Both the position numbers and the translations under genes were made by a program. The notes beneath the pieces were generated by a model. The model did not search any database. It was not told where the DNA came from and worked only from the letters and a program-made list of their open reading frames with translations. Of a stretch of DNA of 64,000 nucleotides, positions 1-64,000 are shown piece after piece. The DNA is taken from positions 22,618 through 86,617 of the forward strand of contig JAJVHX010000022.1 in assembly GCA_022072405.1 (NCBI GenBank), in the 5' to 3' direction. Source of the stretch: Phycisphaerae bacterium (GTDB taxonomy: Bacteria; Planctomycetota; Phycisphaerae; UBA1845; CAIVHJ01). The first letter of the stretch is position 1, and each line of letters starts with the position of its first letter.

Positions 1-67
1 AATGATCAACATGCTGCCAACTTGTTGCCGGTACTGATTCACTCGGTGCATACCTCATTATGTTCGA

Positions 68-151
68 TGCCGGAGGAGGGACTTGAACCCACACTCTCTT
101 ACGAGAACGGGTTTTTGAAACCCGCGCGTCTGCCAATTTCGCCACTCCGGC
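68..151 (-). tRNA. tRNA-Leu (anticodon CAA), class II with long variable arm; CCA not encoded
   Basis: Reverse complement folds as acceptor GCCGGAG/CTCCGGC, D-arm GCG-AAATTGGCAGA-CGC, anticodon stem CGGGT/ACCCG with loop TTCAAAA (CAA), long variable arm, T-loop TTCAAGT, discriminator A. Confidence 0.72.
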
Positions 152-643
152 CGGTCTGGTGCCCCTGACGGACTCCAACCCAGTCAGGAAAATTTTTTGC
201 AGAAAATATTAATGATCCATTGTACACAGCAGTCACCGCCTCGCAAGTTTAGAAAATATTACCGTACCCGAGCGTTTTACTTGACATTCGCGCGGGCCTG
301 CTACTGCGTTTGGTGGAGAGCATGCAGCCGTAGTCGAACCGTAAAGTATGCACGCTACGCGTAATATCTGATATGTCACTGTAGATTCAGCGGCGTGTGC
401 AGGCCTGTTGTACATCACTCAGAGCGAAGATTGTCGGACTATAGTGAATGTCGATGCATTGACTTAGTAAGGATGAACTAGATGATCCTCTGTATGCCGA
501 GCGGCACGCCGCCTAGTTTCAAAATTGCGCTGATGTAACGTTGCCAACTTTACGATCTTTAGTTCGAAAGCTAGCAGCTGATGATTCCTGCCAGAGGCTG
601 GCGAATGTTAACGGGAATCGATGTTCGACAAGGAGACCGACGC

Positions 644-2620
644 ATGAGTAAAAAAATGAAACTGGGCACCAAGATTGCGGCAGGTTTTACAACCATGATT
701 ATACTGGCCGTCGTTTTAGGCGGCATGGCGGTCTGGAGTATGAAGAAGGTGCTCACGGATTCGGAACAGTTGGCGCAGGAGTATGTTCCGGAAGTGGCGG
801 TATCCAATGAAATCGAACGCTATGCCCTGCTGACCATGTATAATATGCGTGGGTATGCACTCGCGGAAGATACGTCCTTCCTGTCTGAAGCACAAAAGCA
901 TTATCAAGAAGTAGAGAAAAATCTGGGAGCAGCCCGCCAGTTGGCTGAAAAATCCCGACACCTGGTCAAATTGCGCGAAGCGGTAGAGAAAGCCGCCACT
1001 GAGACAGGTCATTATGGAAAATTGATGGAACAGACCGAAACCACGCTGGGATTGATACACCAGGATCGTGAACAGTTGAATCAATCGGCTGGTGACTTCA
1101 TGAAAGACTGTCTGGGGTTTCTGAATAGCCAGTTTGAACAGATGACCGTTGAAATACAAGCCGGAACCGGCGCCGAGAAACTGGAAGAGCGGCTGGAGAA
1201 AATCCGACTGACGCGTGAGGTGATCGGTCTGGTCAACGAATGTCGCATATCGGCATGGAAAGCGCAAGCCCAGCGCGATCCGTAGGTAATCCGGGCTGTC
1301 GATAAAAATTTCGATGATATTACTGCCAAGCTGCAAACGATCCGCAGTATGACCCGTCAGGAAGTCAATCTTAAAGCTCTGGATGAGGTGCTCGCGGCGG
1401 CGGCGGGTTACCGCCAGGTATTGCAAAGCCTGGTTGGTCATTGGACCGGGATGGAGAACATCGGTCGAGAACGTACCGTGGTGGGTACCAAAGTGCTTGA
1501 TAATGTGCAGGAAACAGCCCAGGCTGGCATCGAACACACGCAGAAAATAGCCGATACCGCCTCCCAGTCACTCCAGGTGTCATCAACCATCATGATCACC
1601 GGACTGGCCATTGCCTCGCTTCTGGGAATCATAATGGCTTTCGTGATCACGCGGGGCATTACCCGGCCTGTTAATCGTATCATCGCCGGTTTGAATGAAG
1701 GTGCCGACCAGGTCAATGATGCCTCCGCCCAGGTCTCCGCCGCATCACAGCAGTTGGCCGAAGGGGCCAGTGAGCAGGCTTCCAGCCTGGAAGAAACCAG
1801 CAGCGCGCTGGAAGAAATGTCCGCGATGACGCGAACCAATGCCGGCAATGCCAAGGAAGCGAATGAACTGAGCGTGCAGGCTCGCGAAGCGGCCAATCAG
1901 GGCGACAAGACCATGGCCGAACTGAATATCGCCATGTCGGCGATTAACGAATCTTCCGACAAAATCAGCAAGATCATCAAGGTCATTGAAGAGATTGCCT
2001 TTCAGACCAATCTGCTGGCGCTCAATGCCGCCGTGGAAGCAGCTCGTGCCGGTGAACATGGCAAGGAGTTTGCCGTGGTGGCGGACGAGGTGCGCAATCT
2101 GGCCCAGCGGGCCGCCCAGGCAGCTCGTGAAACGACCAGTCTGATCGAAGATTCCGTCGCCAAAGCGCAACAGGGAACCCAGGTGGCATCCGAGGTGGCC
2201 AAGGCGCTCAGTCAGATCGTCACCGACGCAGGAAAAGTATCCGAACTGATCAGCGGTATCAGTCGCGCCAGCGATGAGCAGGCTCAGGGGGTGGAGCAGA
2301 TCAACTCAGCAGTCAGTCAGATGGACAAGGTCACCCAGCAGAACGCTGCTGGCGCCGAAGAGTGTGCCTCTGCCTCGCAGGAACTGGCGACTCAGGCTCA
2401 GACCGTCAAGGGCATGGTCAACGAATTAACAACTCTGGTGCATGGCAATGTTCAACAATTTTCCAGTAGTAGTAGTACGCAGCAGAAGAAACGAAAACCA
2501 TCGGCACCAAAGGCTGCTGTTAAAAGTACTTCGCACGCTGCAATAACATCGTCATCAGCAGCAGCGACGGACGCAGATTTCATGGATTTAGGGGGTTCGA
2601 ATAATATTCATGAATTCTAA
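644..2620 (+). pseudogene. Methyl-accepting chemotaxis protein (TM1, four-helix-bundle periplasmic sensor, TM2, HAMP, MCP signalling domain) interrupted by one in-frame TAG at 1283-1285. The two pieces are ORFs 581..1285 and 1349..2620 in the same frame
   Basis: N-terminal piece has TM KIAAGFTTMIILAVVLGGMAVWSM plus sensor helices. The 21 codons after the TAG are open and continue the sensor ([22 protein letters not shown]...). The downstream piece has TM2 [23 protein letters not shown], and the canonical MCP motif [37 protein letters not shown]. Confidence 0.6.
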
Positions 2621-2650
2621 TACGAAGTAAAAACGGAAGCGTTCCCGTTC

Positions 2651-2680
2651 AGCCGCGTTCAAGAGACGCGGCTTTTTTTA
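2651..2680 (+). terminator. Rho-independent terminator (perfect 8-bp GC-rich stem AGCCGCGT/ACGCGGCT followed by T7) downstream of the MCP gene. Partly bidirectional for convergent recJ
   Basis: Sequence agccgcgttcaagagacgcggcttttttta. Confidence 0.75.
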
Positions 2681-2700
2681 TCTCACTACAACGCGCGATT

Positions 2701-4422
2701 TTATTGCGGAAATTGCAGGTCCAGGGCCTGCAGTTCGACGGCGGGAAATCCGCGAAAATCGTTGATGATCGGTTCGAAAGCAACCCGACAACGTCGATGG
2801 TCACGCAGTTCCTGCATCAGTGAACCCAGACCAAAGCCAATGGCCCGCCGCTGTACCTGGCCATCGGTTACGCTGAACTGCAGGTGATCCTTGGAAGCTC
2901 CCACCAGGCGAGGTTCACCCACCAGTTCCAGCCAATCGCTGGCCAATCGTGGCGTCGGATTACCCATACCAAATGGTCGCATCTCCTGAATGGTGCGTAC
3001 CGTCTGCTCATCCAGTGTGCGGAGCGGAATTTCCGCCTCCAACTCCAGGCGGGCTTGCAGGTCAGCAGCCGTCAACCGATTGTTGGCTTGGGTGATAAAT
3101 GCTTCGCGAAACGCGGGCAGTTGCAGTGTCGCAATCTTCAGGCCGGCCGCCATTCGATGGCCACCAAAACTCAGAAGAAACTCTCTGCATTGCTGCAGAG
3201 CGAGATCAAGCTCGAAATGGCGAACACTGCGGGCGCTGCCCTGGCCGACACCATTCGCCAGTGATACCAGCACCGTCGGGCGATGAAATTCATCAACCAG
3301 TCGCGAAGCCACAATACCAATGACTCCGGCATGCCAGTTTTCGTCCGCCAGCACAATCGCCCGGCAGCCGGGGCGATCCATTTCCTGATGGCGAACCATG
3401 TCGCGGGCCTGAGCGACTATTTTGCGCTCCAGACTCTGTCGAGCCCGGTTCTGTTCTTCGAGATAACGGGCGATTTCGCCGGCCCGCGTTGCATCTGCCC
3501 GGGTGAGCAATTCCAAAGCCAGCCGAGCGTGACCCATGCGACCGGCGGCGTTCAGCCGCGGAGCCAGTTTGAAGCCCACATCATAAGCATTGATTTTACT
3601 CCCCGTTAAACCGGCTGACTCGATCAAGGCCTGCAGACCCACGATTGAATTATTCGGCAACCCCGCCAGGCCAAAGCGCGCGATAATGCGATTTTCTCCG
3701 ATCAGCGGCACCACGTCAGCAATCGTTCCCAGCGCCGCCAGTCCCAGGACATTGAGCAGAAATTCACGCAGACTGCTGGACACTTTGGCAGAGTTGGATA
3801 ACTTCTGGGCCACGGCCCACGCCAGCTTGAACGCCACACCCGCGCCACACAGATGCGGATTGGGCGACGGACCGAGCGCCGTCGGGTGAACGATTTGTCG
3901 GCAATCGGGCAGTTCCGATTGAGGAGTGTGGTGATCGGTGATGATGAGTTCCATGCCCAGCTCGCGGGCCTGAGCGGCTGCGGCATGCGCGGTGATTCCG
4001 CAATCCACCGAAATGATCAGCCGGGCTCCATCCTGCTGCAGTTTATGGATCGATTCCACATTGATGCCGTAGCCTTCTTCGAGCCGATGCGGGACATACC
4101 AATCCACATGACCGCCAGCCAGCGACAGCAGATGCCACAGCATGGCTGTGCCGGTAATACCATCCACATCATAATCGCCGTAAAGCACGATTTTCTGCTG
4201 CTGGTGGAGGGCGCCGACAATATATTCCGCCGCGGCCATTGCTCCGGGCAAAGTCTGCGGATCGAGCAGATCAGTCATCTGCGGCTGTAAGAAGGCGCGA
4301 TAATTACTGCCATCCAGACCGCGATTATAAAGCAGTTGGGCGATGAGTGGGTGAACCTGCCAGGCACGAGCTTGTGACTCGCACTCCGGCCAGGGCGGAG
4401 ATATGTTCCATTCCTTGGACAT
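2701..4422 (-). CDS. recJ: Single-stranded-DNA-specific 5'-3' exonuclease RecJ (DHH/DHHA1 phosphoesterase)
   Basis: DHH family motifs VLYGDYDVDGITGTAML, ITDHH, GGGH... and size (573 aa) typical of RecJ. Confidence 0.85.
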   Translation of the reverse strand: MSKEWNISPPWPECESQARAWQVHPLIAQLLYNRGLDGSNYRAFLQPQMTDLLDPQTLPGAMAAAEYIVGALHQQQKIVLYGDYDVDGITGTAMLWHLLSLAGGHVDWYVPHRLEEGYGINVESIHKLQQDGARLIISVDCGITAHAAAAQARELGMELIITDHHTPQSELPDCRQIVHPTALGPSPNPHLCGAGVAFKLAWAVAQKLSNSAKVSSSLREFLLNVLGLAALGTIADVVPLIGENRIIARFGLAGLPNNSIVGLQALIESAGLTGSKINAYDVGFKLAPRLNAAGRMGHARLALELLTRADATRAGEIARYLEEQNRARQSLERKIVAQARDMVRHQEMDRPGCRAIVLADENWHAGVIGIVASRLVDEFHRPTVLVSLANGVGQGSARSVRHFELDLALQQCREFLLSFGGHRMAAGLKIATLQLPAFREAFITQANNRLTAADLQARLELEAEIPLRTLDEQTVRTIQEMRPFGMGNPTPRLASDWLELVGEPRLVGASKDHLQFSVTDGQVQRRAIGFGLGSLMQELRDHRRCRVAFEPIINDFRGFPAVELQALDLQFPQ

Positions 4423-4562
4423 CGAGTACCATCCTGGTGAACTGATTTACAGTGTAGCGCTGATTGCCCGCCTCCACAAGGGCGTAACACTGAAAAGATT
4501 TCACCGCTATGACTAGTTGGGCATAGCGCTACGAAGGAACAGCACTTGGCAAGCCAAGGAGC

Positions 4563-6407
4563 ATGTATATGCCTGGACTGGGAGCACATTACGATCACAA
4601 AATTTGTGAAACGATCTTTGAGGTCTGGGCACCCTCAGCCCGGCAGGTGCGGGTAGAACTGGCGGCAGGATCAAATAAATATGAATTGAATCGTGCGCCA
4701 GATGGATACTTCAAAGGTCAGTTCTCGATTCAACCTGGGGCTGAATACTATTACACACTGGATCATCAGGCTAGACGACCCGACCCGGCTTCACGTTATC
4801 AACCTCACGGCGTGCATGGACCATCAGCGGTGGTGGATCAATCTTACCCGTGGCAGGATCAGTCCTGGCGGGGGGTGGCGTGGGACCAGTTGGTTATCTA
4901 CGAACTGCATGTCGGCACCTTCACCTCACCGGGTACATTAACCGCGATAATCCTGCACCTGGATGAACTGGTGGAGTTGGGTATCACCGCGCTCGAATTA
5001 ATGCCGATCGCACAGTTTCCCGGTACGCGCAATTGGGGTTATGACGGGGTCTGCCCCTTTGCGGTGCAGAACAGTTATGGCGGTCCCGCCGCATTAAAAC
5101 AACTGGTCGACGCCTGCCATCAGCGTGGCTTGGCGGTATTGCTGGATGTGGTATACAACCATGTCGGGCCGGAGGGGAATTATCTGGCTGAATTCGGCCC
5201 CTATTTTTCCGATGAATTCCGCACGCCCTGGGGAGCCGCCATGAATTTTACTGGCCCATACAGTGATGCGGTGCGACGGTTCTGCATTGAAAATGCTCTC
5301 TACTGGCTGAACGATTGTCATCTGGATGGACTTCGCCTTGATTCAGTCCATGCTATTTATGACCAGAGCGCCCGACCATTCCTCGCCGAGTTGAGTCACG
5401 CGGTGCAGGAGTTCGCCAAAGCCAGCGGACGCCGGCTGCACCTGATCGCGGAAAGTAATCAGAATGATCCTCGACTTGTGCAACCTGTCGAACAAAACGG
5501 AATGGGTCTGAATGGCATGTGGAACGATGATTATCATCACGCTCTACATGCTCGTCTGACCGGTGAATGCGATGGTTACTACGCTGGTTTCGGCGAGGTG
5601 CATCATCTTGCCACAGCGCTGCAAGAAGGCCTGGTTTACCGGGGAGAATATTGTCCCTATCGACAGCGTCGTCACGGCCAGCCCCTTGGAAGAGTACCCG
5701 TTAAACGACTGATCAACTCCGCTCAGACTCACGATCAGATCGGCAATCGTATGCTCGGTGAGAGACTGACCACGCTAGTCGAACCGGCGGCGCTACGCCT
5801 GGCGGCGGCTGTGACCTTATTGGGACCGGCAACTCCGATGCTTTTTATGGGTGAGGAATATGGAGAAACCGCGCCGTTTCAATTCTTTATCAACCATAGC
5901 GATCGGCAACTGATCGAAGCCGTTCGAAATGGCCGGAAGCAGGAATTCGCCGCGTTCGCCTGGAAAGGAGTCACTCCCGATCCGCAGTCGGAAAGTACAT
6001 TTCAGAACAGCCGGTTAAATCAGACCCTGAAACAACAATCTCACCATCGCGCAATATGGGAATTATATCACCGCTGCCTGACTCTTCGCCGTGAACTGCA
6101 GCCGCATATCTATGAACCCGCAGCGCAACGGAAAATCATGGAGTATCCTAATGGCCTGATCGTATTGGAATATCAATGGGTGAATCAGCGGGCAGCGATG
6201 ATCATTAATTTTAATAACTGGGAGATCGAGTCACCGCAACCACCAATGCCAGCGGGAAAGTGGAACAAGCGACTGGATACCGCTGATCCGCAGTGGGGAG
6301 GAACCGGCAGCAGTTACGGTGAACAATTGCTAACCAGTGATCAGACCCCATGGTGTTTATCCCCCTGGCAGGTACTGTTGCTGACGCCCACCGCTACAGA
6401 TGAGTAG
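4563..6407 (+). CDS. treZ: Malto-oligosyltrehalose trehalohydrolase (GH13, TreZ-like)
   Basis: GH13 catalytic regions LELMPIAQFPGTRNWGYDGV, GLAVLLDVVYNHVGPEGNY, DGLRLDSVHAI, and N-terminal E-set-like domain. Architecture typical of TreZ. Confidence 0.75.
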   Translation: MYMPGLGAHYDHKICETIFEVWAPSARQVRVELAAGSNKYELNRAPDGYFKGQFSIQPGAEYYYTLDHQARRPDPASRYQPHGVHGPSAVVDQSYPWQDQSWRGVAWDQLVIYELHVGTFTSPGTLTAIILHLDELVELGITALELMPIAQFPGTRNWGYDGVCPFAVQNSYGGPAALKQLVDACHQRGLAVLLDVVYNHVGPEGNYLAEFGPYFSDEFRTPWGAAMNFTGPYSDAVRRFCIENALYWLNDCHLDGLRLDSVHAIYDQSARPFLAELSHAVQEFAKASGRRLHLIAESNQNDPRLVQPVEQNGMGLNGMWNDDYHHALHARLTGECDGYYAGFGEVHHLATALQEGLVYRGEYCPYRQRRHGQPLGRVPVKRLINSAQTHDQIGNRMLGERLTTLVEPAALRLAAAVTLLGPATPMLFMGEEYGETAPFQFFINHSDRQLIEAVRNGRKQEFAAFAWKGVTPDPQSESTFQNSRLNQTLKQQSHHRAIWELYHRCLTLRRELQPHIYEPAAQRKIMEYPNGLIVLEYQWVNQRAAMIINFNNWEIESPQPPMPAGKWNKRLDTADPQWGGTGSSYGEQLLTSDQTPWCLSPWQVLLLTPTATDE

Positions 6408-6489
6408 AAGCGGATTCAGAATTCAATGAGCCGAGGGCTTTAGCCCGCGCGAAGCTTCAATTGGTGATTTTGAGATCAGGTCTAGTATT

Positions 6490-9345
6490 CTATGGGTTGA
6501 TCAATAGCGGTCGATATTGATCCGCCTGAGCAGGTTGATTCCAGGCTTCATAGAGGGCGATCAGGCGCTGCAGCGCCGTCTGTGTCTGAGTATCTTCCAC
6601 ACCCTTGGCTTCGCGCAGTTGGTTGAAGCCGTCGAGTAGTAGAGGCTCTGCATCCGTGTAACGCTGCTGGTGAGTCAGTGTGTTGCCCAGCGCACTGGCG
6701 GTCGCAGCAGTCGTCCAATGGCCGGCAGGTTGCAGCAGTTGACGCATTTGCCAGCATTCCCGATACCTGGTTTCCGCTTCCGCCCAGCGTTCCTGCTTTT
6801 CAAAAAGATCACCTAACGCGAACAGCGACTGGGCAGTCTGCGGATGCTGCTCACCCAAACTCTGCTGACGGAGAGTCAGTGCTTCGGTAAGCAGTGGTTC
6901 GGCGGCATTCAGTTCACCCTGGGCAATCAGCACTTTGGCCAAATTGGCTTCTCGTGTGGCAATACTCTGGGGATTATCCGCTTCCACACTGCGGGTCATC
7001 TGCACCGCTACTTCGAGGCGCTGGCGGGCTTCAATTAATTCACCCTGATTGAGCAGGGTCATTCCCAGATTGTTCAGCGCCGATGCAGCCGCTGGACTCG
7101 ACGGACCATATTGCGTGATTTCAGCAGCCAGAATATCACGAAAGACTGTTTCGGCTGAGGCGTATTCTCCCTTTCCATATAATATCGCCGCCAGATTGTT
7201 GCGGGCGATATTGAGCATCTGATGATTCGGGCTGAGTAGCTGGGTGCTCAGAAGCAAACTTTCTTCAAGCAGGGTCTGTGCTTCATCCAGCCGATTCTGA
7301 GCGTAAATTGTTTCCGCCAGATTAATTTTCAGTTCAACGATGGATGAGTGATTTTCACCAGCAAAATCGATCATCATGGCCAGGGCCTGGCGATAAAGCG
7401 TTTCTGCTTCCGCATCATGACCTCGGACCCGCTGCAACCGAGCCTGCTCTTCCAGATGACCGGCGATGCGGATGTGATCTTCACCCCACAATCGTAGGCC
7501 CATGCTTTGGGCTTCGGAGAGGAGTGGCTCAGCCTCGTCCAGCTTCCCACTTCCCAGCAGAAAATTACCCAGCTTGGAGAGGGCATTTTCCACGTCAGGA
7601 TGATCCTGCGGATGAGCCGTCCGCAAGAGTTCCAGTGTCTGGCGATATAGATTTTCAGCTTCAGCTATCTGACCGGTATTCGCGTAATAAGAAGCCAGAT
7701 CATTCATGATCTGGGAGATTTCCGGCGATCCGGCGGGCAATAGCTGCTGGCGAATTTGAAGTGCAGAATCCAACTCCGGCTTGGCTTCGTTATAACGACC
7801 CGCAGCCTGTAATATCTGACCTAGAATGTAGTGTGACTTCGCAACGGTCAGATGTTGAGCACCCAGCAGATCGATCTGGATCTGAAGGGCGGTGCGCAGT
7901 AGTTGCTCCGCTTCAGGATACTCAGCCTGATGTCCGCGCAGGTAGCCAATGGCCGCCTGAGTAGCCGCCGTGTCGATGTGATGCACGCCAAACAACTGCT
8001 GACGAAGCGTTAAAGCCCGCTGCAACTGTTCATCCGCTTCTGGATAGAGACTCAGTGCCGTGTAAGCTTCCCCCATCGTCTGCCGTACCGCTGCCTCCAC
8101 CTCTGGAAAGTCCTGTAGCTGAGTAGTGGCGTCACTGGCTGCCTGATCCAGAACTTCGCGTACGGTGATATCCGTGCCCCCAATATCTGGATTGATGGAA
8201 GCCAGCATCTCCTGCAGGAAGTCACTGATATGCTGTGCGACCTGGCGGGCCTGCGTTTCATTCTGTCGGGCCCGATCCGAAAGTTGCCAGAGTGAAAAAG
8301 TGATGATCGAAAAGCCAGCCACGACTATAAACAGCAGGATGGCCGATATAAATGGCCCTCGATGTCGTCGGGCCAATTTCCCCAGCTGGTAGGTCAATGT
8401 GGGGGGGTGGGCCTGGATGGCTTCGCCGCGCAGATATCGCCGTATGTCATCAGCTAAATCGGTTACTGATTGATAGCGTCGACTCGGCTCCTTGTCGAGA
8501 CATTTGAGGACGATCAGCTCCAGTTCTCGATCCAGTTCCGGACGCAGGCGACTGGGCGAGAGCGGCTGAGCCTGTTCGATGCGTGTGACCGCTTCCGTCA
8601 GGTTGGTACCGACTGGATAGGGCAATTGGCCGGTCAGCATCTCATACAGCACAATGCCAAGTGAATAGAGATCCGATCGGGTATCGATTTTTTCCGGCTG
8701 ACCATGCAACTGTTCTGGTGCTGCATAGGCCAGCGTACCGGCGAATTGCATGGTGAGCGTCTGCAGCACCGGCTCGGAAATCAGCCGGGCCAATCCGAAA
8801 TCAAGGACATGGGGCTGGTCCTCACGATCCACCAGAATGTTGCCCGGCTTGATATCCCGATGCAGCACGCCGCGCTGATGAGCATGTTCCAGGGCGGTAC
8901 AGACCCGCAGAAACACTTCCAGTTGGTCGCGTAAAGCACGCGGGGTACCGGTATCGGTATGGGCCCAGCGGGTAATGGGCTGGCCTTCGATCCACTCCAT
9001 GGCCAACAGCGGCTGGCCATCCACATCTTCGCGGCTGAAAACGGTGACGATATTGGGATGCTTCAATTGGGCGGCGACTTCGATTTCCCGTTCAAAACGC
9101 AACCGGGCCTGCTGACTGGTGAGGGATCCGGCGAGCAATCGCTTGATGGCCACATCCCGTCCCGTACCGGGTTGCCGGGCGCGATAAACAATACCCTGCC
9201 CGCCGCGATTAATCTCGGCCAGCAGTTCAAAGCGGCCGAGTTGCCCCAGCACCAGCGGGGCTTCAGCGTCGCGTAACTGGCTGAGCCAACTATCGTCGGC
9301 CCGATCCAGCAGAAAATCAGCCATTTCCGGATTCAGCTTGACCAT
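6490..9345 (-). CDS. Membrane Ser/Thr protein kinase with C-terminal TPR-repeat domain
   Basis: Hanks kinase motifs GQGIVYRARQ, VAIKRL, HRDIKPGNILVD, DFGLA. One TM (ISAILLFIVVAGFSIITFSLW) followed by about 550 aa of TPR-like repeats. Confidence 0.85.
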   Translation of the reverse strand: MVKLNPEMADFLLDRADDSWLSQLRDAEAPLVLGQLGRFELLAEINRGGQGIVYRARQPGTGRDVAIKRLLAGSLTSQQARLRFEREIEVAAQLKHPNIVTVFSREDVDGQPLLAMEWIEGQPITRWAHTDTGTPRALRDQLEVFLRVCTALEHAHQRGVLHRDIKPGNILVDREDQPHVLDFGLARLISEPVLQTLTMQFAGTLAYAAPEQLHGQPEKIDTRSDLYSLGIVLYEMLTGQLPYPVGTNLTEAVTRIEQAQPLSPSRLRPELDRELELIVLKCLDKEPSRRYQSVTDLADDIRRYLRGEAIQAHPPTLTYQLGKLARRHRGPFISAILLFIVVAGFSIITFSLWQLSDRARQNETQARQVAQHISDFLQEMLASINPDIGGTDITVREVLDQAASDATTQLQDFPEVEAAVRQTMGEAYTALSLYPEADEQLQRALTLRQQLFGVHHIDTAATQAAIGYLRGHQAEYPEAEQLLRTALQIQIDLLGAQHLTVAKSHYILGQILQAAGRYNEAKPELDSALQIRQQLLPAGSPEISQIMNDLASYYANTGQIAEAENLYRQTLELLRTAHPQDHPDVENALSKLGNFLLGSGKLDEAEPLLSEAQSMGLRLWGEDHIRIAGHLEEQARLQRVRGHDAEAETLYRQALAMMIDFAGENHSSIVELKINLAETIYAQNRLDEAQTLLEESLLLSTQLLSPNHQMLNIARNNLAAILYGKGEYASAETVFRDILAAEITQYGPSSPAAASALNNLGMTLLNQGELIEARQRLEVAVQMTRSVEADNPQSIATREANLAKVLIAQGELNAAEPLLTEALTLRQQSLGEQHPQTAQSLFALGDLFEKQERWAEAETRYRECWQMRQLLQPAGHWTTAATASALGNTLTHQQRYTDAEPLLLDGFNQLREAKGVEDTQTQTALQRLIALYEAWNQPAQADQYRPLLINP

Positions 9346-9964
9346 GAGCGGACAAAACTCCTGTTATGGAGTGGGACCACAAATCTTCTTCAGCGATCTG
9401 GGCGGCAATCAGTTCCTTCAGGCGGTCTCGGATTCGCTGCTTGATCTTGTGTACCGCCTGGGTACTGAGTTGAAATGTATCAGCCACCACCGCTACCGTA
9501 TCACCCGCCAGCAATCGATCAAACACCTGAACACTGCGGGCTTCATAAGTTTGGCGGACGGTGCTCATCGCCAGGCGATAGTGATGATGAATCCATTCCT
9601 GTTCCCAGGCCGCATCCGTTTCATTCGATCCGTCGGCATGGGGTACGGTGGCCAGCACTACTGTATCTAGTGTCTGATCCGCATGATTTGGACGGCGGTA
9701 CAACTGAAAGACCGCGTTGCGGATCGTCTTATAAAGATAACTGCGAAACCGGCCAACTTGTGGCGAATACTCAAAATGGGGCAACGCCTTGGTCAGACTG
9801 AGCATCACCATCTGGCGGACATCTTCCGCATCTGTGGCTTGCAGATTCAGTCGGCGACAATAGCGCAGGATCAAATCTCGATAACGGGTATCAAACTCCC
9901 GCCAGGCAGTTTGATCCGCCGGATCGCAGACTCGTAATAATAGTGACGGTTGGGTTGTATCCAT
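9317..9964 (-). CDS. ECF-type RNA polymerase sigma factor co-encoded with the downstream Ser/Thr kinase (29-bp overlap)
   Basis: Sigma-70 region 2 and region 4 HTH (VVADTFQLSTQAVHKIKQRIRDRLKE). The planctomycete-type ECF-STK pairing is established knowledge. Confidence 0.75.
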   Translation of the reverse strand: MDTTQPSLLLRVCDPADQTAWREFDTRYRDLILRYCRRLNLQATDAEDVRQMVMLSLTKALPHFEYSPQVGRFRSYLYKTIRNAVFQLYRRPNHADQTLDTVVLATVPHADGSNETDAAWEQEWIHHHYRLAMSTVRQTYEARSVQVFDRLLAGDTVAVVADTFQLSTQAVHKIKQRIRDRLKELIAAQIAEEDLWSHSITGVLSAHGQAESGNG

Positions 9965-10285
9965 CCCTTTTCCGATTTGACAGGTTACCAGCCATCGCCG
10001 CTTCAGGATATCGTAATAATGATCACAAATGAATGTAAAGTAAATAGATATTAGAACTTGGCAAAAACATACCCATAAAAATAAATTTGTTTTTCATGTC
10101 CAAAATGACCGTCTGGATCACTAATAACTGGCAGCGCCGGGTGCACCTGCTGTGCGTAACGGTTTTGGCCCACTGCAGGAATAAGCGGAAAAGTATTGCC
10201 GGACATGGCCTGATCAGGGATATAATCATTATTCATCCTGCACACGCTGAGGAATTAGTGCAATCTTTAGAGGAGAGATAACCCG

Positions 10286-11683
10286 ATGAGATCATCCTAT
10301 ACATTCATTATCTGCAGCGGGTTGTTACTGGGCTTGGGTGCCTGTTCATCGTCCATCCGCGATGGGGGGGAACAGAATGATAACTCCGGTATGGGCAACC
10401 TGACTGGTGGCGCGTTGGCTGAAATTCTCCAGACGGATGTGGATGAATTGCCCGATGCCATGCCTTTGCCGACCTTTGTGGAATCAGAAGCCGATGGAGC
10501 GGTGACTGGTGAACCCGGTGTGGATGATGGTGGTGGTAATACGGGTGAGACCGTATTAGGCCCGGTCACTACCTTGACGCTGACACCGAACGCCATTAAA
10601 TCCGCCACCAACCAGGTCATCCGCCAGATAGAAGAAGCAAGTGGTCAGGCAGCACTGGTGGTTGATTGTACTGGCAATTTTCCCTATCGATCAATTCAAT
10701 CCGCCATTGATGAGGCCACCGAAGACAATATCGTTGTGATCCTGCCCAGCGACCGTTGTTCCGGTGGTGCTTACTTTGAGAACATTGATTTCCTGGACAA
10801 AAACATCACTCTGCAAAGCCTATATCCCACGAAAGCCAAGATCGTCAACAGCACGATTATTAACGGTAGCTTTAACGGTCCGGTCGTAGCGATCGGTGCC
10901 GCCACGACGGATAGCGGAGCCAATTTGCGTAACGATTTTCAGGATTCATCGGACATTCCGCAATTGAAAGGCTTGACTATAACCAATGCCAACGGCAGCG
11001 GAATTATCTGTCAGGGGGGTCCTGTACTGATCGAACGCTGCAAAATTGAAAGCAATATTGGTGCGGAACTGGGCGGTGGTGTACTGGTTGAGGATGGCGC
11101 TGACTTAACCCTTTTCCACACCACCATTGCCAATAACAGCGCCACATTTGGCGCCGGTCTGGCGGCACTGCCGGGCAGCAGCGTGCAGATGACCAATTGC
11201 GTGATCACCAAAAATTCCGCCGGCCTGAGCGGTGGTGCGGTTTATGGCGCCGGAGCGGAAATAAGCATCGACAATTGCACGGTAACGCGAAATTCCGGTG
11301 GCGAGAGCGGCGGCGGCTTCTATTTTAACGAGGCCAGCCAGCCAGCCATCAATAGCAGCATCGTCTGGGAAAACGTCTCACCGGACGCCAACTCCATGGT
11401 AATTGCAGATGCAGATTCCAGTGTCAGCGTCAGTTATTCTGCCATTGAAGGTGGAGCAGCGAATGTCGAGTTGCTGGAGGATGGCTCCAGTGGCGCATTG
11501 CAATGGGGCTCGGGTAATATCATCTCCAATCCCAAGCTTTCCGGCGACGGTGTTCATCTGCAATCCGGATCGCCCTGTATCGACAAAGGCGATCCGATGG
11601 CGCCAACCACGCTATCCGATCTGGATGGCCAGCAGCGCACCAACGCCAAACGAATTGATATCGGGGCTGACGAACTCATGTAA
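10286..11683 (+). CDS. Secreted lipoprotein with right-handed parallel beta-helix repeats (pectate-lyase-fold / choice-of-anchor-Q-like)
   Basis: Signal peptide plus lipobox LLLGLGAC. Repeated beta-helix coil motifs (ITNANGSGIICQGG, IESNIGAELGGGVLV, IANNSATFGAGLA, ITKNSAGLSGGAVYG, VTRNSGGESGGGFYF). Confidence 0.7.
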   Translation: MRSSYTFIICSGLLLGLGACSSSIRDGGEQNDNSGMGNLTGGALAEILQTDVDELPDAMPLPTFVESEADGAVTGEPGVDDGGGNTGETVLGPVTTLTLTPNAIKSATNQVIRQIEEASGQAALVVDCTGNFPYRSIQSAIDEATEDNIVVILPSDRCSGGAYFENIDFLDKNITLQSLYPTKAKIVNSTIINGSFNGPVVAIGAATTDSGANLRNDFQDSSDIPQLKGLTITNANGSGIICQGGPVLIERCKIESNIGAELGGGVLVEDGADLTLFHTTIANNSATFGAGLAALPGSSVQMTNCVITKNSAGLSGGAVYGAGAEISIDNCTVTRNSGGESGGGFYFNEASQPAINSSIVWENVSPDANSMVIADADSSVSVSYSAIEGGAANVELLEDGSSGALQWGSGNIISNPKLSGDGVHLQSGSPCIDKGDPMAPTTLSDLDGQQRTNAKRIDIGADELM

Positions 11684-11725
11684 ATCCGGTCTCGTCTGGC
11701 ACCTATCGTGATATACCTATCTTCG

Positions 11726-13174
11726 CTACCCGGCGATCAGGTGGACCAGTTCGTTGACGGTGGCTTTGACCGCCTGGGCTTGCGTGTTCATTTCTGCTGC
11801 TGCCGCAGAGGTTTCCTCGGCTCCGGCGGCGTTGGATTGCGTGGATTGATCAATCTGCGAAACCGCCTGATTGATTTGTGCAACGCCCTGGGCCTGCTCA
11901 TCGGTTGCACGGGCAATACCATCAATCAACTGTGTCATTCTGGTTACATCACTGATTATCTGCGCTAAAACTTTAGCGACCGACTGTGCAACCTGTGAAC
12001 CTTCCGCCGCTTTATTTACGGAATCTTCAATCAGACTGGTCGTTTCCCGGGCGGCCTGCGCTGCCCGTTGAGCCAGATTACGCACTTCATCAGCCACCAC
12101 GGCAAATCCCTTTCCGTGTTCACCAGCTCGAGCAGCTTCCACGGCGGCATTAAGTGCCAGCAAATTGGTTTGAAAGGCGATTTCCTCAATCACCTTGATG
12201 ATTTTACTGATCTTATCAGATGAAGTGTTGATCTCGGCCATAGCCGTGTTGAGCTGAACAATCGTTTTGTCACTTTGCTGAGCGGCCTGCATGGCATGAC
12301 TGGCAAGATCATTGGCGTTACGGGCGTTCTCGGCACTGGTTTGCGTCATGGCTGACATCTCGTCCAGTGCGCCGAGGGTATTCTGCAGGGAACCCGCTTG
12401 TTCGGTAGCACATTCAGCCAGCTTGTGTGAAGCATCCTGCAACTGCATGGCTGCGTCATTCACCTGTTCGGCTCCCTGATTAAGGGTGGTGGCAACATGT
12501 TGCATCCGCGTCATCGTTCCGCGTATGGTAATAATGCCGAAACCAATAATAAAACCAGTAATCAACACAGCCAGGCTGATCAGCAACAACGTCCGCTGAC
12601 TCATGATCTGTTGGGCGCGAGATTCATCCTGTTGATTCCGTTCTAAGGCCATTGACACCACCGCGTCAATACTCGTTCGATGAACATCGTAAAGTTGCTT
12701 GAAAGTACTGTTCATTAGCTCGGTCGCCAGCGCGGTGTTACCTGCTTGAATCGCTGGTATGAATTTCTCTTTCTGCAGACGATAGAATTCCACAACCGGC
12801 TGGTAGGAATCCGTCAACAGGATGTCCTTCATCTTGCCAGGGTCCAGATCCTTCTGCCAATACTCATGACGCGTATCGTAGTCTTTTTCCAGCATAGCTG
12901 ATCGTTCGATCAGTTTATGCAGCTGTTTCGGATCCTTTTCATGCAGCATCTGAAACATTACCAGGTAGGATTCAATGATGTATTCCGGAGGGGGGAGAAC
13001 ATCAGCGATCAAATCCTTGCTTTGCACAATGTCCTGATAGATTGGACCTTTGATTCTGATAATACGGATCATATCAAAGGCAAAAAATCCGAATATCACC
13101 AGACCGATCAATTGAACCGTCATAAGAATGTACATGCGACGTTGCAGATTAAAATTGGATGTTGAAGTAGACAT
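11726..13174 (-). CDS. Methyl-accepting chemotaxis protein (intact; TM, sensor, TM, HAMP, MCP domain)
   Basis: Two TMs and the MCP signalling motif [37 protein letters not shown], nearly identical to the interrupted MCP. Confidence 0.9.
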
Positions 13175-13355
13175 ATTTTCTCACTAACTTGAAATGGAAT
13201 TCAAATTACTTGACTACGTGTATACAAATTCGGACAAATTATGATTAGTATCAAGTAATATGAATGGATGAACATGGAAATGTGCTGATTAGAGTAGAGA
13301 GAATTTAATAAATCCACTAGCCATCATTTACCAAAAATGAATTACCATCACAGTA

Positions 13356-16300
13356 TCAGATCTTGTTTGTGGATTTATTATCGGGTTTTGAGTAAATCAG
13401 CCAGTAAGCGACGGGAATGACCAGTAACGTAAAGAAAGTCGAGGCGATCAAACCGAAAATCAGCGCCCAGGCCAGACCGGAAAAGATCGGATCAATCGCA
13501 ATCGGTGCGGCAGAAAGCAATGCCGTACCCGCGGTCAATAGAATAGGGCGTAATCGAACTACGCGGCTTTCCATGATCGCTTCAAACAGAGTACGCCCGC
13601 GACTCTGAGCGAGGTGTATAAAATCCACCAGGATGATGGCATCGCGGATGACTATCCCCGCCAATGCAATCATGCCGATCATGCCCGTAGCGGTAAAGAA
13701 TATCGGATTGGCATATCCACCCGCCATGCCGCCGGCGATCAGATTCAACATCCAGAATCCAGGCATGATACCCAGCACGGAAAGCGGAATGGCCAGCATA
13801 ACCACCATCGGCAGCAGGAACGAACCGGTTTGCGCCACCAGCAGGATATAGATGGCCAGCAGCGCGGCGGCAAATGCCAAACCCAGATCACGAAATACGT
13901 CGAGCGTGATTTTCCATTCGCCCTCACCGGCAAAATCAACCCGGAAACCATCATTTAGTTGCCAGGGGAGATGGCTGCCATTTTTCAGAAAGGTTCGTCC
14001 AGCCAGCGGTCGGGAATCCGTAGTCATTGTCCAACCTGCTGAATTTACAAAACGCGGATCGTTGTCGCTGGCTTGACTGATGTGATGGTCGACGGGAACC
14101 TGGTCGGCCAGAATATCAACCACCGCTTCCGCAGGAGCCCGCCCAACCGTTTCCGCAAAAACATAAACCACGCGTTGCAGATTCTTGTGATAGATCGTCT
14201 GGTTGATCTGTTCCTCTCGCCATTGACCCAGTTCTGCCAGGGGAATTAACTGCTGCTCAGAACCCTTGAAAAACAACTGTAGCAGGTCCTGCCGACTGGA
14301 GCGCAGCGCCTGCGGCAGACGGAGCAGGATATTCAACGGTTGACGTTCCGCCGATTCATGAAGTTGTCCGGCGATATATCCACCTACAGCCAATTGCAGC
14401 GTCTGGGCAATTTCACTGCTCGTCAAACCATGCAGTGCCGCCTTCTCCAGATCGGTAACAAACCGCCAGCGAGTCTGACCGGCTTCACGGATGTCATCCA
14501 CTTCGGCGGTGCGCGGCTCGGCAGCCACACGCTGACGCACAATTTCAGCCGCAGCCAATAACTGGGCGTAACTGTGGTCCGGTCGCCCATAGATTTCCGC
14601 GACCAGGGTGGCGATCACCGGCGGACCGGGAGGCGTTTCCACGATGCGCAAGACCGCTCCATGCCGGGTCGCAATCGCCGTGAGCTCGTCGCGCCACGCC
14701 AATCCCAGCGCATGACTTTGTGAGGTGCGACTTTTCTTGCCAACCAGGTTGACCCGGATTTCTGCTACATTAGCGCCCTGTCGAAGGTAATAATGACGCA
14801 CCAGGCCATTGAAATCCATCGGCGAAGCAATACCCACGTAGCTGATCAGATCGACAACCTCGGCTCGCTGACTGAGGTATTCCTCCAGATCGCGGATGGC
14901 GGCATCGTTGCGTTCGAGCGTGGTGCCTTCATCAAAATCCAGCACCAGCAGCAGCTCATTCTTATTGTCAAAGGGCAGCATTTTCAAAGGGACATGGCGC
15001 GTCGCCGCCAGACCACCCGCCGCCATAGTCATTAGCGCAATGACTACGAGAAACAAGAGTGAACGACGGCGCGTTTTAAGAATGGCAGCCATCATCGGAT
15101 AGAAAAACCGATACAACCGGCTTTGACGTATTGCTGTGGTATCGTGCGGATCAGTCACCGGGTCGGCCTGAGCAGGGGAGTCGTAGCGTTTCCGTAGCAG
15201 GTGGTAACTCAGCCATGGCGTAATCATAAAAGCCACCACCATCGACATCAGCATGGCTACCGGCACATTAAGAGCCATCGGCCTCATGTAAGGACCCATC
15301 ATTCCGGTGATAAAAAACATGGGTAGAAACGAAACAATAACTGCCAGCGTCGCAGTGATCAGCGGAGGGCGGATTTCCGCCACCGCTTCCATGACGATCT
15401 CCCGGGTGGCACGGCGGTGCAGACTGAAATGGCGGGTAATATTTTCCACATCGACAATCGGATCATCTACCAGCAGACCCAGTGACAAAATCAGTGCAAA
15501 TAGCGTGACCCGGTTAATGGTGTAACCGAACAACAGATTGATCAGCAGAGTCATCCCAAAAACGACGGGTACTGCAACCGCCACAATCAGTGCTTCCCGC
15601 CACCCCAGTCCCAGCGTCAGCAGGGCGATGACGATGAAGATGGCCACCGCCAGTGCTTCCACCAGTTCGTTGACTTTTTCGTTGGCGGTCAGTCCATAAT
15701 TCCGGGTAATGACCAGATCGATATCACTGGGAACGATTTCCGTCCGCAGTTGCTCGACCCGGTTTAATATTTCCTCCGCTACCCAGACCGCGTTAGTGCC
15801 TTTTTTCTTGGCGAGGGCGATTGTTACCGCCGGTAGACTGATCGACGGATCAGCAGTAGGCAAAGTTGACCCGATCACCTGGCCGGGGAAATGCGTTTCT
15901 GCCTCGAACCCCTGCGACGGACCCCAGCGATGACGTACATAATACGCCGCCTCCGCCGGCCCATCCACCACTTCCGCTACATCCTTCAACAGCACCGGCC
16001 GATCATCTCGTATGCCTATCACCAGTTCCCGTAACTGCACGACTTCGACTAGAGACTTCCCGGCTTCAATATTGATCCGCCGATCTTCGCGGCTGATCTC
16101 ACCGGCGGGCAGAGTGTAATTAGCACCCTGAATTGCTCGGGCTACTTCCAATGGCGTCGCCTGGTAACCCGCCAGCCGGAGCGGATCCAGCTCGATATGG
16201 ATAACACGCGGCTGACCGCCCACAATCTGGGTTCGCGACAGATTTTCAATATCAGCCAGACGAGCACTCAGTTCCTCCGCCACCCGCCGCAAAGCGAATT

Positions 16301-16781
16301 CATCGGACGAAGCACTGGTCAGCGTCAGCATGACTATCGGTACATCGTCGATTTCTACCGGTTTAACCACCCAGCCGGTGACCCCGTCTGGTACCTGGTC
16401 GATATGTTCGTCAATCCGCTTGTAGATTTTGACCAGGCTGCGCTCGCGATCCTCACCCACCCGGAACCGCACGGTGATGACTGCCTGATGATCGTGTGAC
16501 ATCGAATACACATATTCCACACCATCAATCTGATACAGCAGTTTTTCCAGCGGCGTGGTGACGAGTTGTTCCACTTCGCGCGCCGAATGGCCGGGAAACT
16601 GCACATAGACATCCGCCAGCGGCACGACAATCTGCGGATCTTCCTCGCGGGGCGTGATCAACAACGCCACGATCCCCAACGCCGCCGCCAGCAGCATCAT
16701 AATCAGCGACAGGTTGGAGTGGAGGAACGCGTGAATAATCGCACTGGTCCAGCCGGTGGGTTGCTCAAGCCTGGTGGACAT
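13356..16781 (-). CDS. Efflux RND transporter permease (AcrB/CzcA superfamily), 1141 aa
   Basis: 12-TM RND topology with two large periplasmic loops. Length and conserved TM4/TM10 regions fit the family. Sits in an operon with an MFP and an ArsR regulator. Confidence 0.88.
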   Translation of the reverse strand: MSTRLEQPTGWTSAIIHAFLHSNLSLIMMLLAAALGIVALLITPREEDPQIVVPLADVYVQFPGHSAREVEQLVTTPLEKLLYQIDGVEYVYSMSHDHQAVITVRFRVGEDRERSLVKIYKRIDEHIDQVPDGVTGWVVKPVEIDDVPIVMLTLTSASSDEFALRRVAEELSARLADIENLSRTQIVGGQPRVIHIELDPLRLAGYQATPLEVARAIQGANYTLPAGEISREDRRINIEAGKSLVEVVQLRELVIGIRDDRPVLLKDVAEVVDGPAEAAYYVRHRWGPSQGFEAETHFPGQVIGSTLPTADPSISLPAVTIALAKKKGTNAVWVAEEILNRVEQLRTEIVPSDIDLVITRNYGLTANEKVNELVEALAVAIFIVIALLTLGLGWREALIVAVAVPVVFGMTLLINLLFGYTINRVTLFALILSLGLLVDDPIVDVENITRHFSLHRRATREIVMEAVAEIRPPLITATLAVIVSFLPMFFITGMMGPYMRPMALNVPVAMLMSMVVAFMITPWLSYHLLRKRYDSPAQADPVTDPHDTTAIRQSRLYRFFYPMMAAILKTRRRSLLFLVVIALMTMAAGGLAATRHVPLKMLPFDNKNELLLVLDFDEGTTLERNDAAIRDLEEYLSQRAEVVDLISYVGIASPMDFNGLVRHYYLRQGANVAEIRVNLVGKKSRTSQSHALGLAWRDELTAIATRHGAVLRIVETPPGPPVIATLVAEIYGRPDHSYAQLLAAAEIVRQRVAAEPRTAEVDDIREAGQTRWRFVTDLEKAALHGLTSSEIAQTLQLAVGGYIAGQLHESAERQPLNILLRLPQALRSSRQDLLQLFFKGSEQQLIPLAELGQWREEQINQTIYHKNLQRVVYVFAETVGRAPAEAVVDILADQVPVDHHISQASDNDPRFVNSAGWTMTTDSRPLAGRTFLKNGSHLPWQLNDGFRVDFAGEGEWKITLDVFRDLGLAFAAALLAIYILLVAQTGSFLLPMVVMLAIPLSVLGIMPGFWMLNLIAGGMAGGYANPIFFTATGMIGMIALAGIVIRDAIILVDFIHLAQSRGRTLFEAIMESRVVRLRPILLTAGTALLSAAPIAIDPIFSGLAWALIFGLIASTFFTLLVIPVAYWLIYSKPDNKSTNKI

Positions 16782-16783
16782 CT

Positions 16784-17887
16784 TCAGCTCTCCTGATCAT
16801 CTGGATGTTGTGGCAGAGCTATCTGCTCACCGGCCTGTAAACCGGAAAGCACTTCATACACCCGCTGATCATGCAGGAGATTCCCCAATTGCAGAATACG
16901 AAGTTGTGCCCGTCCATCACTGATGACCGTGACCAGCTTCAATTGCCCGACTTGTTGCACGGCTGCTTCAGGCACGACAGTCAGCTTCTGAACGTCGAGT
17001 GGGATCAGTAATCGTCCGAACATGCCGGGATAAACACCTGGAGGGCAGGGCCCCGCCACTTTGACCAGAAATGTTCTACTGGCCGCCTGGGCTTGAGGGA
17101 CGATCTCCACGATCTGCCCCTGGCATTGTTTATTGAAGGCTTCGAGTGTAACGTTGATCGGGTCACCGACCCGCAGGCGCTGAGCGAGTGATTCACGGAC
17201 ATTGGCCACCAGTTGCATCCGCGTGGCGTCATATAATCGCATAACCACCTGACCGGGGGTAACCGTATCACCGACTTCCACCAGGGTATCGATGATGACG
17301 CCGTCCATCGGTGATCGGATCACTGAATAATCCAGGATGGTCTGCGCTTCACGCAGCAGTTGTTCAGCTCGTTCCAGTTCAGCCGTCGTGGCGCGGAGCC
17401 GGCTGGTGCTGTTATCCATTTCCATCTGCGGCGCCTGGCCCGCATTAAACAACTGTTGCACTCGATTAAAGTCGATCTGAGCCAGATCACGGGCGGCTGA
17501 TGCTGCCTGAACCGCCGCCAGAGCCTGAGCCCGTCTCGCCTGCAGGTCCAGATCATCCAGACGCACCAGCAGTTCACCCTCTTGCACTTGCTGACCGGCG
17601 GTAATCGGCATCTCCAGAACACGGGCCAGCAAGCGCGAAGCCACAGCGGTTTCCCGTACCGCCTGAACCGTACCCACCGCTGATTCAACACGTGGTAAAG
17701 TCAATTCTTCGATCACCTGCGTTGGACCGTTATAGCGCTGTGGTTCATGGGCTATGACCGGTTTTATTTTGCGATGCCAATTGCCCATCAACCAGGTCAT
17801 CAGCAGAACAATCACCGTCAAAAAAATCAGGCTGGTCAGTAACGTCTTCCAGATCGCGCTGCGACTGCGGGGTGAAGAGGTGCTCAT
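16784..17887 (-). CDS. Efflux RND periplasmic adaptor (membrane fusion protein, HlyD family)
   Basis: N-terminal TM, coiled-coil hairpin and beta-barrel regions. Stop is 2 bp from the RND start. Confidence 0.8.
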   Translation of the reverse strand: MSTSSPRSRSAIWKTLLTSLIFLTVIVLLMTWLMGNWHRKIKPVIAHEPQRYNGPTQVIEELTLPRVESAVGTVQAVRETAVASRLLARVLEMPITAGQQVQEGELLVRLDDLDLQARRAQALAAVQAASAARDLAQIDFNRVQQLFNAGQAPQMEMDNSTSRLRATTAELERAEQLLREAQTILDYSVIRSPMDGVIIDTLVEVGDTVTPGQVVMRLYDATRMQLVANVRESLAQRLRVGDPINVTLEAFNKQCQGQIVEIVPQAQAASRTFLVKVAGPCPPGVYPGMFGRLLIPLDVQKLTVVPEAAVQQVGQLKLVTVISDGRAQLRILQLGNLLHDQRVYEVLSGLQAGEQIALPQHPDDQES

Positions 17888-17902
17888 TAAAGGTACTCCA
17901 CG

Positions 17903-18253
17903 CTATTCCGTTGCCGGAGCAGTGACTGCCGGGCAACCGGCTCCGTGCCGCCGGATGCAGCCCAACAGGGTCACCGCATTGGGATTGATCACATGATAGA
18001 TTACCTGCCGGCCGCAACGCCGCGGCTCCACAATACCCTGGGCCCGCATCAAGCCCAGGTGCTGACTGACCGCCGCCTGGCCCATCTGCAAGGTGACGGC
18101 CAGATCCTTCACCGGGCGGGGCTGATGGTTCAGCAGCTCCACCAGGCGCAGCCGTTGCGGGTGGGCCAGCACCCGCAGCACCGCCGCCACCTGCACCAGA
18201 TGTTCCGCGGGAATCAGCGCTGCCGGAGCGGACGATTTATTTTTATATCTCAT
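17903..18253 (-). CDS. ArsR/SmtB-family winged-helix transcriptional regulator, first gene of the RND operon
   Basis: HTH LRLVELLNHQPRPVKDLAVTLQMGQAAVSQHLGLMRAQGIV characteristic of ArsR family. Confidence 0.8.
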   Translation of the reverse strand: MRYKNKSSAPAALIPAEHLVQVAAVLRVLAHPQRLRLVELLNHQPRPVKDLAVTLQMGQAAVSQHLGLMRAQGIVEPRRCGRQVIYHVINPNAVTLLGCIRRHGAGCPAVTAPATE

Positions 18254-18290
18254 ATCATCATTATATCATAATATCATGATATATAAAGAC
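18251..18290. promoter_or_regulatory. AT-rich operator/promoter immediately upstream of the arsR-family gene. Three direct ATATCAT repeats and an inverted repeat TATATCAT-N6-ATGATATA (8-bp core palindrome ATCATGAT)
   Basis: Sequence catatcatcattatatcataatatcatgatatataaag sits directly at the arsR start codon. ArsR-family repressors bind dyad operators overlapping their own promoters. Confidence 0.5.
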
Positions 18291-18317
18291 GGATAGCTGG
18301 CAGCCGGACACCGGATA

Positions 18318-19280
18318 TCAGGAAACGGAGGAGTGCAGCAGGACCAGGCTGGCACCAGCCACTGCCAGTAGCAGCGCCAGGGCTTTGCGTCCGGAAAAGG
18401 CTTCTTTGAGCAGCAGGGTAGCCAGGAGGATGGCAAAGATCGTGGAGGTCTGGTTGAGCAGGGCTGCTTTACCGGAAGCCGCCCATTTGAATCCGGCGAT
18501 CCACAGCAGCAGACTGATATACGTGCCCAGCACCGCACCGGGCAGGGCGGATCTCCAGATCGCCCGCGGCTTGAACACGGCAAAATCCACACGTCGTACA
18601 GGGGTACAGAGCAGTCCGGCAGCCAGTACCAGAGTACCAGCACCTAAACGGATGATGGCGGCCCAGAGCAGCGGAAAATCATGGGTTTTCGGATCGATGA
18701 TGGGTTTCACCATGACAATACCCCACGCCATCAGCGCCATGGCCAGCGCCCCGAGCAAGACCCCTTCCAACACCTGTCGCCGGGTCCGATTGGGTGGTGG
18801 CGCATGACGCGAGCTGATGAAAACAGCCGACAGGATCAAGAGTGCGCCGATGTAGTCCAGCGGGAGCAACCGTTCGTTCGGCAGATAAAAATAAGCAATC
18901 AGGATCACAAAAGGGCTGTATAAACAATCGACGATCGCCACCAGACCGACCCCGAGACGATTCAAAGCCGCAAAAAAAATAGTGTCCGCTATGGCGATAC
19001 CGATCACGCCGCTGAACGCCAATATGAGCAGATCATAAGTCGATTGTCCGGTGAGCGATCCCGCCTGTTCGGGAGCGAACCACCATAAGCATCCCATGCT
19101 CACGAGCATCAACAACAGACCGACGCAGTTCTTAAATAGGTTCAGAGCGGTTGGCGGAATGGATTCACCACAGCGTTTGAAAAATATCAACGCGAAGGCC
19201 CAGGAAACGGCGGTCAGCAGGGCGCAGATTTCACCAAAATAAGCCCCCATCATTGCGTCTGCACTTTCTGAAAACGGCAT
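18318..19280 (-). CDS. DMT-superfamily (EamA-like) 10-TM transporter
   Basis: Ten hydrophobic helices in a 5+5 duplicated arrangement typical of EamA. Confidence 0.7.
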   Translation of the reverse strand: MPFSESADAMMGAYFGEICALLTAVSWAFALIFFKRCGESIPPTALNLFKNCVGLLLMLVSMGCLWWFAPEQAGSLTGQSTYDLLILAFSGVIGIAIADTIFFAALNRLGVGLVAIVDCLYSPFVILIAYFYLPNERLLPLDYIGALLILSAVFISSRHAPPPNRTRRQVLEGVLLGALAMALMAWGIVMVKPIIDPKTHDFPLLWAAIIRLGAGTLVLAAGLLCTPVRRVDFAVFKPRAIWRSALPGAVLGTYISLLLWIAGFKWAASGKAALLNQTSTIFAILLATLLLKEAFSGRKALALLLAVAGASLVLLHSSVS

Positions 19281-19410
19281 GAAACTAATACAGAATCAGT
19301 CATCCTACATCAGCCTGTAGTAAATTGCGATTCAACGGATGATTCATTTTTCAATCCGGCTCGGTTAAACTGCATACACAACGATCCTGTCCGCAGCATA
19401 TTAAATTGGA

Positions 19411-20238
19411 ATGTTCATAATCACATTCGACAAGGTGAGGTTGGTGATGGTGGAAATCAGCGTGGAACTGCAACCGATACTTATCCGCTATCTTCTGGCG
19501 ATGGCGGATGACAAATTATTTCTGGGTCATCGCAACAGCGACTGGACCGGGCTGGGACCGTTTCTGGAAGAGGATATCGCCTTTTCCAATCTGGCCCAGG
19601 ACGAGCTCGCTCATGCTCAGGAAATTTACCGCCTGATCGTCCGGCTGGAAAAGAACGGGGCGATGGAACCACTGGCGACGAATCAACTCGCCTTCGGTCG
19701 ACCGGCGGAGCAGCGTTATAACGCGCAACTGGTGGAATTGCCGGATGACTTCAACTGGGCGATCGCCATTACTCGTCAATGGCTGTTCGATCATTACGAC
19801 CAGTTACGACTGACTCATCTGCAGAATTCCGGCTACCGTCCTTTGGCGGATTTGTCGGGTAAAATGCTGCAGGAAGTCAATTTTCATGTGGAATATTTTG
19901 ACGGCTGGATGGAGAAACTGGGTAACGGAACCACATTGTCGCTAGAGCGCCTGCAGGCAGCGCTGCAGCTACTCTGGCCGGCGGCACTGGCGCTGTTTGA
20001 ACCCATCGCCGATCAAGCCCGGCTTCGACAGGCCGGTTGGGTTCCACTCGATGAGCAGAAAATGTGCAATTTATGGCGAGAACGCCTGACGACAGTGATG
20101 AGTAAAGCCCGTCTGGTAATGCCCCGCGACTCCACCGATTTTCACGGGGGACGAAAAGGGGAGCATAGCAGCCATCTGGCGGAACTGATTTCGGAAATGA
20201 GTGAAGTATTTCAAGTGGAACCTGAAGCCGCCTGGTAG
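19411..20238 (+). CDS. PaaC-like ferritin-fold protein (phenylacetyl-CoA epoxidase structural-subunit family)
   Basis: Resembles PaaC N-terminal region (ADDKLFLGHRNSDWTGLGPFLEEDIAFSNLAQDELAHAQ...) and length of about 270 aa. Confidence 0.5.
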   Translation: MFIITFDKVRLVMVEISVELQPILIRYLLAMADDKLFLGHRNSDWTGLGPFLEEDIAFSNLAQDELAHAQEIYRLIVRLEKNGAMEPLATNQLAFGRPAEQRYNAQLVELPDDFNWAIAITRQWLFDHYDQLRLTHLQNSGYRPLADLSGKMLQEVNFHVEYFDGWMEKLGNGTTLSLERLQAALQLLWPAALALFEPIADQARLRQAGWVPLDEQKMCNLWRERLTTVMSKARLVMPRDSTDFHGGRKGEHSSHLAELISEMSEVFQVEPEAAW

Positions 20239-20270
20239 TGAGTGGGCGGGTCTCCAATCCGGGGATATAA

Positions 20271-20780
20271 TTGATTATGATATCTATGGCAGACCATGAG
20301 CCGCTCGTGCAGGATTGCTGGCAACAGTTGGCTACTATCGATGATCCGGAGATGCCGATCAACATCGTCGATCTGGGTATGATTGTGGCTTTGCGCCTGG
20401 AATCGCATCGTCTGTTAGTTCAACTGACACCCACCTATACCGGTTGCACAGCCTTGCCCATGATCGACGACCTGATCCGCCAGCGGCTGGCTAAGGTGGT
20501 CATCGATCGACCGGTCGAAGTGGAACACGTATTCGATCCCCCTTGGACGGCAGCGCGGATCAGCACAGCCGGCAAGGAACGATTACGTCAGCATGGCGTA
20601 ACGGTTGGCGATCCGCAGCGGGTGCAACTGCAGATCGCCGGACGTGATCTGGTCAGTTGTCCTTATTGTCAGTCAACCGATACCTACCTCGATTCACCAT
20701 TCGGTCCAACTCGTTGTCGGACCATCCATTATTGTCGCCACTGCCGCAATTCCTTTGAACAGATCAAATCGGCTGTTTGA
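20271..20780 (+). CDS. PaaD-like protein: DUF59/MIP18-family domain plus C-terminal Cys4 zinc ribbon
   Basis: DUF59 signature DDPEMPINIVDLGMIV, and C-terminal CPYC...CRHC. Confidence 0.6.
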   Translation: MIMISMADHEPLVQDCWQQLATIDDPEMPINIVDLGMIVALRLESHRLLVQLTPTYTGCTALPMIDDLIRQRLAKVVIDRPVEVEHVFDPPWTAARISTAGKERLRQHGVTVGDPQRVQLQIAGRDLVSCPYCQSTDTYLDSPFGPTRCRTIHYCRHCRNSFEQIKSAV

Positions 20781-21004
20781 GAGGATTTGACGGCATTTCC
20801 TGGATTCTTAATAGTGATGTGGGCGTTGATCTTCCTGCCGTTGGCAGCCCGTGCGGATTCTGCTATAAATACCCTTCTGGCTGTCGCCGGAAAATATCAT
20901 CGCGCGTGTCGTAGTTTCATAGCTGTTTATGAAAGAGTGTTTTAGTCTCTGATGGCGGTCTGCCTGGCTGGCTGCTCATCGTCCAAGATGGAAGGATTCC
21001 TTCA

Positions 21005-22105
21005 GTGCCGCGTCGAAAATTAAAGTTACAACACGAAGTGGAAGAACTGTCCATCCTGGATGTGGATGGGCAGGTTGATACTGCTCTGGAACCGGCTCTA
21101 AATCATGACGAGTTATTGCGGATTTACCGGGCAATGGTTCTGACGCGTGAACTGGATGACCGTATGTTAAAGATGCAGCGCCAGGGGCGCATTGGTACTT
21201 TTGCCCCCTGCCGCGGTCAGGAAGCCACCCAGATCGGCTATATTTACCCCATGCAGAAAGAAGATTGGGTAGTGCCTTCATATCGTGCTCCCGGCGCTCA
21301 AATCTGGCGGGGTTGGCATCTGGAACAGATTCTGCTTTTCTGGAACGGTTACGAAGAGGGAGCCCGCACCCCTGAAGGGGTTAATGATTTACCTGTCGCG
21401 ATTCCTGTCGGCTCGCATCCGATCCTGGCGGCAGGGATTGGCATGGGAATGAAATTGCAAGGCACCAAACAGGTCGTGTTGACTGCTTTTGGTGATGGTT
21501 CGACTTCAGAAGGTGATGTGCTGGAAGCTTTCAATTTCGCCGGCGTCTACCAGGCTCCGGTCGTTTTTGTCTGCGAGAATAATCAGTATGCCATTTCTCT
21601 GCCCCGCGCCAAGCAGACCCGCGCAGAAACCATCGCCCAGAAAGCACTCGCCTTCGGGTATGATGGTATCAAGGTGGACGGCAACGATGTATTGGCGATG
21701 ATTGTGGTTACTACCGAGGCTGTTAACAAAGCCCGGCGGGGTGATGGGCCGACCCTGATCGAAGCCTTCACTTATCGCATGCAGATGCATACCACGGCGG
21801 ACGATCCCAAGAAATATCGTTCGGATGAAGAGGTTAAAGAGTGGGAAAAGAAATGCCCGCTACTGCGTTTTGAAAAATATCTGATAAACAAGAAAGCGGC
21901 TGATGAAAAGCTGCTGCAGGAAATTCATCAGGATGTGATCGATGAAGTGCAGGCCGGCCTGGAGCGGTTTGAAAAATGCTGCGTTCCCCAGCCCGACAAG
22001 TTATTTGATTATACGTACGCCCAATTAACGCCGGAGCTGCAGGCCCAGAAGGAAGAATTTCTGGCGATCCTCGCCCAGCGGGATTCTCGGAATCGGAAGC
22101 ATTGA
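21005..22105 (+). CDS. 2-oxoacid dehydrogenase E1 component alpha subunit (TPP-dependent; pyruvate/branched-chain type)
   Basis: TPP-binding motif GDGSTSEGDVLEAFNFAGVY...VVFVCENNQYAIS. Confidence 0.85.
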   Translation: MPRRKLKLQHEVEELSILDVDGQVDTALEPALNHDELLRIYRAMVLTRELDDRMLKMQRQGRIGTFAPCRGQEATQIGYIYPMQKEDWVVPSYRAPGAQIWRGWHLEQILLFWNGYEEGARTPEGVNDLPVAIPVGSHPILAAGIGMGMKLQGTKQVVLTAFGDGSTSEGDVLEAFNFAGVYQAPVVFVCENNQYAISLPRAKQTRAETIAQKALAFGYDGIKVDGNDVLAMIVVTTEAVNKARRGDGPTLIEAFTYRMQMHTTADDPKKYRSDEEVKEWEKKCPLLRFEKYLINKKAADEKLLQEIHQDVIDEVQAGLERFEKCCVPQPDKLFDYTYAQLTPELQAQKEEFLAILAQRDSRNRKH

Positions 22106-22168
22106 AGGTGCGTAAATGAGTTTTTAGCGGCAGCCTGTGGTGCTGTTGCCTGGATGGGATGAATCACA

Positions 22169-23149
22169 ATGGCTGAATTGACTATGGTCAAGGCGTTGAA
22201 TCTGGCACTCCATCAGAACATGGAGGCGGATCCGCGCGTTATCATCTGCGGTCAGGATGTCGGTCGAGATGAAGGGGTGTTTCGTGTTACCGAAGGGCTT
22301 TACAACCGCTTCGGGGAATCGCGGGTACTGGATTCCCCGCTGGCGGAGGCGGGTATTATCGCTACGAGCATCGGCATGGCTTTATATGGCTTACGGCCCA
22401 TCGCCGAAATTCAATTTTCCGGCTTTATTTATCAGGGTTTTCACCAGATCGAGCAGCACATGGCCCGCTTCCGCAACCGTACGCGCGGACGTCTTACCGT
22501 GCCGATGGTGCTGCGGGCTCCCTATGGGGGCGGCATCCGCGCGGTCGAACATCACAGTGAAAGCAAGGAAGCCTACTGGGTACACACGCCCGGTTTGAAG
22601 GTAGTCATTCCTTCCGGTCCTCGAGCCGCCCGCGCACTGCTCCATGCCGCGATTTCCGATCCTGACCCGGTCATTTTTTATGAACCCAAGATTCTCTATC
22701 GAGCCTTCCGCGAAGAAGTGCCCGATGAGCCCGAATCCTGGGAAATCGGTAAAGCCCGGATAGTTCGACCCGGCAATGATATTACGCTGATTTCCTATGG
22801 TTCTACGATGCGGGTTACCCAGGAAGCAGGTGACGACCTGGCCGATCTCCATAATATCGACGCCGAAGTGATTGACCTGATGACCATCAAGCCCATGGAT
22901 ACGGACACCATTGTCCAGTCTGTACGAAAGACCGGACGGGCGGTGGTGATTCATGAAGGGCATCGGACCTGTGGCGTCGGTGCGGAGATAATCGCGCGGC
23001 TGAATGAGCAGGCCTTCGATTATCTGGAAGCACCCATTCGCCGCGTCACTGGCTATGACATCCATTTCCCCTATTTCTCCTGCGAGCAGGTTTATCTGCC
23101 CGATGCAGAAAGGATTGTTCGGGGGGCGATGGATACCCTGAATTACTAA
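22169..23149 (+). CDS. 2-oxoacid dehydrogenase E1 component beta subunit (transketolase-like)
   Basis: Pyrimidine-binding and C-terminal transketolase domains. Immediately follows E1 alpha. Confidence 0.85.
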   Translation: MAELTMVKALNLALHQNMEADPRVIICGQDVGRDEGVFRVTEGLYNRFGESRVLDSPLAEAGIIATSIGMALYGLRPIAEIQFSGFIYQGFHQIEQHMARFRNRTRGRLTVPMVLRAPYGGGIRAVEHHSESKEAYWVHTPGLKVVIPSGPRAARALLHAAISDPDPVIFYEPKILYRAFREEVPDEPESWEIGKARIVRPGNDITLISYGSTMRVTQEAGDDLADLHNIDAEVIDLMTIKPMDTDTIVQSVRKTGRAVVIHEGHRTCGVGAEIIARLNEQAFDYLEAPIRRVTGYDIHFPYFSCEQVYLPDAERIVRGAMDTLNY

Positions 23150-23234
23150 GCCGCAGACCGGTTGCAGGTGCATTCGACTACAGATAATGAATCGTGCACT
23201 ATAATCCCCTGAGTTGTTTCCGGAGAATGTCAGC

Positions 23235-24551
23235 ATGTCAACTGATTTCAAATTGCCCGATCTGGGTGAAGGTATTCATGAAGCCCAGGTGATTCAGGTC
23301 CTTATCAAGGAAGGGGATCGCGTAGCGAGTGATCAGCCCCTCATGGAGGTGGAAACCGATAAGGCCGCCGTCGAAATCCCCTCGCCTCAGGCCGGGGTCA
23401 TTCAGAAAGTCCATGTCGCCGCCGGACAGACGGTGAACGTCGGGGCGGCGTTGGTGACCTTTGCTGATAACGGCCGCTCTGTCGCGACGGCTCCGGTGGC
23501 AGCGGCCGTGGCTCAGACTGCGGTGATTGCCCAGCCACCGCCCCCTGTGGCTGAAGCACGGACAGCAGTCGCAGCACCCATGCCGCCAGCCCGCACCGGC
23601 CAGCCGGCCAAAGTGGCTGCTTCTCCTGCGATCCGCCGCCAGGCGCGTGAAAATAACATCGACTTGCAGTCGATTAACGGCAGCGGCCCGGGCGGGCGGG
23701 TGACGCATGAAGATCTGGAACGTGTGCTTGCCGGTGGTTCGGCTGCCACGCCCGCTTCAGTACCGGCGAGTCGCCCGGAAAGCGGGGGGGCTGCTTCTAC
23801 TTCACTACCACTACCTGATGTCGGCGAGCTACCGGATTTCACCAAATGGGGCAAAGTCCGCCGCGAACCCATTCCGCAGATTCGCAAAACCATCGCCAAC
23901 CAGATGGTTCGGAGCGAAGCCGTCAACGTTCATGTCATGCATCATGACTTGGCGGATATTGAAATGCTCGAACAACTGCGCAAGGATCACAATGCCCGCA
24001 AGACGGAAGGCGATCCCAAGCTGACGCTGCTGCCGTTTATTATTAAGGCGATCTTCGCGGCGATGAAACGCTATCCCAAGTTTAATTGCAGCTTTGATCA
24101 TCTGCAAAATGAAATTGTCTACAAGGAATATTTTAATTTCGGTATCGCCGTGGATACGCCGCGTGGCCTGGTTGTACCGGTGATCCGCGATATCGATCGC
24201 AAGAGTATTCGCGACCTGGCCCGGGAATTAACCGCACTGGGTGAAAAGGCCCGCAAGGCCAGCTTTACTATTGATGAATTGCGCGGCGGCAGTTTCACGA
24301 TCACCAATATTGGCTCGCTCGGCGGGATCGTTTCGACTCCGATAATCAACTATCCCGAAGTCGCCATCCTGGGATTGGGTAAAGCCGACTACAAAGCGGT
24401 GGTGCGCGAAGGCAAGGTCGTCGCCCGCTACATGCTGCCCTTGAATCTGTCTTTTGATCATCGGGTGATCGATGGGGCCGACGCTGCCCGATTCACCGGC
24501 GAAATCATGGGTTATCTCGAAGTGCCCGGCCGGTTGCTGCTAGAAGATTAA
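23235..24551 (+). CDS. Dihydrolipoamide acyltransferase E2 (lipoyl domain, E3-binding domain, catalytic domain)
   Basis: Lipoyl-lysine motif VETDKAAVEIPSP, Ala/Pro-rich linkers, E3BD (PAIRRQARENNIDL), catalytic DHRVIDGA. Confidence 0.88.
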   Translation: MSTDFKLPDLGEGIHEAQVIQVLIKEGDRVASDQPLMEVETDKAAVEIPSPQAGVIQKVHVAAGQTVNVGAALVTFADNGRSVATAPVAAAVAQTAVIAQPPPPVAEARTAVAAPMPPARTGQPAKVAASPAIRRQARENNIDLQSINGSGPGGRVTHEDLERVLAGGSAATPASVPASRPESGGAASTSLPLPDVGELPDFTKWGKVRREPIPQIRKTIANQMVRSEAVNVHVMHHDLADIEMLEQLRKDHNARKTEGDPKLTLLPFIIKAIFAAMKRYPKFNCSFDHLQNEIVYKEYFNFGIAVDTPRGLVVPVIRDIDRKSIRDLARELTALGEKARKASFTIDELRGGSFTITNIGSLGGIVSTPIINYPEVAILGLGKADYKAVVREGKVVARYMLPLNLSFDHRVIDGADAARFTGEIMGYLEVPGRLLLED

Positions 24552-24631
24552 GACGGAATCTTTAATAACATTCGATCAGGATAATATTTTACTGTTTTTT
24601 CCCGCGACCTCGTTTTCGGAGTGAATCAGAC

Positions 24632-26047
24632 ATGGTGGTTGGTGAATTTGCCCAGGAAACGGATCTGGTGGTGATCGGCGGCGGTCCGGGCGGATATACC
24701 GCTGCGTTGCGTGCGGCTGCGCAGAAGCAGAAAGTGATTTTGGTGGATGAAAATGCCCAACTGGGCGGCGTCTGCCTGCGTGTCGGATGCATACCCTCCA
24801 AAGCCCTGCTGCATGTCGCGGATATTCTGCATGTGGCGGAGACCGCCCAGGAGAAGGGACTGGAATTCGCCAAGCCGAAGATCAACTTGGAAGCGATGCG
24901 GGCTTATAAGAACAGTGTCATTGATAAGTTGGCGGGTGGTGTCGCGGGATTATGCAAAAATTCCAAGGTTGAAGTAATCAAAGGTCGAGCAACTTTCCTT
25001 AGCAGTAAAGAGGTGCGCATCACCGACAGTATGAGCACCTCCGGCCGGGTGCGTTTCAAACGCGCCATCATCGCCACCGGCAGCGTGCCGATCCGCATCC
25101 CCAATATCAATATTGATGATCCTCGTGTGATGGATTCATCCGGGGCGCTGGATCTGGCGGATGTCCCGAAGAAATTACTGGTGATCGGCGGCGGTTATAT
25201 CGGATTGGAGCTAGGCCAGGTCTACGCTGCCCTGGGCAGTGAAGTGACCGTGGTTGAAATGCTCGACAGCATATTGATGGGGCTGGATGGCGATCTGGCG
25301 CGACCGCTATCCCGCCGTTTGCAACAGCAATTTACCGGCGGTACTCACCTGAAAACCAAAGTCACCCGGGTGCAGGCTGCCACGGAAGGCTTGCAGGTTA
25401 CATTTGAAGGCGAAGGTAAACCCACCGGCAATATTTATGATCGCATTCTGGTCAGTGTCGGCCGTAAACCCAATACCGCTGAACTGGGCCTGGAAAATAC
25501 CGATGTCAAACTGAACGAAAAAGGATTTGTTCAGGTTGATAATCAGCTGCGCACCAGTGACCAGAGGATTTTCGCGATTGGTGATATCGTTGGTAATCCG
25601 TTACTGGCGCATAAAGCCATCCGCGAAGGAAAAGTGGCTGCGGATGTCATCGCCGGCCAATCCAAAGTTGTCTTTGATAATGTAGCCATTCCCGCCGTGG
25701 TGTTCACTGATCCGGAGGTGGCCTGGGTGGGTATCACCGAAAAAGAGGCCAAGACCCAACAACTGAACATCATCGTTAAGAAAATGCCCTGGGGCGGCTC
25801 TGGACGCGCCGTATCGCTGGGCCGACCGGAAGGGCTGACCAAGATCATCGCTGATGCAAAAACCCAGCGCGTGCTCGGCGTTGGAATTACCGGTTCCCAT
25901 GCCGGTGAAATGATTGCGGAGGGTGCACTGGCCATCGAAATGGGCGCTACCATTGAAGATATAGCCATGACGATTCATCCCCATCCCACACTCTCCGAAA
26001 CCTATCAGGATGTGGCGGATATGTTCGGTGTGGGTGCAGTACATTAA
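24632..26047 (+). CDS. lpdA: Dihydrolipoyl dehydrogenase E3
   Basis: FAD motif VVIGGGPGGY, redox-active disulfide GGVCLRVGCIPSK, NAD motif, and C-terminal HPHPTLSE. Confidence 0.9.
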   Translation: MVVGEFAQETDLVVIGGGPGGYTAALRAAAQKQKVILVDENAQLGGVCLRVGCIPSKALLHVADILHVAETAQEKGLEFAKPKINLEAMRAYKNSVIDKLAGGVAGLCKNSKVEVIKGRATFLSSKEVRITDSMSTSGRVRFKRAIIATGSVPIRIPNINIDDPRVMDSSGALDLADVPKKLLVIGGGYIGLELGQVYAALGSEVTVVEMLDSILMGLDGDLARPLSRRLQQQFTGGTHLKTKVTRVQAATEGLQVTFEGEGKPTGNIYDRILVSVGRKPNTAELGLENTDVKLNEKGFVQVDNQLRTSDQRIFAIGDIVGNPLLAHKAIREGKVAADVIAGQSKVVFDNVAIPAVVFTDPEVAWVGITEKEAKTQQLNIIVKKMPWGGSGRAVSLGRPEGLTKIIADAKTQRVLGVGITGSHAGEMIAEGALAIEMGATIEDIAMTIHPHPTLSETYQDVADMFGVGAVH

Positions 26048-26282
26048 GGTGATTATCATCGCCGAGAGGCGCCTTACTGTTGACTAACCACATGAACAGA
26101 TTTTTTTTACTGGGTCCGATAGAAGGCCGGCTTATCTTCTGTCTTTCGTTTGCCCGATAACTGACCACCTTTCAGCTCCTGCCCAGCCTAATCACTTATT
26201 AAGACTGCTGTATATCCGACCGAAACGATAATGTGGTTCCGTCTCGGTATGCGGCGCCTCCGGTCTGCAGCCGGTTATCGAA

Positions 26283-28247
26283 TTGTATAGTCTTGTAATG
26301 GTGGTGGCTGAGGGTATGAACCCGCCAATCGCTCATCATCGTCCGCGCCAGGATGCGCATCGGCAGCATGTGCTGTTATCGCGGATTTTATATGTCATCA
26401 CCGGAGCGGTTCTGATCATTGGTACAGGATTGCTGATGAATTTTCGGCAGCAATATTCTCAACAGTCGAAATGGATCAATCAAACTCTAGCCGGCATCAT
26501 CGACATTCAGTCCGCAGCGGGCGATTTCAATGCCTTACTGGCTCAGTTTCATGCTGAAGTAAATCCCAACCCGTCCGCTGCCCTGCAGTTGCAGCACGCC
26601 CTCGATCGCATGGAAGATGGAGTAGTTGCCGTATTCAAAAAACCCCCGGACACTGCGGAATCGTTTTTCGAGTTACCACCTCTGCAGAACAAATTCAAAA
26701 TCCTGCAGGAAGCCTGGTCATCATTGCAATCGCAGGTTCAAGGACTGAATTACTCGTACCTACCGCGGGAATTGATCAACGTGCAGGAAACGCATGATCG
26801 TTTTCTTGTGCAGCTGAGCGGTGTAAGCCGTGGATTGATCGAAACCCAGGTCGGCAATGAATCCGCACGCAGCTGGATCGCCGGCATCATGTATATCTGG
26901 ATGTTGGCTTCGGCATTGTTACTGTTATGGTCGATCTGGTCATCTTCCAACAGCCGCCTGGAGACGCTCGCACTAAATATTCAGCTGGAGCGGCGAGTGG
27001 ACGATCGAACCCGCGAACTGGAACGGGCGAACCTGTTTCTCGGCAATGTCCAGTCATCGCTGGCCTCAGCACTGGTGGTCAGCGATGCGGCTGGACAAAT
27101 CGTTACCTGGAATTCCGCTGCTGAGCGTTTATGGAATTATCCTCGACCGGCTGCTCTGGGGCAGAACATCTTTCACTGGGAATTATTTAGCCAGACACCG
27201 GATTTGATTCAGGCATTACAGCAGGCCCAGCAGACCCAGCAATTGGTTTCCATACCGGAGATCACCCTTGAGGTTCAGCGGGAAAATCGCCGTTTCTGTC
27301 GATTATCCATTGCACCATTGGTCGGTCCCCGACAGCATCTGCATGGTTTGGTCGTTCTGGTTGATGATGTTACCGAACTGGTCACTGCTCGCCAGGAATT
27401 GGCCTCGCGTACGGATGAGGCGCAACATGCCAATCAGATCTTGCAGCGCGTCAATGGCGAACTGGAAAATTTTGTCTATGCCGCTTCGCATGATTTACGT
27501 TCTCCCCTGGTCAATCTCGAAGGATTAACGCGCAAGCTGGATAAATCCTGGCAGCAGGTCCATGAGGGCTTCCACCATGGAGCAGCCGATGTCGATTATG
27601 AAACCCTGCAACCGCTGCTGGATCACGACATTCCCAAAGCGCTGCAACGGATTCATACCAGCATCGCCAAGTTTGGCGGCATTATCGACGGCTTATTGCG
27701 GTTATCTCGCAATAACCGTCAGGAATTGAACTGGATTGAACTGGATATGAACCAGTTGGTAGCGCGCATGGTCGAAATGCACTCTGCCACGCTGGAGGCC
27801 AATGGTGTCGGCCTGTTTGTCGGTGAATTGCCCAACGCCTGGGGCGACCATGCGGTCGTGGATCAGGTCTGGTCCAACCTGTTTGAAAATGCCCTGAATT
27901 ATCTGGATTCCAATCGGGCCGGGGAAATCGTGCTCGAAGGTGAAAGGGGTGAGCGCTTCAATACATACTACGTGCGCGATAATGGTATCGGCATCGCTCC
28001 CGAACATATACATAAAATATTCCGCATCTTTGAACGTCTCCAGCCACAGCACTGTGCCGGTGAAGGTCTGGGGTTGGCGATCGTTAAAAGAATCGTCGAG
28101 CGTCACGGCGGAGAGATGGGCGTGGAATCTTCACCTGAACAGGGCACTTGTTTCTGGTTTACCCTGCCCGCACGAGAAGAATTCGTAATCCATCACAAGT
28201 CTATCTGGCCTCGTGATGCCCAGGCTGTTGCTGGAGATAATTCATGA
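26283..28247 (+). CDS. Membrane sensor histidine kinase (2 TM, PAS, HisKA, HATPase_c). Start likely at a later Met, about 26316
   Basis: H-box YAASHDLRSPL; N, G1 and G2 boxes (DNGIGI, GEGLGLAIV). Confidence 0.85.
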   Translation: MYSLVMVVAEGMNPPIAHHRPRQDAHRQHVLLSRILYVITGAVLIIGTGLLMNFRQQYSQQSKWINQTLAGIIDIQSAAGDFNALLAQFHAEVNPNPSAALQLQHALDRMEDGVVAVFKKPPDTAESFFELPPLQNKFKILQEAWSSLQSQVQGLNYSYLPRELINVQETHDRFLVQLSGVSRGLIETQVGNESARSWIAGIMYIWMLASALLLLWSIWSSSNSRLETLALNIQLERRVDDRTRELERANLFLGNVQSSLASALVVSDAAGQIVTWNSAAERLWNYPRPAALGQNIFHWELFSQTPDLIQALQQAQQTQQLVSIPEITLEVQRENRRFCRLSIAPLVGPRQHLHGLVVLVDDVTELVTARQELASRTDEAQHANQILQRVNGELENFVYAASHDLRSPLVNLEGLTRKLDKSWQQVHEGFHHGAADVDYETLQPLLDHDIPKALQRIHTSIAKFGGIIDGLLRLSRNNRQELNWIELDMNQLVARMVEMHSATLEANGVGLFVGELPNAWGDHAVVDQVWSNLFENALNYLDSNRAGEIVLEGERGERFNTYYVRDNGIGIAPEHIHKIFRIFERLQPQHCAGEGLGLAIVKRIVERHGGEMGVESSPEQGTCFWFTLPAREEFVIHHKSIWPRDAQAVAGDNS

Positions 28248-29926
28248 TCAATGAAACCCCTAACCTGCGCAAACCCACCATACTCATCATTGATGATGAC
28301 GAAATATTCGTCGAATTACTCAGCGACGAATTGAATCCCTATTTCGTAGTGGAATGGGCGCGGGATAGCCGGACTGCGTTACGCGCTATCGAACGGCAGA
28401 CGCCGGACTGCATTTTTCTCGACCAGAATCTGCCCGATCTGCTCGGGGTGCAGCTGATAGATGAAATTCGTAAGCTCGGCTGTGCCACGCCGGTTGTCAT
28501 GCTCACGGCTTCGCAGGATGTGCGCGTCGCTGCCGGAGCCATGCGCGCCGGCGCCGTCGATTTCGTGGTCAAGGATATCAATGAAGCGTTTTATGAAGAT
28601 CTGGTTCCCACTGCGATACGTGCAGTAGAAAAATGGAACAATGAGAAGGAACTGGACTACCTTCGAGATCAACAGCAGGAGCAGAACTCTCGAACATTGC
28701 AGTTGAACAACGAATTGGTGCAGAAAAACCGGGAATTGGAGCAGGCCTACGAAGACATAGCCGCCGCAGGTCAGCAACTGCAGAAGAAAAATCAACGCCT
28801 TTCGGAACTGTATGACACGGCGCATCGCTTTGTCGATAACGTGTCACATGAAATGCGCACACCGCTGACCGTGATCAAGGAATTTCTGGCGATTGTCATG
28901 GATGGCCTCGCCGGACCGATCAATGATCAGCAGGGCGAATATCTCCAGATTGCCATCGCCAAGACCAATGATCTGGCCCAGATGGTTGAGGATATGCTCG
29001 ATATCAGCAAGATTGAAGCCGGCCTGTTGCGGGTGGACCGCCAATGCTGTCAGGTCAACGACATTGTCTGCAGTATTCACCAGATCCTGGAACAGAAATC
29101 GCGCAGTTACCATCTGGAATTAAATTTTGAAGCGCCTGCTGATCTGCCTCCCGTCTACTGCGATCAGGAAAAAGTGGGACGCATTTTAATCAATCTGGTA
29201 GTCAATGCCATGAAGTTTTCACCGGAGGGCAGCCAGGTCCGGGTCTGCTTCCAATTGGCTGACACGAACGATGAAGTGCTGGTTAAGGTGTGCGATAATG
29301 GACCGGGCATTAGCCCGGAGCACCTGGAAGTCATCTTTGATCGCTTTCGCCAGGTGGGCGAGGGAACGCGCACCAGCACGAAAGGCTTTGGCCTCGGACT
29401 CAGTATCGTGCGCGAACTGGCCAACCTGAATCTCAGCGATGTTCGGGTCCAGAGTACCGTCGGTCAGGGCAGCACCTTCAGTTTTTCTCTACCGGTGTAT
29501 AACCCCCTTAAAATTATTGATCGATTCCTTCAACGTCATCATACCTATGCGCATCATGGTCAGAATCTGACTATCCTGCGCGGCTGGTGCGAACAACCCT
29601 CTCCCGAAATCAGCCAACATATTCGCAGCTTTGTCGTCCACCATTCTTCACCCTATGACCTCTGCCTCGAACAACCGCAACAGGGAATGGTATTGATACT
29701 CACCCTCGTTAATGATCCGCAGTCATATCTGCAGCGCTTATTATTGCATAATCGCGAAGAACTGCGCCTGTCTCCGGGAAGTACCGTGAATTTGAATTTT
29801 GAAATTCTGAAAACCTGGCCGCTGGAATCAAATCGACAGCGCCTGATTCAAGAAATACAAACGTGGGTGCCCGATACCACGATGGAGCAAGCGGATGTCC
29901 TGTCAACGCATCTTTATCGTGGATGA
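28244..29926 (+). CDS. Receiver-histidine kinase fusion (REC, coiled coil, HisKA, HATPase_c, C-terminal extension)
   Basis: REC with DFVVKD; H-box VSHEMRTPL; CDNGPGIS, GFGLGLSIV. 4-bp overlap with the upstream HK. Confidence 0.85.
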   Translation: MINETPNLRKPTILIIDDDEIFVELLSDELNPYFVVEWARDSRTALRAIERQTPDCIFLDQNLPDLLGVQLIDEIRKLGCATPVVMLTASQDVRVAAGAMRAGAVDFVVKDINEAFYEDLVPTAIRAVEKWNNEKELDYLRDQQQEQNSRTLQLNNELVQKNRELEQAYEDIAAAGQQLQKKNQRLSELYDTAHRFVDNVSHEMRTPLTVIKEFLAIVMDGLAGPINDQQGEYLQIAIAKTNDLAQMVEDMLDISKIEAGLLRVDRQCCQVNDIVCSIHQILEQKSRSYHLELNFEAPADLPPVYCDQEKVGRILINLVVNAMKFSPEGSQVRVCFQLADTNDEVLVKVCDNGPGISPEHLEVIFDRFRQVGEGTRTSTKGFGLGLSIVRELANLNLSDVRVQSTVGQGSTFSFSLPVYNPLKIIDRFLQRHHTYAHHGQNLTILRGWCEQPSPEISQHIRSFVVHHSSPYDLCLEQPQQGMVLILTLVNDPQSYLQRLLLHNREELRLSPGSTVNLNFEILKTWPLESNRQRLIQEIQTWVPDTTMEQADVLSTHLYRG

Positions 29927-30290
29927 CGATCGCCAGGTTTCGCTGGCTTTGTGTATTCGGCTGAAAGCCAGCGGATACGATGTGGCTGCGGCTTTTGATG
30001 GTGAATCAGGCCTCCAGCAGATGCGCCAGTATGTCCCGCACCTGGTCCTGTTGGACATCCGTCTGCCCGGAATCGATGGAATCGAAGTGATGCAGCAGAT
30101 GAAACAGGATGGCGATTTATCCCAGATACCGGTGATCTTTGTCTCCGCTAATGCCCAGGAAAAATCACGCCGTGCCGCCTTGCAGGCGGGAGGGCGACTG
30201 TTTCTGGAAAAGCCTTTTGATGCCCGTACGCTTTTGCAGGCGATTCAGAATGTATTGAATGAGCAGCCGCAACCCGGAGCCCATGCATGA
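29895..30290 (+). CDS. Single-domain response regulator (CheY-like REC)
   Basis: REC fold with phospho-acceptor Asp in LVLLDIRLPGIDG. Confidence 0.85.
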   Translation: MSCQRIFIVDDDRQVSLALCIRLKASGYDVAAAFDGESGLQQMRQYVPHLVLLDIRLPGIDGIEVMQQMKQDGDLSQIPVIFVSANAQEKSRRAALQAGGRLFLEKPFDARTLLQAIQNVLNEQPQPGAHA

Positions 30291-31129
30291 ATTCCCCACT
30301 CATTCTGATCGCTGATGACGACCCGATGCTGGTGCGTGTGCTCAGCGTGCGCTGTCAACACCTGGGTTGCGCGATTGAAACGGCAGCCGAGGGGCGGGAA
30401 GTGATCATTCGCATTCATCAGCATCGTCCAGACCTGATCATCATGGATCTCGACATGCCCAACAGCAGCGGTTTGAATATTTACGAAATGCTGGCGGCGG
30501 ATATGCGGTGGCGGACCATTCCGGTGATCATTCTCAGCGGGCAGCGTGATAATCGATCACGGGCCCGCGCGGAAGAACTGGGAGCGCGCTGGGTGACCAA
30601 ATCGCCTGATTGCTGGGCGGAGATTCGTGAGTACATCCAACAGGTCTTACAGCTATCCGGGTCAGGCTGCTATAAAAGCCAGACCGGTGAACAGCTGGTT
30701 GATGAACCGGCAGGTAAATCTGCTGATGCCCGCCCACTGATCCTGGTGGTGGATGACGATCAAGCGGTTTCGCGCGCTATTGATATTCGTCTGGAAGCGA
30801 ATGGTTATCATGCGGTATGTGCGCGCAGTGGCGCCCAGGCCTTATTCCTCGCCCAGGAACGAAAGCCGGCGCTGATCACTCTCGACCTGGGGTTGCCGGA
30901 AATCGATGGGTTGCAGCTCCTGCGTAGCCTGCGTGATGACCCAGCCACCCAGTCGATTCCCGTGATCGTGTTAACCGGCAATACCCAGACGCAGGTACGG
31001 GAAGAGTTTCAGCGGTTGGGAGTGGCTGCCTTTATGACCAAGCCATTCAGTACCCGCGATGTTTTGCGCCGGATTGAAGAGATACTCGGCATGGCCGATC
31101 TCACCGTTCAAAAAGGAAAGTTGTCATGA
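30287..31129 (+). CDS. Response regulator with two tandem REC domains, no output domain
   Basis: Two REC units (LIIMDLDMPNSSG; LITLDLGLPEIDG). Confidence 0.8.
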   Translation: MNSPLILIADDDPMLVRVLSVRCQHLGCAIETAAEGREVIIRIHQHRPDLIIMDLDMPNSSGLNIYEMLAADMRWRTIPVIILSGQRDNRSRARAEELGARWVTKSPDCWAEIREYIQQVLQLSGSGCYKSQTGEQLVDEPAGKSADARPLILVVDDDQAVSRAIDIRLEANGYHAVCARSGAQALFLAQERKPALITLDLGLPEIDGLQLLRSLRDDPATQSIPVIVLTGNTQTQVREEFQRLGVAAFMTKPFSTRDVLRRIEEILGMADLTVQKGKLS

Positions 31130-31956
31130 CGACATCAACAGCCCTGCTGGTCAAACGCATCCTGATTGTTGACGACGAGGAAAATGTCGTCCGCGCTTTG
31201 GCCATTCGTTGTCAGCAGCTGGGACTCCTGGTCGACAAAGCCAATAACGCTCTCGAAGCCCTGACCATTCTCAAACGAGAGCCGATCCCACCGGACCTGT
31301 TGCTGCTGGATTTTAATATGCCCGGTGCCGATGGCTTGACCCTCTGTGATATGTTGAAAACGGATACCACTTTGGCACCGCTGCCGGTGATTCTGCTGAC
31401 CGCCTATGATAATGACCAGATTCGTCGCCGTTGCGAAATGCTGGGAGCCTACTACGTCCGCAAAGATGTCGATGCCTGGAAACAGCTCCAGAAAATCATC
31501 TCGCGATTGCTGGATTTACCGAATGACGCATTACCCGAGTCAGCCGTCCGCTATGAACGCTCCCATGAACCTGCATCTCCCGCAACGTCTGCGGGAAAAA
31601 TACTGGTTATTGATGATGATCCGATGATGATTTCGATGCTGAAAACGCGATTAAAACATAATGGTTATCAGGTTATTTCAGCCATGAGCGGCATGCAGGG
31701 TTATTGGTTGGCCATCAAGGAAGAGCCGGATCTCATTTTGCTCGATTTCAAAATGCCCAATGCCTGGGGAAACACGATACTTGGAAAACTGAAATCAGAC
31801 CCGCTCACCCGTAAAATTCCTGTGTATATCGTCTCGGGCATTTCCGACCTTGGTTTACAGCGCGATGTGCTGCGTCTGGGGGCTATGGCGTGGATTACAA
31901 AACCATTTGATAGTGGCGAGTTACTTAAAATTATTCAAAAGGAATTGGCACGATAG
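31126..31956 (+). CDS. Response regulator with two tandem REC domains, no output domain
   Basis: Two REC units (LLLLDFNMPGADG; LILLDFKMPNAWG). Confidence 0.8.
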   Translation: MTTSTALLVKRILIVDDEENVVRALAIRCQQLGLLVDKANNALEALTILKREPIPPDLLLLDFNMPGADGLTLCDMLKTDTTLAPLPVILLTAYDNDQIRRRCEMLGAYYVRKDVDAWKQLQKIISRLLDLPNDALPESAVRYERSHEPASPATSAGKILVIDDDPMMISMLKTRLKHNGYQVISAMSGMQGYWLAIKEEPDLILLDFKMPNAWGNTILGKLKSDPLTRKIPVYIVSGISDLGLQRDVLRLGAMAWITKPFDSGELLKIIQKELAR

Positions 31957-32035
31957 CAGCGATTTTATTAAATAATGCCCTCGCATAAATCTGGCTTTTT
32001 GATTTAATTCTAAAAAAATTTGTAAAGTCATACTT

Positions 32036-32731
32036 ATGACAGCCTATATCAAAATCGAATACATATTCACTTTTTCTGATCGGAGCAAAGTTAGCCATCT
32101 TGTCATTATTGACCCCGAATCTTTGGAATTGGTTGAAGACGAGGTGCCGACCGATGCATGGTGCCGGCTGGAAAATCATCAGTGCCCCAATTGCCCTTTA
32201 AATAATCAACATTCCTTTTGTCCAGCAGCACAAAGTGTCGCCATGATGGCGAAGTCATTTACCGGCTGTCATTCCTATGATCCGGTTCAGATCACTGTTA
32301 ATACTTCCAGCAGGACCATTTCTCGGGAAGGTACTCTTCAGGAAGGGATACAATCCCTCATGGGCCTGCGAATGGCAGCAAGTGGCTGTCCCGTCATGGA
32401 AAAACTTAAACCAATGGTCCGCTTCCATCTACCGTTTGCAGATACCAGCGAAACCATCTATCGGGCCATTTCCATGTATCTGGTCAGTCAGTTCATCCGC
32501 ATGAAAAAAGGATGGGCGGCTGATTTTGATTTGAATGATTTGCAATCCATTTACGAAGATATTCATCAGCTCAATCTGGCATTCAGCAAGCGGCTTCGAC
32601 AAGCCAGCGAAGGAGACGCCAACGTGAATGGAATATGTATACTTGATATTTTTGCCCAGCAGATTCCCTGGGGAATTGAACATGCCCTGGATGACCTGCA
32701 ACCCATTTTCAATCCCTACTTACATCCCTGA
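32036..32731 (+). CDS. Hypothetical protein (231 aa) with a CxxC plus scattered Cys/His, no recognised domain
   Basis: Intact ORF with good coding bias, 80 bp downstream of the phosphorelay operon. Confidence 0.45.
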   Translation: MTAYIKIEYIFTFSDRSKVSHLVIIDPESLELVEDEVPTDAWCRLENHQCPNCPLNNQHSFCPAAQSVAMMAKSFTGCHSYDPVQITVNTSSRTISREGTLQEGIQSLMGLRMAASGCPVMEKLKPMVRFHLPFADTSETIYRAISMYLVSQFIRMKKGWAADFDLNDLQSIYEDIHQLNLAFSKRLRQASEGDANVNGICILDIFAQQIPWGIEHALDDLQPIFNPYLHP

Positions 32732-32876
32732 AATATTACACAACTCAATATAGTAGTATTTTGAACATATTTGACGAATTCTACTTCTAACGTCATATTT
32801 CTGTAGCTGTACATCTCCCAATGTCCATGTCTGCCTGGTCGGAGCCATGGAAGTTATTCCTCTGGTAAGGATATTT

Positions 32877-33080
32877 ATGGAAGGCACAGTCAAGTGGTTC
32901 AATGATGCCAAGGGATTTGGCTTTATCAAACCGACCGATGGCGAGCAGGAGGTATTTGTCCATCACAGCGATATCGTGGCTGATGGCTTTCGCAGCCTGC
33001 AGGAAAATGATCGCGTGGAGTATGACCTGGTCAAGGGAGATAAAGGTCCCAAGGCCGTCAACGTTCGCAAGATCGGCTGA
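32877..33080 (+). CDS. Cold-shock protein (CspA family, S1-like CSD)
   Basis: MEGTVKWFNDAKGFGFI...VFVHHSDI, the RNP1/RNP2 motifs of CspA. Confidence 0.9.
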   Translation: MEGTVKWFNDAKGFGFIKPTDGEQEVFVHHSDIVADGFRSLQENDRVEYDLVKGDKGPKAVNVRKIG

Positions 33081-33159
33081 ATAATATTACGGTTGATCTC
33101 AGTGCAACTCATCTGCGTTCCGGTTGCTGATTCATAATGATTATCAGATTACTGGAATA

Positions 33160-34470
33160 TCAATACATGGCGGAGTGGAGTGGTGCGGCATGTTGTACCG
33201 GATTTGCAGAACTATCCGCCACAGCAGCATTCGATAAGTTGGGCAGGCTTAAAGTAGCCCGCGTGCCGCCTGGCGACGGACAGCACAACGTCAATTCACC
33301 CCCTAAAGTCTGGGCGATACCATAAGAGATAGATAATCCCAGGCCGGTCCCCTGGCCGGGTGGCTTGGTGGAGAAAAATGGCTCAAATACACGGCTGAGA
33401 TATTGGCGAGGTATTCCGCAGCCGTAATCGATAACATCAATATGTAACCAGTTCAATTCGTTACGAAATTCCACCGCGATCGGCCCGCGCTGTTCCGTTG
33501 CGTCGGCTGCATTGACCAGCAGGTTGACCAGTATCTGGCTGATACTGCCGGAATCGGAATGAATGGTTAAAGGAATAGGCCACGGCTGGAATTTTATTTC
33601 CAGCTGTTTCATCTTGGAGAGTGAGGTCACGAAGCGAATCGCTTGTTGTATGGCTTCGTTTACGTTGATGGGAGTAAGTACCGCGGGTTGGCGCCGGGAA
33701 AGACGCAATAAGGATTCTACAATCTGGCTGCACTGGTGTACCTGCTGACTGACTTCATTGATACACTCTAGCACTTCCGACTGATGTTGTGACAGAGATT
33801 CGGGAAGCAGGATCAGATCCTTGGCTAAGCCAACCTGGCTGGCGATCGCCGCCATGGGATTATTGATCTCATGGGCTACCCCCGCAGCCAGCTCGCCGAT
33901 GGCGGCCAGTTTTTCGCTTTGTCGAACCCGTTGCTCCAGTTGCTTTCGATGGGTCAGATCACGACCAATACAGACAATAGCCGGGGAATGTTGCCGGAAT
34001 GATTTTAATTGAAACAGCGTGACCAGGTGAATTCGCTCATGACCATTTTCCAGCCGCTGAGTGATTTCGCCGCTCCATTGTTCATTTTGTGTGATGGTGG
34101 TAATCAGTCGGTCCCGGTCATCAACCGTCAGGCCGATTCGCGTCAGATTCTCATGGCCGGATGGTGTTTCGGAAAAGCCAAAGGCCCGCTGGGCGCTATG
34201 ATTGGCGTAGAGAATATGTCCAGTTGCGGTAGAAATCACGATTGCATCGGTACTATGATCAACCACATTTCCGAGTTGTCTTTTCTCGGTTTCTTCGCGA
34301 CGATAATCCTCATCCCAGCGGATGACCGCGTAGAGCAGGAGCGCAATAATCAAGGCCACCGCCGTACCGCTTAACAGGGCCCCGAAGGGACTCAGTTGTG
34401 TCCAGGCTGCTGACTGAGCCGTCAGCAACAGAAAAACCATGATGGGTAATGTCTTCTTAATCACCCGCAT
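33160..34470 (-). CDS. Membrane PAS sensor histidine kinase
   Basis: 2 TM, PAS domain, H-box AAGVAHEINNPM, HATPase G-boxes DYGCGI, GTGLGLSI. Confidence 0.85.
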   Translation of the reverse strand: MRVIKKTLPIMVFLLLTAQSAAWTQLSPFGALLSGTAVALIIALLLYAVIRWDEDYRREETEKRQLGNVVDHSTDAIVISTATGHILYANHSAQRAFGFSETPSGHENLTRIGLTVDDRDRLITTITQNEQWSGEITQRLENGHERIHLVTLFQLKSFRQHSPAIVCIGRDLTHRKQLEQRVRQSEKLAAIGELAAGVAHEINNPMAAIASQVGLAKDLILLPESLSQHQSEVLECINEVSQQVHQCSQIVESLLRLSRRQPAVLTPINVNEAIQQAIRFVTSLSKMKQLEIKFQPWPIPLTIHSDSGSISQILVNLLVNAADATEQRGPIAVEFRNELNWLHIDVIDYGCGIPRQYLSRVFEPFFSTKPPGQGTGLGLSISYGIAQTLGGELTLCCPSPGGTRATLSLPNLSNAAVADSSANPVQHAAPLHSAMY

Positions 34471-35021
34471 AGCAGTTCAAACCACATCAAGTAAATGGCA
34501 CTCTTCTCTCATTGGAAATATACGTTACGAAGTAAGCAGTATCGAAATGCTCCCAGTGCAGCTGACTGATTACGAGACAGTTCGACAGACGTAAGTGTAT
34601 GATTATGATGCAGATGCGACATGTTAATCTAGGCAGTAGCCGATGAGTTATCGTCCTATGTCCATATTCGACAAATAATTATATCAATCGTGATCACAAT
34701 GTTCAGCTCGGTATCAAATGTGCTATAGATCAAATGAACGGAGTCGGCTGATCCCCATACCGACCGGGGTGCAGCAGTCATTGTGAATTCTTTCGTACTA
34801 TCAGCCAGGATGACCCACCTGGCTGATTCTGTTTTATGAATTGTTAAATTTCACTTATCAAGCGGTTAGCTATTGCCAGAACCTGCCGGAATTCACTAAT
34901 ATACCAGCATCTGAAATAACCCTAATGGATATAGTCACAATCAAGTGTTAACGTTTGGTTAATATGCGTTTTTAGCTTCTACGCTTGAGTTGTTGAGTTA
35001 CCAGCAGAAAGGATGAGGCAT

Positions 35022-35336
35022 ATGAGTAAAAAGGAAGTAAATATAAAAGGTCATGTCGACCTGGCTCAGGCGATAGCTTACCTGGAAGACCTGGTCATCA
35101 GCTTGAAAAGTGGCACGATCTGTGTGCAGAACTGTGAGGATTATGTTACCCTCAATCCGGCCAGTGGCTTGGAAATGGAAGTTGAAGCCAAGCATAAGGG
35201 GGAGAAGGAATCGCTCACAATCGTACTGAACTGGCAGACACAGAAGGAAGAAACTGAGAAACGCATGGAATTGCGGATCAGCTCGACCCAACCTGTGACC
35301 GCCGGTGCCACGGACGACGAAGATGAGGATGATTAG
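35022..35336 (+). CDS. Small 'amphi-Trp'-like domain protein with strongly acidic C-terminal tail (…GATDDEDEDD); first gene of the GAK-like cassette
   Basis: About 105 aa. Conserved Trp embedded in LTIVLNWQTQKEE; resembles the amphi-Trp domain as I recall it. SD aggatgagg upstream. Confidence 0.55.
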   Translation: MSKKEVNIKGHVDLAQAIAYLEDLVISLKSGTICVQNCEDYVTLNPASGLEMEVEAKHKGEKESLTIVLNWQTQKEETEKRMELRISSTQPVTAGATDDEDEDD

Positions 35337-35414
35337 GACTGTAGTCCTCATCCCATTAAATTCCCATCTCCAACTGCGGCGCACCCATATTCCTGCCCAG
35401 CTGAGTCTGATACC

Positions 35415-36722
35415 ATGTCGGCTGACAGCCGTCATGAATTAGCTGACCGCACTGGGCCGAACTCTACTTCACCCATCCGGCAGCTGGGCGGAATCGGCAG
35501 CAGCATTATTCGATCGGGGAGAGGCTATCAATTTCCTTACGGTGGTCTTGTGGCGAAGAAAACCAGCGAAAAACAACATGGTGCAACATTGCTTCCATCG
35601 ACCCTCCGCAGTGGTGCTGAAGAGATAACCGAGTGGGATCAGCAAACCTATCTGAAATTGATTTCCGTTGATCTGACTCCCGAGCAGGAAAATCGCATCA
35701 CGCATACCGACCAGATCTATCCGCGCCAGGAGGCGGTTCTGGCGGTCCACTGGCATCCGGAGTTTGTACCGCTGCAGCCGATTCGCCAGCGACTACAGAC
35801 CATGTTTCCCAGCCGCCAGACGGAACTGATTATCCCCACGCAGCATAATATTCTACAGAGCTACGACGACTTCAGCGGTGTGGAAGTAGACTGCTATTCA
35901 ACCAGTTTTAATCGCAAAGTACAGCTGCTGATTCATTTTCATCGCCCGCGCATCGATCAGGCGGATGTTTTTAAGAGCATGCTGTTGCACACTTTTCAGT
36001 ATCGTTCCCGTCAGCTCTTCGAGTTTATTGAAACGATCATTAATCCGCTGTACGAAAAGCGATTACAACGGGCTGCCGATATTACTGGCGCGGATGAGGA
36101 TCTGGTGGAATTCACCCGGCTGCACACCGTCAAATTGAAAAAACTATACCTGCGTAATGAGGGTATCACACCGGCACAAGCCATCAAGAATAAACTACTG
36201 TCGCAATATTTTGAGACGCTCATCGACCTGTTTGATGAACATCTGGTTCATCATGCCTTGTTGCTGCTGCGCTCGGTCAAGGAAATAGTAAAAGCCAATT
36301 TCAACCTGGAATATTTTTATCAAACCGAGGAAATCATCGAGGAGGTTCGGGCTTTGGGCGGCGGAATTGTCATTCCCCATCCCGAGCAATTTTGGCCGAT
36401 CCTGCTGGCTGAATACGATGTGGATGGTTACGAAGTCTGGAATCCGCAGTCGCGTGATTATACCGAATTTCTGATTCAGGTGGTCGATCGTCAGAACCGT
36501 TCACCGCTCAGCCGCAAACGCCCGCTGCTGATCTTTATGGGTGATGATTGTCACATGGGTGAAAAGGTCAAGGAACCGCGTTATCAAGATCCCGAAAAAG
36601 CGGGGCGCGAAGTGGGCGTACAACCTGCCTGGGATGATCTGGCGATTCGCAAGAGTCTGATTGTAGCCAATTGCGATCGCCGCACGGTAATTGAAGAATA
36701 TCGCCAGCGCCTGCTGGCTTGA
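35415..36722 (+). CDS. Hypothetical 435-aa protein of the cassette. Candidate 'XXXCH'-type GAK component (C-terminal MGDDCHMG)
   Basis: Long intact ORF translationally coupled to the next gene. No known catalytic motif recognised. Confidence 0.5.
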   Translation: MSADSRHELADRTGPNSTSPIRQLGGIGSSIIRSGRGYQFPYGGLVAKKTSEKQHGATLLPSTLRSGAEEITEWDQQTYLKLISVDLTPEQENRITHTDQIYPRQEAVLAVHWHPEFVPLQPIRQRLQTMFPSRQTELIIPTQHNILQSYDDFSGVEVDCYSTSFNRKVQLLIHFHRPRIDQADVFKSMLLHTFQYRSRQLFEFIETIINPLYEKRLQRAADITGADEDLVEFTRLHTVKLKKLYLRNEGITPAQAIKNKLLSQYFETLIDLFDEHLVHHALLLLRSVKEIVKANFNLEYFYQTEEIIEEVRALGGGIVIPHPEQFWPILLAEYDVDGYEVWNPQSRDYTEFLIQVVDRQNRSPLSRKRPLLIFMGDDCHMGEKVKEPRYQDPEKAGREVGVQPAWDDLAIRKSLIVANCDRRTVIEEYRQRLLA

Positions 36723-36736
36723 GGAAGGATGGCATC

Positions 36737-37027
36737 ATGGGCCCAGCCGCTCGCGAATTTCAGCACGATTCCTTTCAGGACCGGGAAACCATCGTGCACT
36801 ATTTATCCGCGCTGGGCGAAGCGTTTCGACAGGGACAACTGGTCCTCTCCTCGCAGGGTGAGGATTTCCTGATCGATGCTCCGGGGCTGATGCGCTTTAC
36901 CGTTCGGGCCCGGCAGCGGGGGGATCGGGCGCAGATGGTACTGAAATTCAGCTGGAAGAACCGTATTAAAAATGACGATTTTCGCGTCGGGCCGATCTCT
37001 CCGCGGCGCGAGGATGAATCGCGCTAA
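36737..37027 (+). CDS. Second small 'amphi-Trp'-like domain protein. ATG at 36737 preferred over the TTG at 36719
   Basis: Shares the pattern seen in the first small protein (…LKFSWKNRIKND). Strong SD gaggaagga before ATG 36737. Confidence 0.5.
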   Translation: MGPAAREFQHDSFQDRETIVHYLSALGEAFRQGQLVLSSQGEDFLIDAPGLMRFTVRARQRGDRAQMVLKFSWKNRIKNDDFRVGPISPRREDESR

Positions 37028-37030
37028 CCC

Positions 37031-38665
37031 ATGTTCAAACTGGACGGCATAGAGAAAAATTTTAAATTCATGACCTGGGAGGTCACCAAGCAGGTGGAGT
37101 TGACCTATCGGATCATGGATCAGCCGTCGCGCGGCCTGATTCGCAAAATTCTCTCCAGCGACAACTATATCGATACGATGAAAAGCCTGATCGAAAAGAA
37201 GTGCCTTTCCTATTACCGCAATCATCCCACCATAGATAAACAGACCGCGGATACCATCCGGGCGGTGACCGTCGTCGCAACCAACCTGGAAAAAATTGCC
37301 GATTATTGCTCCAACATCGCCAATAGCATGCAGAAAATGGATGATTCCGCCTTCATGGCGCGATTTGAATATCAGCCCTATTTTGAGCAGATTCTGCGGG
37401 CTTTGGAGGTGGTGCCGCCTGCTTTCGATGAACGTGATTCTGCGAAGGCCATCAAGATCTGCCAGTACGAGACACATCTCAACAAGTTGTATGAAGCGGA
37501 CTACGAACGAGTCCGCCTGGCCATGCGCCTGGGGCGCGACACGGATAATCTGCTTATCGCCTTGCGGATCCTGCATTATCTGGAGCGCATGGGCGATGCG
37601 CTGCTCAATATCGGCGAAGCCATTCTCTTTGCCCTGTCCGGCGAAAAAATGAAGTATCATCAATATGTCTCGCTGGATGAGGCGATGCATACCGCCAATC
37701 CGCAGACGGAAAATTATTCCGTTGATTTTAAATGGGAGACCCGATCGGGAGCACGGATAGGCAAAGTGGCTGATCATTCTGCCGAGAGCAACGGCGGCGA
37801 AGCGATTTATAAGGAGGGGGCCGCCGACAAACTCCGCCGTGAACGCGACAGCATCCAGCAGTGGAATACGTTCTGGCCTGGCCTGCCGCCGAAGGTGCTG
37901 GAATATCGCGAGGGCAACGGAGATGCTTCATTGCTGCTGGAGTTTCTGGATGGCTTCACTTTCCAGGAAATGATCCTGAATGCTGATCCCGACATGCTGC
38001 TCAGTGCACAGAATTGCATTCATCAGGTGCTGCAGAAAATATGGACCACTACGCTCGAAAATCAATCCATCAGCACCAATTATATTGGCCAATTGCAGGA
38101 GCGGATCGACGATGTATTTCGCGTCCATCCCAATTATCGCCGCACCCGCCAGCGGCTCGGCCGGCTGGAGATCGAGTCCTTTGAGGAATTGCTGATCCGG
38201 GCTGGTGAATTGGAGACTCAGCTGCCGGCGCCGTTTTCAGTATTTATCCACGGGGATTTTAATATCGACAACATCATCTATAACCCCCGCCACGAGCGCG
38301 TCCATTTTATTGATCTTTATCGCTCCAAACGCTGGGATTACGTGCAGGATGTATCGGTTTTTTTAATTTCCAATTACCGCATCCCGATTTTCGAGCCGCG
38401 CCTGCGTCAGCGTTTGAATGTCATCATGCAGACTTTTCTGGAATTCACCCGTTCAGTAGCCCGGCAGCTGCCGGACCATACCTTTGATGCCCGGCTGGCC
38501 TTGGGCCTGATCCGATCGCTGGTCACTTCGACGCGGTTTGAACTGGACAGCTGGTTCTCGGGCCAGATGTATCATCGGGCGATTTACCTGCTGCATAAGC
38601 TGATAGACCATCATGACCGACCCTGGTCGGAATTCAGGATTGTGGACGACGTGCTGATTTTTTAG
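37031..38665 (+). CDS. Fusion protein: N-terminal PhoU-like domain (two PhoU repeats) plus C-terminal aminoglycoside-phosphotransferase/protein-kinase-like fold
   Basis: PhoU repeat signatures NYIDTMKSLIEKKC…TNLEKIADYCSNIAN and LRILHYLERMGDALLNIGEAI. Kinase-like Brenner motif FIHGDFNIDNIIYNP and downstream FIDLYRS…D. Confidence 0.6.
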   Translation: MFKLDGIEKNFKFMTWEVTKQVELTYRIMDQPSRGLIRKILSSDNYIDTMKSLIEKKCLSYYRNHPTIDKQTADTIRAVTVVATNLEKIADYCSNIANSMQKMDDSAFMARFEYQPYFEQILRALEVVPPAFDERDSAKAIKICQYETHLNKLYEADYERVRLAMRLGRDTDNLLIALRILHYLERMGDALLNIGEAILFALSGEKMKYHQYVSLDEAMHTANPQTENYSVDFKWETRSGARIGKVADHSAESNGGEAIYKEGAADKLRRERDSIQQWNTFWPGLPPKVLEYREGNGDASLLLEFLDGFTFQEMILNADPDMLLSAQNCIHQVLQKIWTTTLENQSISTNYIGQLQERIDDVFRVHPNYRRTRQRLGRLEIESFEELLIRAGELETQLPAPFSVFIHGDFNIDNIIYNPRHERVHFIDLYRSKRWDYVQDVSVFLISNYRIPIFEPRLRQRLNVIMQTFLEFTRSVARQLPDHTFDARLALGLIRSLVTSTRFELDSWFSGQMYHRAIYLLHKLIDHHDRPWSEFRIVDDVLIF

Positions 38666-38691
38666 CGAACACTAACCTCAAGGAGCGACCC

Positions 38692-39564
38692 GTGCGAATC
38701 GGCGTGATTGGTATCAAGGATGGATGGTCTTCGCATCAACTGGCCGATGCCCTGGCCAAGAAAACCGGATTCCACTGCCTGATTAATATGGATGAAGTGG
38801 TCCTGGATCTGGAAAGCGGTCATGCCTATTACCGCGATCTGGATTTGGCCACACTCGATGCCCTGGCGATCAAGAAGATCGGCGCTCCTTATTCTTCCGA
38901 TCTGCTGGATCGACTGGCAATTCTGCAGTTTGTGCAGCGGGCGGGGGTGCGGATGTATTCCGATCCGGGGCGGATCGAGCGTCTGCTCAATCGTCTCAAT
39001 TGCACTTTGTCGATGCGTCAGGCGAATATTCCTCTGCCACCCACGACCATCACGGAGAATATCGCGCAGGCTGAGCAGGTCGTGCGTCGCTATGGTCGAG
39101 CGGTACTGAAGCCGCTCTATACCACCAAAGCTCGTGGTATGACGATGTTGACCGTTGAGGATAATATTCGTCCGGCACTGGAACAGTTTCGGGATGCCGG
39201 CAACACCGTCCTTTACATTCAGAAAATGATGAATCTGCCTGGCCGGGATATGGGGTTGGCTTTTCTGGGTGGTGAATACCTCGGCTGTTATGCACGCGTG
39301 CGCAGCAAAGGCTCCTGGAACACGACAACTCACTCCGGAGGAACGTATGAAGCATTCGATCCGCAACCGGCCATTATCGAACTGGCTCTGCGCGCTCAGG
39401 AACCGTTCGGATTGGATTTCACCTGTGTTGATATCGCTGAAACGGATCAGGGGCCGGTAGTATTCGAAGTTTCAGCCTTTGGCGGATTTCGTGGTTTGCA
39501 TGAAGCTTGTGGCCTGAATGCGGCCGAGTTGTTTGCTGATTATGTGATCGCGCAGGCCAGTTAA
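38692..39564 (+). CDS. ATP-grasp ligase (RimK/CofF/MptN-like alpha-L-glutamate-ligase family)
   Basis: RimK-like N-domain and ATP-grasp core (RYGRAVLKPLYTTKARGMTML…TCVDIAETDQGPVVFEVSAFGGFRG). Confidence 0.75.
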   Translation: MRIGVIGIKDGWSSHQLADALAKKTGFHCLINMDEVVLDLESGHAYYRDLDLATLDALAIKKIGAPYSSDLLDRLAILQFVQRAGVRMYSDPGRIERLLNRLNCTLSMRQANIPLPPTTITENIAQAEQVVRRYGRAVLKPLYTTKARGMTMLTVEDNIRPALEQFRDAGNTVLYIQKMMNLPGRDMGLAFLGGEYLGCYARVRSKGSWNTTTHSGGTYEAFDPQPAIIELALRAQEPFGLDFTCVDIAETDQGPVVFEVSAFGGFRGLHEACGLNAAELFADYVIAQAS

Positions 39565-39574
39565 GGGGCAGTGC

Positions 39575-40663
39575 ATGACCCACATTGATACGCTCATTGA
39601 TCGATTGCTGCAGGAACAGCCGGTGACGGAGGCGATCAATCTCTCGTTCGCCAACTGCACGATCCGGGTGCAATCTGATTCTTCAACTTTAATCACGCAG
39701 TTGAGACGATACTATGAACCGTTCGTGACCTCCGTTGATCACCCGGAAATAATTATTACCGCATTAGAGCGGCCGGAGGTGGATTTGAAGCTGACTTACC
39801 AGCCTAAAGCACCGGAACCCAATAAGCCTAAAATCAAGGAAGAATACGTAGATCTGCCCGGTGGACGTGTGGTTCGTAAACGGCTGACCGGGATGCATTT
39901 TATTTTTGGCGGCGGGCGGCACCTGACGATAGGCCCCTGCGTCGCGAATGACAATCAGGTTATCAATTTCATCAACAACCGTTTCATGGCCTGGAAACTG
40001 CGACAGGGATGTCTGCTCTATCATGCGGCCGCAGTGGCCACGCATGGCCGGGGGGTGGCTTTGTCGGGTTTTTCCGGCATGGGTAAATCAACATTAGCAT
40101 TGAAGATTATGAGTCTGGGGGCTGATTTTGTCAGCAATGACCGGCTGATGGTGCAGGGAACGGGGCCGACACGTACTATGTTTGGTGTTCCCAAACTGCC
40201 GCGCATCAATCCGGGAACTATTCTCAACAATCCGAATCTGTTGCAACTGCTGACGCCGGAAGAACAGCAGCGCTTTTCCGCACTCAGCCGAGATGAATTA
40301 TGGAAGCTGGAACACAAATATGATGCCTATATCTCGCAGTGTTTCGGTCCGGGACGTTTTCATTTGCAGGCGGAGATGCAGGGGCTGATTGTGCTCAACT
40401 GGCAACGAAGTTCACAGCCCTTGCAGATCCGACGCGTTGATCTGGACCGGCGGCAGGATTTGATGCCGGCTTTTATGAAAAGTGTCGGCTTGTTTTTCGG
40501 GGCTGACCCGGAAGAATTCACTCTGGAGGCACCCGCCGAGCATTACCTGGCGCAACTGGTGAAGCTGCCGGTCATTGAATTGACTGGTGGCGTGGATTTC
40601 GGCCAGGCAGCGGAATGGGTCTGGCGGACGATGCAATCTGGAAACTGGTCAGCGCTAACATGA
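39575..40663 (+). CDS. HPr-kinase-related P-loop kinase (HprK C-terminal-domain-like)
   Basis: LHAAAVATHGRGVALSGFSGMGKSTLALKIMSLGADFVSNDRLMV parallels the HprK motif HGV…GVLI.G.SG.GKSE.AL.L…G..LV.DD. Confidence 0.75.
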   Translation: MTHIDTLIDRLLQEQPVTEAINLSFANCTIRVQSDSSTLITQLRRYYEPFVTSVDHPEIIITALERPEVDLKLTYQPKAPEPNKPKIKEEYVDLPGGRVVRKRLTGMHFIFGGGRHLTIGPCVANDNQVINFINNRFMAWKLRQGCLLYHAAAVATHGRGVALSGFSGMGKSTLALKIMSLGADFVSNDRLMVQGTGPTRTMFGVPKLPRINPGTILNNPNLLQLLTPEEQQRFSALSRDELWKLEHKYDAYISQCFGPGRFHLQAEMQGLIVLNWQRSSQPLQIRRVDLDRRQDLMPAFMKSVGLFFGADPEEFTLEAPAEHYLAQLVKLPVIELTGGVDFGQAAEWVWRTMQSGNWSALT

Positions 40664-51264: not shown

Positions 51265-52656
51265 TCAATTCAGCCAGCGTGATAGTTGCGCCACCGAGGC
51301 ACAGACCACCACCGCCAAAATAAGGGGCATCAGGTTGGACCAGATGGTCCACTTCACACTGCCGGTTTCGCGATAGATGGTCCAGGTCGTCGTTGCGCAG
51401 GGATAATGCAACAGTGAAAAAAGCATCATGCAGATCGCCGTGGTAAAAGTCCAGCCGTTGTTATGAAACAACGTTGCCAGTTCCCCCATGTCATCCAGTT
51501 CCGTCATCCGCGTACCGGCCATATAGGCCATAATCATGGTCGGTACAATAATCTCATTGGCGGGAATGGCGACGATATAGGCCAGCAGAATCACACCATC
51601 CATTCCCAGAAACTGTCCGATCGGATTCAACCAGGAAATGGCATAAGCCATCAGGCTCTGGTCACCCGCATTGATATTACCCAGCAGCCAGATTACTGCA
51701 CCGGCGGGCGCGGCGGTGACACAGGCCCGACCCAGCACATAAATGGTTCGATCGATCAATGAACGGTGGAAAATGCGCAACAGATTGGGCTTGCGGTAGG
51801 GGGGTAGTTCCAGAAAAAAATGGCTGGGTTCGCCTTTCAGGACGGTCGAGGATAAAAACTTGCTCATGGCGAAAGTGACCGCTACACCGATCAGCGTGAC
51901 CGCAACCACGGTTGCTGTGGCTACGATCCCCGACCAGGCTGGATTGAAACTGGCAGCGACAAACACCGTCGCCAGCAGAATAATCGTCGGCCAGCGACCG
52001 TTGCATAGCATGAAATTGTTCGTCAGAATGGCGATCAGGCGCTCGCGCGGTGAGTCGATAATTCGGCAACTGGTCACCCCCGCAGCATTACAGCCAAAGC
52101 CCATCCCCATGGTCAACGATTGCTTGCCATTAGCTCCGCACCAGCGGAATAGCCGATCCAGATTGAACGAGACCCGCGGCAGGTAGCCGATGTCTTCGAG
52201 AAAAGTAAAAATCGGGAAAAAGATCGCCATGGGCGGCAACATCACCGAGATCACCCAGGCCAAACCGCGATAGACACCGTTGACCAGAAATCCGGTCAGC
52301 CACCAGGGAGATCCGATCGCTTTCATCCCGGTTTCAAGATGTCCTTCCAACCAGAAAAAGAAATCGGCCAGGAGTCCACTGGGGACATTCGCACCCTGAA
52401 TCGTCAACCACAGAATGGCCATCAGGGCAAAGATCATGATCGGAAAACCCAGCCAGCGACTGGTCAGGATTTTGTCCGCGCCCAGGTCCCAGTCTACGGC
52501 CGGCCGGCCGGTAACATGCACGCCTACGGCGGAAACCTGAGCAGCCCGGTGATAGAGTGCTCCCGCCAAACGATCATGGAGATCGCTGCCCAGCTTTTGG
52601 CGCAAAAGTCGAACATCATTCAAGAGCTTATCAGCAACATTGGAGGATTCGTTCAT
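51265..52656 (-). CDS. feoB: Ferrous iron transporter FeoB, membrane (Gate/nucleoside-recognition) portion, encoded as a separate ORF
   Basis: Multiple TM helices with FeoB gate motifs. Start ATG overlaps the stop of the upstream G-domain ORF (ATGA). Confidence 0.8.
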   Translation of the reverse strand: MNESSNVADKLLNDVRLLRQKLGSDLHDRLAGALYHRAAQVSAVGVHVTGRPAVDWDLGADKILTSRWLGFPIMIFALMAILWLTIQGANVPSGLLADFFFWLEGHLETGMKAIGSPWWLTGFLVNGVYRGLAWVISVMLPPMAIFFPIFTFLEDIGYLPRVSFNLDRLFRWCGANGKQSLTMGMGFGCNAAGVTSCRIIDSPRERLIAILTNNFMLCNGRWPTIILLATVFVAASFNPAWSGIVATATVVAVTLIGVAVTFAMSKFLSSTVLKGEPSHFFLELPPYRKPNLLRIFHRSLIDRTIYVLGRACVTAAPAGAVIWLLGNINAGDQSLMAYAISWLNPIGQFLGMDGVILLAYIVAIPANEIIVPTMIMAYMAGTRMTELDDMGELATLFHNNGWTFTTAICMMLFSLLHYPCATTTWTIYRETGSVKWTIWSNLMPLILAVVVCASVAQLSRWLN

Positions 52657-53456
52657 ACCAATACCAGTTCCTGAGCAGGGTCCTTCGAAAATTCAGCCAG
52701 TTCACCGCTGCGCAAAGCCTGTTCCATTCGTTCATCTCCGGCGAGCAGCCGCATCGCCACCCACCTTGGACAAGGCAGATTGGGAATCATCTGCAGCAGT
52801 TGGGGCACCAGCAAGCCAATGGCAGATTCAATTTCGTCATCCAGCCGGGCGCGACGCGGTTGGGGCAGAGCAGCACCCGTAGCCACTTCATGAATGTGCT
52901 GCAACAGATGATCCATGCCATGACCCCGCCGAGCGGACGTGGGCACAACCGGCACACCCAGTTCAGCTTCCAATGCCCGGGCTTCCAGGGCGATCATCTT
53001 GCGATTGGCTTCATCAATCAGATTGGCGCAGACCACCACGCGATTGGTGATTTCCATGATCTGCAATACCAAATGCAGGCTGCGTTCCAGAACCGTGGCA
53101 TCGCACACCACCACGGTACAATCCGGTCGACCAAAGAGAATAAAATCCCGGGCGATCTCCTCATCGACGCTGCGAGTCATTAACGAATAAGTACCCGGCA
53201 GGTCAATCAGTTTGTAGCGCGTGTCCGCCTGTGTGAAAAAACCTTCAGCCCGTGCAACAGTTTTGCCGGGCCAATTTCCCGTATGCTGATGTAATCCAGT
53301 CAGATAGTTGAAAACCGTGCTCTTGCCGGTATTGGGATTCCCGGCGAGAGCGACGACGTAATCATATACCCCGCCGATCTGCACCAAAGCGGTGCGATTT
53401 GGGGCCGTATCTGAACATCCGGTGCTACAGCTATTGCAGTTTCCCATAAAATTCAA
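52653..53456 (-). CDS. feoB: FeoB N-terminal GTPase domain plus helical (GDI-like) domain as a stand-alone 267-aa ORF. N-terminal Cys-rich extension (CNSCSTGC)
   Basis: G1 AGNPNTGKSTVFNYLTG, G3 DLPGTYS, G4 NLID. Confidence 0.8.
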   Translation of the reverse strand: MNFMGNCNSCSTGCSDTAPNRTALVQIGGVYDYVVALAGNPNTGKSTVFNYLTGLHQHTGNWPGKTVARAEGFFTQADTRYKLIDLPGTYSLMTRSVDEEIARDFILFGRPDCTVVVCDATVLERSLHLVLQIMEITNRVVVCANLIDEANRKMIALEARALEAELGVPVVPTSARRGHGMDHLLQHIHEVATGAALPQPRRARLDDEIESAIGLLVPQLLQMIPNLPCPRWVAMRLLAGDERMEQALRSGELAEFSKDPAQELVLV

Positions 53457-53489
53457 TTGTCGATTAACTGTGTAATCTGTTATGCAAGG

Positions 53490-53717
53490 CTAAATGGTAA
53501 TCTGTATGTTTCGAGCATCCTGCTGGCGAAGAGCGATCATGGCTCCGCGGACACGATAACAGATAGGGTCACCGATCGGGCTGTGCATGATTTGCTCAAT
53601 TGCCGTGCCCGGAACCAAACCCAGGTCCAGCAGCCGCTGACGCAAACTACCTTCGGTGTCGAGACGTAATACATGACCGGTCTGGCCAGGGTGCAGTTCG
53701 CTCAGTCGGAGAGTCAT
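53490..53717 (-). CDS. feoA: FeoA (SH3-like ferrous iron transport protein A)
   Basis: 75 aa; FeoA motif GQTGHVLRL…LGLVPGT. Confidence 0.85.
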   Translation of the reverse strand: MTLRLSELHPGQTGHVLRLDTEGSLRQRLLDLGLVPGTAIEQIMHSPIGDPICYRVRGAMIALRQQDARNIQITI

Positions 53718-53752
53718 AATAATTATTCCTTATCAGCGGTGTTTGTCTTGAG

Positions 53753-54448
53753 TTATTGCAGTTCAACAAAAACGTAACCAGCCACTTCCCGGCCAATCAC
53801 AAATCGATTCGTTCCGATCTGCAGGGTCAGTGGGCCTTGAAAGGGCTGCTTATCCATTACATGTATACCAGTACCCGGCCGCATGCCTAAGCCGTCCAGA
53901 AATTGCAGAATCTCCGGGACATCGCGCACCCATAAAATATTGACCCGATCGCCCGGATCGCATTCCGCCAGAAATTGCCCCGCCTGGGTAGGCATATCAC
54001 CTTCTGGCGTGGGAATCGGATCGCCATGCGGATCAAAACGCGGATAGTTCAGCAGGGCATCAACTCGATCCAGAAAACGAGCCGACACATGATGCTCCAG
54101 TTGTTCGGCTTCTTCATCCACTTCATCCCAACTGTAGCCTAGAATTTCATGTAAAAATGCTTCCAGTAATCGGTGATGACGCACCATCCGTAACGCTGCC
54201 AGCCGACCTTCCTCGGTGAGCGTCACACCGCGATAAGGCTCGTAAGAAAGCAGGCCTTTATGCGCTAATTGCTGGATCGCCTTGGACACTGCTGCCGCGG
54301 AGATGCCTAATTCTTCTGCCAGCTGTGTGGTAGAGACTGAATTTCCATCGGTCTGCAGCATGAAGATGGCCCGCAGATAATCCTCCGTCGATTGTCCAAG
54401 ATGTTTAGGTGTCAATTGCTTCATCTGTTTATACTCGGCACAAAACAA
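53753..54448 (-). CDS. DtxR/MntR-family metal-dependent transcriptional regulator with C-terminal FeoA/SH3-like domain. Start probably at the internal Met near 54424
   Basis: N-terminal HTH (TTQLAEELGISAAAVSKAIQQL), metal-binding/dimerisation helices (HHRLLEAFL…) and C-terminal SH3-like fold. Confidence 0.8.
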   Translation of the reverse strand: MFCAEYKQMKQLTPKHLGQSTEDYLRAIFMLQTDGNSVSTTQLAEELGISAAAVSKAIQQLAHKGLLSYEPYRGVTLTEEGRLAALRMVRHHRLLEAFLHEILGYSWDEVDEEAEQLEHHVSARFLDRVDALLNYPRFDPHGDPIPTPEGDMPTQAGQFLAECDPGDRVNILWVRDVPEILQFLDGLGMRPGTGIHVMDKQPFQGPLTLQIGTNRFVIGREVAGYVFVELQ

Positions 54449-54545
54449 ATTTAATCATAGTTAAATTTACATTAAAAACAAGTATATAAATAGTAGTCTA
54501 ATAAAAAATATCTGTATCTAATTGTATAATAATGAATTATAATTT

Positions 54546-55568
54546 TTATCTAATGGCACTGAAATGATCAAATTTGATACGTGGAGTCCAGTACTCATCG
54601 CGCGGAGGTTCGGCATGACAGAGTGCTGTGGAGAAGTATTTTTTGTTGCAGTCGGCAATGATCGTCACCACATTTGCACCAGGTCCGAGGTGTTCTGCCA
54701 CCTGCATTGCGCCGACGACATTCGCTCCGGAGGAGATACCTACCGCTAATCCCAGCTGATGGCATAGCGTCTGAGCCATCAGAATGGCATCGCCGTCCCA
54801 GACATCAACAACAGGGTCCAGTTCCTGCAGATTAACGATGGAGGGAATAAACTCATCGGAAATTCCCTGAATACGATGTTGGCCTACTTTATGGCCGGTG
54901 CGCATGGTGGGAGAGTTTGCTGGTTCGAGTGGATGGGCCTGAACTCGTTTGCCATTGCTACGCAAATATCGAGCCACCCCCATGATAGTCCCACCCGTAC
55001 CAACACCAGCGACAACCGCATCAACCGTATACCCCAGTTGCTGAAGTTGCTGCTCAATTTCCGGGCCTGTTGTCAGTTCATGGGCTTCGGTGTTTGCAGG
55101 GTTATCAAACTGGCGGGGCAGATAGACATGCTCATTTTCGTGAGCATAGTCATTAGCCATCGTTATGGAACCGATGAATCCGCCTTGTGATTTGGAAACC
55201 GGGATCACTTCGGCACCATAATGGTGCATAAGCAGAACGCGCTCCTGACTAAGCCAATCCGGCATGTAAATGCGCACGAAATGGCCAAGGGCTTTCCCAA
55301 TAGCGGCGAAAGAAATTCCGGTATTCCCGCTGGAAGCTTCGACGATGGTATCGCGTGATTGCAGTTCACCTGATTCATAGGCCCGGCGCAGTATGTGCAA
55401 GGCCATGCGATCTTTAATACTGCCGGTCATGTTGGAGATTTCGTATTTGGCAAAGATACGACGAGGCTGACCCTCCAGGCGATAATGAATCTCCAGCATG
55501 GGGGTCTGACCCACCATAGCCATGAGATGATCAACTGTGCGCAGCTTTTCAGCGATAGTCATTTGCAT
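54546..55568 (-). CDS. PLP-dependent cysteine-synthase-family enzyme (CysK/CysM-like). Start at internal Met, not the ORF start 55643
   Basis: PLP-lysine motif TGSIKDRMAL and glycine loop SSGNTGISFA. Confidence 0.8.
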   Translation of the reverse strand: MQMTIAEKLRTVDHLMAMVGQTPMLEIHYRLEGQPRRIFAKYEISNMTGSIKDRMALHILRRAYESGELQSRDTIVEASSGNTGISFAAIGKALGHFVRIYMPDWLSQERVLLMHHYGAEVIPVSKSQGGFIGSITMANDYAHENEHVYLPRQFDNPANTEAHELTTGPEIEQQLQQLGYTVDAVVAGVGTGGTIMGVARYLRSNGKRVQAHPLEPANSPTMRTGHKVGQHRIQGISDEFIPSIVNLQELDPVVDVWDGDAILMAQTLCHQLGLAVGISSGANVVGAMQVAEHLGPGANVVTIIADCNKKYFSTALCHAEPPRDEYWTPRIKFDHFSAIR

Positions 55569-55984
55569 ATTGCTATCGTAACGGATCTGATATTTGATTA
55601 CTACTCGATTTACAATGTGGTGATGACTGGCAGTGAAAAGCATAGAATTATAAATAAATTACTTGACGAGACTGTTTTCGGGATTATATTTATTCTTGCA
55701 CTCCTCGATACATTTATCGCGCTGTTATTACAGGTGAACTGATCATAGGGATCAGGTTTTGTATTGAGGAAGCGGTACGTAATCAAAAGGATTGTTGAAT
55801 TATCATGCTTCGCCAAGCCCACAAAGAGCTATTCTGCTATCGCCAGTCGCCAGTCGGTGAATTCACCGGCGGACGATTGGCGTTACGCACACCTGCAATG
55901 AGCGTATTGCCGCAGAATATTGCCGGTGATCGTTTGAGCCGGTCTTTGGGGCCTTAAGGTGATTTAATCACTCTGTTTGTACAA

Positions 55985-56019
55985 AAGCCCTGAAGCCAGC
56001 AACTTCGGGGCTTTTTTTA
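55985..56019 (+). terminator. Rho-independent-type terminator (9-bp stem GCCCTGAAG/CTTCGGGGC plus T7) with no annotated upstream plus-strand gene
   Basis: gccctgaagccagcaacttcggggcttttttt. Confidence 0.55.
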
Positions 56020-56259
56020 TGCCTGTAGTTTTTGACGACTTGGTCGTCGGAAAGGAGGTGAGGCCGGTTTAGTCCCAAGGAGTGCGTGAAGTGTTGCCTG
56101 TAGCACTCGATTGCTGCGGGTGCTATAGGCCCTTCACCGGTTTATGTAATACATTATTTTTCGCTTAACTGATATTGTTCCGGCGGCAGGAGGGCGTTAG
56201 CCCGAACCTGTTCCGTGAACGGTATCAGAAACAATATCAGTAAGCCGCTTTGGAAAGCG

Positions 56260-56301
56260 CAGACTTTAGAGGTCTGTAGCAGGTTCGACTCCTGCACACC
56301 A
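56260..56301 (+). other. tRNA-like remnant: anticodon-arm-like hairpin (CAGAC-TTTAGAG-GTCTG) plus canonical T-arm (GCAGG-TTCGACT-CCTGC) plus ACACCA, abutting the tRNA-Met 5' end
   Basis: T-loop consensus TTCGAnT and 3' ...CCA, but no D-arm or 5' acceptor strand can be paired. Confidence 0.4.
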
Positions 56302-56375
56302 TGCAGATAGCTCATGGGTTAGAGCAAACGGCTCATAACCGTTGGGGAGCGGGTTCGAATCCCGTTCTGCAGCCA
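56301..56375 (+). tRNA. tRNA-Met/Ile2 (anticodon CAT)
   Basis: D-arm GCTC-ATGGGTTA-GAGC, anticodon stem AACGG/CCGTT with loop CTCATAA, T-arm GCGGG-TTCGAAT-CCCGT, acceptor ATGCAGA/TCTGCAG (1:72 A•G mismatch). Ends uncertain by ±2 nt. Confidence 0.65.
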
Positions 56376-56712
56376 GCGACGCAAGTCGCACTCAATGACA
56401 AGGTGGGAGTGGTATGGAGCTTGGTCGGACATTTTTCAGCGGTAGAGCGTAGTCTCTGCCGATTGAATCGTGCCACCGTGAAGTTAACTCTGTGTCTCGA
56501 TGGATACCGACGGAATTCCCGCTCGGCCTCAATGATCATCATGTTTATCAGCGTGGTGGTTGAGTCAGGCGGAGTCGGGAAATTCGCCTCAAACCGGGAT
56601 CCGCTGACTTGACGTGATTAAGCACTCAGCCACCCTGCATTGTCTGAACATGTGAATCGTGAATAATGAAACAGTATGCACAATAATCTTTTGTGAAAGG
56701 AGGTGAGTTGGA

Positions 56713-57846
56713 ATGTTCGGTATGGTTCGGATTAAGTCTTATGAGTTCGGGTTATTGTTTCGGTACGGTGATTTCCGCAAGTTACTGATTCCGCGCAACT
56801 ATCGCTTCTGCAGCAAACTGTGGAGTTCCAAGCGGGCGATCGTGGAGATCGTTAATACACTGGAGACCCGGTTTGAACACCCGCTGTTGGAAGTATTGAT
56901 TCGACATCCGGCAGTGCGTGAACGACTGGAAGTGGTGGAGTTGAACGATATGCAGCGGGCGATCGTCTGGAAGGATGAGCGACTGGCTTATATTTTGGGG
57001 CCAGGTCGTCATGCCTTCTGGAAGGCGCCGGCGGTACTGCGTATCGAATTGTTCGATGCCCGGACCTTGCGTCTGGCGCATGACCGGCTTGATGCCATCG
57101 TCAACTTTGCCGGGTCCAGCAAGTGGCTGACCGGTGTGGACGTAGCCGATTATGAAGAGGCTCTGTTGCTCAAGGATGGCCGGATCGTGGAGCGACTGGG
57201 CGAAGGCCGCCACGTCTTCTGGAGCGGCGTGAATCGAGTAACCTGGAAGGCGGTGGATCGCCGGGAACAGGTAGCCGATGTGGCTGGTCAGGAGATCATG
57301 ACCAGTGACAAGGTTACACTGCGCGTGAATCTGGCCGTTGTGTACCAGGTGACCGATGCACTGAAGGCGGTGACTGTGGTCAGTGACTATGCTCAGGCGT
57401 TGTACCGTGAGGCTCAACTCGCCTTGCGGGCCGCGGTAGGTACTCGCAGCCTGGACGCGTTGCTGGCGGATAAGGAATCGGTCGGCGGAGAGGTGCGCAA
57501 TGTGCTCTCCGGGCGTGTGGCGGAGTTCGGTGTAGTGGTGCGTAGCGTCGGGCTCAAGGATATTATCCTGCCCGGTGAGATGAAGACCATTTTGAATCAG
57601 GTGATCGAGGCGGAGAAGTCCGCGCAGGCCAACCTGATCAAACGCCGGGAAGAAACCGCCGCAACTCGCAGCCAGGTCAACACCGCCAAGTTGCTGGCCG
57701 AAAACCCCATCCTGGCCCGGATGAAGGAACTGGAGATGATTCAGGAAATTCTGGCTGGGGCCAAGGTCACTTTTGTGCTGGGCAACGGCGAGTTGACCAG
57801 CCAGATTCGCCGGCTGACCAATGCTGAGGAATCCGGTGATGATTAA
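56713..57846 (+). CDS. SPFH/band-7 (stomatin/flotillin/HflC-like) domain protein with about 200-aa N-terminal extension and no obvious TM
   Basis: C-terminal SPFH core (VTLRVNLAVVYQVTD…GLKDIILPGEMKTILNQVIEAEKSAQANLIKRRE…). Confidence 0.7.
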   Translation: MFGMVRIKSYEFGLLFRYGDFRKLLIPRNYRFCSKLWSSKRAIVEIVNTLETRFEHPLLEVLIRHPAVRERLEVVELNDMQRAIVWKDERLAYILGPGRHAFWKAPAVLRIELFDARTLRLAHDRLDAIVNFAGSSKWLTGVDVADYEEALLLKDGRIVERLGEGRHVFWSGVNRVTWKAVDRREQVADVAGQEIMTSDKVTLRVNLAVVYQVTDALKAVTVVSDYAQALYREAQLALRAAVGTRSLDALLADKESVGGEVRNVLSGRVAEFGVVVRSVGLKDIILPGEMKTILNQVIEAEKSAQANLIKRREETAATRSQVNTAKLLAENPILARMKELEMIQEILAGAKVTFVLGNGELTSQIRRLTNAEESGDD

Positions 57847-57847
57847 T

Positions 57848-57901
57848 TTGAACCCAAGTCATCATCCTGTTCCCAGGATCGGGCTTGGGTTCAATTATTT
57901 T
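57848..57901 (+). terminator. Hairpin terminator after the SPFH gene (perfect 11-bp stem TTGAACCCAAG/CTTGGGTTCAA, long loop, T-rich tail)
   Basis: ttgaacccaag…cttgggttcaattatttt directly after stop codon. Confidence 0.55.
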
Positions 57902-58074
57902 GGTGCTGCATCAATTATGTCTCATTCCTTTTGCTTCGCCCCGATTCAATTGAAGATTCATCCCAATGCGGATAGAATCAAGCGGATCGATTTGCCGATA
58001 AGTGAAATGATAGACATGGCTACTGGGTAGCATTGACAGGTGGGCTATCGGTTGTTGCTGATTTATTCTGTATT

Positions 58075-58122
58075 GCGGGTGTAGCTCAATTGGTAGAGCA
58101 TCAGCCTTCCAAGCTGGACGCT
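58075..58122 (+). pseudogene. Truncated tRNA-Gly(TCC): acceptor 5' strand, D-arm and anticodon arm intact; T-arm and 3' acceptor strand missing
   Basis: GCGGGTG-TA-GCTC-AATTGGTA-GAGC-A-TCAGC-CTTCCAA-GCTGG, then unrelated sequence with no T-arm. Confidence 0.6.
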
Positions 58123-58412
58123 GTCGTCCGATCCTCAAGTATTACAATAAGTAACGATTTAACAAGTACAATCCCCAGCAATAACCCCAGCAGTTGTACA
58201 CTGAATCAGATGATTGAAGCCGATCTGCAATTGCTGGTCGAGCGTTGGCCGGTGCTGCCGGCGGCGGTGCGGGCGGGGATCGTGGCGATGGTCAAAGCTT
58301 CCGAGGAGAAAAAAGAATGACCGGAGGGGCCCCCATCGACGGGCAGAATGTTTCCCGCACCCCCGGTCTTGCGAGCAAATGACCTCAACTTATTAACTCC
58401 CGGCCCGGAGCC

Positions 58413-58934
58413 TTGTTTTTACAACAGGGAAATCAGCTTATGAATAAGATACGAGACAATAAGTCCAAGGCCGTCAGGCGTGGCTTTCTGGAGCGGTTGC
58501 AGGCGAATCAGGTTCGTAATGGTGAAACAGGTCATGGGTCCGCCGATAGCGCCACATATTCAGAATGTACAATTCCTGCCGAATTTGCTGGCCTTCCCCT
58601 GGCGACCGATCTTCGCCGGACGATCGAATGGGTCGCTGCCAACCTGGTTGTGCCGTATGGCCGGGAAGATATGGCCACCTGTCCGAGCCAGAATTCTTAT
58701 GCGTTATATGACTGGAGCAGGCAATCCGCTCGTAACTGCGATGTGTTCTGGACTACCATCTTCACCAAGTTAGTGCCGTCGAGGTCGGAGCAGGAGAACG
58801 GGCCGCGATATGAAGATGACGGACGCGATCTCACCTGGGCTTTTGAGCAGATTGAAGCGGCTTTGAAGCGTGAGGAAAATGTGCTTCCATTGGCGAGGGA
58901 GCAAGATGAGGAAGTGTCCAATGGTGAATCATAA
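58413..58934 (+). CDS. Hypothetical protein (173 aa), island-borne
   Basis: Intact ORF with no recognised domains. Confidence 0.35.
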   Translation: MFLQQGNQLMNKIRDNKSKAVRRGFLERLQANQVRNGETGHGSADSATYSECTIPAEFAGLPLATDLRRTIEWVAANLVVPYGREDMATCPSQNSYALYDWSRQSARNCDVFWTTIFTKLVPSRSEQENGPRYEDDGRDLTWAFEQIEAALKREENVLPLAREQDEEVSNGES

Positions 58935-58953
58935 GGGATGATGTGATTGGGGA

Positions 58954-59238
58954 ATGATGCAGATGGCGGGTCGGCCAAAAACAATGGCAAAGAAAATCAC
59001 AGAACTGGAAGCGAGGGCCTTGCAACTAGCGCAGGATTATTTTGAGTTAATGCCCAAAATGTATCGTGATCAGGTTAATCCCCAAGACCCAATTAACCAA
59101 TCATGGAATAAGACGTTGGATCAGGTGATGAGACTACTAAAAGCCATAGAGCAGTTAGGAGATTTGTATCGGGCCAAGGCTGGAATTCTAGACCCCGGCC
59201 CAATAACAAGTTTTCAGGCGGCCCTCCAAAAACAATAA
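58954..59238 (+). CDS. Hypothetical protein (94 aa), island-borne
   Basis: Intact ORF 20 bp after the previous one. Confidence 0.3.
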   Translation: MMQMAGRPKTMAKKITELEARALQLAQDYFELMPKMYRDQVNPQDPINQSWNKTLDQVMRLLKAIEQLGDLYRAKAGILDPGPITSFQAALQKQ

Positions 59239-59583
59239 TCAGTTACACATATCATCGAATATCAGAACAACGAGACTAAACGGGTTCCCGAACAACCTGA
59301 CATCAATACGATTGAGATAATTCCGATCAAAGCCCGGCCCATGTTGTTTTCTTTTTCAAAAAGGAGAAGTGTTCACCCGCACAACAACCTTGGACGTATG
59401 GTCGTCCCTCGCGTCGGCGGATTCCGTCTTTGTCACCCAGACGAGCAAGCTGCCGACCGGGTGCTTGCGGTAGAGCGAGAACAATGAGGCCGCGGACCTG
59501 ATCGCGGTTCCACACGTACCCCCGTTAGAACTCGGGCAGAGCCATTGATCACAGGTAAATCTGATCGAGTATCGTGTCTACCT

Positions 59584-60300
59584 TCATTGGTCCTCCTGAA
59601 GCTGCTTGCTCGCACCACGTCGACTTGGCGAGGGTTCGCGCCACGAGAAGTGAAGAAACTCCTCATCTTGCATCCGTATGGATCTGTCCCACCGCTCCTG
59701 TTTCAATTCTCGAAGGAACTTGTGTTCACGCCACAGATGCGGATAAAAATGGCGAAAGACAAAACGAGAGAATCGCCCGATGCTGACAGGTCCCGATACC
59801 GCACAGCGGCAATGCGCCCACAGCATGTGCACATGGGTTGCGGAGTGATCTTCATCCTCATGTTGCCCATCAAAGTCGAATCGTAGCGGTGTTCGGAGCC
59901 GGAGGTGGCCCGAGCCATCGGTGTGATACATGTCGACAACATCAAGCATTGGATCCTCTTCCAGAAAAGCTGGATCGATGTCGTAAGGACATGGGTAAAA
60001 GCAGAGCCGATGTCGCACGAGTGTTAGGCCACGAAAGTCATACGAGAGTTGTATGACGGCCCCATCTGCCAAGACAACCAGGTAATCCTGTGATTCCAGC
60101 AGAGCGCGATACTCATCGATGCTCGCAAACGCGAAATCTGTGAGGCGACTCGATCTCGTTGCGGGTCGTTGAGAAGTGATCCTGGTCAGACTCGGCTCAG
60201 GATGCTGCGGAACCACCGGATTGGCCGTCAGGGCGACTCCTTGGTTCAACAGCAGGTCGGCGTAATCCCGCATCTCCGCCATGAGCTGATTGGGCGTCAT
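59584..60300 (-). CDS. Hypothetical 238-aa protein translationally coupled (ATGA) to the upstream helicase/ATPase gene
   Basis: 4-bp start/stop overlap with ORF 60297..62435. His/Asp-rich (…HEDEDHSATHVH…). No recognised domain. Confidence 0.5.
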   Translation of the reverse strand: MTPNQLMAEMRDYADLLLNQGVALTANPVVPQHPEPSLTRITSQRPATRSSRLTDFAFASIDEYRALLESQDYLVVLADGAVIQLSYDFRGLTLVRHRLCFYPCPYDIDPAFLEEDPMLDVVDMYHTDGSGHLRLRTPLRFDFDGQHEDEDHSATHVHMLWAHCRCAVSGPVSIGRFSRFVFRHFYPHLWREHKFLRELKQERWDRSIRMQDEEFLHFSWREPSPSRRGASKQLQEDQ

Positions 60301-62435
60301 TTGCCCTCCCCAGGCTTGAAGAACTTCTTGAAAGCCTCACGCATCTCAGGTGGCAGATTCTCGATAGCCATGTCGCCGGCCTCAACGGCCTCCACGAACT
60401 CCTGTAGCGTCTTCTGAACGCGGTCAATCTTCGCTCGTTCGCTCGCGGTCCGTTCACGGTGAATCATCCGTAGGCGTGCCAACTCAGGGGCCGTCGGCAC
60501 GGTAAAATCTAACCTGTAGTCATGCGTCCGAATCGCATCGACTTCCGCAATCAGCTCATCCATGTCTGGACCGATTCCGTAAAGACGCACCCAGGCACGC
60601 GAACGAGTAATCGCCGTAAAAAGGATGTTTCTGACTTTGATGAGCTCGTGGCCACCGACGCAGTATTGGCTGTGGAGCACGTATACCATTGGTGCCTCAT
60701 TTCCCTTTGCACGATAGATGTTCGCGAGAGCCACAGATCCCTTCGCGAAAATCTCATCGGCACTTGTCGAGACACCAGCAATGTGCGACTGGATACCGCG
60801 TCGAGCCAGCGAATTCATGACAGCCGCAGCACGGCGCTTTGCCGTGAGTACATTGGGCAAGATGATCAGAATGTCGTCCGGTTCGAGTTCGTCGTCTGTA
60901 AGATTGCGCTGTATCTCTGCCGCGACTGTTTCAGCTTGGTGATCGTCATCATCCAGCTTCTGGCATACAATCGCATCCTCCCGATTCAGATGCGCCGAAA
61001 AATAGGCAGGATAGCTGTTCTCCGATCGTTTAAGGCTGACCTGCTGTCCGAGATTCGGACTGCCATCAAGCACCGTGTATCCAATCTCGGACCACAAGCC
61101 GGGGTCATCAAACAACTGTACCAAGCCCCCATCGCGATAGATTCCAAACCCAAGGGCGTGAGCGAGTGTCAGCGCCCATGGCGTGTTGCGGTAGCAAACC
61201 GGCAAAGTGATGTCCTGGCGAGGCTCACCGGGGGTGTGGGTCAACTGAATCCGTGGCCTGCCGGCCGAGTCCTTTCCGAATAGTTCCTCAAGCGGTGGCA
61301 TGCTTGTGTCGGACAAGTTCTGTAGCTCGTCGTACGCCCAGATAATGCGCTTTGCGTCGCTAGTGAAGTCATATACAAGGTGGAAAAAGGACCATGGAAG
61401 GTCCTGAGCTTCATCGATCAACACTGCGTCGTAGATCGGCTCAACACGTCGGCCTTTCGTGGCGGAAAGTAACTCACGGCAAATCCCGTGGAATGCTTCG
61501 TTCATCCCGTACGTCGTCTTGGCGTAGAGATAATTGCGCGGCGGCATGCCCACACTCTCGGCCATCAGGGCATATACACCCGGCTTTGCCGCGCTGCCCC
61601 ACGCATGGATGATCTTCAACCGGTCCCAGTTCGGCTCGTCGTTCGAATGCTCAAATGAAAAGCGCCGGACCAAGTCCGTAAGCTGCTGATAGAGCGACCG
61701 CGTATGGAAAGTAAGAGCGATGTTCCAATCGGGGTTCTGCGCGTGAAGGTATGCTGCTTTGAGGGCTAGGACGACCGTCTTGCCCGACCCCGCTAACCCA
61801 CGGATGCGTTGCGGGCCGGCCGGCGTCTCGATTGCAGCTCGCTTTTGCCACTGATCAAGATTGGCGATTTCTCGCTCGATTTCACGCATGACAGCGCCAC
61901 GCGAATCGCCACGAGCCACATTCGCTCGCTTCTTGCTCGGCTTGATCGTTGTCACCCGCTGGAGGGCGGCATTTAGATGACGCTGGTACTGTGGATCGAA
62001 CTGATCGCAACCGCCCAAGACCGTGCTGAGAGTTCCTGGACCCGCCACCAACAGATCACGACCAGCGGGAACCTGAAGATCGTCGGGAAAAAAGCTGATC
62101 ACGTTGATTGGTATGGCCAGATCGCGTCGGCGACGCAACGCTAGGTGCCGCCCCAAGTTCGTCTGGATGGCGAAATACAGTGTGTCCTGCTTCTCCTGTA
62201 CACGGTTCCAGAATTCGTCATTCGGCGGCTGTCCCAGTCCGTTGCCAATGGAAAAAACGACCAAGCCGAACTGGTCGCATATGAGGAGCGCCTCTACGAA
62301 GATGCTCTCATCGGCCGATGAGAGCACCGGGTAGCCGATATAGAGCGTACCGTCGACGTTGAGCCCGCCGATCAGATCGACGAGCTGGCTCGTCACGATC
62401 GGGTTCTTTGTCTGGCCGTATACTACTTCAAGCAT
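60297..62435 (-). CDS. SF1 (UvrD/DUF2075-like) helicase/ATPase with about 160-aa N-terminal uncharacterised, possibly degenerate NERD/PD-(D/E)xK-like domain. Defence-island-type nuclease-helicase candidate
   Basis: Walker A GLAGSGKTVVLALKAAYL, Walker B/DEAQ box VLIDEAQDL, motif VI-like NIYRAKGNEAPMVYV. N-terminal LYIGYPVLSSADESIFVEALLICDQFGLVVFS. Confidence 0.7.
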   Translation of the reverse strand: MLEVVYGQTKNPIVTSQLVDLIGGLNVDGTLYIGYPVLSSADESIFVEALLICDQFGLVVFSIGNGLGQPPNDEFWNRVQEKQDTLYFAIQTNLGRHLALRRRRDLAIPINVISFFPDDLQVPAGRDLLVAGPGTLSTVLGGCDQFDPQYQRHLNAALQRVTTIKPSKKRANVARGDSRGAVMREIEREIANLDQWQKRAAIETPAGPQRIRGLAGSGKTVVLALKAAYLHAQNPDWNIALTFHTRSLYQQLTDLVRRFSFEHSNDEPNWDRLKIIHAWGSAAKPGVYALMAESVGMPPRNYLYAKTTYGMNEAFHGICRELLSATKGRRVEPIYDAVLIDEAQDLPWSFFHLVYDFTSDAKRIIWAYDELQNLSDTSMPPLEELFGKDSAGRPRIQLTHTPGEPRQDITLPVCYRNTPWALTLAHALGFGIYRDGGLVQLFDDPGLWSEIGYTVLDGSPNLGQQVSLKRSENSYPAYFSAHLNREDAIVCQKLDDDDHQAETVAAEIQRNLTDDELEPDDILIILPNVLTAKRRAAAVMNSLARRGIQSHIAGVSTSADEIFAKGSVALANIYRAKGNEAPMVYVLHSQYCVGGHELIKVRNILFTAITRSRAWVRLYGIGPDMDELIAEVDAIRTHDYRLDFTVPTAPELARLRMIHRERTASERAKIDRVQKTLQEFVEAVEAGDMAIENLPPEMREAFKKFFKPGEGK

Positions 62436-62469
62436 ATCAACTCTCCTCGCCGTCGTTAGACGTGACCGC

Positions 62470-63309
62470 CTAAACCACCAGCTTCCTCCGAAGCAGCAAC
62501 CCTTCGTCGTTCCGTGCGTGCAGCGTTAATCGCACGTACGGCTCTTCGCTGATCGATTTGGGCGGAGGCGTCGTGGTCGTCACGATGTACTGAAACGAGA
62601 CCGACCGCTTTGCAAAGAGGGCTTCAAGCCGGGCAATGAGATCGAACAGCCGGTGATACATCGCCTCCTCCATGTCGGCCTCACGCGGGCTGTCGTGCAG
62701 GACCAGGCGGGGGTGACCGCCGAGCCCGCAAATGCTGGCAATAAGGCAGGCCACGTCGAAGCCGAGCACCGTCGCTGACGTGCCCAACGCTGCTCCCGTC
62801 GCCGCCACGTTCGCGTTCGGACGTGGATGCAGAAACCTCGCGTCAATCTCGATCTGGCCGCCCGCATCCTCGCCCAGCAGGTCCTTCAAGGTGCCATCGA
62901 AATGGCGAGAGAGAACGCCGAGCGACTTCCCCACTTCCTCACGAGCCTTCTCCTGCTTGCGGCTCGAAGCCTCGATCGCCTTCGCCTTCGCTTCCAACTG
63001 GTTTTCCAGACGCCCAAGGTTGTCCCATAGCTGCCCGATCCGGTCCGCACGTTCGAGCAGCAGGCTGAAGCGGCCAATCTGCTCACGCACCCCGGAAACT
63101 TGGGTGTCCAGTCGGTCTCGTTCCGCTTGCCGGCGTGCATCCGCTCGCCGGGCTTCCGTCTGACACTTCACGAGTTCCTGATCGCACGTCGTTACCTGTG
63201 ACGTGAGCACGGCGATCAGCTCATTCGTCTCGTCGATTCGTTGCTGATGGCGTGGGTCACGAGTGCCAGCTACCGACTCATCGGACTTGCCGGGGCAGCC
63301 GCGTCGCAC
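62470..63309 (-). pseudogene. 5'-truncated ABC/SMC-like ATPase (coiled-coil plus Walker B/D-loop LVLHDSP, signature region). No Walker A-bearing N-terminal half upstream
   Basis: Sequence resembles the C-terminal half of RecF/RecN/SMC-type ABC ATPases. Upstream DNA (63310-63760) is non-coding with stops in all frames. Confidence 0.5.
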
Positions 63310-63775
63310 GGCCGCATCCTTCGTCTGAAAGAGGTGATACCATCGCTCCTAGCTCAGTTTTAAGGGGGCAGTCGCCATGATCCGGCGGATCATCCAAAGA
63401 CCATGAAAATCAGGTATAGTCGGGTAACGGCCTTTGGGGAGGCCGTCACTGGGTTTTGACGTAACGCTTAAACCTGTTGAGACAGCTGCCTAAGCAGAGT
63501 TATTTTCGAAGTAGGTCAATTTGTATGGCTTTCGTTTACAAGCAGGCATAGCAAAATAATGATCGGTGCGCTTATATTGGTATCCGCAACATAATACGAG
63601 TGGAGGCAACTGGTTGCAACATTGTGCGACGGGGTCTGGGCAGGCCAGCAGTTTGACTTAACCAGATTGAGCAATATTGACCTCGAATTTTCCCCATCGC
63701 GTGCGTGCGTGAGGTTGGCCAGTTACGGTCCACACTGAATCACTTATCGGCGGGCAGGGGATTATGGGCCGCGTG

Positions 63776-64000
63776 TTTAACTACCACCATCCACCATCGC
63801 CACCTCAACCATTGTGACCGCTTCCATGTGGGCCGTCATCAATTGCTGAAAATTCGTCCGTAGATTCCGCTGGGGTTCCGTGAGCATGGCGGTAACGGCG
63901 GTTTCATACTGAGCCTTCGCCGTTTCATTCACCTCATCCTGATACCAGTTGCGGGCGTCGAGCAGAACTGTGTCCCGCTGCCGTGTGGCAGCCAGCAGGG
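63776..64000 (-). CDS. Partial CDS (C-terminal 74 codons) of a hypothetical protein continuing beyond the window end
   Basis: Open frame on the minus strand from the window edge to TAA at 63776-63778 (…QQLMTAHMEAVTMVEVAMVDGGS*). Confidence 0.4.

Follow-up and report, generated by a model that had tools for sequence, protein, structure and literature searches.

The GAK system is defined from gene neighborhood alone, through the NCBIfam/TIGRFAMs markers TIGR04354 (amphi-Trp), TIGR04355 (HprK-related kinase B), TIGR04356 (GAK ATP-grasp), TIGR04357 (GAK CofD-like), and TIGR04358 (XXXCH domain); no literature was found on the function of the system or of the amphi-Trp proteins. Among characterized systems with related components, the MptN and CofF alpha-L-glutamate ligases, together with CofD, operate in the biosynthesis of the tetrahydrosarcinapterin and coenzyme F420 tails, and relatives of HprK-related kinase B modify Ser by phosphorylation, either in HPr or at the C-termini of peptides. 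Small molecules or nucleotides are the usual substrates of APH/EcKL kinases, CofD/YvcK proteins, and TrpH-type PHP enzymes; NUDIX and ApaH-like Metallophos enzymes are nucleotide-directed hydrolases. RimK poly-alpha-glutamylates the C-terminus of S6 (RpsF). In the LysX/ArgX-LysW systems, the small acidic protein LysW carries a C-terminal Glu as the ligation site (PMC12998189). In lasso precursors, the C-terminal Ser is a documented target of HPr-kinase homologs (PMC8498205), which phosphorylate it.

Within the window, the 64,000-nucleotide stretch analyzed here, positions 35022-41904 of the forward strand form a single tightly packed operon with intergenic spacing of -4 to 78 nt, and of at most 26 nt for each pair past the first. 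Its gene order—T2, X, T1, PhoU+APH-like kinase, ATP-grasp, HprK-related kinase B (HprK-B), CofD/YvcK-like protein—is that of a canonical seven-gene GAK operon, a typical copy of a widespread, never-studied cluster, with the following features:

35022..35336, + strand: T2 (type-2 amphi-Trp protein), 104 aa; TIGR04354 53 bits, PF20068 29 bits
35277..35285, + strand: I86-S87-S88 of T2, from column conservation in the alignment
35304..35333 (to 35336 with the stop), + strand: acidic C-terminal tail GATDDEDEDD of T2, by direct sequence reading
35415..36722, + strand: protein X, a metal-dependent phosphoesterase and divergent member of the PHP family (TrpH/YciV/RNase AM-like), carrying a helical insertion
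36737..37027, + strand: T1 (type-1 amphi-Trp protein), 96 aa; TIGR04354 58 bits
37031..38665, + strand: fusion of PhoU (two repeats) and an APH/EcKL-type kinase, 544 aa; PF01895 76.6, PF01636 33, PF02958 31 bits
38692..39564, + strand: GAK-system ATP-grasp ligase (RimK/LysX/MptN superfamily), 290 aa; TIGR04356 428 bits
39575..40663, + strand: HprK-B, 362 aa; TIGR04355 509 bits, cut-off 200
40660..41904, + strand: GAK-system CofD/YvcK-like protein; TIGR04357 553 bits, cut-off 340

All marker families of the operon exceed the NCBIfam cut-offs for this uncharacterized system. The window shares four of the five GAK markers, on one strand and in the consensus gene order. It lacks the XXXCH-domain protein; the position upstream of X, which that protein takes in at least 31 other loci, is filled here by T2. 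The cassette also holds a conserved PHP-like phosphoesterase and the PhoU-APH kinase; not one NCBIfam model matched X, and none of the GAK-named families matched the kinase. A first-pass annotation of the sequence had recognized the HprK-like gene (TIGR04355) and the APH-like kinase correctly, the latter being a PhoU+APH fusion, and the two small-protein ends that it reported, GATDDEDEDD and SPRREDESR, are indeed present.

The ATP-grasp matches TIGR04356 ('GAK system ATP-grasp enzyme'; cut-off 300 bits), followed at lower scores by MptN (143 bits), rimK_fam (101), LysX (85), RimK (52), and CofF (28), which upholds its earlier placement in the RimK/CofF/MptN branch; it falls below the equivalog cut-offs of MptN (350), RimK (331), CofF (300), and LysX (276) alike. 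With RimK it shares the ATP-grasp fold and family (4iwx/5zct, E 1e-13 from the single sequence; 4iwx, 7e-21 by profile), and an acid-tailed small protein is encoded nearby; however, that protein is distinct from S6 and has an unconserved acidic end, and the canonical E-x-N metal motif reads E-x-S (E259-V-S261, nt 39466-39474). LysX/ArgX enzymes supply the best PDB profile matches (3vpd at 2e-23, 1uc8, 3vpb, and 5k2m), and the concept of a small acidic protein as ligation target is similar. Yet the conserved C-terminal Glu is missing from T1, T2, and every other cassette protein, the homolog comparison showed no conserved RimK- or LysW-type C-terminus in any of them, and no lysine or arginine biosynthesis genes were found near the cassette. 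No PDB entry is related in sequence to the amphi-Trp domain. MptN is the top characterized family over the full length of the enzyme, and a CofD-family protein is co-encoded, although the latter is of the YvcK-type subfamily (TIGR01826, 106 bits; PF01933, 120 bits) and is missing from 31% of loci. The P-loop region of HprK-B matches Hpr_kinase_C and TIGR00679, and the cassette encodes a small partner protein in cis; but the Hpr_kinase_C match reaches just 28 bits, under the Pfam gathering score of 33.3, and the cassette lacks an HPr fold and PTS genes. As for the lasso-peptide kinases, 31% of T1 proteins end in Ser, whereas the window's T1 ends in Arg.

We compared about 160 related loci, with occupancy taken from the 64 complete ones. 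The invariant core, present in 97–100% of complete loci, comprises T1 (62/64, 97%), the PhoU-APH kinase (64/64, 100%), the ATP-grasp, and HprK-B (62/64, 97%). A phosphoesterase is near-core: the PHP-type X, as here, occurs in 86%, and the loci with His_Phos_1, SixA-NUDIX, or Metallophos genes inside the cassette all lack X, a replacement by other phosphoesterase families which implies that function is conserved at the level of phosphoester hydrolysis. T2 (70%), the CofD/YvcK-like protein (69%), and the XXXCH protein are optional modules. The order X-T1-PhoU-APH-ATP-grasp-HprK-B-(CofD-like)-T2 recurs in Planctomycetota, Desulfobacterota, Nitrospinota, Ignavibacteria, Zixibacteria, SAR324, and Spirochaetia, among others. 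No other cofactor-biosynthesis genes were found to recur near these loci.

The small proteins of the 160 loci split into two classes, T1 and T2, which are homologous along the whole domain (hhalign 99.3%) and differ in their conserved motifs; type-specific HMMs and alignment assign the window's first small protein to T2, the accessory member of the cassette. T2 passes both the TIGR04354 (31 bits) and PF20068 (27 bits) cut-offs; T1 passes the first and falls just under the second (23.8 bits). T1 carries a conserved N-terminal motif, F-x-x-[ED]-S-x-Q-D-x-x-[ST] (nt 36755-36787), with residue conservation of 98% for F, 93% for S, 93% for Q, 95% for D, and 100% for W. Its mean charge over the last 12 residues is -0.25; with no acidic tail across the class, the ...REDESR end reported earlier is not a family feature. 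T2 is built of a folded helix and beta-sheet domain, a conserved 'LRISSxxP' strand, and then a disordered tail. Its AF2 model, of low confidence (pLDDT 52 for the amphi-Trp fold), places a helix at residues 14–29, five strands, and disorder from residue 88. I86-S87-S88 is the sole conserved post-Trp motif in T2 (I 95%, S/T 90%) and on that ground a candidate phospho-acceptor.

At the family level, the acidic T2 tail exceeds chance: a net charge of -3 or lower over the last 12 residues occurs in 40% of 86 T2 homologs versus 5.6% of 2127 background ORFs. The post-domain region is net acidic in 74–82% of homologs, and of the seven T2 copies that precede X, the window's own arrangement, six have D or E as their last residue. 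The comparative test proposed earlier, conservation of acidic C-termini in other GAK loci, nevertheless fails, since core T1 has no such tail and T2 tails are variable, 15–21% being strongly basic. They are low-complexity and sign-flipping, some consisting of AKP-rich basic repeats, and range from 7 to 154 aa, with some copies having no tail past the last strand; the last residue is most commonly K (22–26%), ahead of E (15–22%) and D (4–8%). The acidic tail is not a conserved feature of T2; it is a disordered appendage differing between lineages. Because it is optional and variable across the ~160 clusters, it is a weakly supported target of the neighboring ligase. The invariant residues of the ATP-grasp are kept at 98.7–99.3% whether T2 is acid-tailed, basic-tailed, or absent; this invariance and the tail statistics speak against a conserved acceptor at the C-terminus.

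T2 tail charge does anticorrelate with the net charge of the ATP-grasp in independent contrasts (r -0.22 to -0.35, p 0.004–0.07, several windows and proteins having been tried), which we summarize as a fragile r of about -0.3 at p about 0.01. The signal maps to the N-terminal ~100 residues of the ATP-grasp and keeps its sign over two trees and five tail windows; leaving out the three contrasts with the greatest influence weakens it to r -0.18. Correlation with the other five cassette proteins is ~0, and the background charge correlation among the remaining proteins is weakly positive. The pairing of acidic tail and ATP-grasp proposed at first pass gains from a covariation seen with this enzyme alone and loses from the absence of T2 in 30% of complete loci.

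Overall, the earlier interpretation of the small proteins as targets of the ATP-grasp is partly supported. The view of amphi-Trp proteins as substrates or carriers is reasonable: in an invariant block otherwise made up of ATP-using enzymes, these proteins alone are not enzymes. The acidic C-terminus as a RimK-type acceptor fails the comparison across loci. We tentatively prefer, at somewhat under even likelihood, a GAK operon in which the amphi-Trp proteins would be protein partners (substrate or adaptor) for these enzymes. HprK-B would phosphorylate a conserved Ser of an amphi-Trp protein, candidate phospho-sites being T1 Ser11/Thr17 or T2 Ser87 immediately ahead of the tail, and the PHP esterase X would undo this phosphorylation. 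The ATP-grasp may join Glu, or less probably another amino acid, to a carboxylate other than a conserved protein C-terminus, with the T2 tail acting as an electrostatic docking or regulatory element for its N-domain rather than as the universal RimK-type acceptor. In the first-pass model, which we consider improbable, the ATP-grasp would instead extend the T2 C-terminus by RimK-like alpha-linked Glu or modify tail Glu side chains in the manner of a tubulin glutamylase, possibly after phosphorylation. The PDB relatives of the enzyme all modify protein C-termini, as in RimK-S6 and LysX/ArgX-LysW (PMC10092738; PMC12998189), and the prevailing acidity of the post-domain region, the D/E ends upstream of X, and the ATP-grasp-specific covariation fit such a model; an alpha-carboxylate, moreover, is present at every C-terminus, so a basic tail is no strict bar to ligation. 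The model is weakened by the unchanged ATP-grasp of loci without T2, the unconserved terminal residue, the erratic tail length, the scores far under the RimK and LysX cut-offs, and the E-x-S motif.

Since MptN, a small-molecule ligase, is nearest by profile and the co-encoded enzymes usually handle small molecules or nucleotides, the cassette may work without any contact between its enzymes and the small proteins. In such a pathway, the ATP-grasp, the kinases, and the CofD/YvcK-like transferase would make or modify a metabolite or nucleotide derivative with a phospho linkage and a carboxylate, on the pattern by which F420 and tetrahydrosarcinapterin receive their tails (phospho-transfer followed by alpha-glutamylation). 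Phosphoesterases would degrade the product, and the amphi-Trp proteins would serve only as scaffolds, sensors, or regulators. We regard this as rather unlikely. The full-length MptN match and detectable CofF similarity, the CofD-family gene, the small-molecule habit of APH/EcKL kinases, the resemblance of X to the pAp phosphatase/RNase AM type of PHP enzyme, its replacement by NUDIX and ApaH-like Metallophos hydrolases, and the lack of a conserved protein C-terminal acceptor all agree with it; but the CofD-like gene is dispensable and YvcK-type rather than CofD proper, no further cofactor genes recur nearby, T1 is as constant as the enzymes, an uncommon trait in an operon devoted solely to metabolism, and the charge covariation is left unexplained. 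We give little credence to a further alternative, in which the tail is unrelated to the enzymes and the statistics are noise: it would serve an abundant small protein, structural or granule-associated, as a generic solubilizing region or 'entropic bristle'. The low-complexity, length-variable, sign-flipping character of the tails, the weakness of the covariation once the three contrasts are removed, and the rank of an amphi-Trp protein among the top 20 most abundant proteins of Dissulfuribacter thermophilus (PMC13490349) suit this reading, whereas the specificity of the anticorrelation among six proteins, its stable sign, and the synteny of T2 with the enzymes across phyla argue against it.

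A single HprK-B::T2 fusion ORF (L019:1013-2446) speaks for the preferred reading, although it comes from a MAG and may be the product of misassembly. In the window, the T2 ORF spans 35013-35336, its likeliest start being ATG 35022, preceded by a AGGATGAGG ribosome-binding site and in agreement with the first-pass start and the 104-aa public annotation P0241. The T1 ORF (36719/36737-37027) starts at ATG 36737, preceded by GAGGAAGGA, and the CofD/YvcK-like ORF, open from 40615, likely starts at ATG 40660, overlapping the HprK-B stop as ATGA. Protein X, 435 aa as the annotated ORF, probably starts at GTG 35550, giving ~390 aa.

The cassette comprises seven plus-strand genes (35022-41904 in the window), in which the first gap measures 78 nt, no other gap exceeds 26 nt and a single pair shares a 4-nt overlap. 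Every element described in the first-pass annotation was found where it had been placed.

Genes of the cassette (window coordinates, strand, product)
35022-35336, plus: T2, the first amphi-Trp protein, 104 aa, ending in ...GATDDEDEDD
35415-36722, plus: X, a 435-aa ORF without a Pfam, NCBIfam or PDB sequence match
36737-37027, plus: T1, the second amphi-Trp protein, ending in ...SPRREDESR
37031-38665, plus: PhoU-PhoU-APH/EcKL kinase fusion (PhoU-APH kinase)
38692-39564, plus: ATP-grasp ligase (TIGR04356)
39575-40663, plus: HprK-like P-loop kinase, HprK-B (TIGR04355)
40660-41904, plus: CofD-family protein (TIGR04357)

The T2 start at 35022 is backed by a AGGATGAGG ribosome-binding site and by the 104-aa public annotation P0241. 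The window derives from a Phycisphaerae MAG, as shown by the 100% identity of P0001 and P0121. The locus belongs to the GAK system, a named but experimentally uncharacterized cassette that is defined by its gene neighborhood. Its ATP-grasp matches TIGR04356 over the full length of the model (428.2 bits, cut-off 300; model positions 1-286 of 287), while HprK-B, whose gene starts 10 nt past the ATP-grasp stop, scores 509.1 bits against TIGR04355 (cut-off 200), the CofD-like protein 553.3 bits against TIGR04357 (cut-off 340), and the two amphi-Trp copies 53.2 and 58.2 bits against TIGR04354 (cut-off 31). The optional GAK member XXXCH (TIGR04358) found no match among the nine window proteins scanned, and the XXXCH cluster seen in 31 other loci has no member among the window ORFs. 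PADLOC returned no defense-system match for any of the seven cassette proteins. Literature full text yielded nothing on 'GAK system', 'HprK-related kinase' or the gene combination, and a single occurrence of 'amphi-Trp', in a proteomics table. A genome scan recovered 566 confirmed GAK matches, counted at one genome per species; the cassette, which joins three ATP-using enzymes to enigmatic small proteins, is found in hundreds of species from more than 10 phyla.

For comparison, 25 GAK ATP-grasps were aligned (A1) and used to fetch 160 loci (80 in species-representative genomes, 80 in metagenomes), each together with a flank of up to 10 kb; ORFs were called and then assigned by HMMs built iteratively from the window's proteins. 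The consensus gene order is X, amphi-Trp, PhoU/APH kinase, ATP-grasp, HprK-B, a CofD-like gene where present, and amphi-Trp. Across the 64 complete loci (at least 5.5 kb upstream and 6 kb downstream), the PhoU/APH kinase occurs in 100%, HprK-B and the amphi-Trp gene between X and the kinase in 97% each, X in 86%, the second amphi-Trp in 70% and the CofD-like gene in 69%. T1 is the sole non-enzyme in the invariant block with the three ATP-using enzymes, which suggests that amphi-Trp proteins are the enzymes' protein partners, either substrates or adaptors. In the window, as in six related loci of mostly planctomycete origin, T2 precedes X instead of standing at the 3' end; this slot is filled by an XXXCH protein (TIGR04358) in at least 31 other loci, whereas the window has none. 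These XXXCH proteins sit just upstream of X, about 3.8 kb upstream of the ATP-grasp (for example, at L018:6049-6633 and L043:7768-8367, given as comparative locus and positions). Some copies, such as the latter, bear an amphi-Trp-like N-terminal domain, and the XXXCH domain itself shows a weak likeness to the C-terminus of cytochrome c' (PF01322, 25 bits).

The amphi-Trp proteins divide cleanly into two classes, represented by the window's second (T1) and first (T2) copies and homologous across the whole domain (hhalign probability 99.3%). A core small protein, T1, and an accessory one, T2, can now be told apart along with their conserved residues (F-x-x-E-S-x-Q-D in T1; I-S/T-x-x-P in T2). 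T1 proteins, of about 92 aa, carry a near-invariant N-terminal F-x-x-[E/D]-S-x-Q-D-x-x-[S/T] and end a few residues past a 'PLxI' strand. T2 proteins are without this N-terminal motif; they retain an invariant Trp and a conserved post-Trp strand, '[LF][KR]-I-[ST]-S-x-E-P' (I in 95%, S/T in 90%), and beyond it a tail of low complexity. When the PDB was searched with T1 and T2 profiles, the matches were all at chance level or to de novo designs, and no solved relative emerged. A separate PDB sequence search with T2 matched 'Ika8/Ika4' (E 7e-6), which was rejected as spurious because the alignment consists of repeated weak matches to designed WD40-type blades. An AF2 model of T2 from a two-sequence alignment reached a pLDDT of 52, and Foldseek returned nothing for it at E < 0.2. 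An amphi-Trp protein of Dissulfuribacter thermophilus, DITHS69_2464, ranks among that organism's top 20 most abundant proteins (PMC13490349), an abundance which suggests a stoichiometric or structural role, and not that of a trace regulator, for at least some members of the family.

The first-pass annotation had proposed that the ATP-grasp, of the RimK branch, ligates onto the small amphi-Trp-like proteins, the first of them acid-tailed, and had suggested conservation of acidic C-termini among amphi-Trp homologs as a check. We ran this check and found no such conservation. T2 homologs were gathered both by the locus-based HMMs and by an exhaustive HMMER search of 1.84 billion proteins, from which 150 representatives served as an independent sample. 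Among 106 non-redundant T1 proteins, the last 12 residues have a mean net charge of -0.25 and reach -3 or lower in 12%, against a background of 5.6% of 2127 ORFs of at least 200 aa; Ser is the commonest final residue (31%). Among 86 T2 proteins, the same stretch is at -3 or lower in 40% and at +3 or higher in 15%, and the final residue is K in 26%, E in 22% and D in 8%. The independent sample behaves alike, with acidic ends in 36%, basic ends in 21%, and K (22%), E (15%), A (14%) and D (4%) as final residues. Hence, D or E terminates 19-30% of T2 homologs, and K is the commonest end. The post-Trp region of T2, of 7-154 aa, is net negative in 74% of the 86 (median -4) and in 82% of the 150, yet reaches +14 in AKP-rich tails, and several copies end right after the last strand, without a tail. 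An invariant C-terminal residue of the kind represented by the LysW Glu was not found in either T1 (n=106) or T2 (n=86 and n=150), and none of the other cassette proteins has a conserved acidic C-terminus that could serve as an alternative acceptor. An acid-rich, disordered appendage is a real tendency of T2; its tail does not amount to a conserved acceptor end of the RimK or LysW type, and T1, the core paralog, has no acidic tail at all. The '...SPRREDESR' end reported for the second paralog is indeed present in the window, but '...REDESR' is no family trait. The sole conserved C-terminal motif in the cassette is an aromatic '...LPxxVLxY/F' on the PhoU-APH kinase (Y or F in 84/137; window 38650-38665, plus strand).

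To ask how the ligase relates to this variable tail, we took as reference the 45 ATP-grasp columns showing no variation among loci with an acid-tailed T2. These columns are kept at 99.3% where the T2 tail is intermediate, 98.9% where it is basic and 98.7% in the 19 complete loci without T2, and the HMM scores of the ATP-grasps are indistinguishable across the groups; ligase function is independent of an acidic T2 tail encoded in cis. A relationship does emerge in net charge, where that of the ATP-grasp runs opposite to that of the T2 tail (Spearman -0.27, p 0.016, n=77). Felsenstein contrasts on an NJ tree built from the two kinases, with tail windows of 8-40 residues, gave r between -0.22 and -0.35 (permutation p 0.004-0.07), although several windows and proteins were tried, one contrast contributes a third of the signal, and r drops to -0.18 once the top three contrasts are removed. 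Among the cassette proteins, T2 tail charge co-varies in this way with the ATP-grasp only: the contrasts with the PhoU-APH kinase, HprK-B, X, the CofD-like protein and T1 lie between -0.14 and +0.04, the background charge correlation within the cassette is weakly positive (+0.09 to +0.23), and T1 charge shows just this uniform weak positive background with the enzymes. Most of the signal comes from the first ~100 residues of the ligase (r -0.30, p about 0.01), and no single ATP-grasp column among 145 survives multiple testing (best p 0.001). We see here a weak yet specific hint of an electrostatic interaction between the T2 tail and the ATP-grasp, as would fit docking, regulation or substrate recognition.

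The nearest characterized family by profile score is MptN (143.3 bits, cut-off 350), a small-molecule alpha-L-glutamate ligase; the ATP-grasp scores lower against rimK_fam (100.8, cut-off 143.4), LysX (85, cut-off 275.6), RimK PRK10446 (52, cut-off 331) and CofF (28.2, cut-off 300). The top PDB matches are LysX, RimK and ArgX, with no MptN or CofF chain among the matches, and these three enzymes modify protein C-termini (PMC10092738; PMC12998189). With the profiles favoring one side and the PDB matches the other, homology gives no verdict on whether the acceptor is a protein or a small molecule. The GAK ligase further carries E-V-S at the position aligned to the canonical E-x-N metal-binding motif (E-V-N in RimK and LysX), a substitution seen in 115/120 database homologs.

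Motif position in the window
39466-39474, plus: E259-V260-S261 of the ATP-grasp, E-V-S in place of canonical E-x-N

The GAK system accordingly departs from RimK in falling below both the RimK and rimK_fam cut-offs, in having no small protein with a conserved acidic (Glu) end and in reading E-V-S rather than E-x-N; from LysX/ArgX-LysW in the sub-threshold LysX score and in small proteins without an invariant C-terminal Glu; and from MptN/CofF in scoring below both equivalog cut-offs.

Protein X, which probably starts at the GTG at 35550 and would then measure ~390 aa, is 56-70% identical to 29 homologs from several phyla, comparable to the ATP-grasp at 53-61%. It has the PHP (beta/alpha)7-barrel fold (AF2 with 30 sequences, pLDDT 82), a kinship visible by fold only, as X has no Pfam or NCBIfam match at E <= 0.01. 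Its invariant residues, H112-x-H114, H144, E157, H174, H322 and D378-x-H380, are compatible in number and order with a candidate PHP metal site (HxH ... H ... E ... H ... H ... DxH). Neighbor clustering revealed that X-less loci hold other phosphoesterases inside the cassette, namely a SixA-like His_Phos_1+NUDIX fusion, a second His_Phos_1 protein and an ApaH-like Metallophos protein, with X absent in 12/12 loci of the second and 10/10 of the third. Such replacements are seen at L026:13734-14705, L147:9392-10099, L075:13693-15063 and 20+ other loci. Replacement by non-orthologous genes speaks for phosphoester hydrolysis as an integral function of the GAK system, to which a previously unannotated and functionally replaceable PHP phosphoesterase belongs.

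Nothing in the present analysis demonstrates a new mechanism; what it does is to turn a guess from a single locus into concrete, ranked and testable hypotheses with specific sites, partners and controls. The whole mechanism that we favor, tentatively and at somewhat less than an even chance, is one in which HprK-B would phosphorylate a conserved amphi-Trp residue (Ser11/Thr17 of T1, or Ser87 at the base of the T2 tail), the PHP esterase X would reverse this, the ATP-grasp would ligate an amino acid onto a carboxylate other than a conserved protein C-terminus, and the T2 tail would act as a charge-matched docking or regulatory element. HPr-kinase homologs phosphorylate the C-terminal Ser of lasso-peptide precursors (PMC8498205); a Ser end is shared by that 31% of T1 proteins, but not by the window's T1. 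In a Nitrospina MAG, HprK-B (residues 2-365) and T2 (360-476) form one 477-aa ORF (L019:1013-2446, plus strand), a fusion seen just once in about 124 HprK-B genes. It offers a lone Rosetta-stone hint that amphi-Trp associates with the HprK-like kinase, unless a stop codon was lost in assembly.

Next in rank, possible though rather unlikely, stands a small-molecule pathway of the F420/tetrahydrosarcinapterin-tail type, for which MptN is the closest profile. The substrate-enzyme pair of the first-pass annotation retains its right neighborhood and a plausible partnership, but the acidic end is neither conserved nor on the core paralog, and ligation onto the T2 tail in the manner of RimK or of tubulin appears improbable. 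We consider it equally doubtful that the T2 tail is unrelated to the enzymes, a reading against which the charge relationship specific to the ATP-grasp speaks. There is likewise only a slim chance that the ATP-grasp is a bacterial protein-tail ligase adding amino acids, probably Glu, onto an amphi-Trp protein, at its disordered tail or another carboxylate, gated by a kinase (HprK-B or the APH-like one) and erased by the PHP protein; all that hints positively at it is the charge compensation between T2 tail and ATP-grasp, specific to this enzyme. If true, it would constitute a new and widespread reversible switch by small-protein modification, the equivalent in prokaryotes of tubulin-tail glutamylation or RimK-S6. 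More generally, were the ligase to modify an amphi-Trp protein, it would define a new bacterial system of post-translational modification; failing that, the likely product of the cassette is an unknown phospho-glutamyl metabolite.

Two-component signaling genes flank the cassette, and a redox pair follows it directly downstream, with a DUF6901 protein and a CspE-like cold-shock protein also nearby.

Neighboring features in the window
29895-31956: three consecutive receiver-domain-only proteins
32036-32731: DUF6901 protein
32847-33080: CspE-like cold-shock protein
33160-34470, minus: PAS histidine kinase
42000-44316, plus, directly downstream: PyrK-like Fe-S/flavin electron-transfer subunit (DHODB_Fe-S_bind) and GltD/dihydropyrimidine-dehydrogenase-like Fer4_20 + Pyr_redox_2 oxidoreductase
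44610-46940: multi-PAS histidine kinase

The PyrK-like/GltD-like pair is absent from the recurrent neighbors obtained by clustering the 160 loci, and sensor-kinase-type ORFs, a generic family, lie near 27/160. Looser recurrent neighbors, in 10-14 loci, comprise a GT4 glycosyltransferase of ~813 aa, a phosphatidylserine-decarboxylase-like protein and an unknown protein of ~800 aa (minus strand; L066:3745-6186, L029:13802-14824 and L029:14781-17186). The N-terminus of the glycosyltransferase has no Pfam match and displays PHP-like motifs by eye only. In some lineages, these looser neighbors hint at a tie to the metabolism of membrane lipids or glycolipids.

Follow-up and report, generated by a model that had tools for sequence, protein, structure and literature searches.

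A PhoU-kinase fusion protein encoded beside a PHP-fold protein and amphi-Trp small proteins belongs to the core of the GAK system yet is still unmodelled

We found that an open reading frame of a Phycisphaerae bacterium encodes a complete PhoU six-helix bundle (the N-terminal 205 residues) joined to an APH/ELK-fold kinase that is predicted from its sequence to be catalytically competent. The protein stands for a large family, as yet uncharacterised, and is one of the core parts of the GAK system, although still unmodelled. Its gene is the last member of a nearly invariant, tightly packed trio, in which the gene of a putative phosphoesterase with a PHP fold is followed by the gene of a class A amphi-Trp small protein and then by the gene of the PhoU-kinase. 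The features are listed in Table 1, with positions counted in the window, i.e. the whole stretch of 64,000 nucleotides that was analysed. An earlier note on this DNA, made from the letters, had proposed such a fusion; the open reading frame and the motifs that it quoted were present exactly as claimed.

Table 1. Genes of the cassette in the window, with the domains and motifs of the PhoU-kinase
Feature	Position	Strand	Evidence or detail
Class B amphi-Trp small protein	35013..35336	+	TIGR04354 53 bits (cutoff 31); class B alignment; start probably ATG 35022, from start context
PHP-fold protein, unannotated, conserved, 435 aa ORF	35415..36722	+	Fold comparison
Class A amphi-Trp small protein	36719..37027	+	TIGR04354 58 bits (cutoff 31); start probably ATG 36737, behind RBS GGAAGGA at 36723-36729
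PhoU-kinase fusion gene, 544 aa	37031..38665	+	ORF with ATG start; Pfam PhoU twice, then APH/EcKL
PhoU domain, aa 1-205	37031..37645	+	Six-helix bundle built from two repeats of three helices each
First ExxxD motif, E87-D91 (EKIAD)	37289-37303		Within NLEKIADYCSNIAN, aa 85-98
Second ExxxD motif, E185-D189 (ERMGD)	37583-37597		Within LHYLERMGDALLNIGEAI, aa 181-198
Linker and start of kinase N-lobe, aa 206-255	37646..37795	+	Model pLDDT <50
APH/ELK-fold kinase core, aa 256-544	37796..38665	+	
Catalytic loop, HGDFNIDN, aa 407-414	38249-38272		H407-G-D409-x-N411-x-x-N414
FIDLY, aa 426-430	38306-38320		IDL motif
Mg-binding Asp of the IDL motif, D428	38312-38314		
GAK-system ATP-grasp enzyme (RimK/MptN-like ligase)	38692..39564	+	TIGR04356 428 bits (cutoff 300)
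HprK-related kinase B (HprK-B), P-loop GFSGMGKST	39575..40663	+	TIGR04355 509 bits (cutoff 200)
GAK-system CofD-like protein	40615..41904	+	TIGR04357 553 bits (cutoff 340)

The two PhoU repeats that the earlier note had read in the N-terminal part were recovered by profile searches. The Pfam family PhoU (PF01895) matched there in two stretches with an E-value of 2e-21, the NCBIfam phoU_full match covered residues 3-207, and a profile of the PhoU-kinase family matched crystallised PhoU proteins with E-values from 1e-20 to 1e-13. The C-terminal part matched Pfam APH (PF01636) with an E-value of 6e-8 and 33.2 bits, above the gathering score of 23.2, and Pfam EcKL (PF02958) with an E-value of 2.6e-7, while the family profile matched APH(3')-Ia at 7e-4. 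Comparisons of the fold and with solved structures agree that this part is an APH/ELK-fold kinase carrying the HGDxxxxN and IDL motifs, as had been claimed. Thus, the N-terminus was placed inside the PhoU family and the C-terminus inside the kinase-like folds.

In the AlphaFold model of the fusion (mean pLDDT 82.9) both domains were confident, and the C-terminal part showed the bilobal protein-kinase-like fold of the APH/ELK superfamily (PF01636, clan PKinase). The geometry between the domains was not confident (pTM 0.58, with low pLDDT in the linker), and for that reason the model lends no structural support to gating of the kinase by PhoU in cis. The closest structural neighbours of the kinase domain were mostly small-molecule kinases (MTR kinase, FN3K, APH, PsiK, maltokinase), with the peptide and protein kinases LxmK, Bud32 and YihE ranking lower; we counted this ranking against the explanation that we prefer below.

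The residues expected of an active kinase are in place. The H407-G-D409...N414 loop, D428 and the alphaC glutamate E271 align to D190, N195, D208 and E60 of APH(3')-IIIa, and we infer, by position only, that K261 is the beta3 lysine. Upstream of the core, the region of residues 206-255 contains a conserved stretch, G204-E-K..K208, and a Gly-loop-like T-R-S239-G240-x-R-I-G. We observed that S239, G240, K261, E271, H407, D409, N414 and D428 were invariant in all 81 aligned members of the family, and that the same 81 members kept both ExxxD motifs of the PhoU domain. The C-terminal helical subdomain, on the substrate side, has four conserved arginines (R459, R488, R495 and R502) against one conserved acidic residue (Asp). 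Such an Arg-rich subdomain would fit an anionic or acidic substrate, e.g. an E/D-rich motif.

The PhoU-kinase of the window is 100% identical to a protein of a Phycisphaerae MAG annotated as hypothetical. More broadly, the fusion occurred in at least 515 species-level genomes of Planctomycetota, Desulfobacterota, Nitrospinota, Myxococcota and other phyla, and its family comprises about 320 clusters at 50% identity. Therefore, the description of the fusion as unusual holds in the sense that the family is unstudied, but not in the sense that it is rare. Public databases label its members 'PhoU domain-containing protein' or 'phosphate uptake regulator/aminoglycoside phosphotransferase', and an NCBIfam scan matched no family-specific curated model to either the PhoU-kinase or the PHP-fold protein. 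The searchable literature on amphi-Trp, the GAK system and the PhoU+APH fusion yielded nothing beyond one entry in a proteomics table. In it we found no described PhoU-kinase fusion, in line with the expectation of the earlier note, no biochemical or genetic work on any member of the family, and no published function for the GAK system.

The fusion lies in a cassette with small proteins, as had been noted from the letters; both small proteins scored above the TIGR04354 cutoff for amphi-Trp. Altogether four GAK families were present in the window; each exceeded its cutoff, and their order was the usual one. The XXXCH-domain protein (TIGR04358) was not found in the window; since about 50 of the 160 related loci carry it, it is evidently an optional component. 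In the class A amphi-Trp protein the N-terminal motif reads F-x-[HY]-E-S-x-Q-D (FQHDSFQD in the window) and a Trp is invariant, as seen in a comparison of 74 sequences, while the class B protein ends in an acidic C-terminal tail (...TDDEDEDD). A search of the PDB by sequence gave no significant solved-structure relative of amphi-Trp. The match of the CofD-like protein begins at residue 60, so that its translation probably begins after the 49-nt overlap with the HprK-B gene.

The surroundings of the cassette in the window were also searched. A riboswitch or another known RNA ahead of the cassette might have hinted at a ligand, but none was detected, either across the whole window at the gathering threshold or, with the limit relaxed to E<=1, in 34300-35500. 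The two histidine kinases of the window and the tested receiver protein were not PhoR/PhoB equivalogs, and the window had no other detected PhoU-domain ORF and no pst or phoU neighbours. Two neighbours, a DUF6901 protein and a cold-shock protein, were considered as parts of the cassette and rejected, as they are not conserved beside it elsewhere. An anti-phage defence system was likewise considered; none of the seven cassette proteins matched PADLOC.

By comparison of its predicted fold, the unannotated protein encoded upstream of the class A gene has the PHP-family metal-dependent phosphoesterase fold and is a putative phosphoesterase. We see the distorted TIM barrel of the PHP fold with HxH ... 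DxH ligands, and invariant motifs HWHPE (112-116), PTQHN, E157xD159, H174, H192, PHPEQ (321-325) and MGDDxH (375-380). By sequence, the protein had no match in Pfam (including PHP, PF02811), NCBIfam or the PDB. It thus differs from the known members of the PHP family, such as BAD_1165 (3O0F), RNase AM (9ETK), YcdX and YwqE/CpsB, in having no detectable sequence match to them, and differs from PHP phosphoesterases also in a large helical insertion at residues ~184-300. Its homologues are about 386 aa long, so the first ~55-60 codons of the ORF are probably untranslated.

Comparison of the gene neighbourhoods across genomes showed how closely these genes keep together. The class A amphi-Trp gene was directly upstream of the PhoU-kinase in 72 of 78 loci and the PHP gene upstream of it in 69 of 75, while the ATP-grasp gene was downstream in 68 of 76 loci. 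HprK-B was present in 56 of 71 PhoU-kinase loci, and the CofD-like gene in 34 of 61. In the reverse count, 36 of the 39 loci found through HprK-B had the PhoU-kinase. The three exceptions were L083, L084 and L093. Inspection of L083 showed an operon broken up by housekeeping genes (RNase HI, AhpC, Pta, AckA), and no other kinase stood in for the PhoU-kinase. The trio can stand by itself: in L026 and L077 it was followed by unrelated genes, and in L046 the downstream ATP-grasp and HprK-B genes were also missing. The junctions between genes measure 0-4 nt (in the window, the class A stop is 3 nt ahead of the PhoU-kinase ATG), which suggests co-translation.

In one variant, other phosphatases take the place of the PHP gene: in L161 the PHP gene was absent, a His_Phos_1 phosphatase gene stood ahead of the PhoU-kinase, and a calcineurin-like phosphoesterase domain was fused to the N-terminus of the PhoU-kinase; the sole amphi-Trp gene kept there was of class A, starting MAKDEFKHESLQD. 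In six species of Desulfovibrionaceae, phoB/phoR-like genes, a bona fide pstB (418 bits, cutoff 343) and a bona fide phoU (192 bits in L071, cutoff 130) immediately precede the cassette, and they share its strand. No other clade showed this adjacency, which accounts for 6 of 80 loci. An apparent amphi-Trp 'fusion' of 878 aa in L053 proved to be a stop-to-stop ORF artefact in a high-GC genome, with the domain at residues 737-810 only.

Since the PhoU-kinase stands beside a phosphatase-like enzyme and a small protein, the three may form a phosphate-gated phosphorylation switch. The explanation that we prefer, while giving it a little less than an even chance, is a PhoU-gated kinase opposed by the phosphoesterase, the two acting on the amphi-Trp protein or on its ligand. 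The kinase and the phosphoesterase would be opposing halves of a phosphorylation cycle with one shared substrate, for which the neighbouring class A amphi-Trp protein, or a ligand that it binds or has tethered to it, is the likeliest candidate. The phosphate might go to the Ser within the FxHESxQD motif or to the S/T that follows it by six residues. The cis-fused PhoU bundle would gate the kinase by intracellular phosphate (or metal), as free PhoU switches the histidine kinases PhoR and SenX3 between their kinase and phosphatase states. Then the ATP-grasp enzyme, HprK-B and the CofD-like protein would act on the same set of small proteins. Precedents for such gating exist. In the presence of Pi, purified PhoU1 tips the histidine kinase SenX3 toward its phosphatase activity (PMC12301784), and two other reports describe PhoU as binding the PAS domain of PhoR and thereby repressing autophosphorylation (PMC13577022, PMC9239213).

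The idea that phosphorylation of the small proteins could be coupled to phosphate or metal status, put forward in the earlier note, is consistent with what we observed. It is favoured by the conserved trio, with its phosphoesterase and amphi-Trp protein, and by the pstB-phoU adjacency in one clade. A simple version of it is disfavoured, because among 74 loci the candidate acceptor Ser of class A was replaced by Ala in three and by Gly in one, with the kinase intact in these loci. The loss of Ser is therefore not paired with a degenerate kinase, which weakens the hypothesis of a specific Ser; at the other candidate site, position 24, S/T was found in only 67 of the 74. The second kinase of the same cassette, HprK-B, could act on amphi-Trp instead. 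That PhoU domains may not bind phosphate directly was also counted against the preferred explanation. A broader reading, which we regard as rather speculative, is that the PhoU-kinase, the PHP-fold protein and amphi-Trp constitute an unrecognised, widespread signalling module. In this module a PhoU sensor joined in cis to a eukaryotic-like kinase would convert intracellular phosphate status into the reversible phosphorylation of a small, abundant protein, independently of PhoR/PhoB, with the other GAK enzymes adding modifications to the same proteins.

A somewhat unlikely alternative to the opposed kinase and phosphoesterase is that the ELK domain is a biosynthetic kinase of small molecules. 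Its substrate would be a metabolite, or an intermediate tethered to a carrier, of a pathway that also uses the CofD-like protein and the Glu-ligase-like ATP-grasp enzyme; the chemistry would be F420-like or LysW/LysX-like, with amphi-Trp proteins as carriers or scaffolds and the PHP protein as a pathway phosphatase. Against such a pathway, the trio persists in L026 and L077 with no ATP-grasp, HprK-B or CofD gene nearby, the CofD-like gene is present in little more than half of the loci counted above, a regulatory PhoU domain is unusual for a pathway kinase, and the swap in L161 to two unrelated phosphatase folds is more typical of a regulatory antagonist. It is far less probable still, to the point of being hardly credible, that the kinase confers resistance to antibiotics of the aminoglycoside or macrolide type. 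Although the best matches of the C-terminal half, both by sequence and by Foldseek, were APH(3') enzymes, the identity was only 15-21%, and the score against the APH(3') equivalog NF033068 was 28.2 bits with a cutoff of 205. In APH enzymes, acidic residues of the pocket bind cationic aminoglycosides, whereas the conserved residues of the presumed substrate-side subdomain here are mostly Arg. The chromosomal operon context is, moreover, conserved across environmental anaerobes.

The remaining alternatives concern the PhoU half. The bundle may be a scaffold for metal binding, dimerisation or docking (e.g. of PHP, HprK-B or amphi-Trp), with the kinase otherwise regulated or constitutive; we consider this improbable, though it has several points in its favour. 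The invariant ExxxD motifs are the metal-cluster ligands seen in the PhoU crystal structures 1SUM and 1T72, the fusion scored below the cutoffs of the PhoU equivalogs TIGR02135/PRK11115 (77 bits against 130.25, and 51 against 342), and a pst or phoU neighbour was missing at most loci. On the other hand, the documented role of canonical PhoU is the Pi-dependent modulation of a kinase (PMC12301784), and genes of phosphate control adjoin the cassette in six species of Desulfovibrionaceae. The same equivalog scores speak against the reading that the protein is a true PhoU orthologue, regulating Pst/PhoR and bearing an incidental extra domain; we hold this reading to be very improbable. The full-length PhoU alignment and the strength of the matches to PhoU proteins in the PDB agree with it, but pst adjacency is limited to the one clade, where a separate canonical PhoU scores above its cutoff, and the invariant neighbours are GAK genes.

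Several comparisons with known systems set the fusion apart. PhoU orthologues are stand-alone proteins of ~210-240 aa encoded with pstSCAB or phoBR, whereas here the bundle is part of a much longer fusion flanked by amphi-Trp and ATP-grasp genes. In contrast to the PhoU of P. aeruginosa (4Q25) and S. pneumoniae (2I0M) and to PhoU1 of M. smegmatis, it is fused in cis to its presumed target kinase, and that kinase has the ELK/APH fold, while the kinase controlled by canonical PhoU is a histidine kinase. With the APH/ELK kinases (APH(3')-Ia and -IIIa, MTR kinase, fructosamine-3-kinase, choline kinase) the protein shares the bilobal fold, HGDxxxxN, the Mg-binding Asp and the alphaC Glu. Unlike them, it has an N-terminal PhoU domain, 10-21% identity to them and an Arg-rich substrate-side subdomain, and its operon contains a phosphoesterase and small proteins rather than a resistance or salvage context. 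Within the GAK system as defined in NCBIfam (TIGR04354, TIGR04355, TIGR04356, TIGR04357 and TIGR04358), the PhoU-kinase and PHP-fold genes have the tightest links to amphi-Trp and yet are unmodelled.

What PhoU senses and how it affects kinase output is a question that is decades old, partly because PhoU of the canonical system works only in company with a transporter and a histidine kinase, both in the membrane. A soluble protein that unites a complete PhoU bundle and a simple ATP-dependent kinase in one chain would open this question to in vitro study, with the neighbouring small protein and phosphoesterase serving as a ready-made substrate and antagonist. The PhoU-kinase would also offer the first functional handle on the GAK cassette, whose 6-8 genes are conserved in hundreds of environmental anaerobes (sulfate reducers, Planctomycetota, Nitrospinota, Myxococcota).

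Finally, two systems in which a small protein or peptide is phosphorylated may be compared with the cassette. HPr kinase/phosphorylase and HPr provide an analogy only: here too a small protein would receive a phosphate on Ser under the control of a metabolite or Pi, and the reverse reaction would be linked to phosphate. An HprK-related P-loop kinase is encoded in the same cassette as the PhoU-kinase. The fold of the PhoU-kinase is, however, unrelated, and the small protein is amphi-Trp and not HPr. The RiPP peptide kinases with an APH-like fold (class III CurKC, 7WJ7; class V LxmK, 9DK1) differ in that the cassette has no lyase or cyclase partner. Moreover, the amphi-Trp proteins are folded proteins of ~95 aa, one of which is among the most abundant in a Dissulfuribacter proteome, and therefore they are not leader-core precursors.

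We recovered the reading frame that the earlier note had described as a fusion of a PhoU-like domain to an APH/protein-kinase-like fold, together with all four motifs quoted for it, each where it had been placed. In its product (hereafter the PhoU-kinase), Pfam searches found two PhoU repeats (PF01895, E 2e-21) and an APH domain (PF01636, E 6e-8, 33.2 bits versus a gathering score of 23.2), as well as a match to EcKL, a family related to APH. The full-length PhoU model of NCBIfam aligned with residues 3-207 at 77 bits, below the equivalog cutoff of 130, while the APH(3') models aligned with residues ~266-444 far below their cutoffs. A 33-homologue profile matched five crystallised PhoU proteins with E 1e-20 to 1e-13 and APH(3')-Ia with E 7e-4. 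Profile searches could have placed the N-terminus outside the PhoU family or the C-terminus outside kinase-like folds; neither outcome was seen. The AlphaFold2 model had a mean pLDDT of 82.9, with poor prediction limited to residues 206-255.

Alignment to APH(3')-IIIa paired E271 with E60, D409 with the catalytic D190, N414 with N195 and D428 with the Mg-binding D208. The beta3 lysine is likely K261, assigned from position alone, and S239-G240 lie in a Gly-loop-like segment. All eight catalytic-site residues were identical in 81 of 81 aligned family members, as were the PhoU ExxxD motifs E87/D91 and E185/D189; judged by sequence, the kinase is predicted to be built for activity. The C-terminal helical subdomain forms the substrate pocket in APH enzymes. 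Here its conserved residues were four arginines versus one aspartate, the opposite of what binding of cationic aminoglycosides needs, and this arginine-rich character suggests an anionic substrate.

The earlier note called the fusion unusual. The fusion is real, and a literature search on PhoU-kinase fusions, amphi-Trp domain function and the GAK system found no description; however, the family is large. Relatives occur in at least 515 species-representative genomes, distributed over Planctomycetota (an anammox genus among them), Desulfobacterota, Nitrospinota, Myxococcota, Acidobacteriota, Spirochaetia and candidate phyla. When 1.84 billion cluster representatives were searched exhaustively by HMM, 320 clusters came up at E <= 1e-30, with full length in almost all of the best 150. 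A Phycisphaerae MAG encodes a 'hypothetical protein' that matches the window protein at 100% identity. Of the best 120 relatives in the databases, all were about 545 aa long and nearly all had PhoU plus APH and/or EcKL, under names such as 'PhoU domain-containing protein' and 'phosphate uptake regulator/aminoglycoside phosphotransferase'. In one 679-aa member, P0362, about 100 additional residues rich in histidine separate the PhoU and kinase domains; this insertion, with a weak match to a His-rich protein family, could be a metal-binding linker. A gene-calling artefact is poorly supported given full-length conservation in hundreds of genomes. So are a canonical PhoU role, with scores below all equivalog cutoffs, and an antibiotic resistance kinase, with scores below such cutoffs and an operon context conserved across chromosomes.

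Features of the window and of the compared L161 locus
Feature	Position	Strand	Remarks
Receiver-domain-only proteins	29895-31956	+	three in tandem, two with double REC
DUF6901 protein	32036-32731	+	262 bits
Cold-shock protein gene	32847-33080
PAS histidine kinase	33160-34470	-
Intergenic region	34471-35012		540 nt
Hairpin with T-run	34800-34827	+	10 bp stem, 6 GC pairs
Class B amphi-Trp ORF	35013-35336	+	probable start 35022; NCBIfam GAK model
435-aa protein ORF	35415-36722	+
Class A amphi-Trp ORF	36719-37027	+	probable start 36737; NCBIfam GAK model
PhoU-kinase ORF	37031-38665	+	544 aa, ATG start
GAK ATP-grasp	38692-39564	+	428 bits
HprK-related kinase B	39575-40663	+	509 bits
GAK CofD-like	40615-41904	+	553 bits
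Glutamate synthase, two genes	42000-44316	+	NADPH-dependent
Normal tRNA	56301-56373
tRNA-like match	58075-58132	+	58 nt; 31.6 bits, gathering score 29
L161 variant cassette	3657-10917		Logan SRR24236061 contig

The neighbouring genes belong to the GAK system, a set of NCBIfam families, and all GAK matches in the window exceeded their cutoffs; no family-specific curated NCBIfam model matched the PhoU-kinase or the 435-aa ORF. Across 80 genome loci fetched via the PhoU-kinase, the order was near-constant: 435-aa protein, amphi-Trp, PhoU-kinase, ATP-grasp, HprK-related kinase B (HprK-B), and optionally CofD and further amphi-Trp. Counting loci with enough flank, an adjacent amphi-Trp (72/78) and the 435-aa protein (69/75) were found upstream, and ATP-grasp (68/76), HprK-B (56/71) and CofD-like (34/61) downstream. 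Conversely, of 39 metagenome loci fetched via HprK-B and with enough upstream sequence, 36 had the PhoU-kinase; among the three without it, the one examined (L083) had the operon split among housekeeping genes. We regard these statements on the identity and context of the PhoU-kinase as extremely likely.

Gene junctions in the window were very short: the 435-aa ORF ends within the class A amphi-Trp ORF, whose own stop lies 3 nt before the PhoU-kinase ATG. The CofD-like ORF overlaps HprK-B by 49 nt (40615-40663); TIGR04357 matches it from residue 60 onward, so its true start is probably further downstream. Six loci (L026, L077, L046, L051, L054, L059) had the first three genes with no ATP-grasp or HprK-B following. 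What follows the trio was checked for L026 and L077 and bears no relation to the cassette (a PAS histidine kinase encoded on the other strand; an M48 peptidase with an acyl-CoA dehydrogenase). As the first three cassette genes stand alone in these two loci, and ATP-grasp and HprK-B are missing downstream in L046, the trio is the tightest unit.

The 435-aa protein was the most conserved in the cassette (56-73% identity across phyla). Its homologues, about 386 aa long, are 'hypothetical' in every source, and searches of Pfam, NCBIfam and PDB gave no identification. The trinuclear PHP metal site, as in YcdX, sets an expected number and kind of residues, and the invariant H112xH114, H144, E157, H174, H192, H322 and D378xH380 fit such a putative site. 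By fold comparison, the partner adopts a PHP fold and is a predicted phosphoesterase. A variant came from the locus L161, with the order His_Phos_1 phosphatase gene, P0296 gene, ATP-grasp, HprK-B, CofD and class A amphi-Trp. P0296 (1009 aa) has an N-terminal calcineurin-like phosphoesterase domain ahead of PhoU and kinase, the His_Phos_1 gene lies directly upstream of it, and the operon has no PHP gene. The sole amphi-Trp gene kept there belongs to class A by its motif, MAKDEFKHESLQD. The phosphoesterase seems to have undergone non-orthologous displacement, with unrelated phosphatase folds in its place and one of these fused to the kinase, which argues that kinase and phosphoesterase act on the same thing.

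The amphi-Trp genes split into two classes. Class A always adjoins the kinase, and its N-terminal motif, F-x-[HY]-E-S-[LVI]-Q-D, is near-invariant (of 74 sequences, F in 74, E in 63, S in 69, Q in 68, D in 71); an S/T follows six residues after the motif Ser in 67/74, and the Trp is invariant. Class B, usually after CofD and the first cassette gene in the window, lacks this motif and ends in an acidic low-complexity tail (...TDDEDEDD in the window) that might be a substrate of the RimK-like ATP-grasp. The XXXCH protein (TIGR04358), usually just upstream of the PHP gene, occurred in about 50 of 160 related loci; it is absent from the window, where class B fills that slot. Its N-terminal half resembles the amphi-Trp domain, with Tyr replacing Trp (...VLVKIKIKYDDE). 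In the only literature mention found, the amphi-Trp protein DITHS69_2464 of Dissulfuribacter thermophilus was among the 20 most abundant in one growth condition (PMC13490349); these small proteins can thus be highly expressed, unlike a typical RiPP precursor.

In the mechanism we propose, the PhoU-kinase and the phosphoesterase would form an opposing pair, their shared substrate would be the class A protein or something bound to it, and the PhoU bundle would gate the kinase in cis by phosphate or metal status. The analogy is with canonical PhoU. When Pi is present, purified PhoU1 tips SenX3, a histidine kinase, toward its phosphatase activity, independent of Pst (PMC12301784), and PhoU binding to the PhoR PAS domain is reported to repress autophosphorylation (PMC13577022, PMC9239213). 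Canonical PhoU is therefore a modulator acting in trans on a kinase, and in the PhoU-kinase this module is joined to a kinase of another type. The gated cycle as a whole is a tentative reading, a little short of an even chance. The obvious candidate phospho-acceptor is the class A motif Ser, but three loci have Ala and one has Gly at this position beside a fully intact kinase, so that it is not an obligatory site; that amphi-Trp is the direct acceptor is rather doubtful.

In structure, the kinase domain came closest mostly to small-molecule kinases (MTR kinase, FN3K, APH, PsiK, maltokinase), with the APH-like peptide kinases LxmK and CurKC and the protein kinases Bud32, YihE and Rio1 ranking lower. 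This ranking favours the main rival, a biosynthetic small-molecule kinase, and the presence of CofD-like and Glu-ligase-like enzymes is reminiscent of F420 or LysW/LysX chemistry. On the other hand, the trio persists at loci without those enzymes, and CofD occurs in just about half of the loci; we consider this rival unlikely, though a serious one. It is improbable that the PhoU bundle is a metal-binding or docking scaffold instead of a phosphate sensor.

In six Desulfovibrionaceae species (L071, L057, L036, L021, L058, L010) a Pho-type cluster immediately preceded the cassette on the same strand. The order in L071 (3510-11647) was PhoB-like regulator, PhoR/PnpS-like kinase, PstB, PhoU, XXXCH-domain protein (7631-8275) and PHP gene, with bona fide PstB (418 bits versus a cutoff of 343) and PhoU (192 versus 130). 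With pstB and canonical phoU at these six loci, free PhoU and PhoU-kinase are encoded side by side. This adjacency, in one clade and 6 of 80 loci, ties the GAK cassette to phosphate signalling; no Pho-type neighbours of the cassette were found in the window. Each of the two domains is of a known kind, and public databases already contain the architecture, unnamed. New are the recognition of the PhoU-kinase as a core GAK component, the identification of its constant partner as a predicted PHP-fold phosphoesterase, the two amphi-Trp classes, the phosphatase-swap variant and the Pho-operon linkage. A PhoU-ELK kinase in cis would surprise specialists in phosphate signalling or bacterial kinases, and provides a simple, soluble means to test what PhoU senses.

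Upstream of the cassette in the window are the receiver-domain proteins, the DUF6901 protein and the PAS histidine kinase; in other genomes, neither DUF6901 nor the cold-shock gene was conserved beside the cassette. The strong hairpin in the intergenic region had no Rfam family match and could be a leader element or terminate an unannotated transcript. Directly downstream of the cassette, near its putative Glu ligase, the glutamate synthase subunits matched a PRK06222-type FAD/NAD-binding model (385 bits) and GltA-type TIGR01316 (580 bits, above cutoff). The weak tRNA-like match may represent a fragment of a tRNA; a normal tRNA lies 1.7 kb away.

What the first reader, a model, noticed from the sequence alone, without database searches (positions are those of the whole stretch)
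59584..63309. Decayed defence-island module: coupled nuclease/helicase-like ATPase plus partner, and a beheaded ABC/SMC-like ATPase
A 712-aa protein with an SF1 UvrD/DUF2075-type core (GLAGSGKT, VLIDEAQDL) carries an unusual 160-aa N-terminal domain, possibly a degenerate NERD/restriction-endonuclease-like fold. It is translationally coupled to a 238-aa His/Asp-rich protein of unknown function. Immediately upstream lies the C-terminal half only of an ABC/SMC-like coiled-coil ATPase (LVLHDSP Walker B), whose N-terminal half is absent. These genes are visibly GC-richer than the surrounding chromosome and sit next to tRNA remnants. This is the usual signature of anti-phage or anti-MGE systems carried on integrative islands, here partly eroded. 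The helicase plus 238-aa pair could be an undescribed two-gene defence system.
Basis: partly seen in the sequence, partly recalled or inferred. Interest (0 to 1): 0.6.

Follow-up and report, generated by a model that had tools for sequence, protein, structure and literature searches.

The report
Known helicase–DUF2290 defence pair, plus remnant
The two-gene pair is an intact copy of an already described anti-phage system (Helicase+DUF2290), sitting next to the dead back half of a Lamassu-like ATPase gene in a Phycisphaerae genome, so the locus is ordinary even though nobody yet knows how this system works.

Summary
All three ORFs exist exactly as described, on the minus strand: 238 aa (59584-60300), 712 aa (60297-62435) and 279 aa (62470-63309).

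- **The pair is a known system.** The 712-aa protein matches PADLOC's 'Helicase' model of the Helicase-DUF2290 system end to end (E 6.8e-230). The 238-aa protein is a DUF2290 protein (Pfam E 4.8e-37). This is the Helicase+DUF2290 system of Rousset et al. 2022, which blocks phage T7. It is not undescribed.
- **The pair is intact.** All family-invariant residues are present and the genes overlap by ATGA. The helicase lies directly upstream of DUF2290 in 19 of 23 genomes from several phyla. Relatives sit inside DISARM-like and BREX loci and on plasmids.
- **The 279-aa ORF is a truncated remnant.** It is the C-terminal ~47% of a distant LmuB/DUF2326-like SMC-type ATPase, and homology stops at an in-frame TAG.
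- **Composition.** Only the remnant is a clear GC outlier. Codon usage marks both the helicase and the remnant as foreign.

Verdict: a new member of a known kind, of low interest. The mechanism of the system remains open.

The parts
59584..60300 (-). DUF2290 gene (238 aa), second gene of the Helicase+DUF2290 system
   Evidence: - Pfam PF10053: E 4.8e-37, 127.8 bits against a cut-off of 25.
- PADLOC DUF2290 models PDLC02998 and PDLC02999: E 9.7e-38 and 6e-27.
- Carries all 25 invariant columns of the 13-sequence family alignment, including D79, H97, C104, R136, R140, D142, H152, H156, C164 and R165.
- AF2 model pLDDT 84.
60297..62435 (-). Helicase gene (712 aa), first gene of the Helicase+DUF2290 system
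   Evidence: - PADLOC PDLC03002 'Helicase': E 6.8e-230, protein residues 1-706 on model positions 1-704 of 707.
- Pfam UvrD_C_2 (39.4 bits) and UvrD-helicase (24.4 bits), both above their cut-offs.
- 38% identical over the full length to the helicase of an E. coli IncI plasmid pair.
61941..62435 (-). N-terminal domain of the helicase (aa 1-165), with a PD-(D/E)xK restriction-endonuclease-like fold
   Evidence: - AF2 pLDDT 84, pTM 0.78.
- D42, E43, D/E48, Q83, D84 and Y/F87 are conserved.
- Beta3 reads G-L-V-(A/V)-F-x-(F/L/I), with no (D/E)xK motif (F61 in 112 of 120 homologues).
60531..61880 (-). SF1 (UvrD/PcrA-type) motor core (aa ~186-635)
   Evidence: - Walker A GLAGSGKT at 61776-61799.
- Motif II VLIDEAQDL at 61398-61424.
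- YRN, RAKGNEA and TAITRSR are also present. All are invariant or nearly invariant in the family.
- The closest solved relative by profile is PcrA, through the P-loop region only.
60297..60300 (-). ATGA stop/start overlap between the helicase and DUF2290 genes
   Evidence: - The sequence reads ggggagggcaaATGAcg.
- Overlapping junctions also occur in relatives L002, L006 and L035.
62470..63348 (-). 3' remnant of a distant LmuB/DUF2326-like SMC-type ABC ATPase gene. The annotated ORF (279 aa) starts at the GTG at 63309; the frame is open from 63348.
   Evidence: - PADLOC LmuB models match only their positions ~350-640.
- The 605-aa relative aligns only over its residues 321-605.
- Homology starts directly after the TAG at 63349-63351.
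- No Walker A motif is present.
- GC 0.625, GC3 0.736, codon-usage z 5.2.
63352..63776 (.). Non-coding spacer at the truncation point. It may hold the promoter for the remnant-helicase-DUF2290 transcript.
   Evidence: - No homology to any LmuB-like N-terminus.
- No repeat elsewhere in the window.
- One sigma-70-like match on the minus strand at 63619-63591; this is weak, since hit counts equal those in shuffles.
- Only 34 nt separate the remnant stop from the helicase start.
58075..58132 (+). Truncated tRNA-Gly(UCC) lacking the T arm. It probably marks the edge of an old integration site.
   Evidence: - Rfam tRNA: 31.6 bits, E 0.0015, with 19 model positions replaced by 5 nt.
- Not called by ARAGORN.
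- No matching 3' half anywhere in the window.
56301..56374 (+). Intact tRNA-Met(CAT)
   Evidence: ARAGORN and Rfam at 56.3 bits.

Best explanation
**What it is.**
- Positions 59584-62435 hold an intact, horizontally acquired copy of the known two-gene anti-phage and anti-plasmid system Helicase+DUF2290 (DefenseFinder Rst_HelicaseDUF2290, PADLOC Helicase-DUF2290).
- It lies in a Phycisphaerae (Planctomycetota) genome.
- It sits directly behind the dead 3' half of a distant LmuB/DUF2326-like SMC-type ATPase gene (62470-63348).

**Shown.**
- The helicase has three parts: an N-terminal PD-(D/E)xK-fold domain lacking the canonical (D/E)xK motif, an SF1 UvrD-type motor with all motifs, and a conserved C-terminal helical tail.
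- The partner is a ~230-aa stand-alone DUF2290 protein with invariant Asp, His and Cys residues and a fold with no solved relative.
- The two genes move as a cassette and are translationally coupled.

**Inferred mechanism (about 0.35 likely in this form).**
1. The two proteins form a complex.
2. The SF1 motor loads on foreign replicating or linear DNA, such as T7 ends or plasmid replication intermediates, and translocates using ATP.
3. DNA is then cut or processed, either by the nuclease-fold domain through its conserved acidic/QxxxY site or by DUF2290 acting as a metal-dependent effector.
4. This stalls replication and triggers DNA-damage signalling.

**Expression (inferred).** The cassette has no room for its own promoter. 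It is probably transcribed from upstream, through the LmuB-like remnant.
For: **Identity**
- PADLOC Helicase model: E 6.8e-230, full length. DUF2290 models: E 9.7e-38. Pfam DUF2290: E 4.8e-37.
- Rousset et al. 2022 showed that an ATP-dependent helicase plus a DUF2290 protein specifically inhibits T7. The system is tracked by DefenseFinder and PADLOC.

**Integrity**
- All helicase motifs are present.
- All family-invariant residues are present.
- The genes overlap by ATGA.

**Linkage and mobility**
- The helicase lies directly upstream of DUF2290 in 19 of 23 genome loci, spanning Planctomycetota, Chloroflexota, Acidobacteriota, Myxococcota, Actinomycetota, Alpha- and Gammaproteobacteria.
- Nucleotide similarity to the nearest relative (82.6%) covers 59639-62435 only, which is just the two genes.
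- Codon usage of the helicase is z 4.7 from the host genes.

**Defence context of relatives**
- After a DISARM-like SNF2/Eco57I-methylase/DrmA set and before GmrSD.
- After a PLD-SNF2 gene, DUF1156 and DUF499, and near an integrase.
- Inside a BREX operon on the Thioflavicoccus plasmid.
- On an E. coli IncI plasmid.

**Mechanistic hints**
- PAO1 genes PA1372/PA1371 are assigned to this system. Loss of the PA1372 helicase abolishes the rep-dependent SOS induction and the fitness cost of plasmid pNUK73.

**Remnant:**
Against: - No activity was tested for this copy. A lactococcal homologue gave no protection against the phages tried.
- The nuclease-fold domain lacks the canonical (D/E)xK motif in all 120 homologues, so it may be non-catalytic.
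- DUF2290 has no detectable similarity to any nuclease or other enzyme, so its effector role is a guess.
- The AF2 models rest on 13 and 32 sequences. I could not inspect coordinates, so I did not check whether the conserved residues cluster.
- GC content of the pair is within the host range.
- The rest of the contig beyond 64000 could not be retrieved, so the island limits and any integrase were not seen.
- The promoter assignment rests on one consensus match that is no better than shuffles.
Confidence: 0.88

Rival explanations
1. The three ORFs form one new three-gene system. In it, a naturally 'headless' SMC-like protein (coiled coil plus C-terminal ABC lobe) works together with the helicase and DUF2290.
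For: - The 279-aa ORF is uninterrupted, has a plausible AAGGA Shine-Dalgarno sequence (a ribosome-binding site), and ends 34 nt before the helicase start.
- Many relatives are also called as 206-330-aa or ~446-aa proteins without a P-loop on long contigs. One of these (P0154) recurs in at least 24 contigs.
Against: - None of the loci with a helicase-DUF2290 pair fetched from elsewhere carries an LmuB-like match.
- Nucleotide similarity to the closest cassette stops exactly at the helicase start codon.
- GC differs (0.625 against 0.561 and 0.548).
- Homology to full-length relatives stops at an in-frame stop codon.
- At least one 'short' relative is simply a miscalled start of a 605-aa gene with a P-loop.
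- A Walker B lobe without a Walker A lobe cannot bind ATP on its own (established ABC ATPase knowledge).
Confidence: 0.04
2. The pair is a housekeeping DNA-repair or replication helicase with an accessory factor, not a defence system.
For: - The motor is UvrD/PcrA-like.
- GC content is close to that of the host.
- The locus lies on a chromosome next to tRNA and ordinary metabolic genes.
Against: - Distribution is patchy across phyla, and an 82.6%-identical cassette occurs in a MAG binned to a different phylum.
- Codon usage is the second most deviant in the window.
- Relatives are embedded in BREX and DISARM-like loci and sit on plasmids.
- There is experimental anti-T7 activity.
- PA1372 is dispensable and was recently acquired in PAO1.
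Confidence: 0.03
3. The system mainly targets plasmids and other replicons, or acts as a selfish addiction module, rather than targeting phages. Phage T7 would be an incidental victim.
For: - The PAO1 helicase PA1372 is responsible for the cost and SOS induction caused by plasmid pNUK73.
- Protection in E. coli was limited to T7, and none was seen in Lactococcus.
- Copies sit on conjugative plasmids next to RelE/ParE and stability genes.
- No hit was found in 50,697 phage records.
Against: - The original discovery was in P4-satellite and prophage anti-phage hotspots.
- Neighbours are classical anti-phage systems.
- The two roles are not mutually exclusive, and nothing here separates them.
Confidence: 0.15
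4. The helicase-DUF2290 pair in this genome is itself a decaying, non-functional relic, like its neighbour.
For: - It lies beside a truncated gene and a broken tRNA.
- Decayed copies do exist elsewhere: L022 has a helicase split by ~1.4 kb, L029 has a frameshifted helicase, and L013 and L027 have lone DUF2290 fragments.
Against: - Both ORFs are full length.
- All invariant and motif residues are retained.
- The start/stop overlap is preserved.
- The HMM alignment is end to end.
Confidence: 0.05

Closest known systems
Helicase+DUF2290 anti-phage system (Rousset et al. 2022; DefenseFinder Rst_HelicaseDUF2290; PADLOC Helicase-DUF2290)
   Same: - Same two protein families, in the same order and with overlapping genes.
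- Full-length HMM matches.
- 38% identity over the whole helicase to an E. coli plasmid copy.
   Different: - The host is a Planctomycetota MAG, not an enterobacterial P4 satellite or prophage.
- Here the pair sits behind an LmuB-like remnant and near a broken tRNA-Gly.
- Activity of this copy is untested.
PA1372/PA1371 of Pseudomonas aeruginosa PAO1 (San Millan et al. 2015)
   Same: - Assigned to the same system by prediction tools.
- Horizontally acquired, always found as a pair, with mobile-element genes (recombinase, integrase, transposase) around it.
   Different: I did not compare the sequences directly. The known phenotype there is plasmid cost and SOS induction, not phage defence.
Helicase-nuclease defence proteins: Nhi, the NERD+UvrD candidates (PADLOC C3a187), Hachiman HamAB and Gabija GajAB
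   Same: An SF1/SF2 helicase is combined with a PD-(D/E)xK-type nuclease fold, in one chain or as a partner. Weak HMM overlap exists with the C3a187, GajB and Nhi motors.
   Different: - The matches cover the motor only (E 2.5e-17 down to 1e-2).
- There is no GajA or HamA partner.
- The nuclease-fold domain is N-terminal and lacks (D/E)xK.
- The partner DUF2290 does not resemble HamA or any solved nuclease.
RecB/AddA-type helicase-nucleases
   Same: A UvrD-like SF1 motor is joined to a PD-(D/E)xK domain carrying a QxxxY-like helix motif, Q83-D-x-L-Y87.
   Different: - Domain order is reversed.
- Motif III (D/E)xK is absent.
- No sequence-level match was found.
- The resemblance is an inference from fold and motifs only.
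Lamassu LmuB / DUF2326 (YydD) SMC-type ABC ATPases
   Same: The 279-aa ORF matches the coiled-coil and C-terminal Walker B/D-loop lobe of LmuB models. Relatives give sub-threshold DUF2326 hits.
   Different: - The match is distant (E ~1e-8).
- The N-terminal P-loop lobe is missing.
- No LmuA or LmuC partner is visible.

Membership tests
Helicase+DUF2290 (Rst_HelicaseDUF2290 / PADLOC Helicase-DUF2290) | A protein with the DUF2290 (PF10053) domain | tested here: met
   Pfam E 4.8e-37, 127.8 bits against a cut-off of 25. PADLOC PDLC02998 E 9.7e-38.
Helicase+DUF2290 (Rst_HelicaseDUF2290 / PADLOC Helicase-DUF2290) | A ~700-aa helicase matching the system-specific helicase profile over its whole length | tested here: met
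   PADLOC PDLC03002: E 6.8e-230, 763 bits, protein residues 1-706 on model positions 1-704 of 707.
Helicase+DUF2290 (Rst_HelicaseDUF2290 / PADLOC Helicase-DUF2290) | The two genes are adjacent and co-oriented, with the helicase first | tested here: met
   ATGA overlap. The same arrangement occurs in 19 of 23 genome loci and 5 metagenome loci.
Helicase+DUF2290 (Rst_HelicaseDUF2290 / PADLOC Helicase-DUF2290) | Intact ATPase/helicase motifs | tested here: met
   GLAGSGKT, VLIDEAQDL, YRN, RAKGNEA and TAITRSR are present and family-invariant.
Helicase+DUF2290 (Rst_HelicaseDUF2290 / PADLOC Helicase-DUF2290) | Protection against phage (T7 in the original report) | not testable with these tools
   Known only from Rousset et al. 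2022 for an enterobacterial copy.
Lamassu LmuB (SMC-type ABC ATPase) | N-terminal Walker A (P-loop) head lobe | tested here: not met
   The 279-aa ORF has no P-loop. LmuB models match only from position ~350 onward. Residues 1-320 of the 605-aa relative have no counterpart in 62400-64000.
Lamassu LmuB (SMC-type ABC ATPase) | Coiled coil plus C-terminal Walker B/D-loop lobe matching LmuB profiles | tested here: met
   Five LmuB models hit at E 1.8e-8 to 3.5e-4, and LVLHDSP is present. The match is distant.
Lamassu LmuB (SMC-type ABC ATPase) | An adjacent LmuA effector (with or without LmuC) | tested here: not met
   Upstream lie 425 nt of non-coding DNA and an unrelated ORF end with no PADLOC hit. 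The window ends at 64000.
NERD domain (PF08378) | Sequence match to the NERD profile | tested here: not met
   No NERD hit at E <= 0.1. The PADLOC 'NERD+UvrD' model matches only the motor, residues 187-392.
PD-(D/E)xK nuclease superfamily | Alpha-beta-beta-beta-alpha-beta restriction-endonuclease-like core fold | tested here: met
PD-(D/E)xK nuclease superfamily | Catalytic D ... (D/E)xK signature | tested here: inconclusive
   The beta2 Asp/Glu48 and D42/E43 are conserved, but beta3 is G-L-V-A/V-F-x-F/L/I with no acidic residue or Lys in 120 homologues. A relocated catalytic residue cannot be excluded without coordinates.
DUF2075-type SF1 helicase | Match to PF09848 | tested here: not met
   Not among the Pfam hits at E <= 0.1. 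The hits are UvrD_C_2, UvrD-helicase and AAA_19.
Gabija GajB | Full-length GajB match with an adjacent GajA (OLD/TOPRIM ATPase-nuclease) | tested here: not met
   Only short GajB stretches match, at E 8e-6 to 2e-2. There is no GajA-like neighbour.

The most novel reading that the evidence does not exclude
The Helicase+DUF2290 system may work by a mechanism unlike Hachiman, Gabija or Nhi.
- DUF2290 has a confidently modelled fold with no solved or viral structural relative and an invariant Asp/His/Cys cluster (D79, H97, C104, D142, H152, H156, C164). It could be a new kind of metal-dependent effector or sensor.
- The helicase's (D/E)xK-less nuclease-fold domain could then have been repurposed as a DNA-end or DNA-structure reader.
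- This Planctomycetota copy would be one more handle on that unsolved mechanism.
Probability: 0.3. Interest if true: 0.55.

Novelty: new member of a known kind. Interest (0 to 1): 0.2.

Why it matters
For genome annotation, this turns three 'hypothetical proteins' of a Phycisphaerae MAG into a recognised defence system plus a pseudogene remnant. It also removes a false 'new system' lead.

More broadly, the locus adds to a pattern. The promoter-less helicase-DUF2290 cassette repeatedly lands directly downstream of other defence genes: a DISARM-like methylase, BREX pglX, and here an LmuB-like gene.

The system's mechanism is still unknown and neither protein has a solved structure. Two observations made here give concrete mutational targets for anyone studying the system:
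- the helicase carries a PD-(D/E)xK fold without the (D/E)xK motif;
- DUF2290 has no solved structural relative.

Tried and rejected
**Fetching the contig beyond the window.** Exact-protein look-ups either failed or returned only a 1,069-nt Logan contig.

**Finding a solved structure for DUF2290.**
- Single-sequence search and profile search found nothing.
- BFVD gave nothing at E <= 1e-3.
- The afdb50 library was unavailable.

**Solved relatives of the helicase.** Only the PcrA P-loop region matched.

**The 3' half of the tRNA-Gly and att-type repeats.** No pattern match was found, no meaningful direct repeats, and the spacers have no second copy in the window.

**The ORF end at 63780-63998 and the small ORFs at 58033-59238.**
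- The ORF end had no PADLOC hit and no significant Pfam hit.
- The small ORFs had no PHROG hit.
- Neither set resembled anything in the fetched loci.

**Rfam.** The 'skipping-rope' hit at 60244-60324 (20.8 bits against a gathering score of 36.7, E 0.42) and a viral CITE hit were rejected as chance.

**Promoter and terminator scans.** Counts were no higher than in shuffles, so they are used only as weak hints.

**Labels rejected.** NERD, DUF2075, Gabija and Hachiman membership were rejected (see the membership test).

**'Headless' LmuB-like proteins as a real family.** I considered this. At least one is a miscalled start of a 605-aa gene. The rest remain unresolved.

Full report
**1. The observation**

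The three minus-strand ORFs are at the stated coordinates.
- 59584-60300 encodes 238 aa.
- 60297-62435 encodes 712 aa.
- 62470-63309 encodes 279 aa from a GTG start.

The quoted motifs are present.
- GLAGSGKT is at aa 213 and VLIDEAQDL at aa 338 of the 712-aa protein.
- LVLHDSP is at aa 202 of the 279-aa protein.

The helicase stop and the 238-aa start overlap as ATGA, preceded by GGGGAGGG. The 238-aa protein is 5.5% His and 8.4% Asp. Exact-match proteins in the public collection are named as coming from a Phycisphaerae bacterium MAG (locus tags HJJLKODD_02815-02817, contig 86,617 nt).

**2. What the pair is**

- The 238-aa protein is a DUF2290 protein: Pfam PF10053, E 4.8e-37, 127.8 bits against a cut-off of 25.
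- The 712-aa protein matches the PADLOC model 'Helicase' (PDLC03002) from end to end: E 6.8e-230, 763 bits, model positions 1-704 of 707.
- The 238-aa protein also matches both PADLOC DUF2290 models.

These are the two components of the published Helicase+DUF2290 system.
- Rousset et al. 2022 found it in the P4-satellite hotspot. [quoted passage not shown] They saw it again in Vibrionales and Bacillales prophage hotspots (PMC9122126).
- DefenseFinder lists it as Rst_HelicaseDUF2290 and PADLOC as Helicase-DUF2290.

The defence interpretation itself is.

**3. Integrity, linkage and mobility**

- All SF1 motifs are present, and they are invariant or nearly invariant in an alignment of 34 helicases.
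- The DUF2290 copy carries all 25 invariant columns of its family alignment.
- A scan of one genome per species found 23 DUF2290 loci. In 19 of them the helicase lies immediately upstream on the same strand.
- The four exceptions are two matches at contig ends and two lone DUF2290 fragments.
- Two of the 19 loci carry a disrupted helicase.
- The hosts span Planctomycetota, Chloroflexota, Acidobacteriota, Myxococcota, Actinomycetota, Alpha- and Gammaproteobacteria.
- A profile search of 1.84 billion cluster representatives gave 1,331 DUF2290 clusters at E <= 1e-3. Among the best 150 listed, nearly all are stand-alone proteins of ~215-250 aa.
- The nearest relative (helicase 90% and DUF2290 84% identical at protein level) shares 82.6% nucleotide identity with the window over 59639-62435 only. 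That span is exactly the two genes. The unit that moves is therefore a two-gene cassette.

Relatives sit in the following contexts:
- after a DISARM-like set (DrmA/MZB, SNF2, Eco57I-type methylase) and before GmrSD;
- after DUF499/DUF3780/DUF1156 genes and a PLD-SNF2 gene, near an integrase;
- inside a BREX operon, between the methyltransferase and pglZ, on Thioflavicoccus plasmid pTHIMO01;
- on an E. coli IncI plasmid, where the helicase is 38% identical over its full length, N-terminal domain included.

No match was found in 50,697 phage records.

**4. Composition**

The window GC is 0.530. ORFs of at least 200 aa average 0.537 (sd 0.028).

| Gene | GC | Codon-usage z |
|---|---|---|
| DUF2290 | 0.548 | 1.9 (short gene) |
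| Helicase | 0.561 | 4.7 |
| 279-aa ORF | 0.625 (GC3 0.736) | 5.2 |

DUF2290 and the helicase are within the host GC range, and only the 279-aa ORF is a GC outlier. The helicase and the 279-aa ORF are the two most deviant genes in synonymous codon usage relative to the genes left of the tRNA-Met.

**5. Anatomy of the helicase**

Residues 1-185 were modelled with 32 homologues (pLDDT 84, pTM 0.78). The order of elements is beta, alpha, beta-hairpin, beta, beta, long alpha, beta.

- then Schlafen proteins, BstEII, Card1, Bax1, McrC, Hjc, Hna and DdmD.

No NERD or DUF2075 profile matches.

In 120 homologues:
- The strand that should carry (D/E)xK reads G-L-V-(A/V)-F-x-(F/L/I). F61 occurs in 112 of 120, and there is no acidic residue or Lys.
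- D42, E43, D/E48, Q83, D84, Y/F87 (a QxxxY-like spacing), R101 and R104 are strongly conserved.

I read this as a site that is still functional in some way (metal or DNA binding). Its catalytic competence cannot be decided here.

The motor (aa ~186-635) is SF1 UvrD/PcrA-like. It hits Pfam UvrD_C_2 and UvrD-helicase above threshold. PcrA is the only solved relative by profile, and only through the P-loop region. A conserved helical tail follows (aa ~636-706).

**6. DUF2290**

The model built from 13 sequences is confident (pLDDT 84, pTM 0.82). It is an alpha/beta protein dominated by antiparallel sheet.
- Foldseek against viral models finds nothing.
- Sequence and profile searches of the PDB find nothing.
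- Invariant residues include D79, G80, H97, C104, R136, R140, D142, H152, H156, C164 and R165.

This is compatible with a metal site. I could not inspect coordinates, so that is an inference.

**7. How it most likely works**

Shown:
- The system is a coupled two-gene cassette.
- It encodes an SF1 motor with a nuclease-fold domain and a partner of unknown fold.
- Relatives sit in defence loci.

From the literature:
- The system blocks T7 in E. coli.
- A lactococcal copy gave no protection against the phages tested.
- PAO1 genes PA1372/PA1371 are assigned to this system.
- Loss-of-function mutations in the PA1372 helicase remove the rep-dependent SOS induction and the fitness cost of plasmid pNUK73.

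Inferred (about 0.35 in this form):
1. The two proteins form a complex.
2. The motor engages foreign linear or replicating DNA.
3. Either the nuclease-fold domain or DUF2290 processes that DNA.
4. This gives replication arrest and DNA-damage signalling.

The architecture works like a helicase-nuclease (Nhi, Hachiman, Gabija, RecB/AddA). Membership in any of those families was tested and not met (see the membership test).

**8. The 279-aa ORF**

- It matches five PADLOC LmuB models, but only over their positions ~350-640 (E 1.8e-8 to 3.5e-4).
- NCBIfam gives only weak SMC/Rad50 coiled-coil hits.
- A relative in L010 is a 605-aa ORF, once the miscalled start is corrected. Its N-terminus reads ...RIIAHSVGKTLLTRLIRYCLG.
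- That relative aligns to the window only with its residues 321-605, and nothing in 62400-64000 matches residues 1-320.
- In the window the frame is open from 63348. The conserved block WYHLFQTK..GCPGK begins right after a TAG at 63349-63351.
- Upstream lie 425 nt of unique non-coding DNA and the end of an unrelated ORF.

It is therefore a 3' remnant (about 47%) of a distant LmuB/DUF2326-like SMC-type ATPase gene, with no LmuA or LmuC partner in view. It is not a partner of the cassette. None of the loci with a helicase-DUF2290 pair fetched from elsewhere carries an LmuB-like match, and cassette homology stops at the helicase start codon.

**9. Setting**

- An intact tRNA-Met lies at 56301-56374.
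- A tRNA-Gly(UCC) 5' fragment lacking its T arm lies at 58075-58132.
- Its 3' half is not in the window.

The stretch from ~58133 to the window end thus looks like an old integration into tRNA-Gly, but no integrase is visible and the far end is outside the window.

Only 34 nt separate the remnant's stop from the helicase start. In relatives the helicase starts 14-31 nt after an upstream defence gene. The cassette therefore seems to lack its own promoter and to depend on transcription from upstream. That would also explain why the remnant persists. This is an inference. The sigma-70-like match at 63619-63591 is no better than chance.

**10. Verdict**

The pair is a new member, from a Planctomycetota host, of a known and experimentally validated defence system. 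The upstream ORF is a pseudogene remnant of an LmuB-like ATPase.

Interest is low (0.2). Residual value lies in the still unknown mechanism of Helicase+DUF2290, for which the fold results here give testable residues.

Noticed in passing
window 58075-58132: This is the 5' two-thirds of a tRNA-Gly(UCC): acceptor, D arm and anticodon arm are intact and the T arm is replaced by 5 nt. No 3' half is present anywhere in the window. It is probably the scar of an integration that did not restore the tRNA, or that was later deleted.
   Followed up: partly
window 56713-57846: An SPFH/Band-7 gene (377 aa) sits between the intact tRNA-Met and the broken tRNA-Gly. Its GC3 is 0.69 and its codon-usage z is 2.4, so it may also be acquired DNA.
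   Followed up: no
window 58133-59583: Three small plus-strand ORFs (95, 173 and 94 aa) lie between the tRNA-Gly fragment and the DUF2290 gene. The 173- and 94-aa ORFs were scanned against Pfam, PADLOC, NCBIfam and PHROG without a significant hit; the 95-aa ORF was scanned against PHROG only. Whether they are real genes is unknown.
   Followed up: partly
L007/L008/L009 (P0154, gene at L007 6001-7341): A 446-aa LmuB-like protein without a P-loop recurs in at least 24 metagenome contigs. In the three loci shown it is preceded by a DUF3800 gene and followed by a 377-aa ORF, then a 362-404-aa ORF (radical-SAM-like in two of the three loci) and a large Helicase_C protein, next to an MmeI-type enzyme. 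It could be a conserved truncated form or an unrecognised multi-gene system.
   Followed up: no
P0136 context (JGI 3300056388, no DNA available): The closest longer relative of the remnant (330 aa) follows a 295-aa ORF, which together make ~625 aa. This pair sits directly after an SNF2 plus Eco57I-type methylase pair. That is the same position the helicase-DUF2290 cassette occupies in L002, suggesting a shared hotspot downstream of DISARM-like methylases.
   Followed up: no
L035 (Thioflavicoccus mobilis plasmid pTHIMO01) 3846-6699: The helicase-DUF2290 pair is inserted inside a BREX operon, between the methyltransferase and pglZ. A 2-kb hypothetical gene and a UPF0175/DUF3368 pair lie alongside it.
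   Followed up: partly
L022 2445-5961; L029 3652-5743; L013 and L027 at 6001-6510 and 6001-6342: Decayed copies of the system exist in other genomes. One helicase is split by a ~1.4-kb insertion (Archangium), one is frameshifted (Acidobacteriaceae MAG), and there are lone DUF2290 fragments without a helicase.
   Followed up: no
L011 3867-6693: The cassette closest to the window's (82.6% nt identity) lies in a MAG labelled Anaerolineae, a different phylum. This indicates either recent inter-phylum transfer or a binning error.
   Followed up: no
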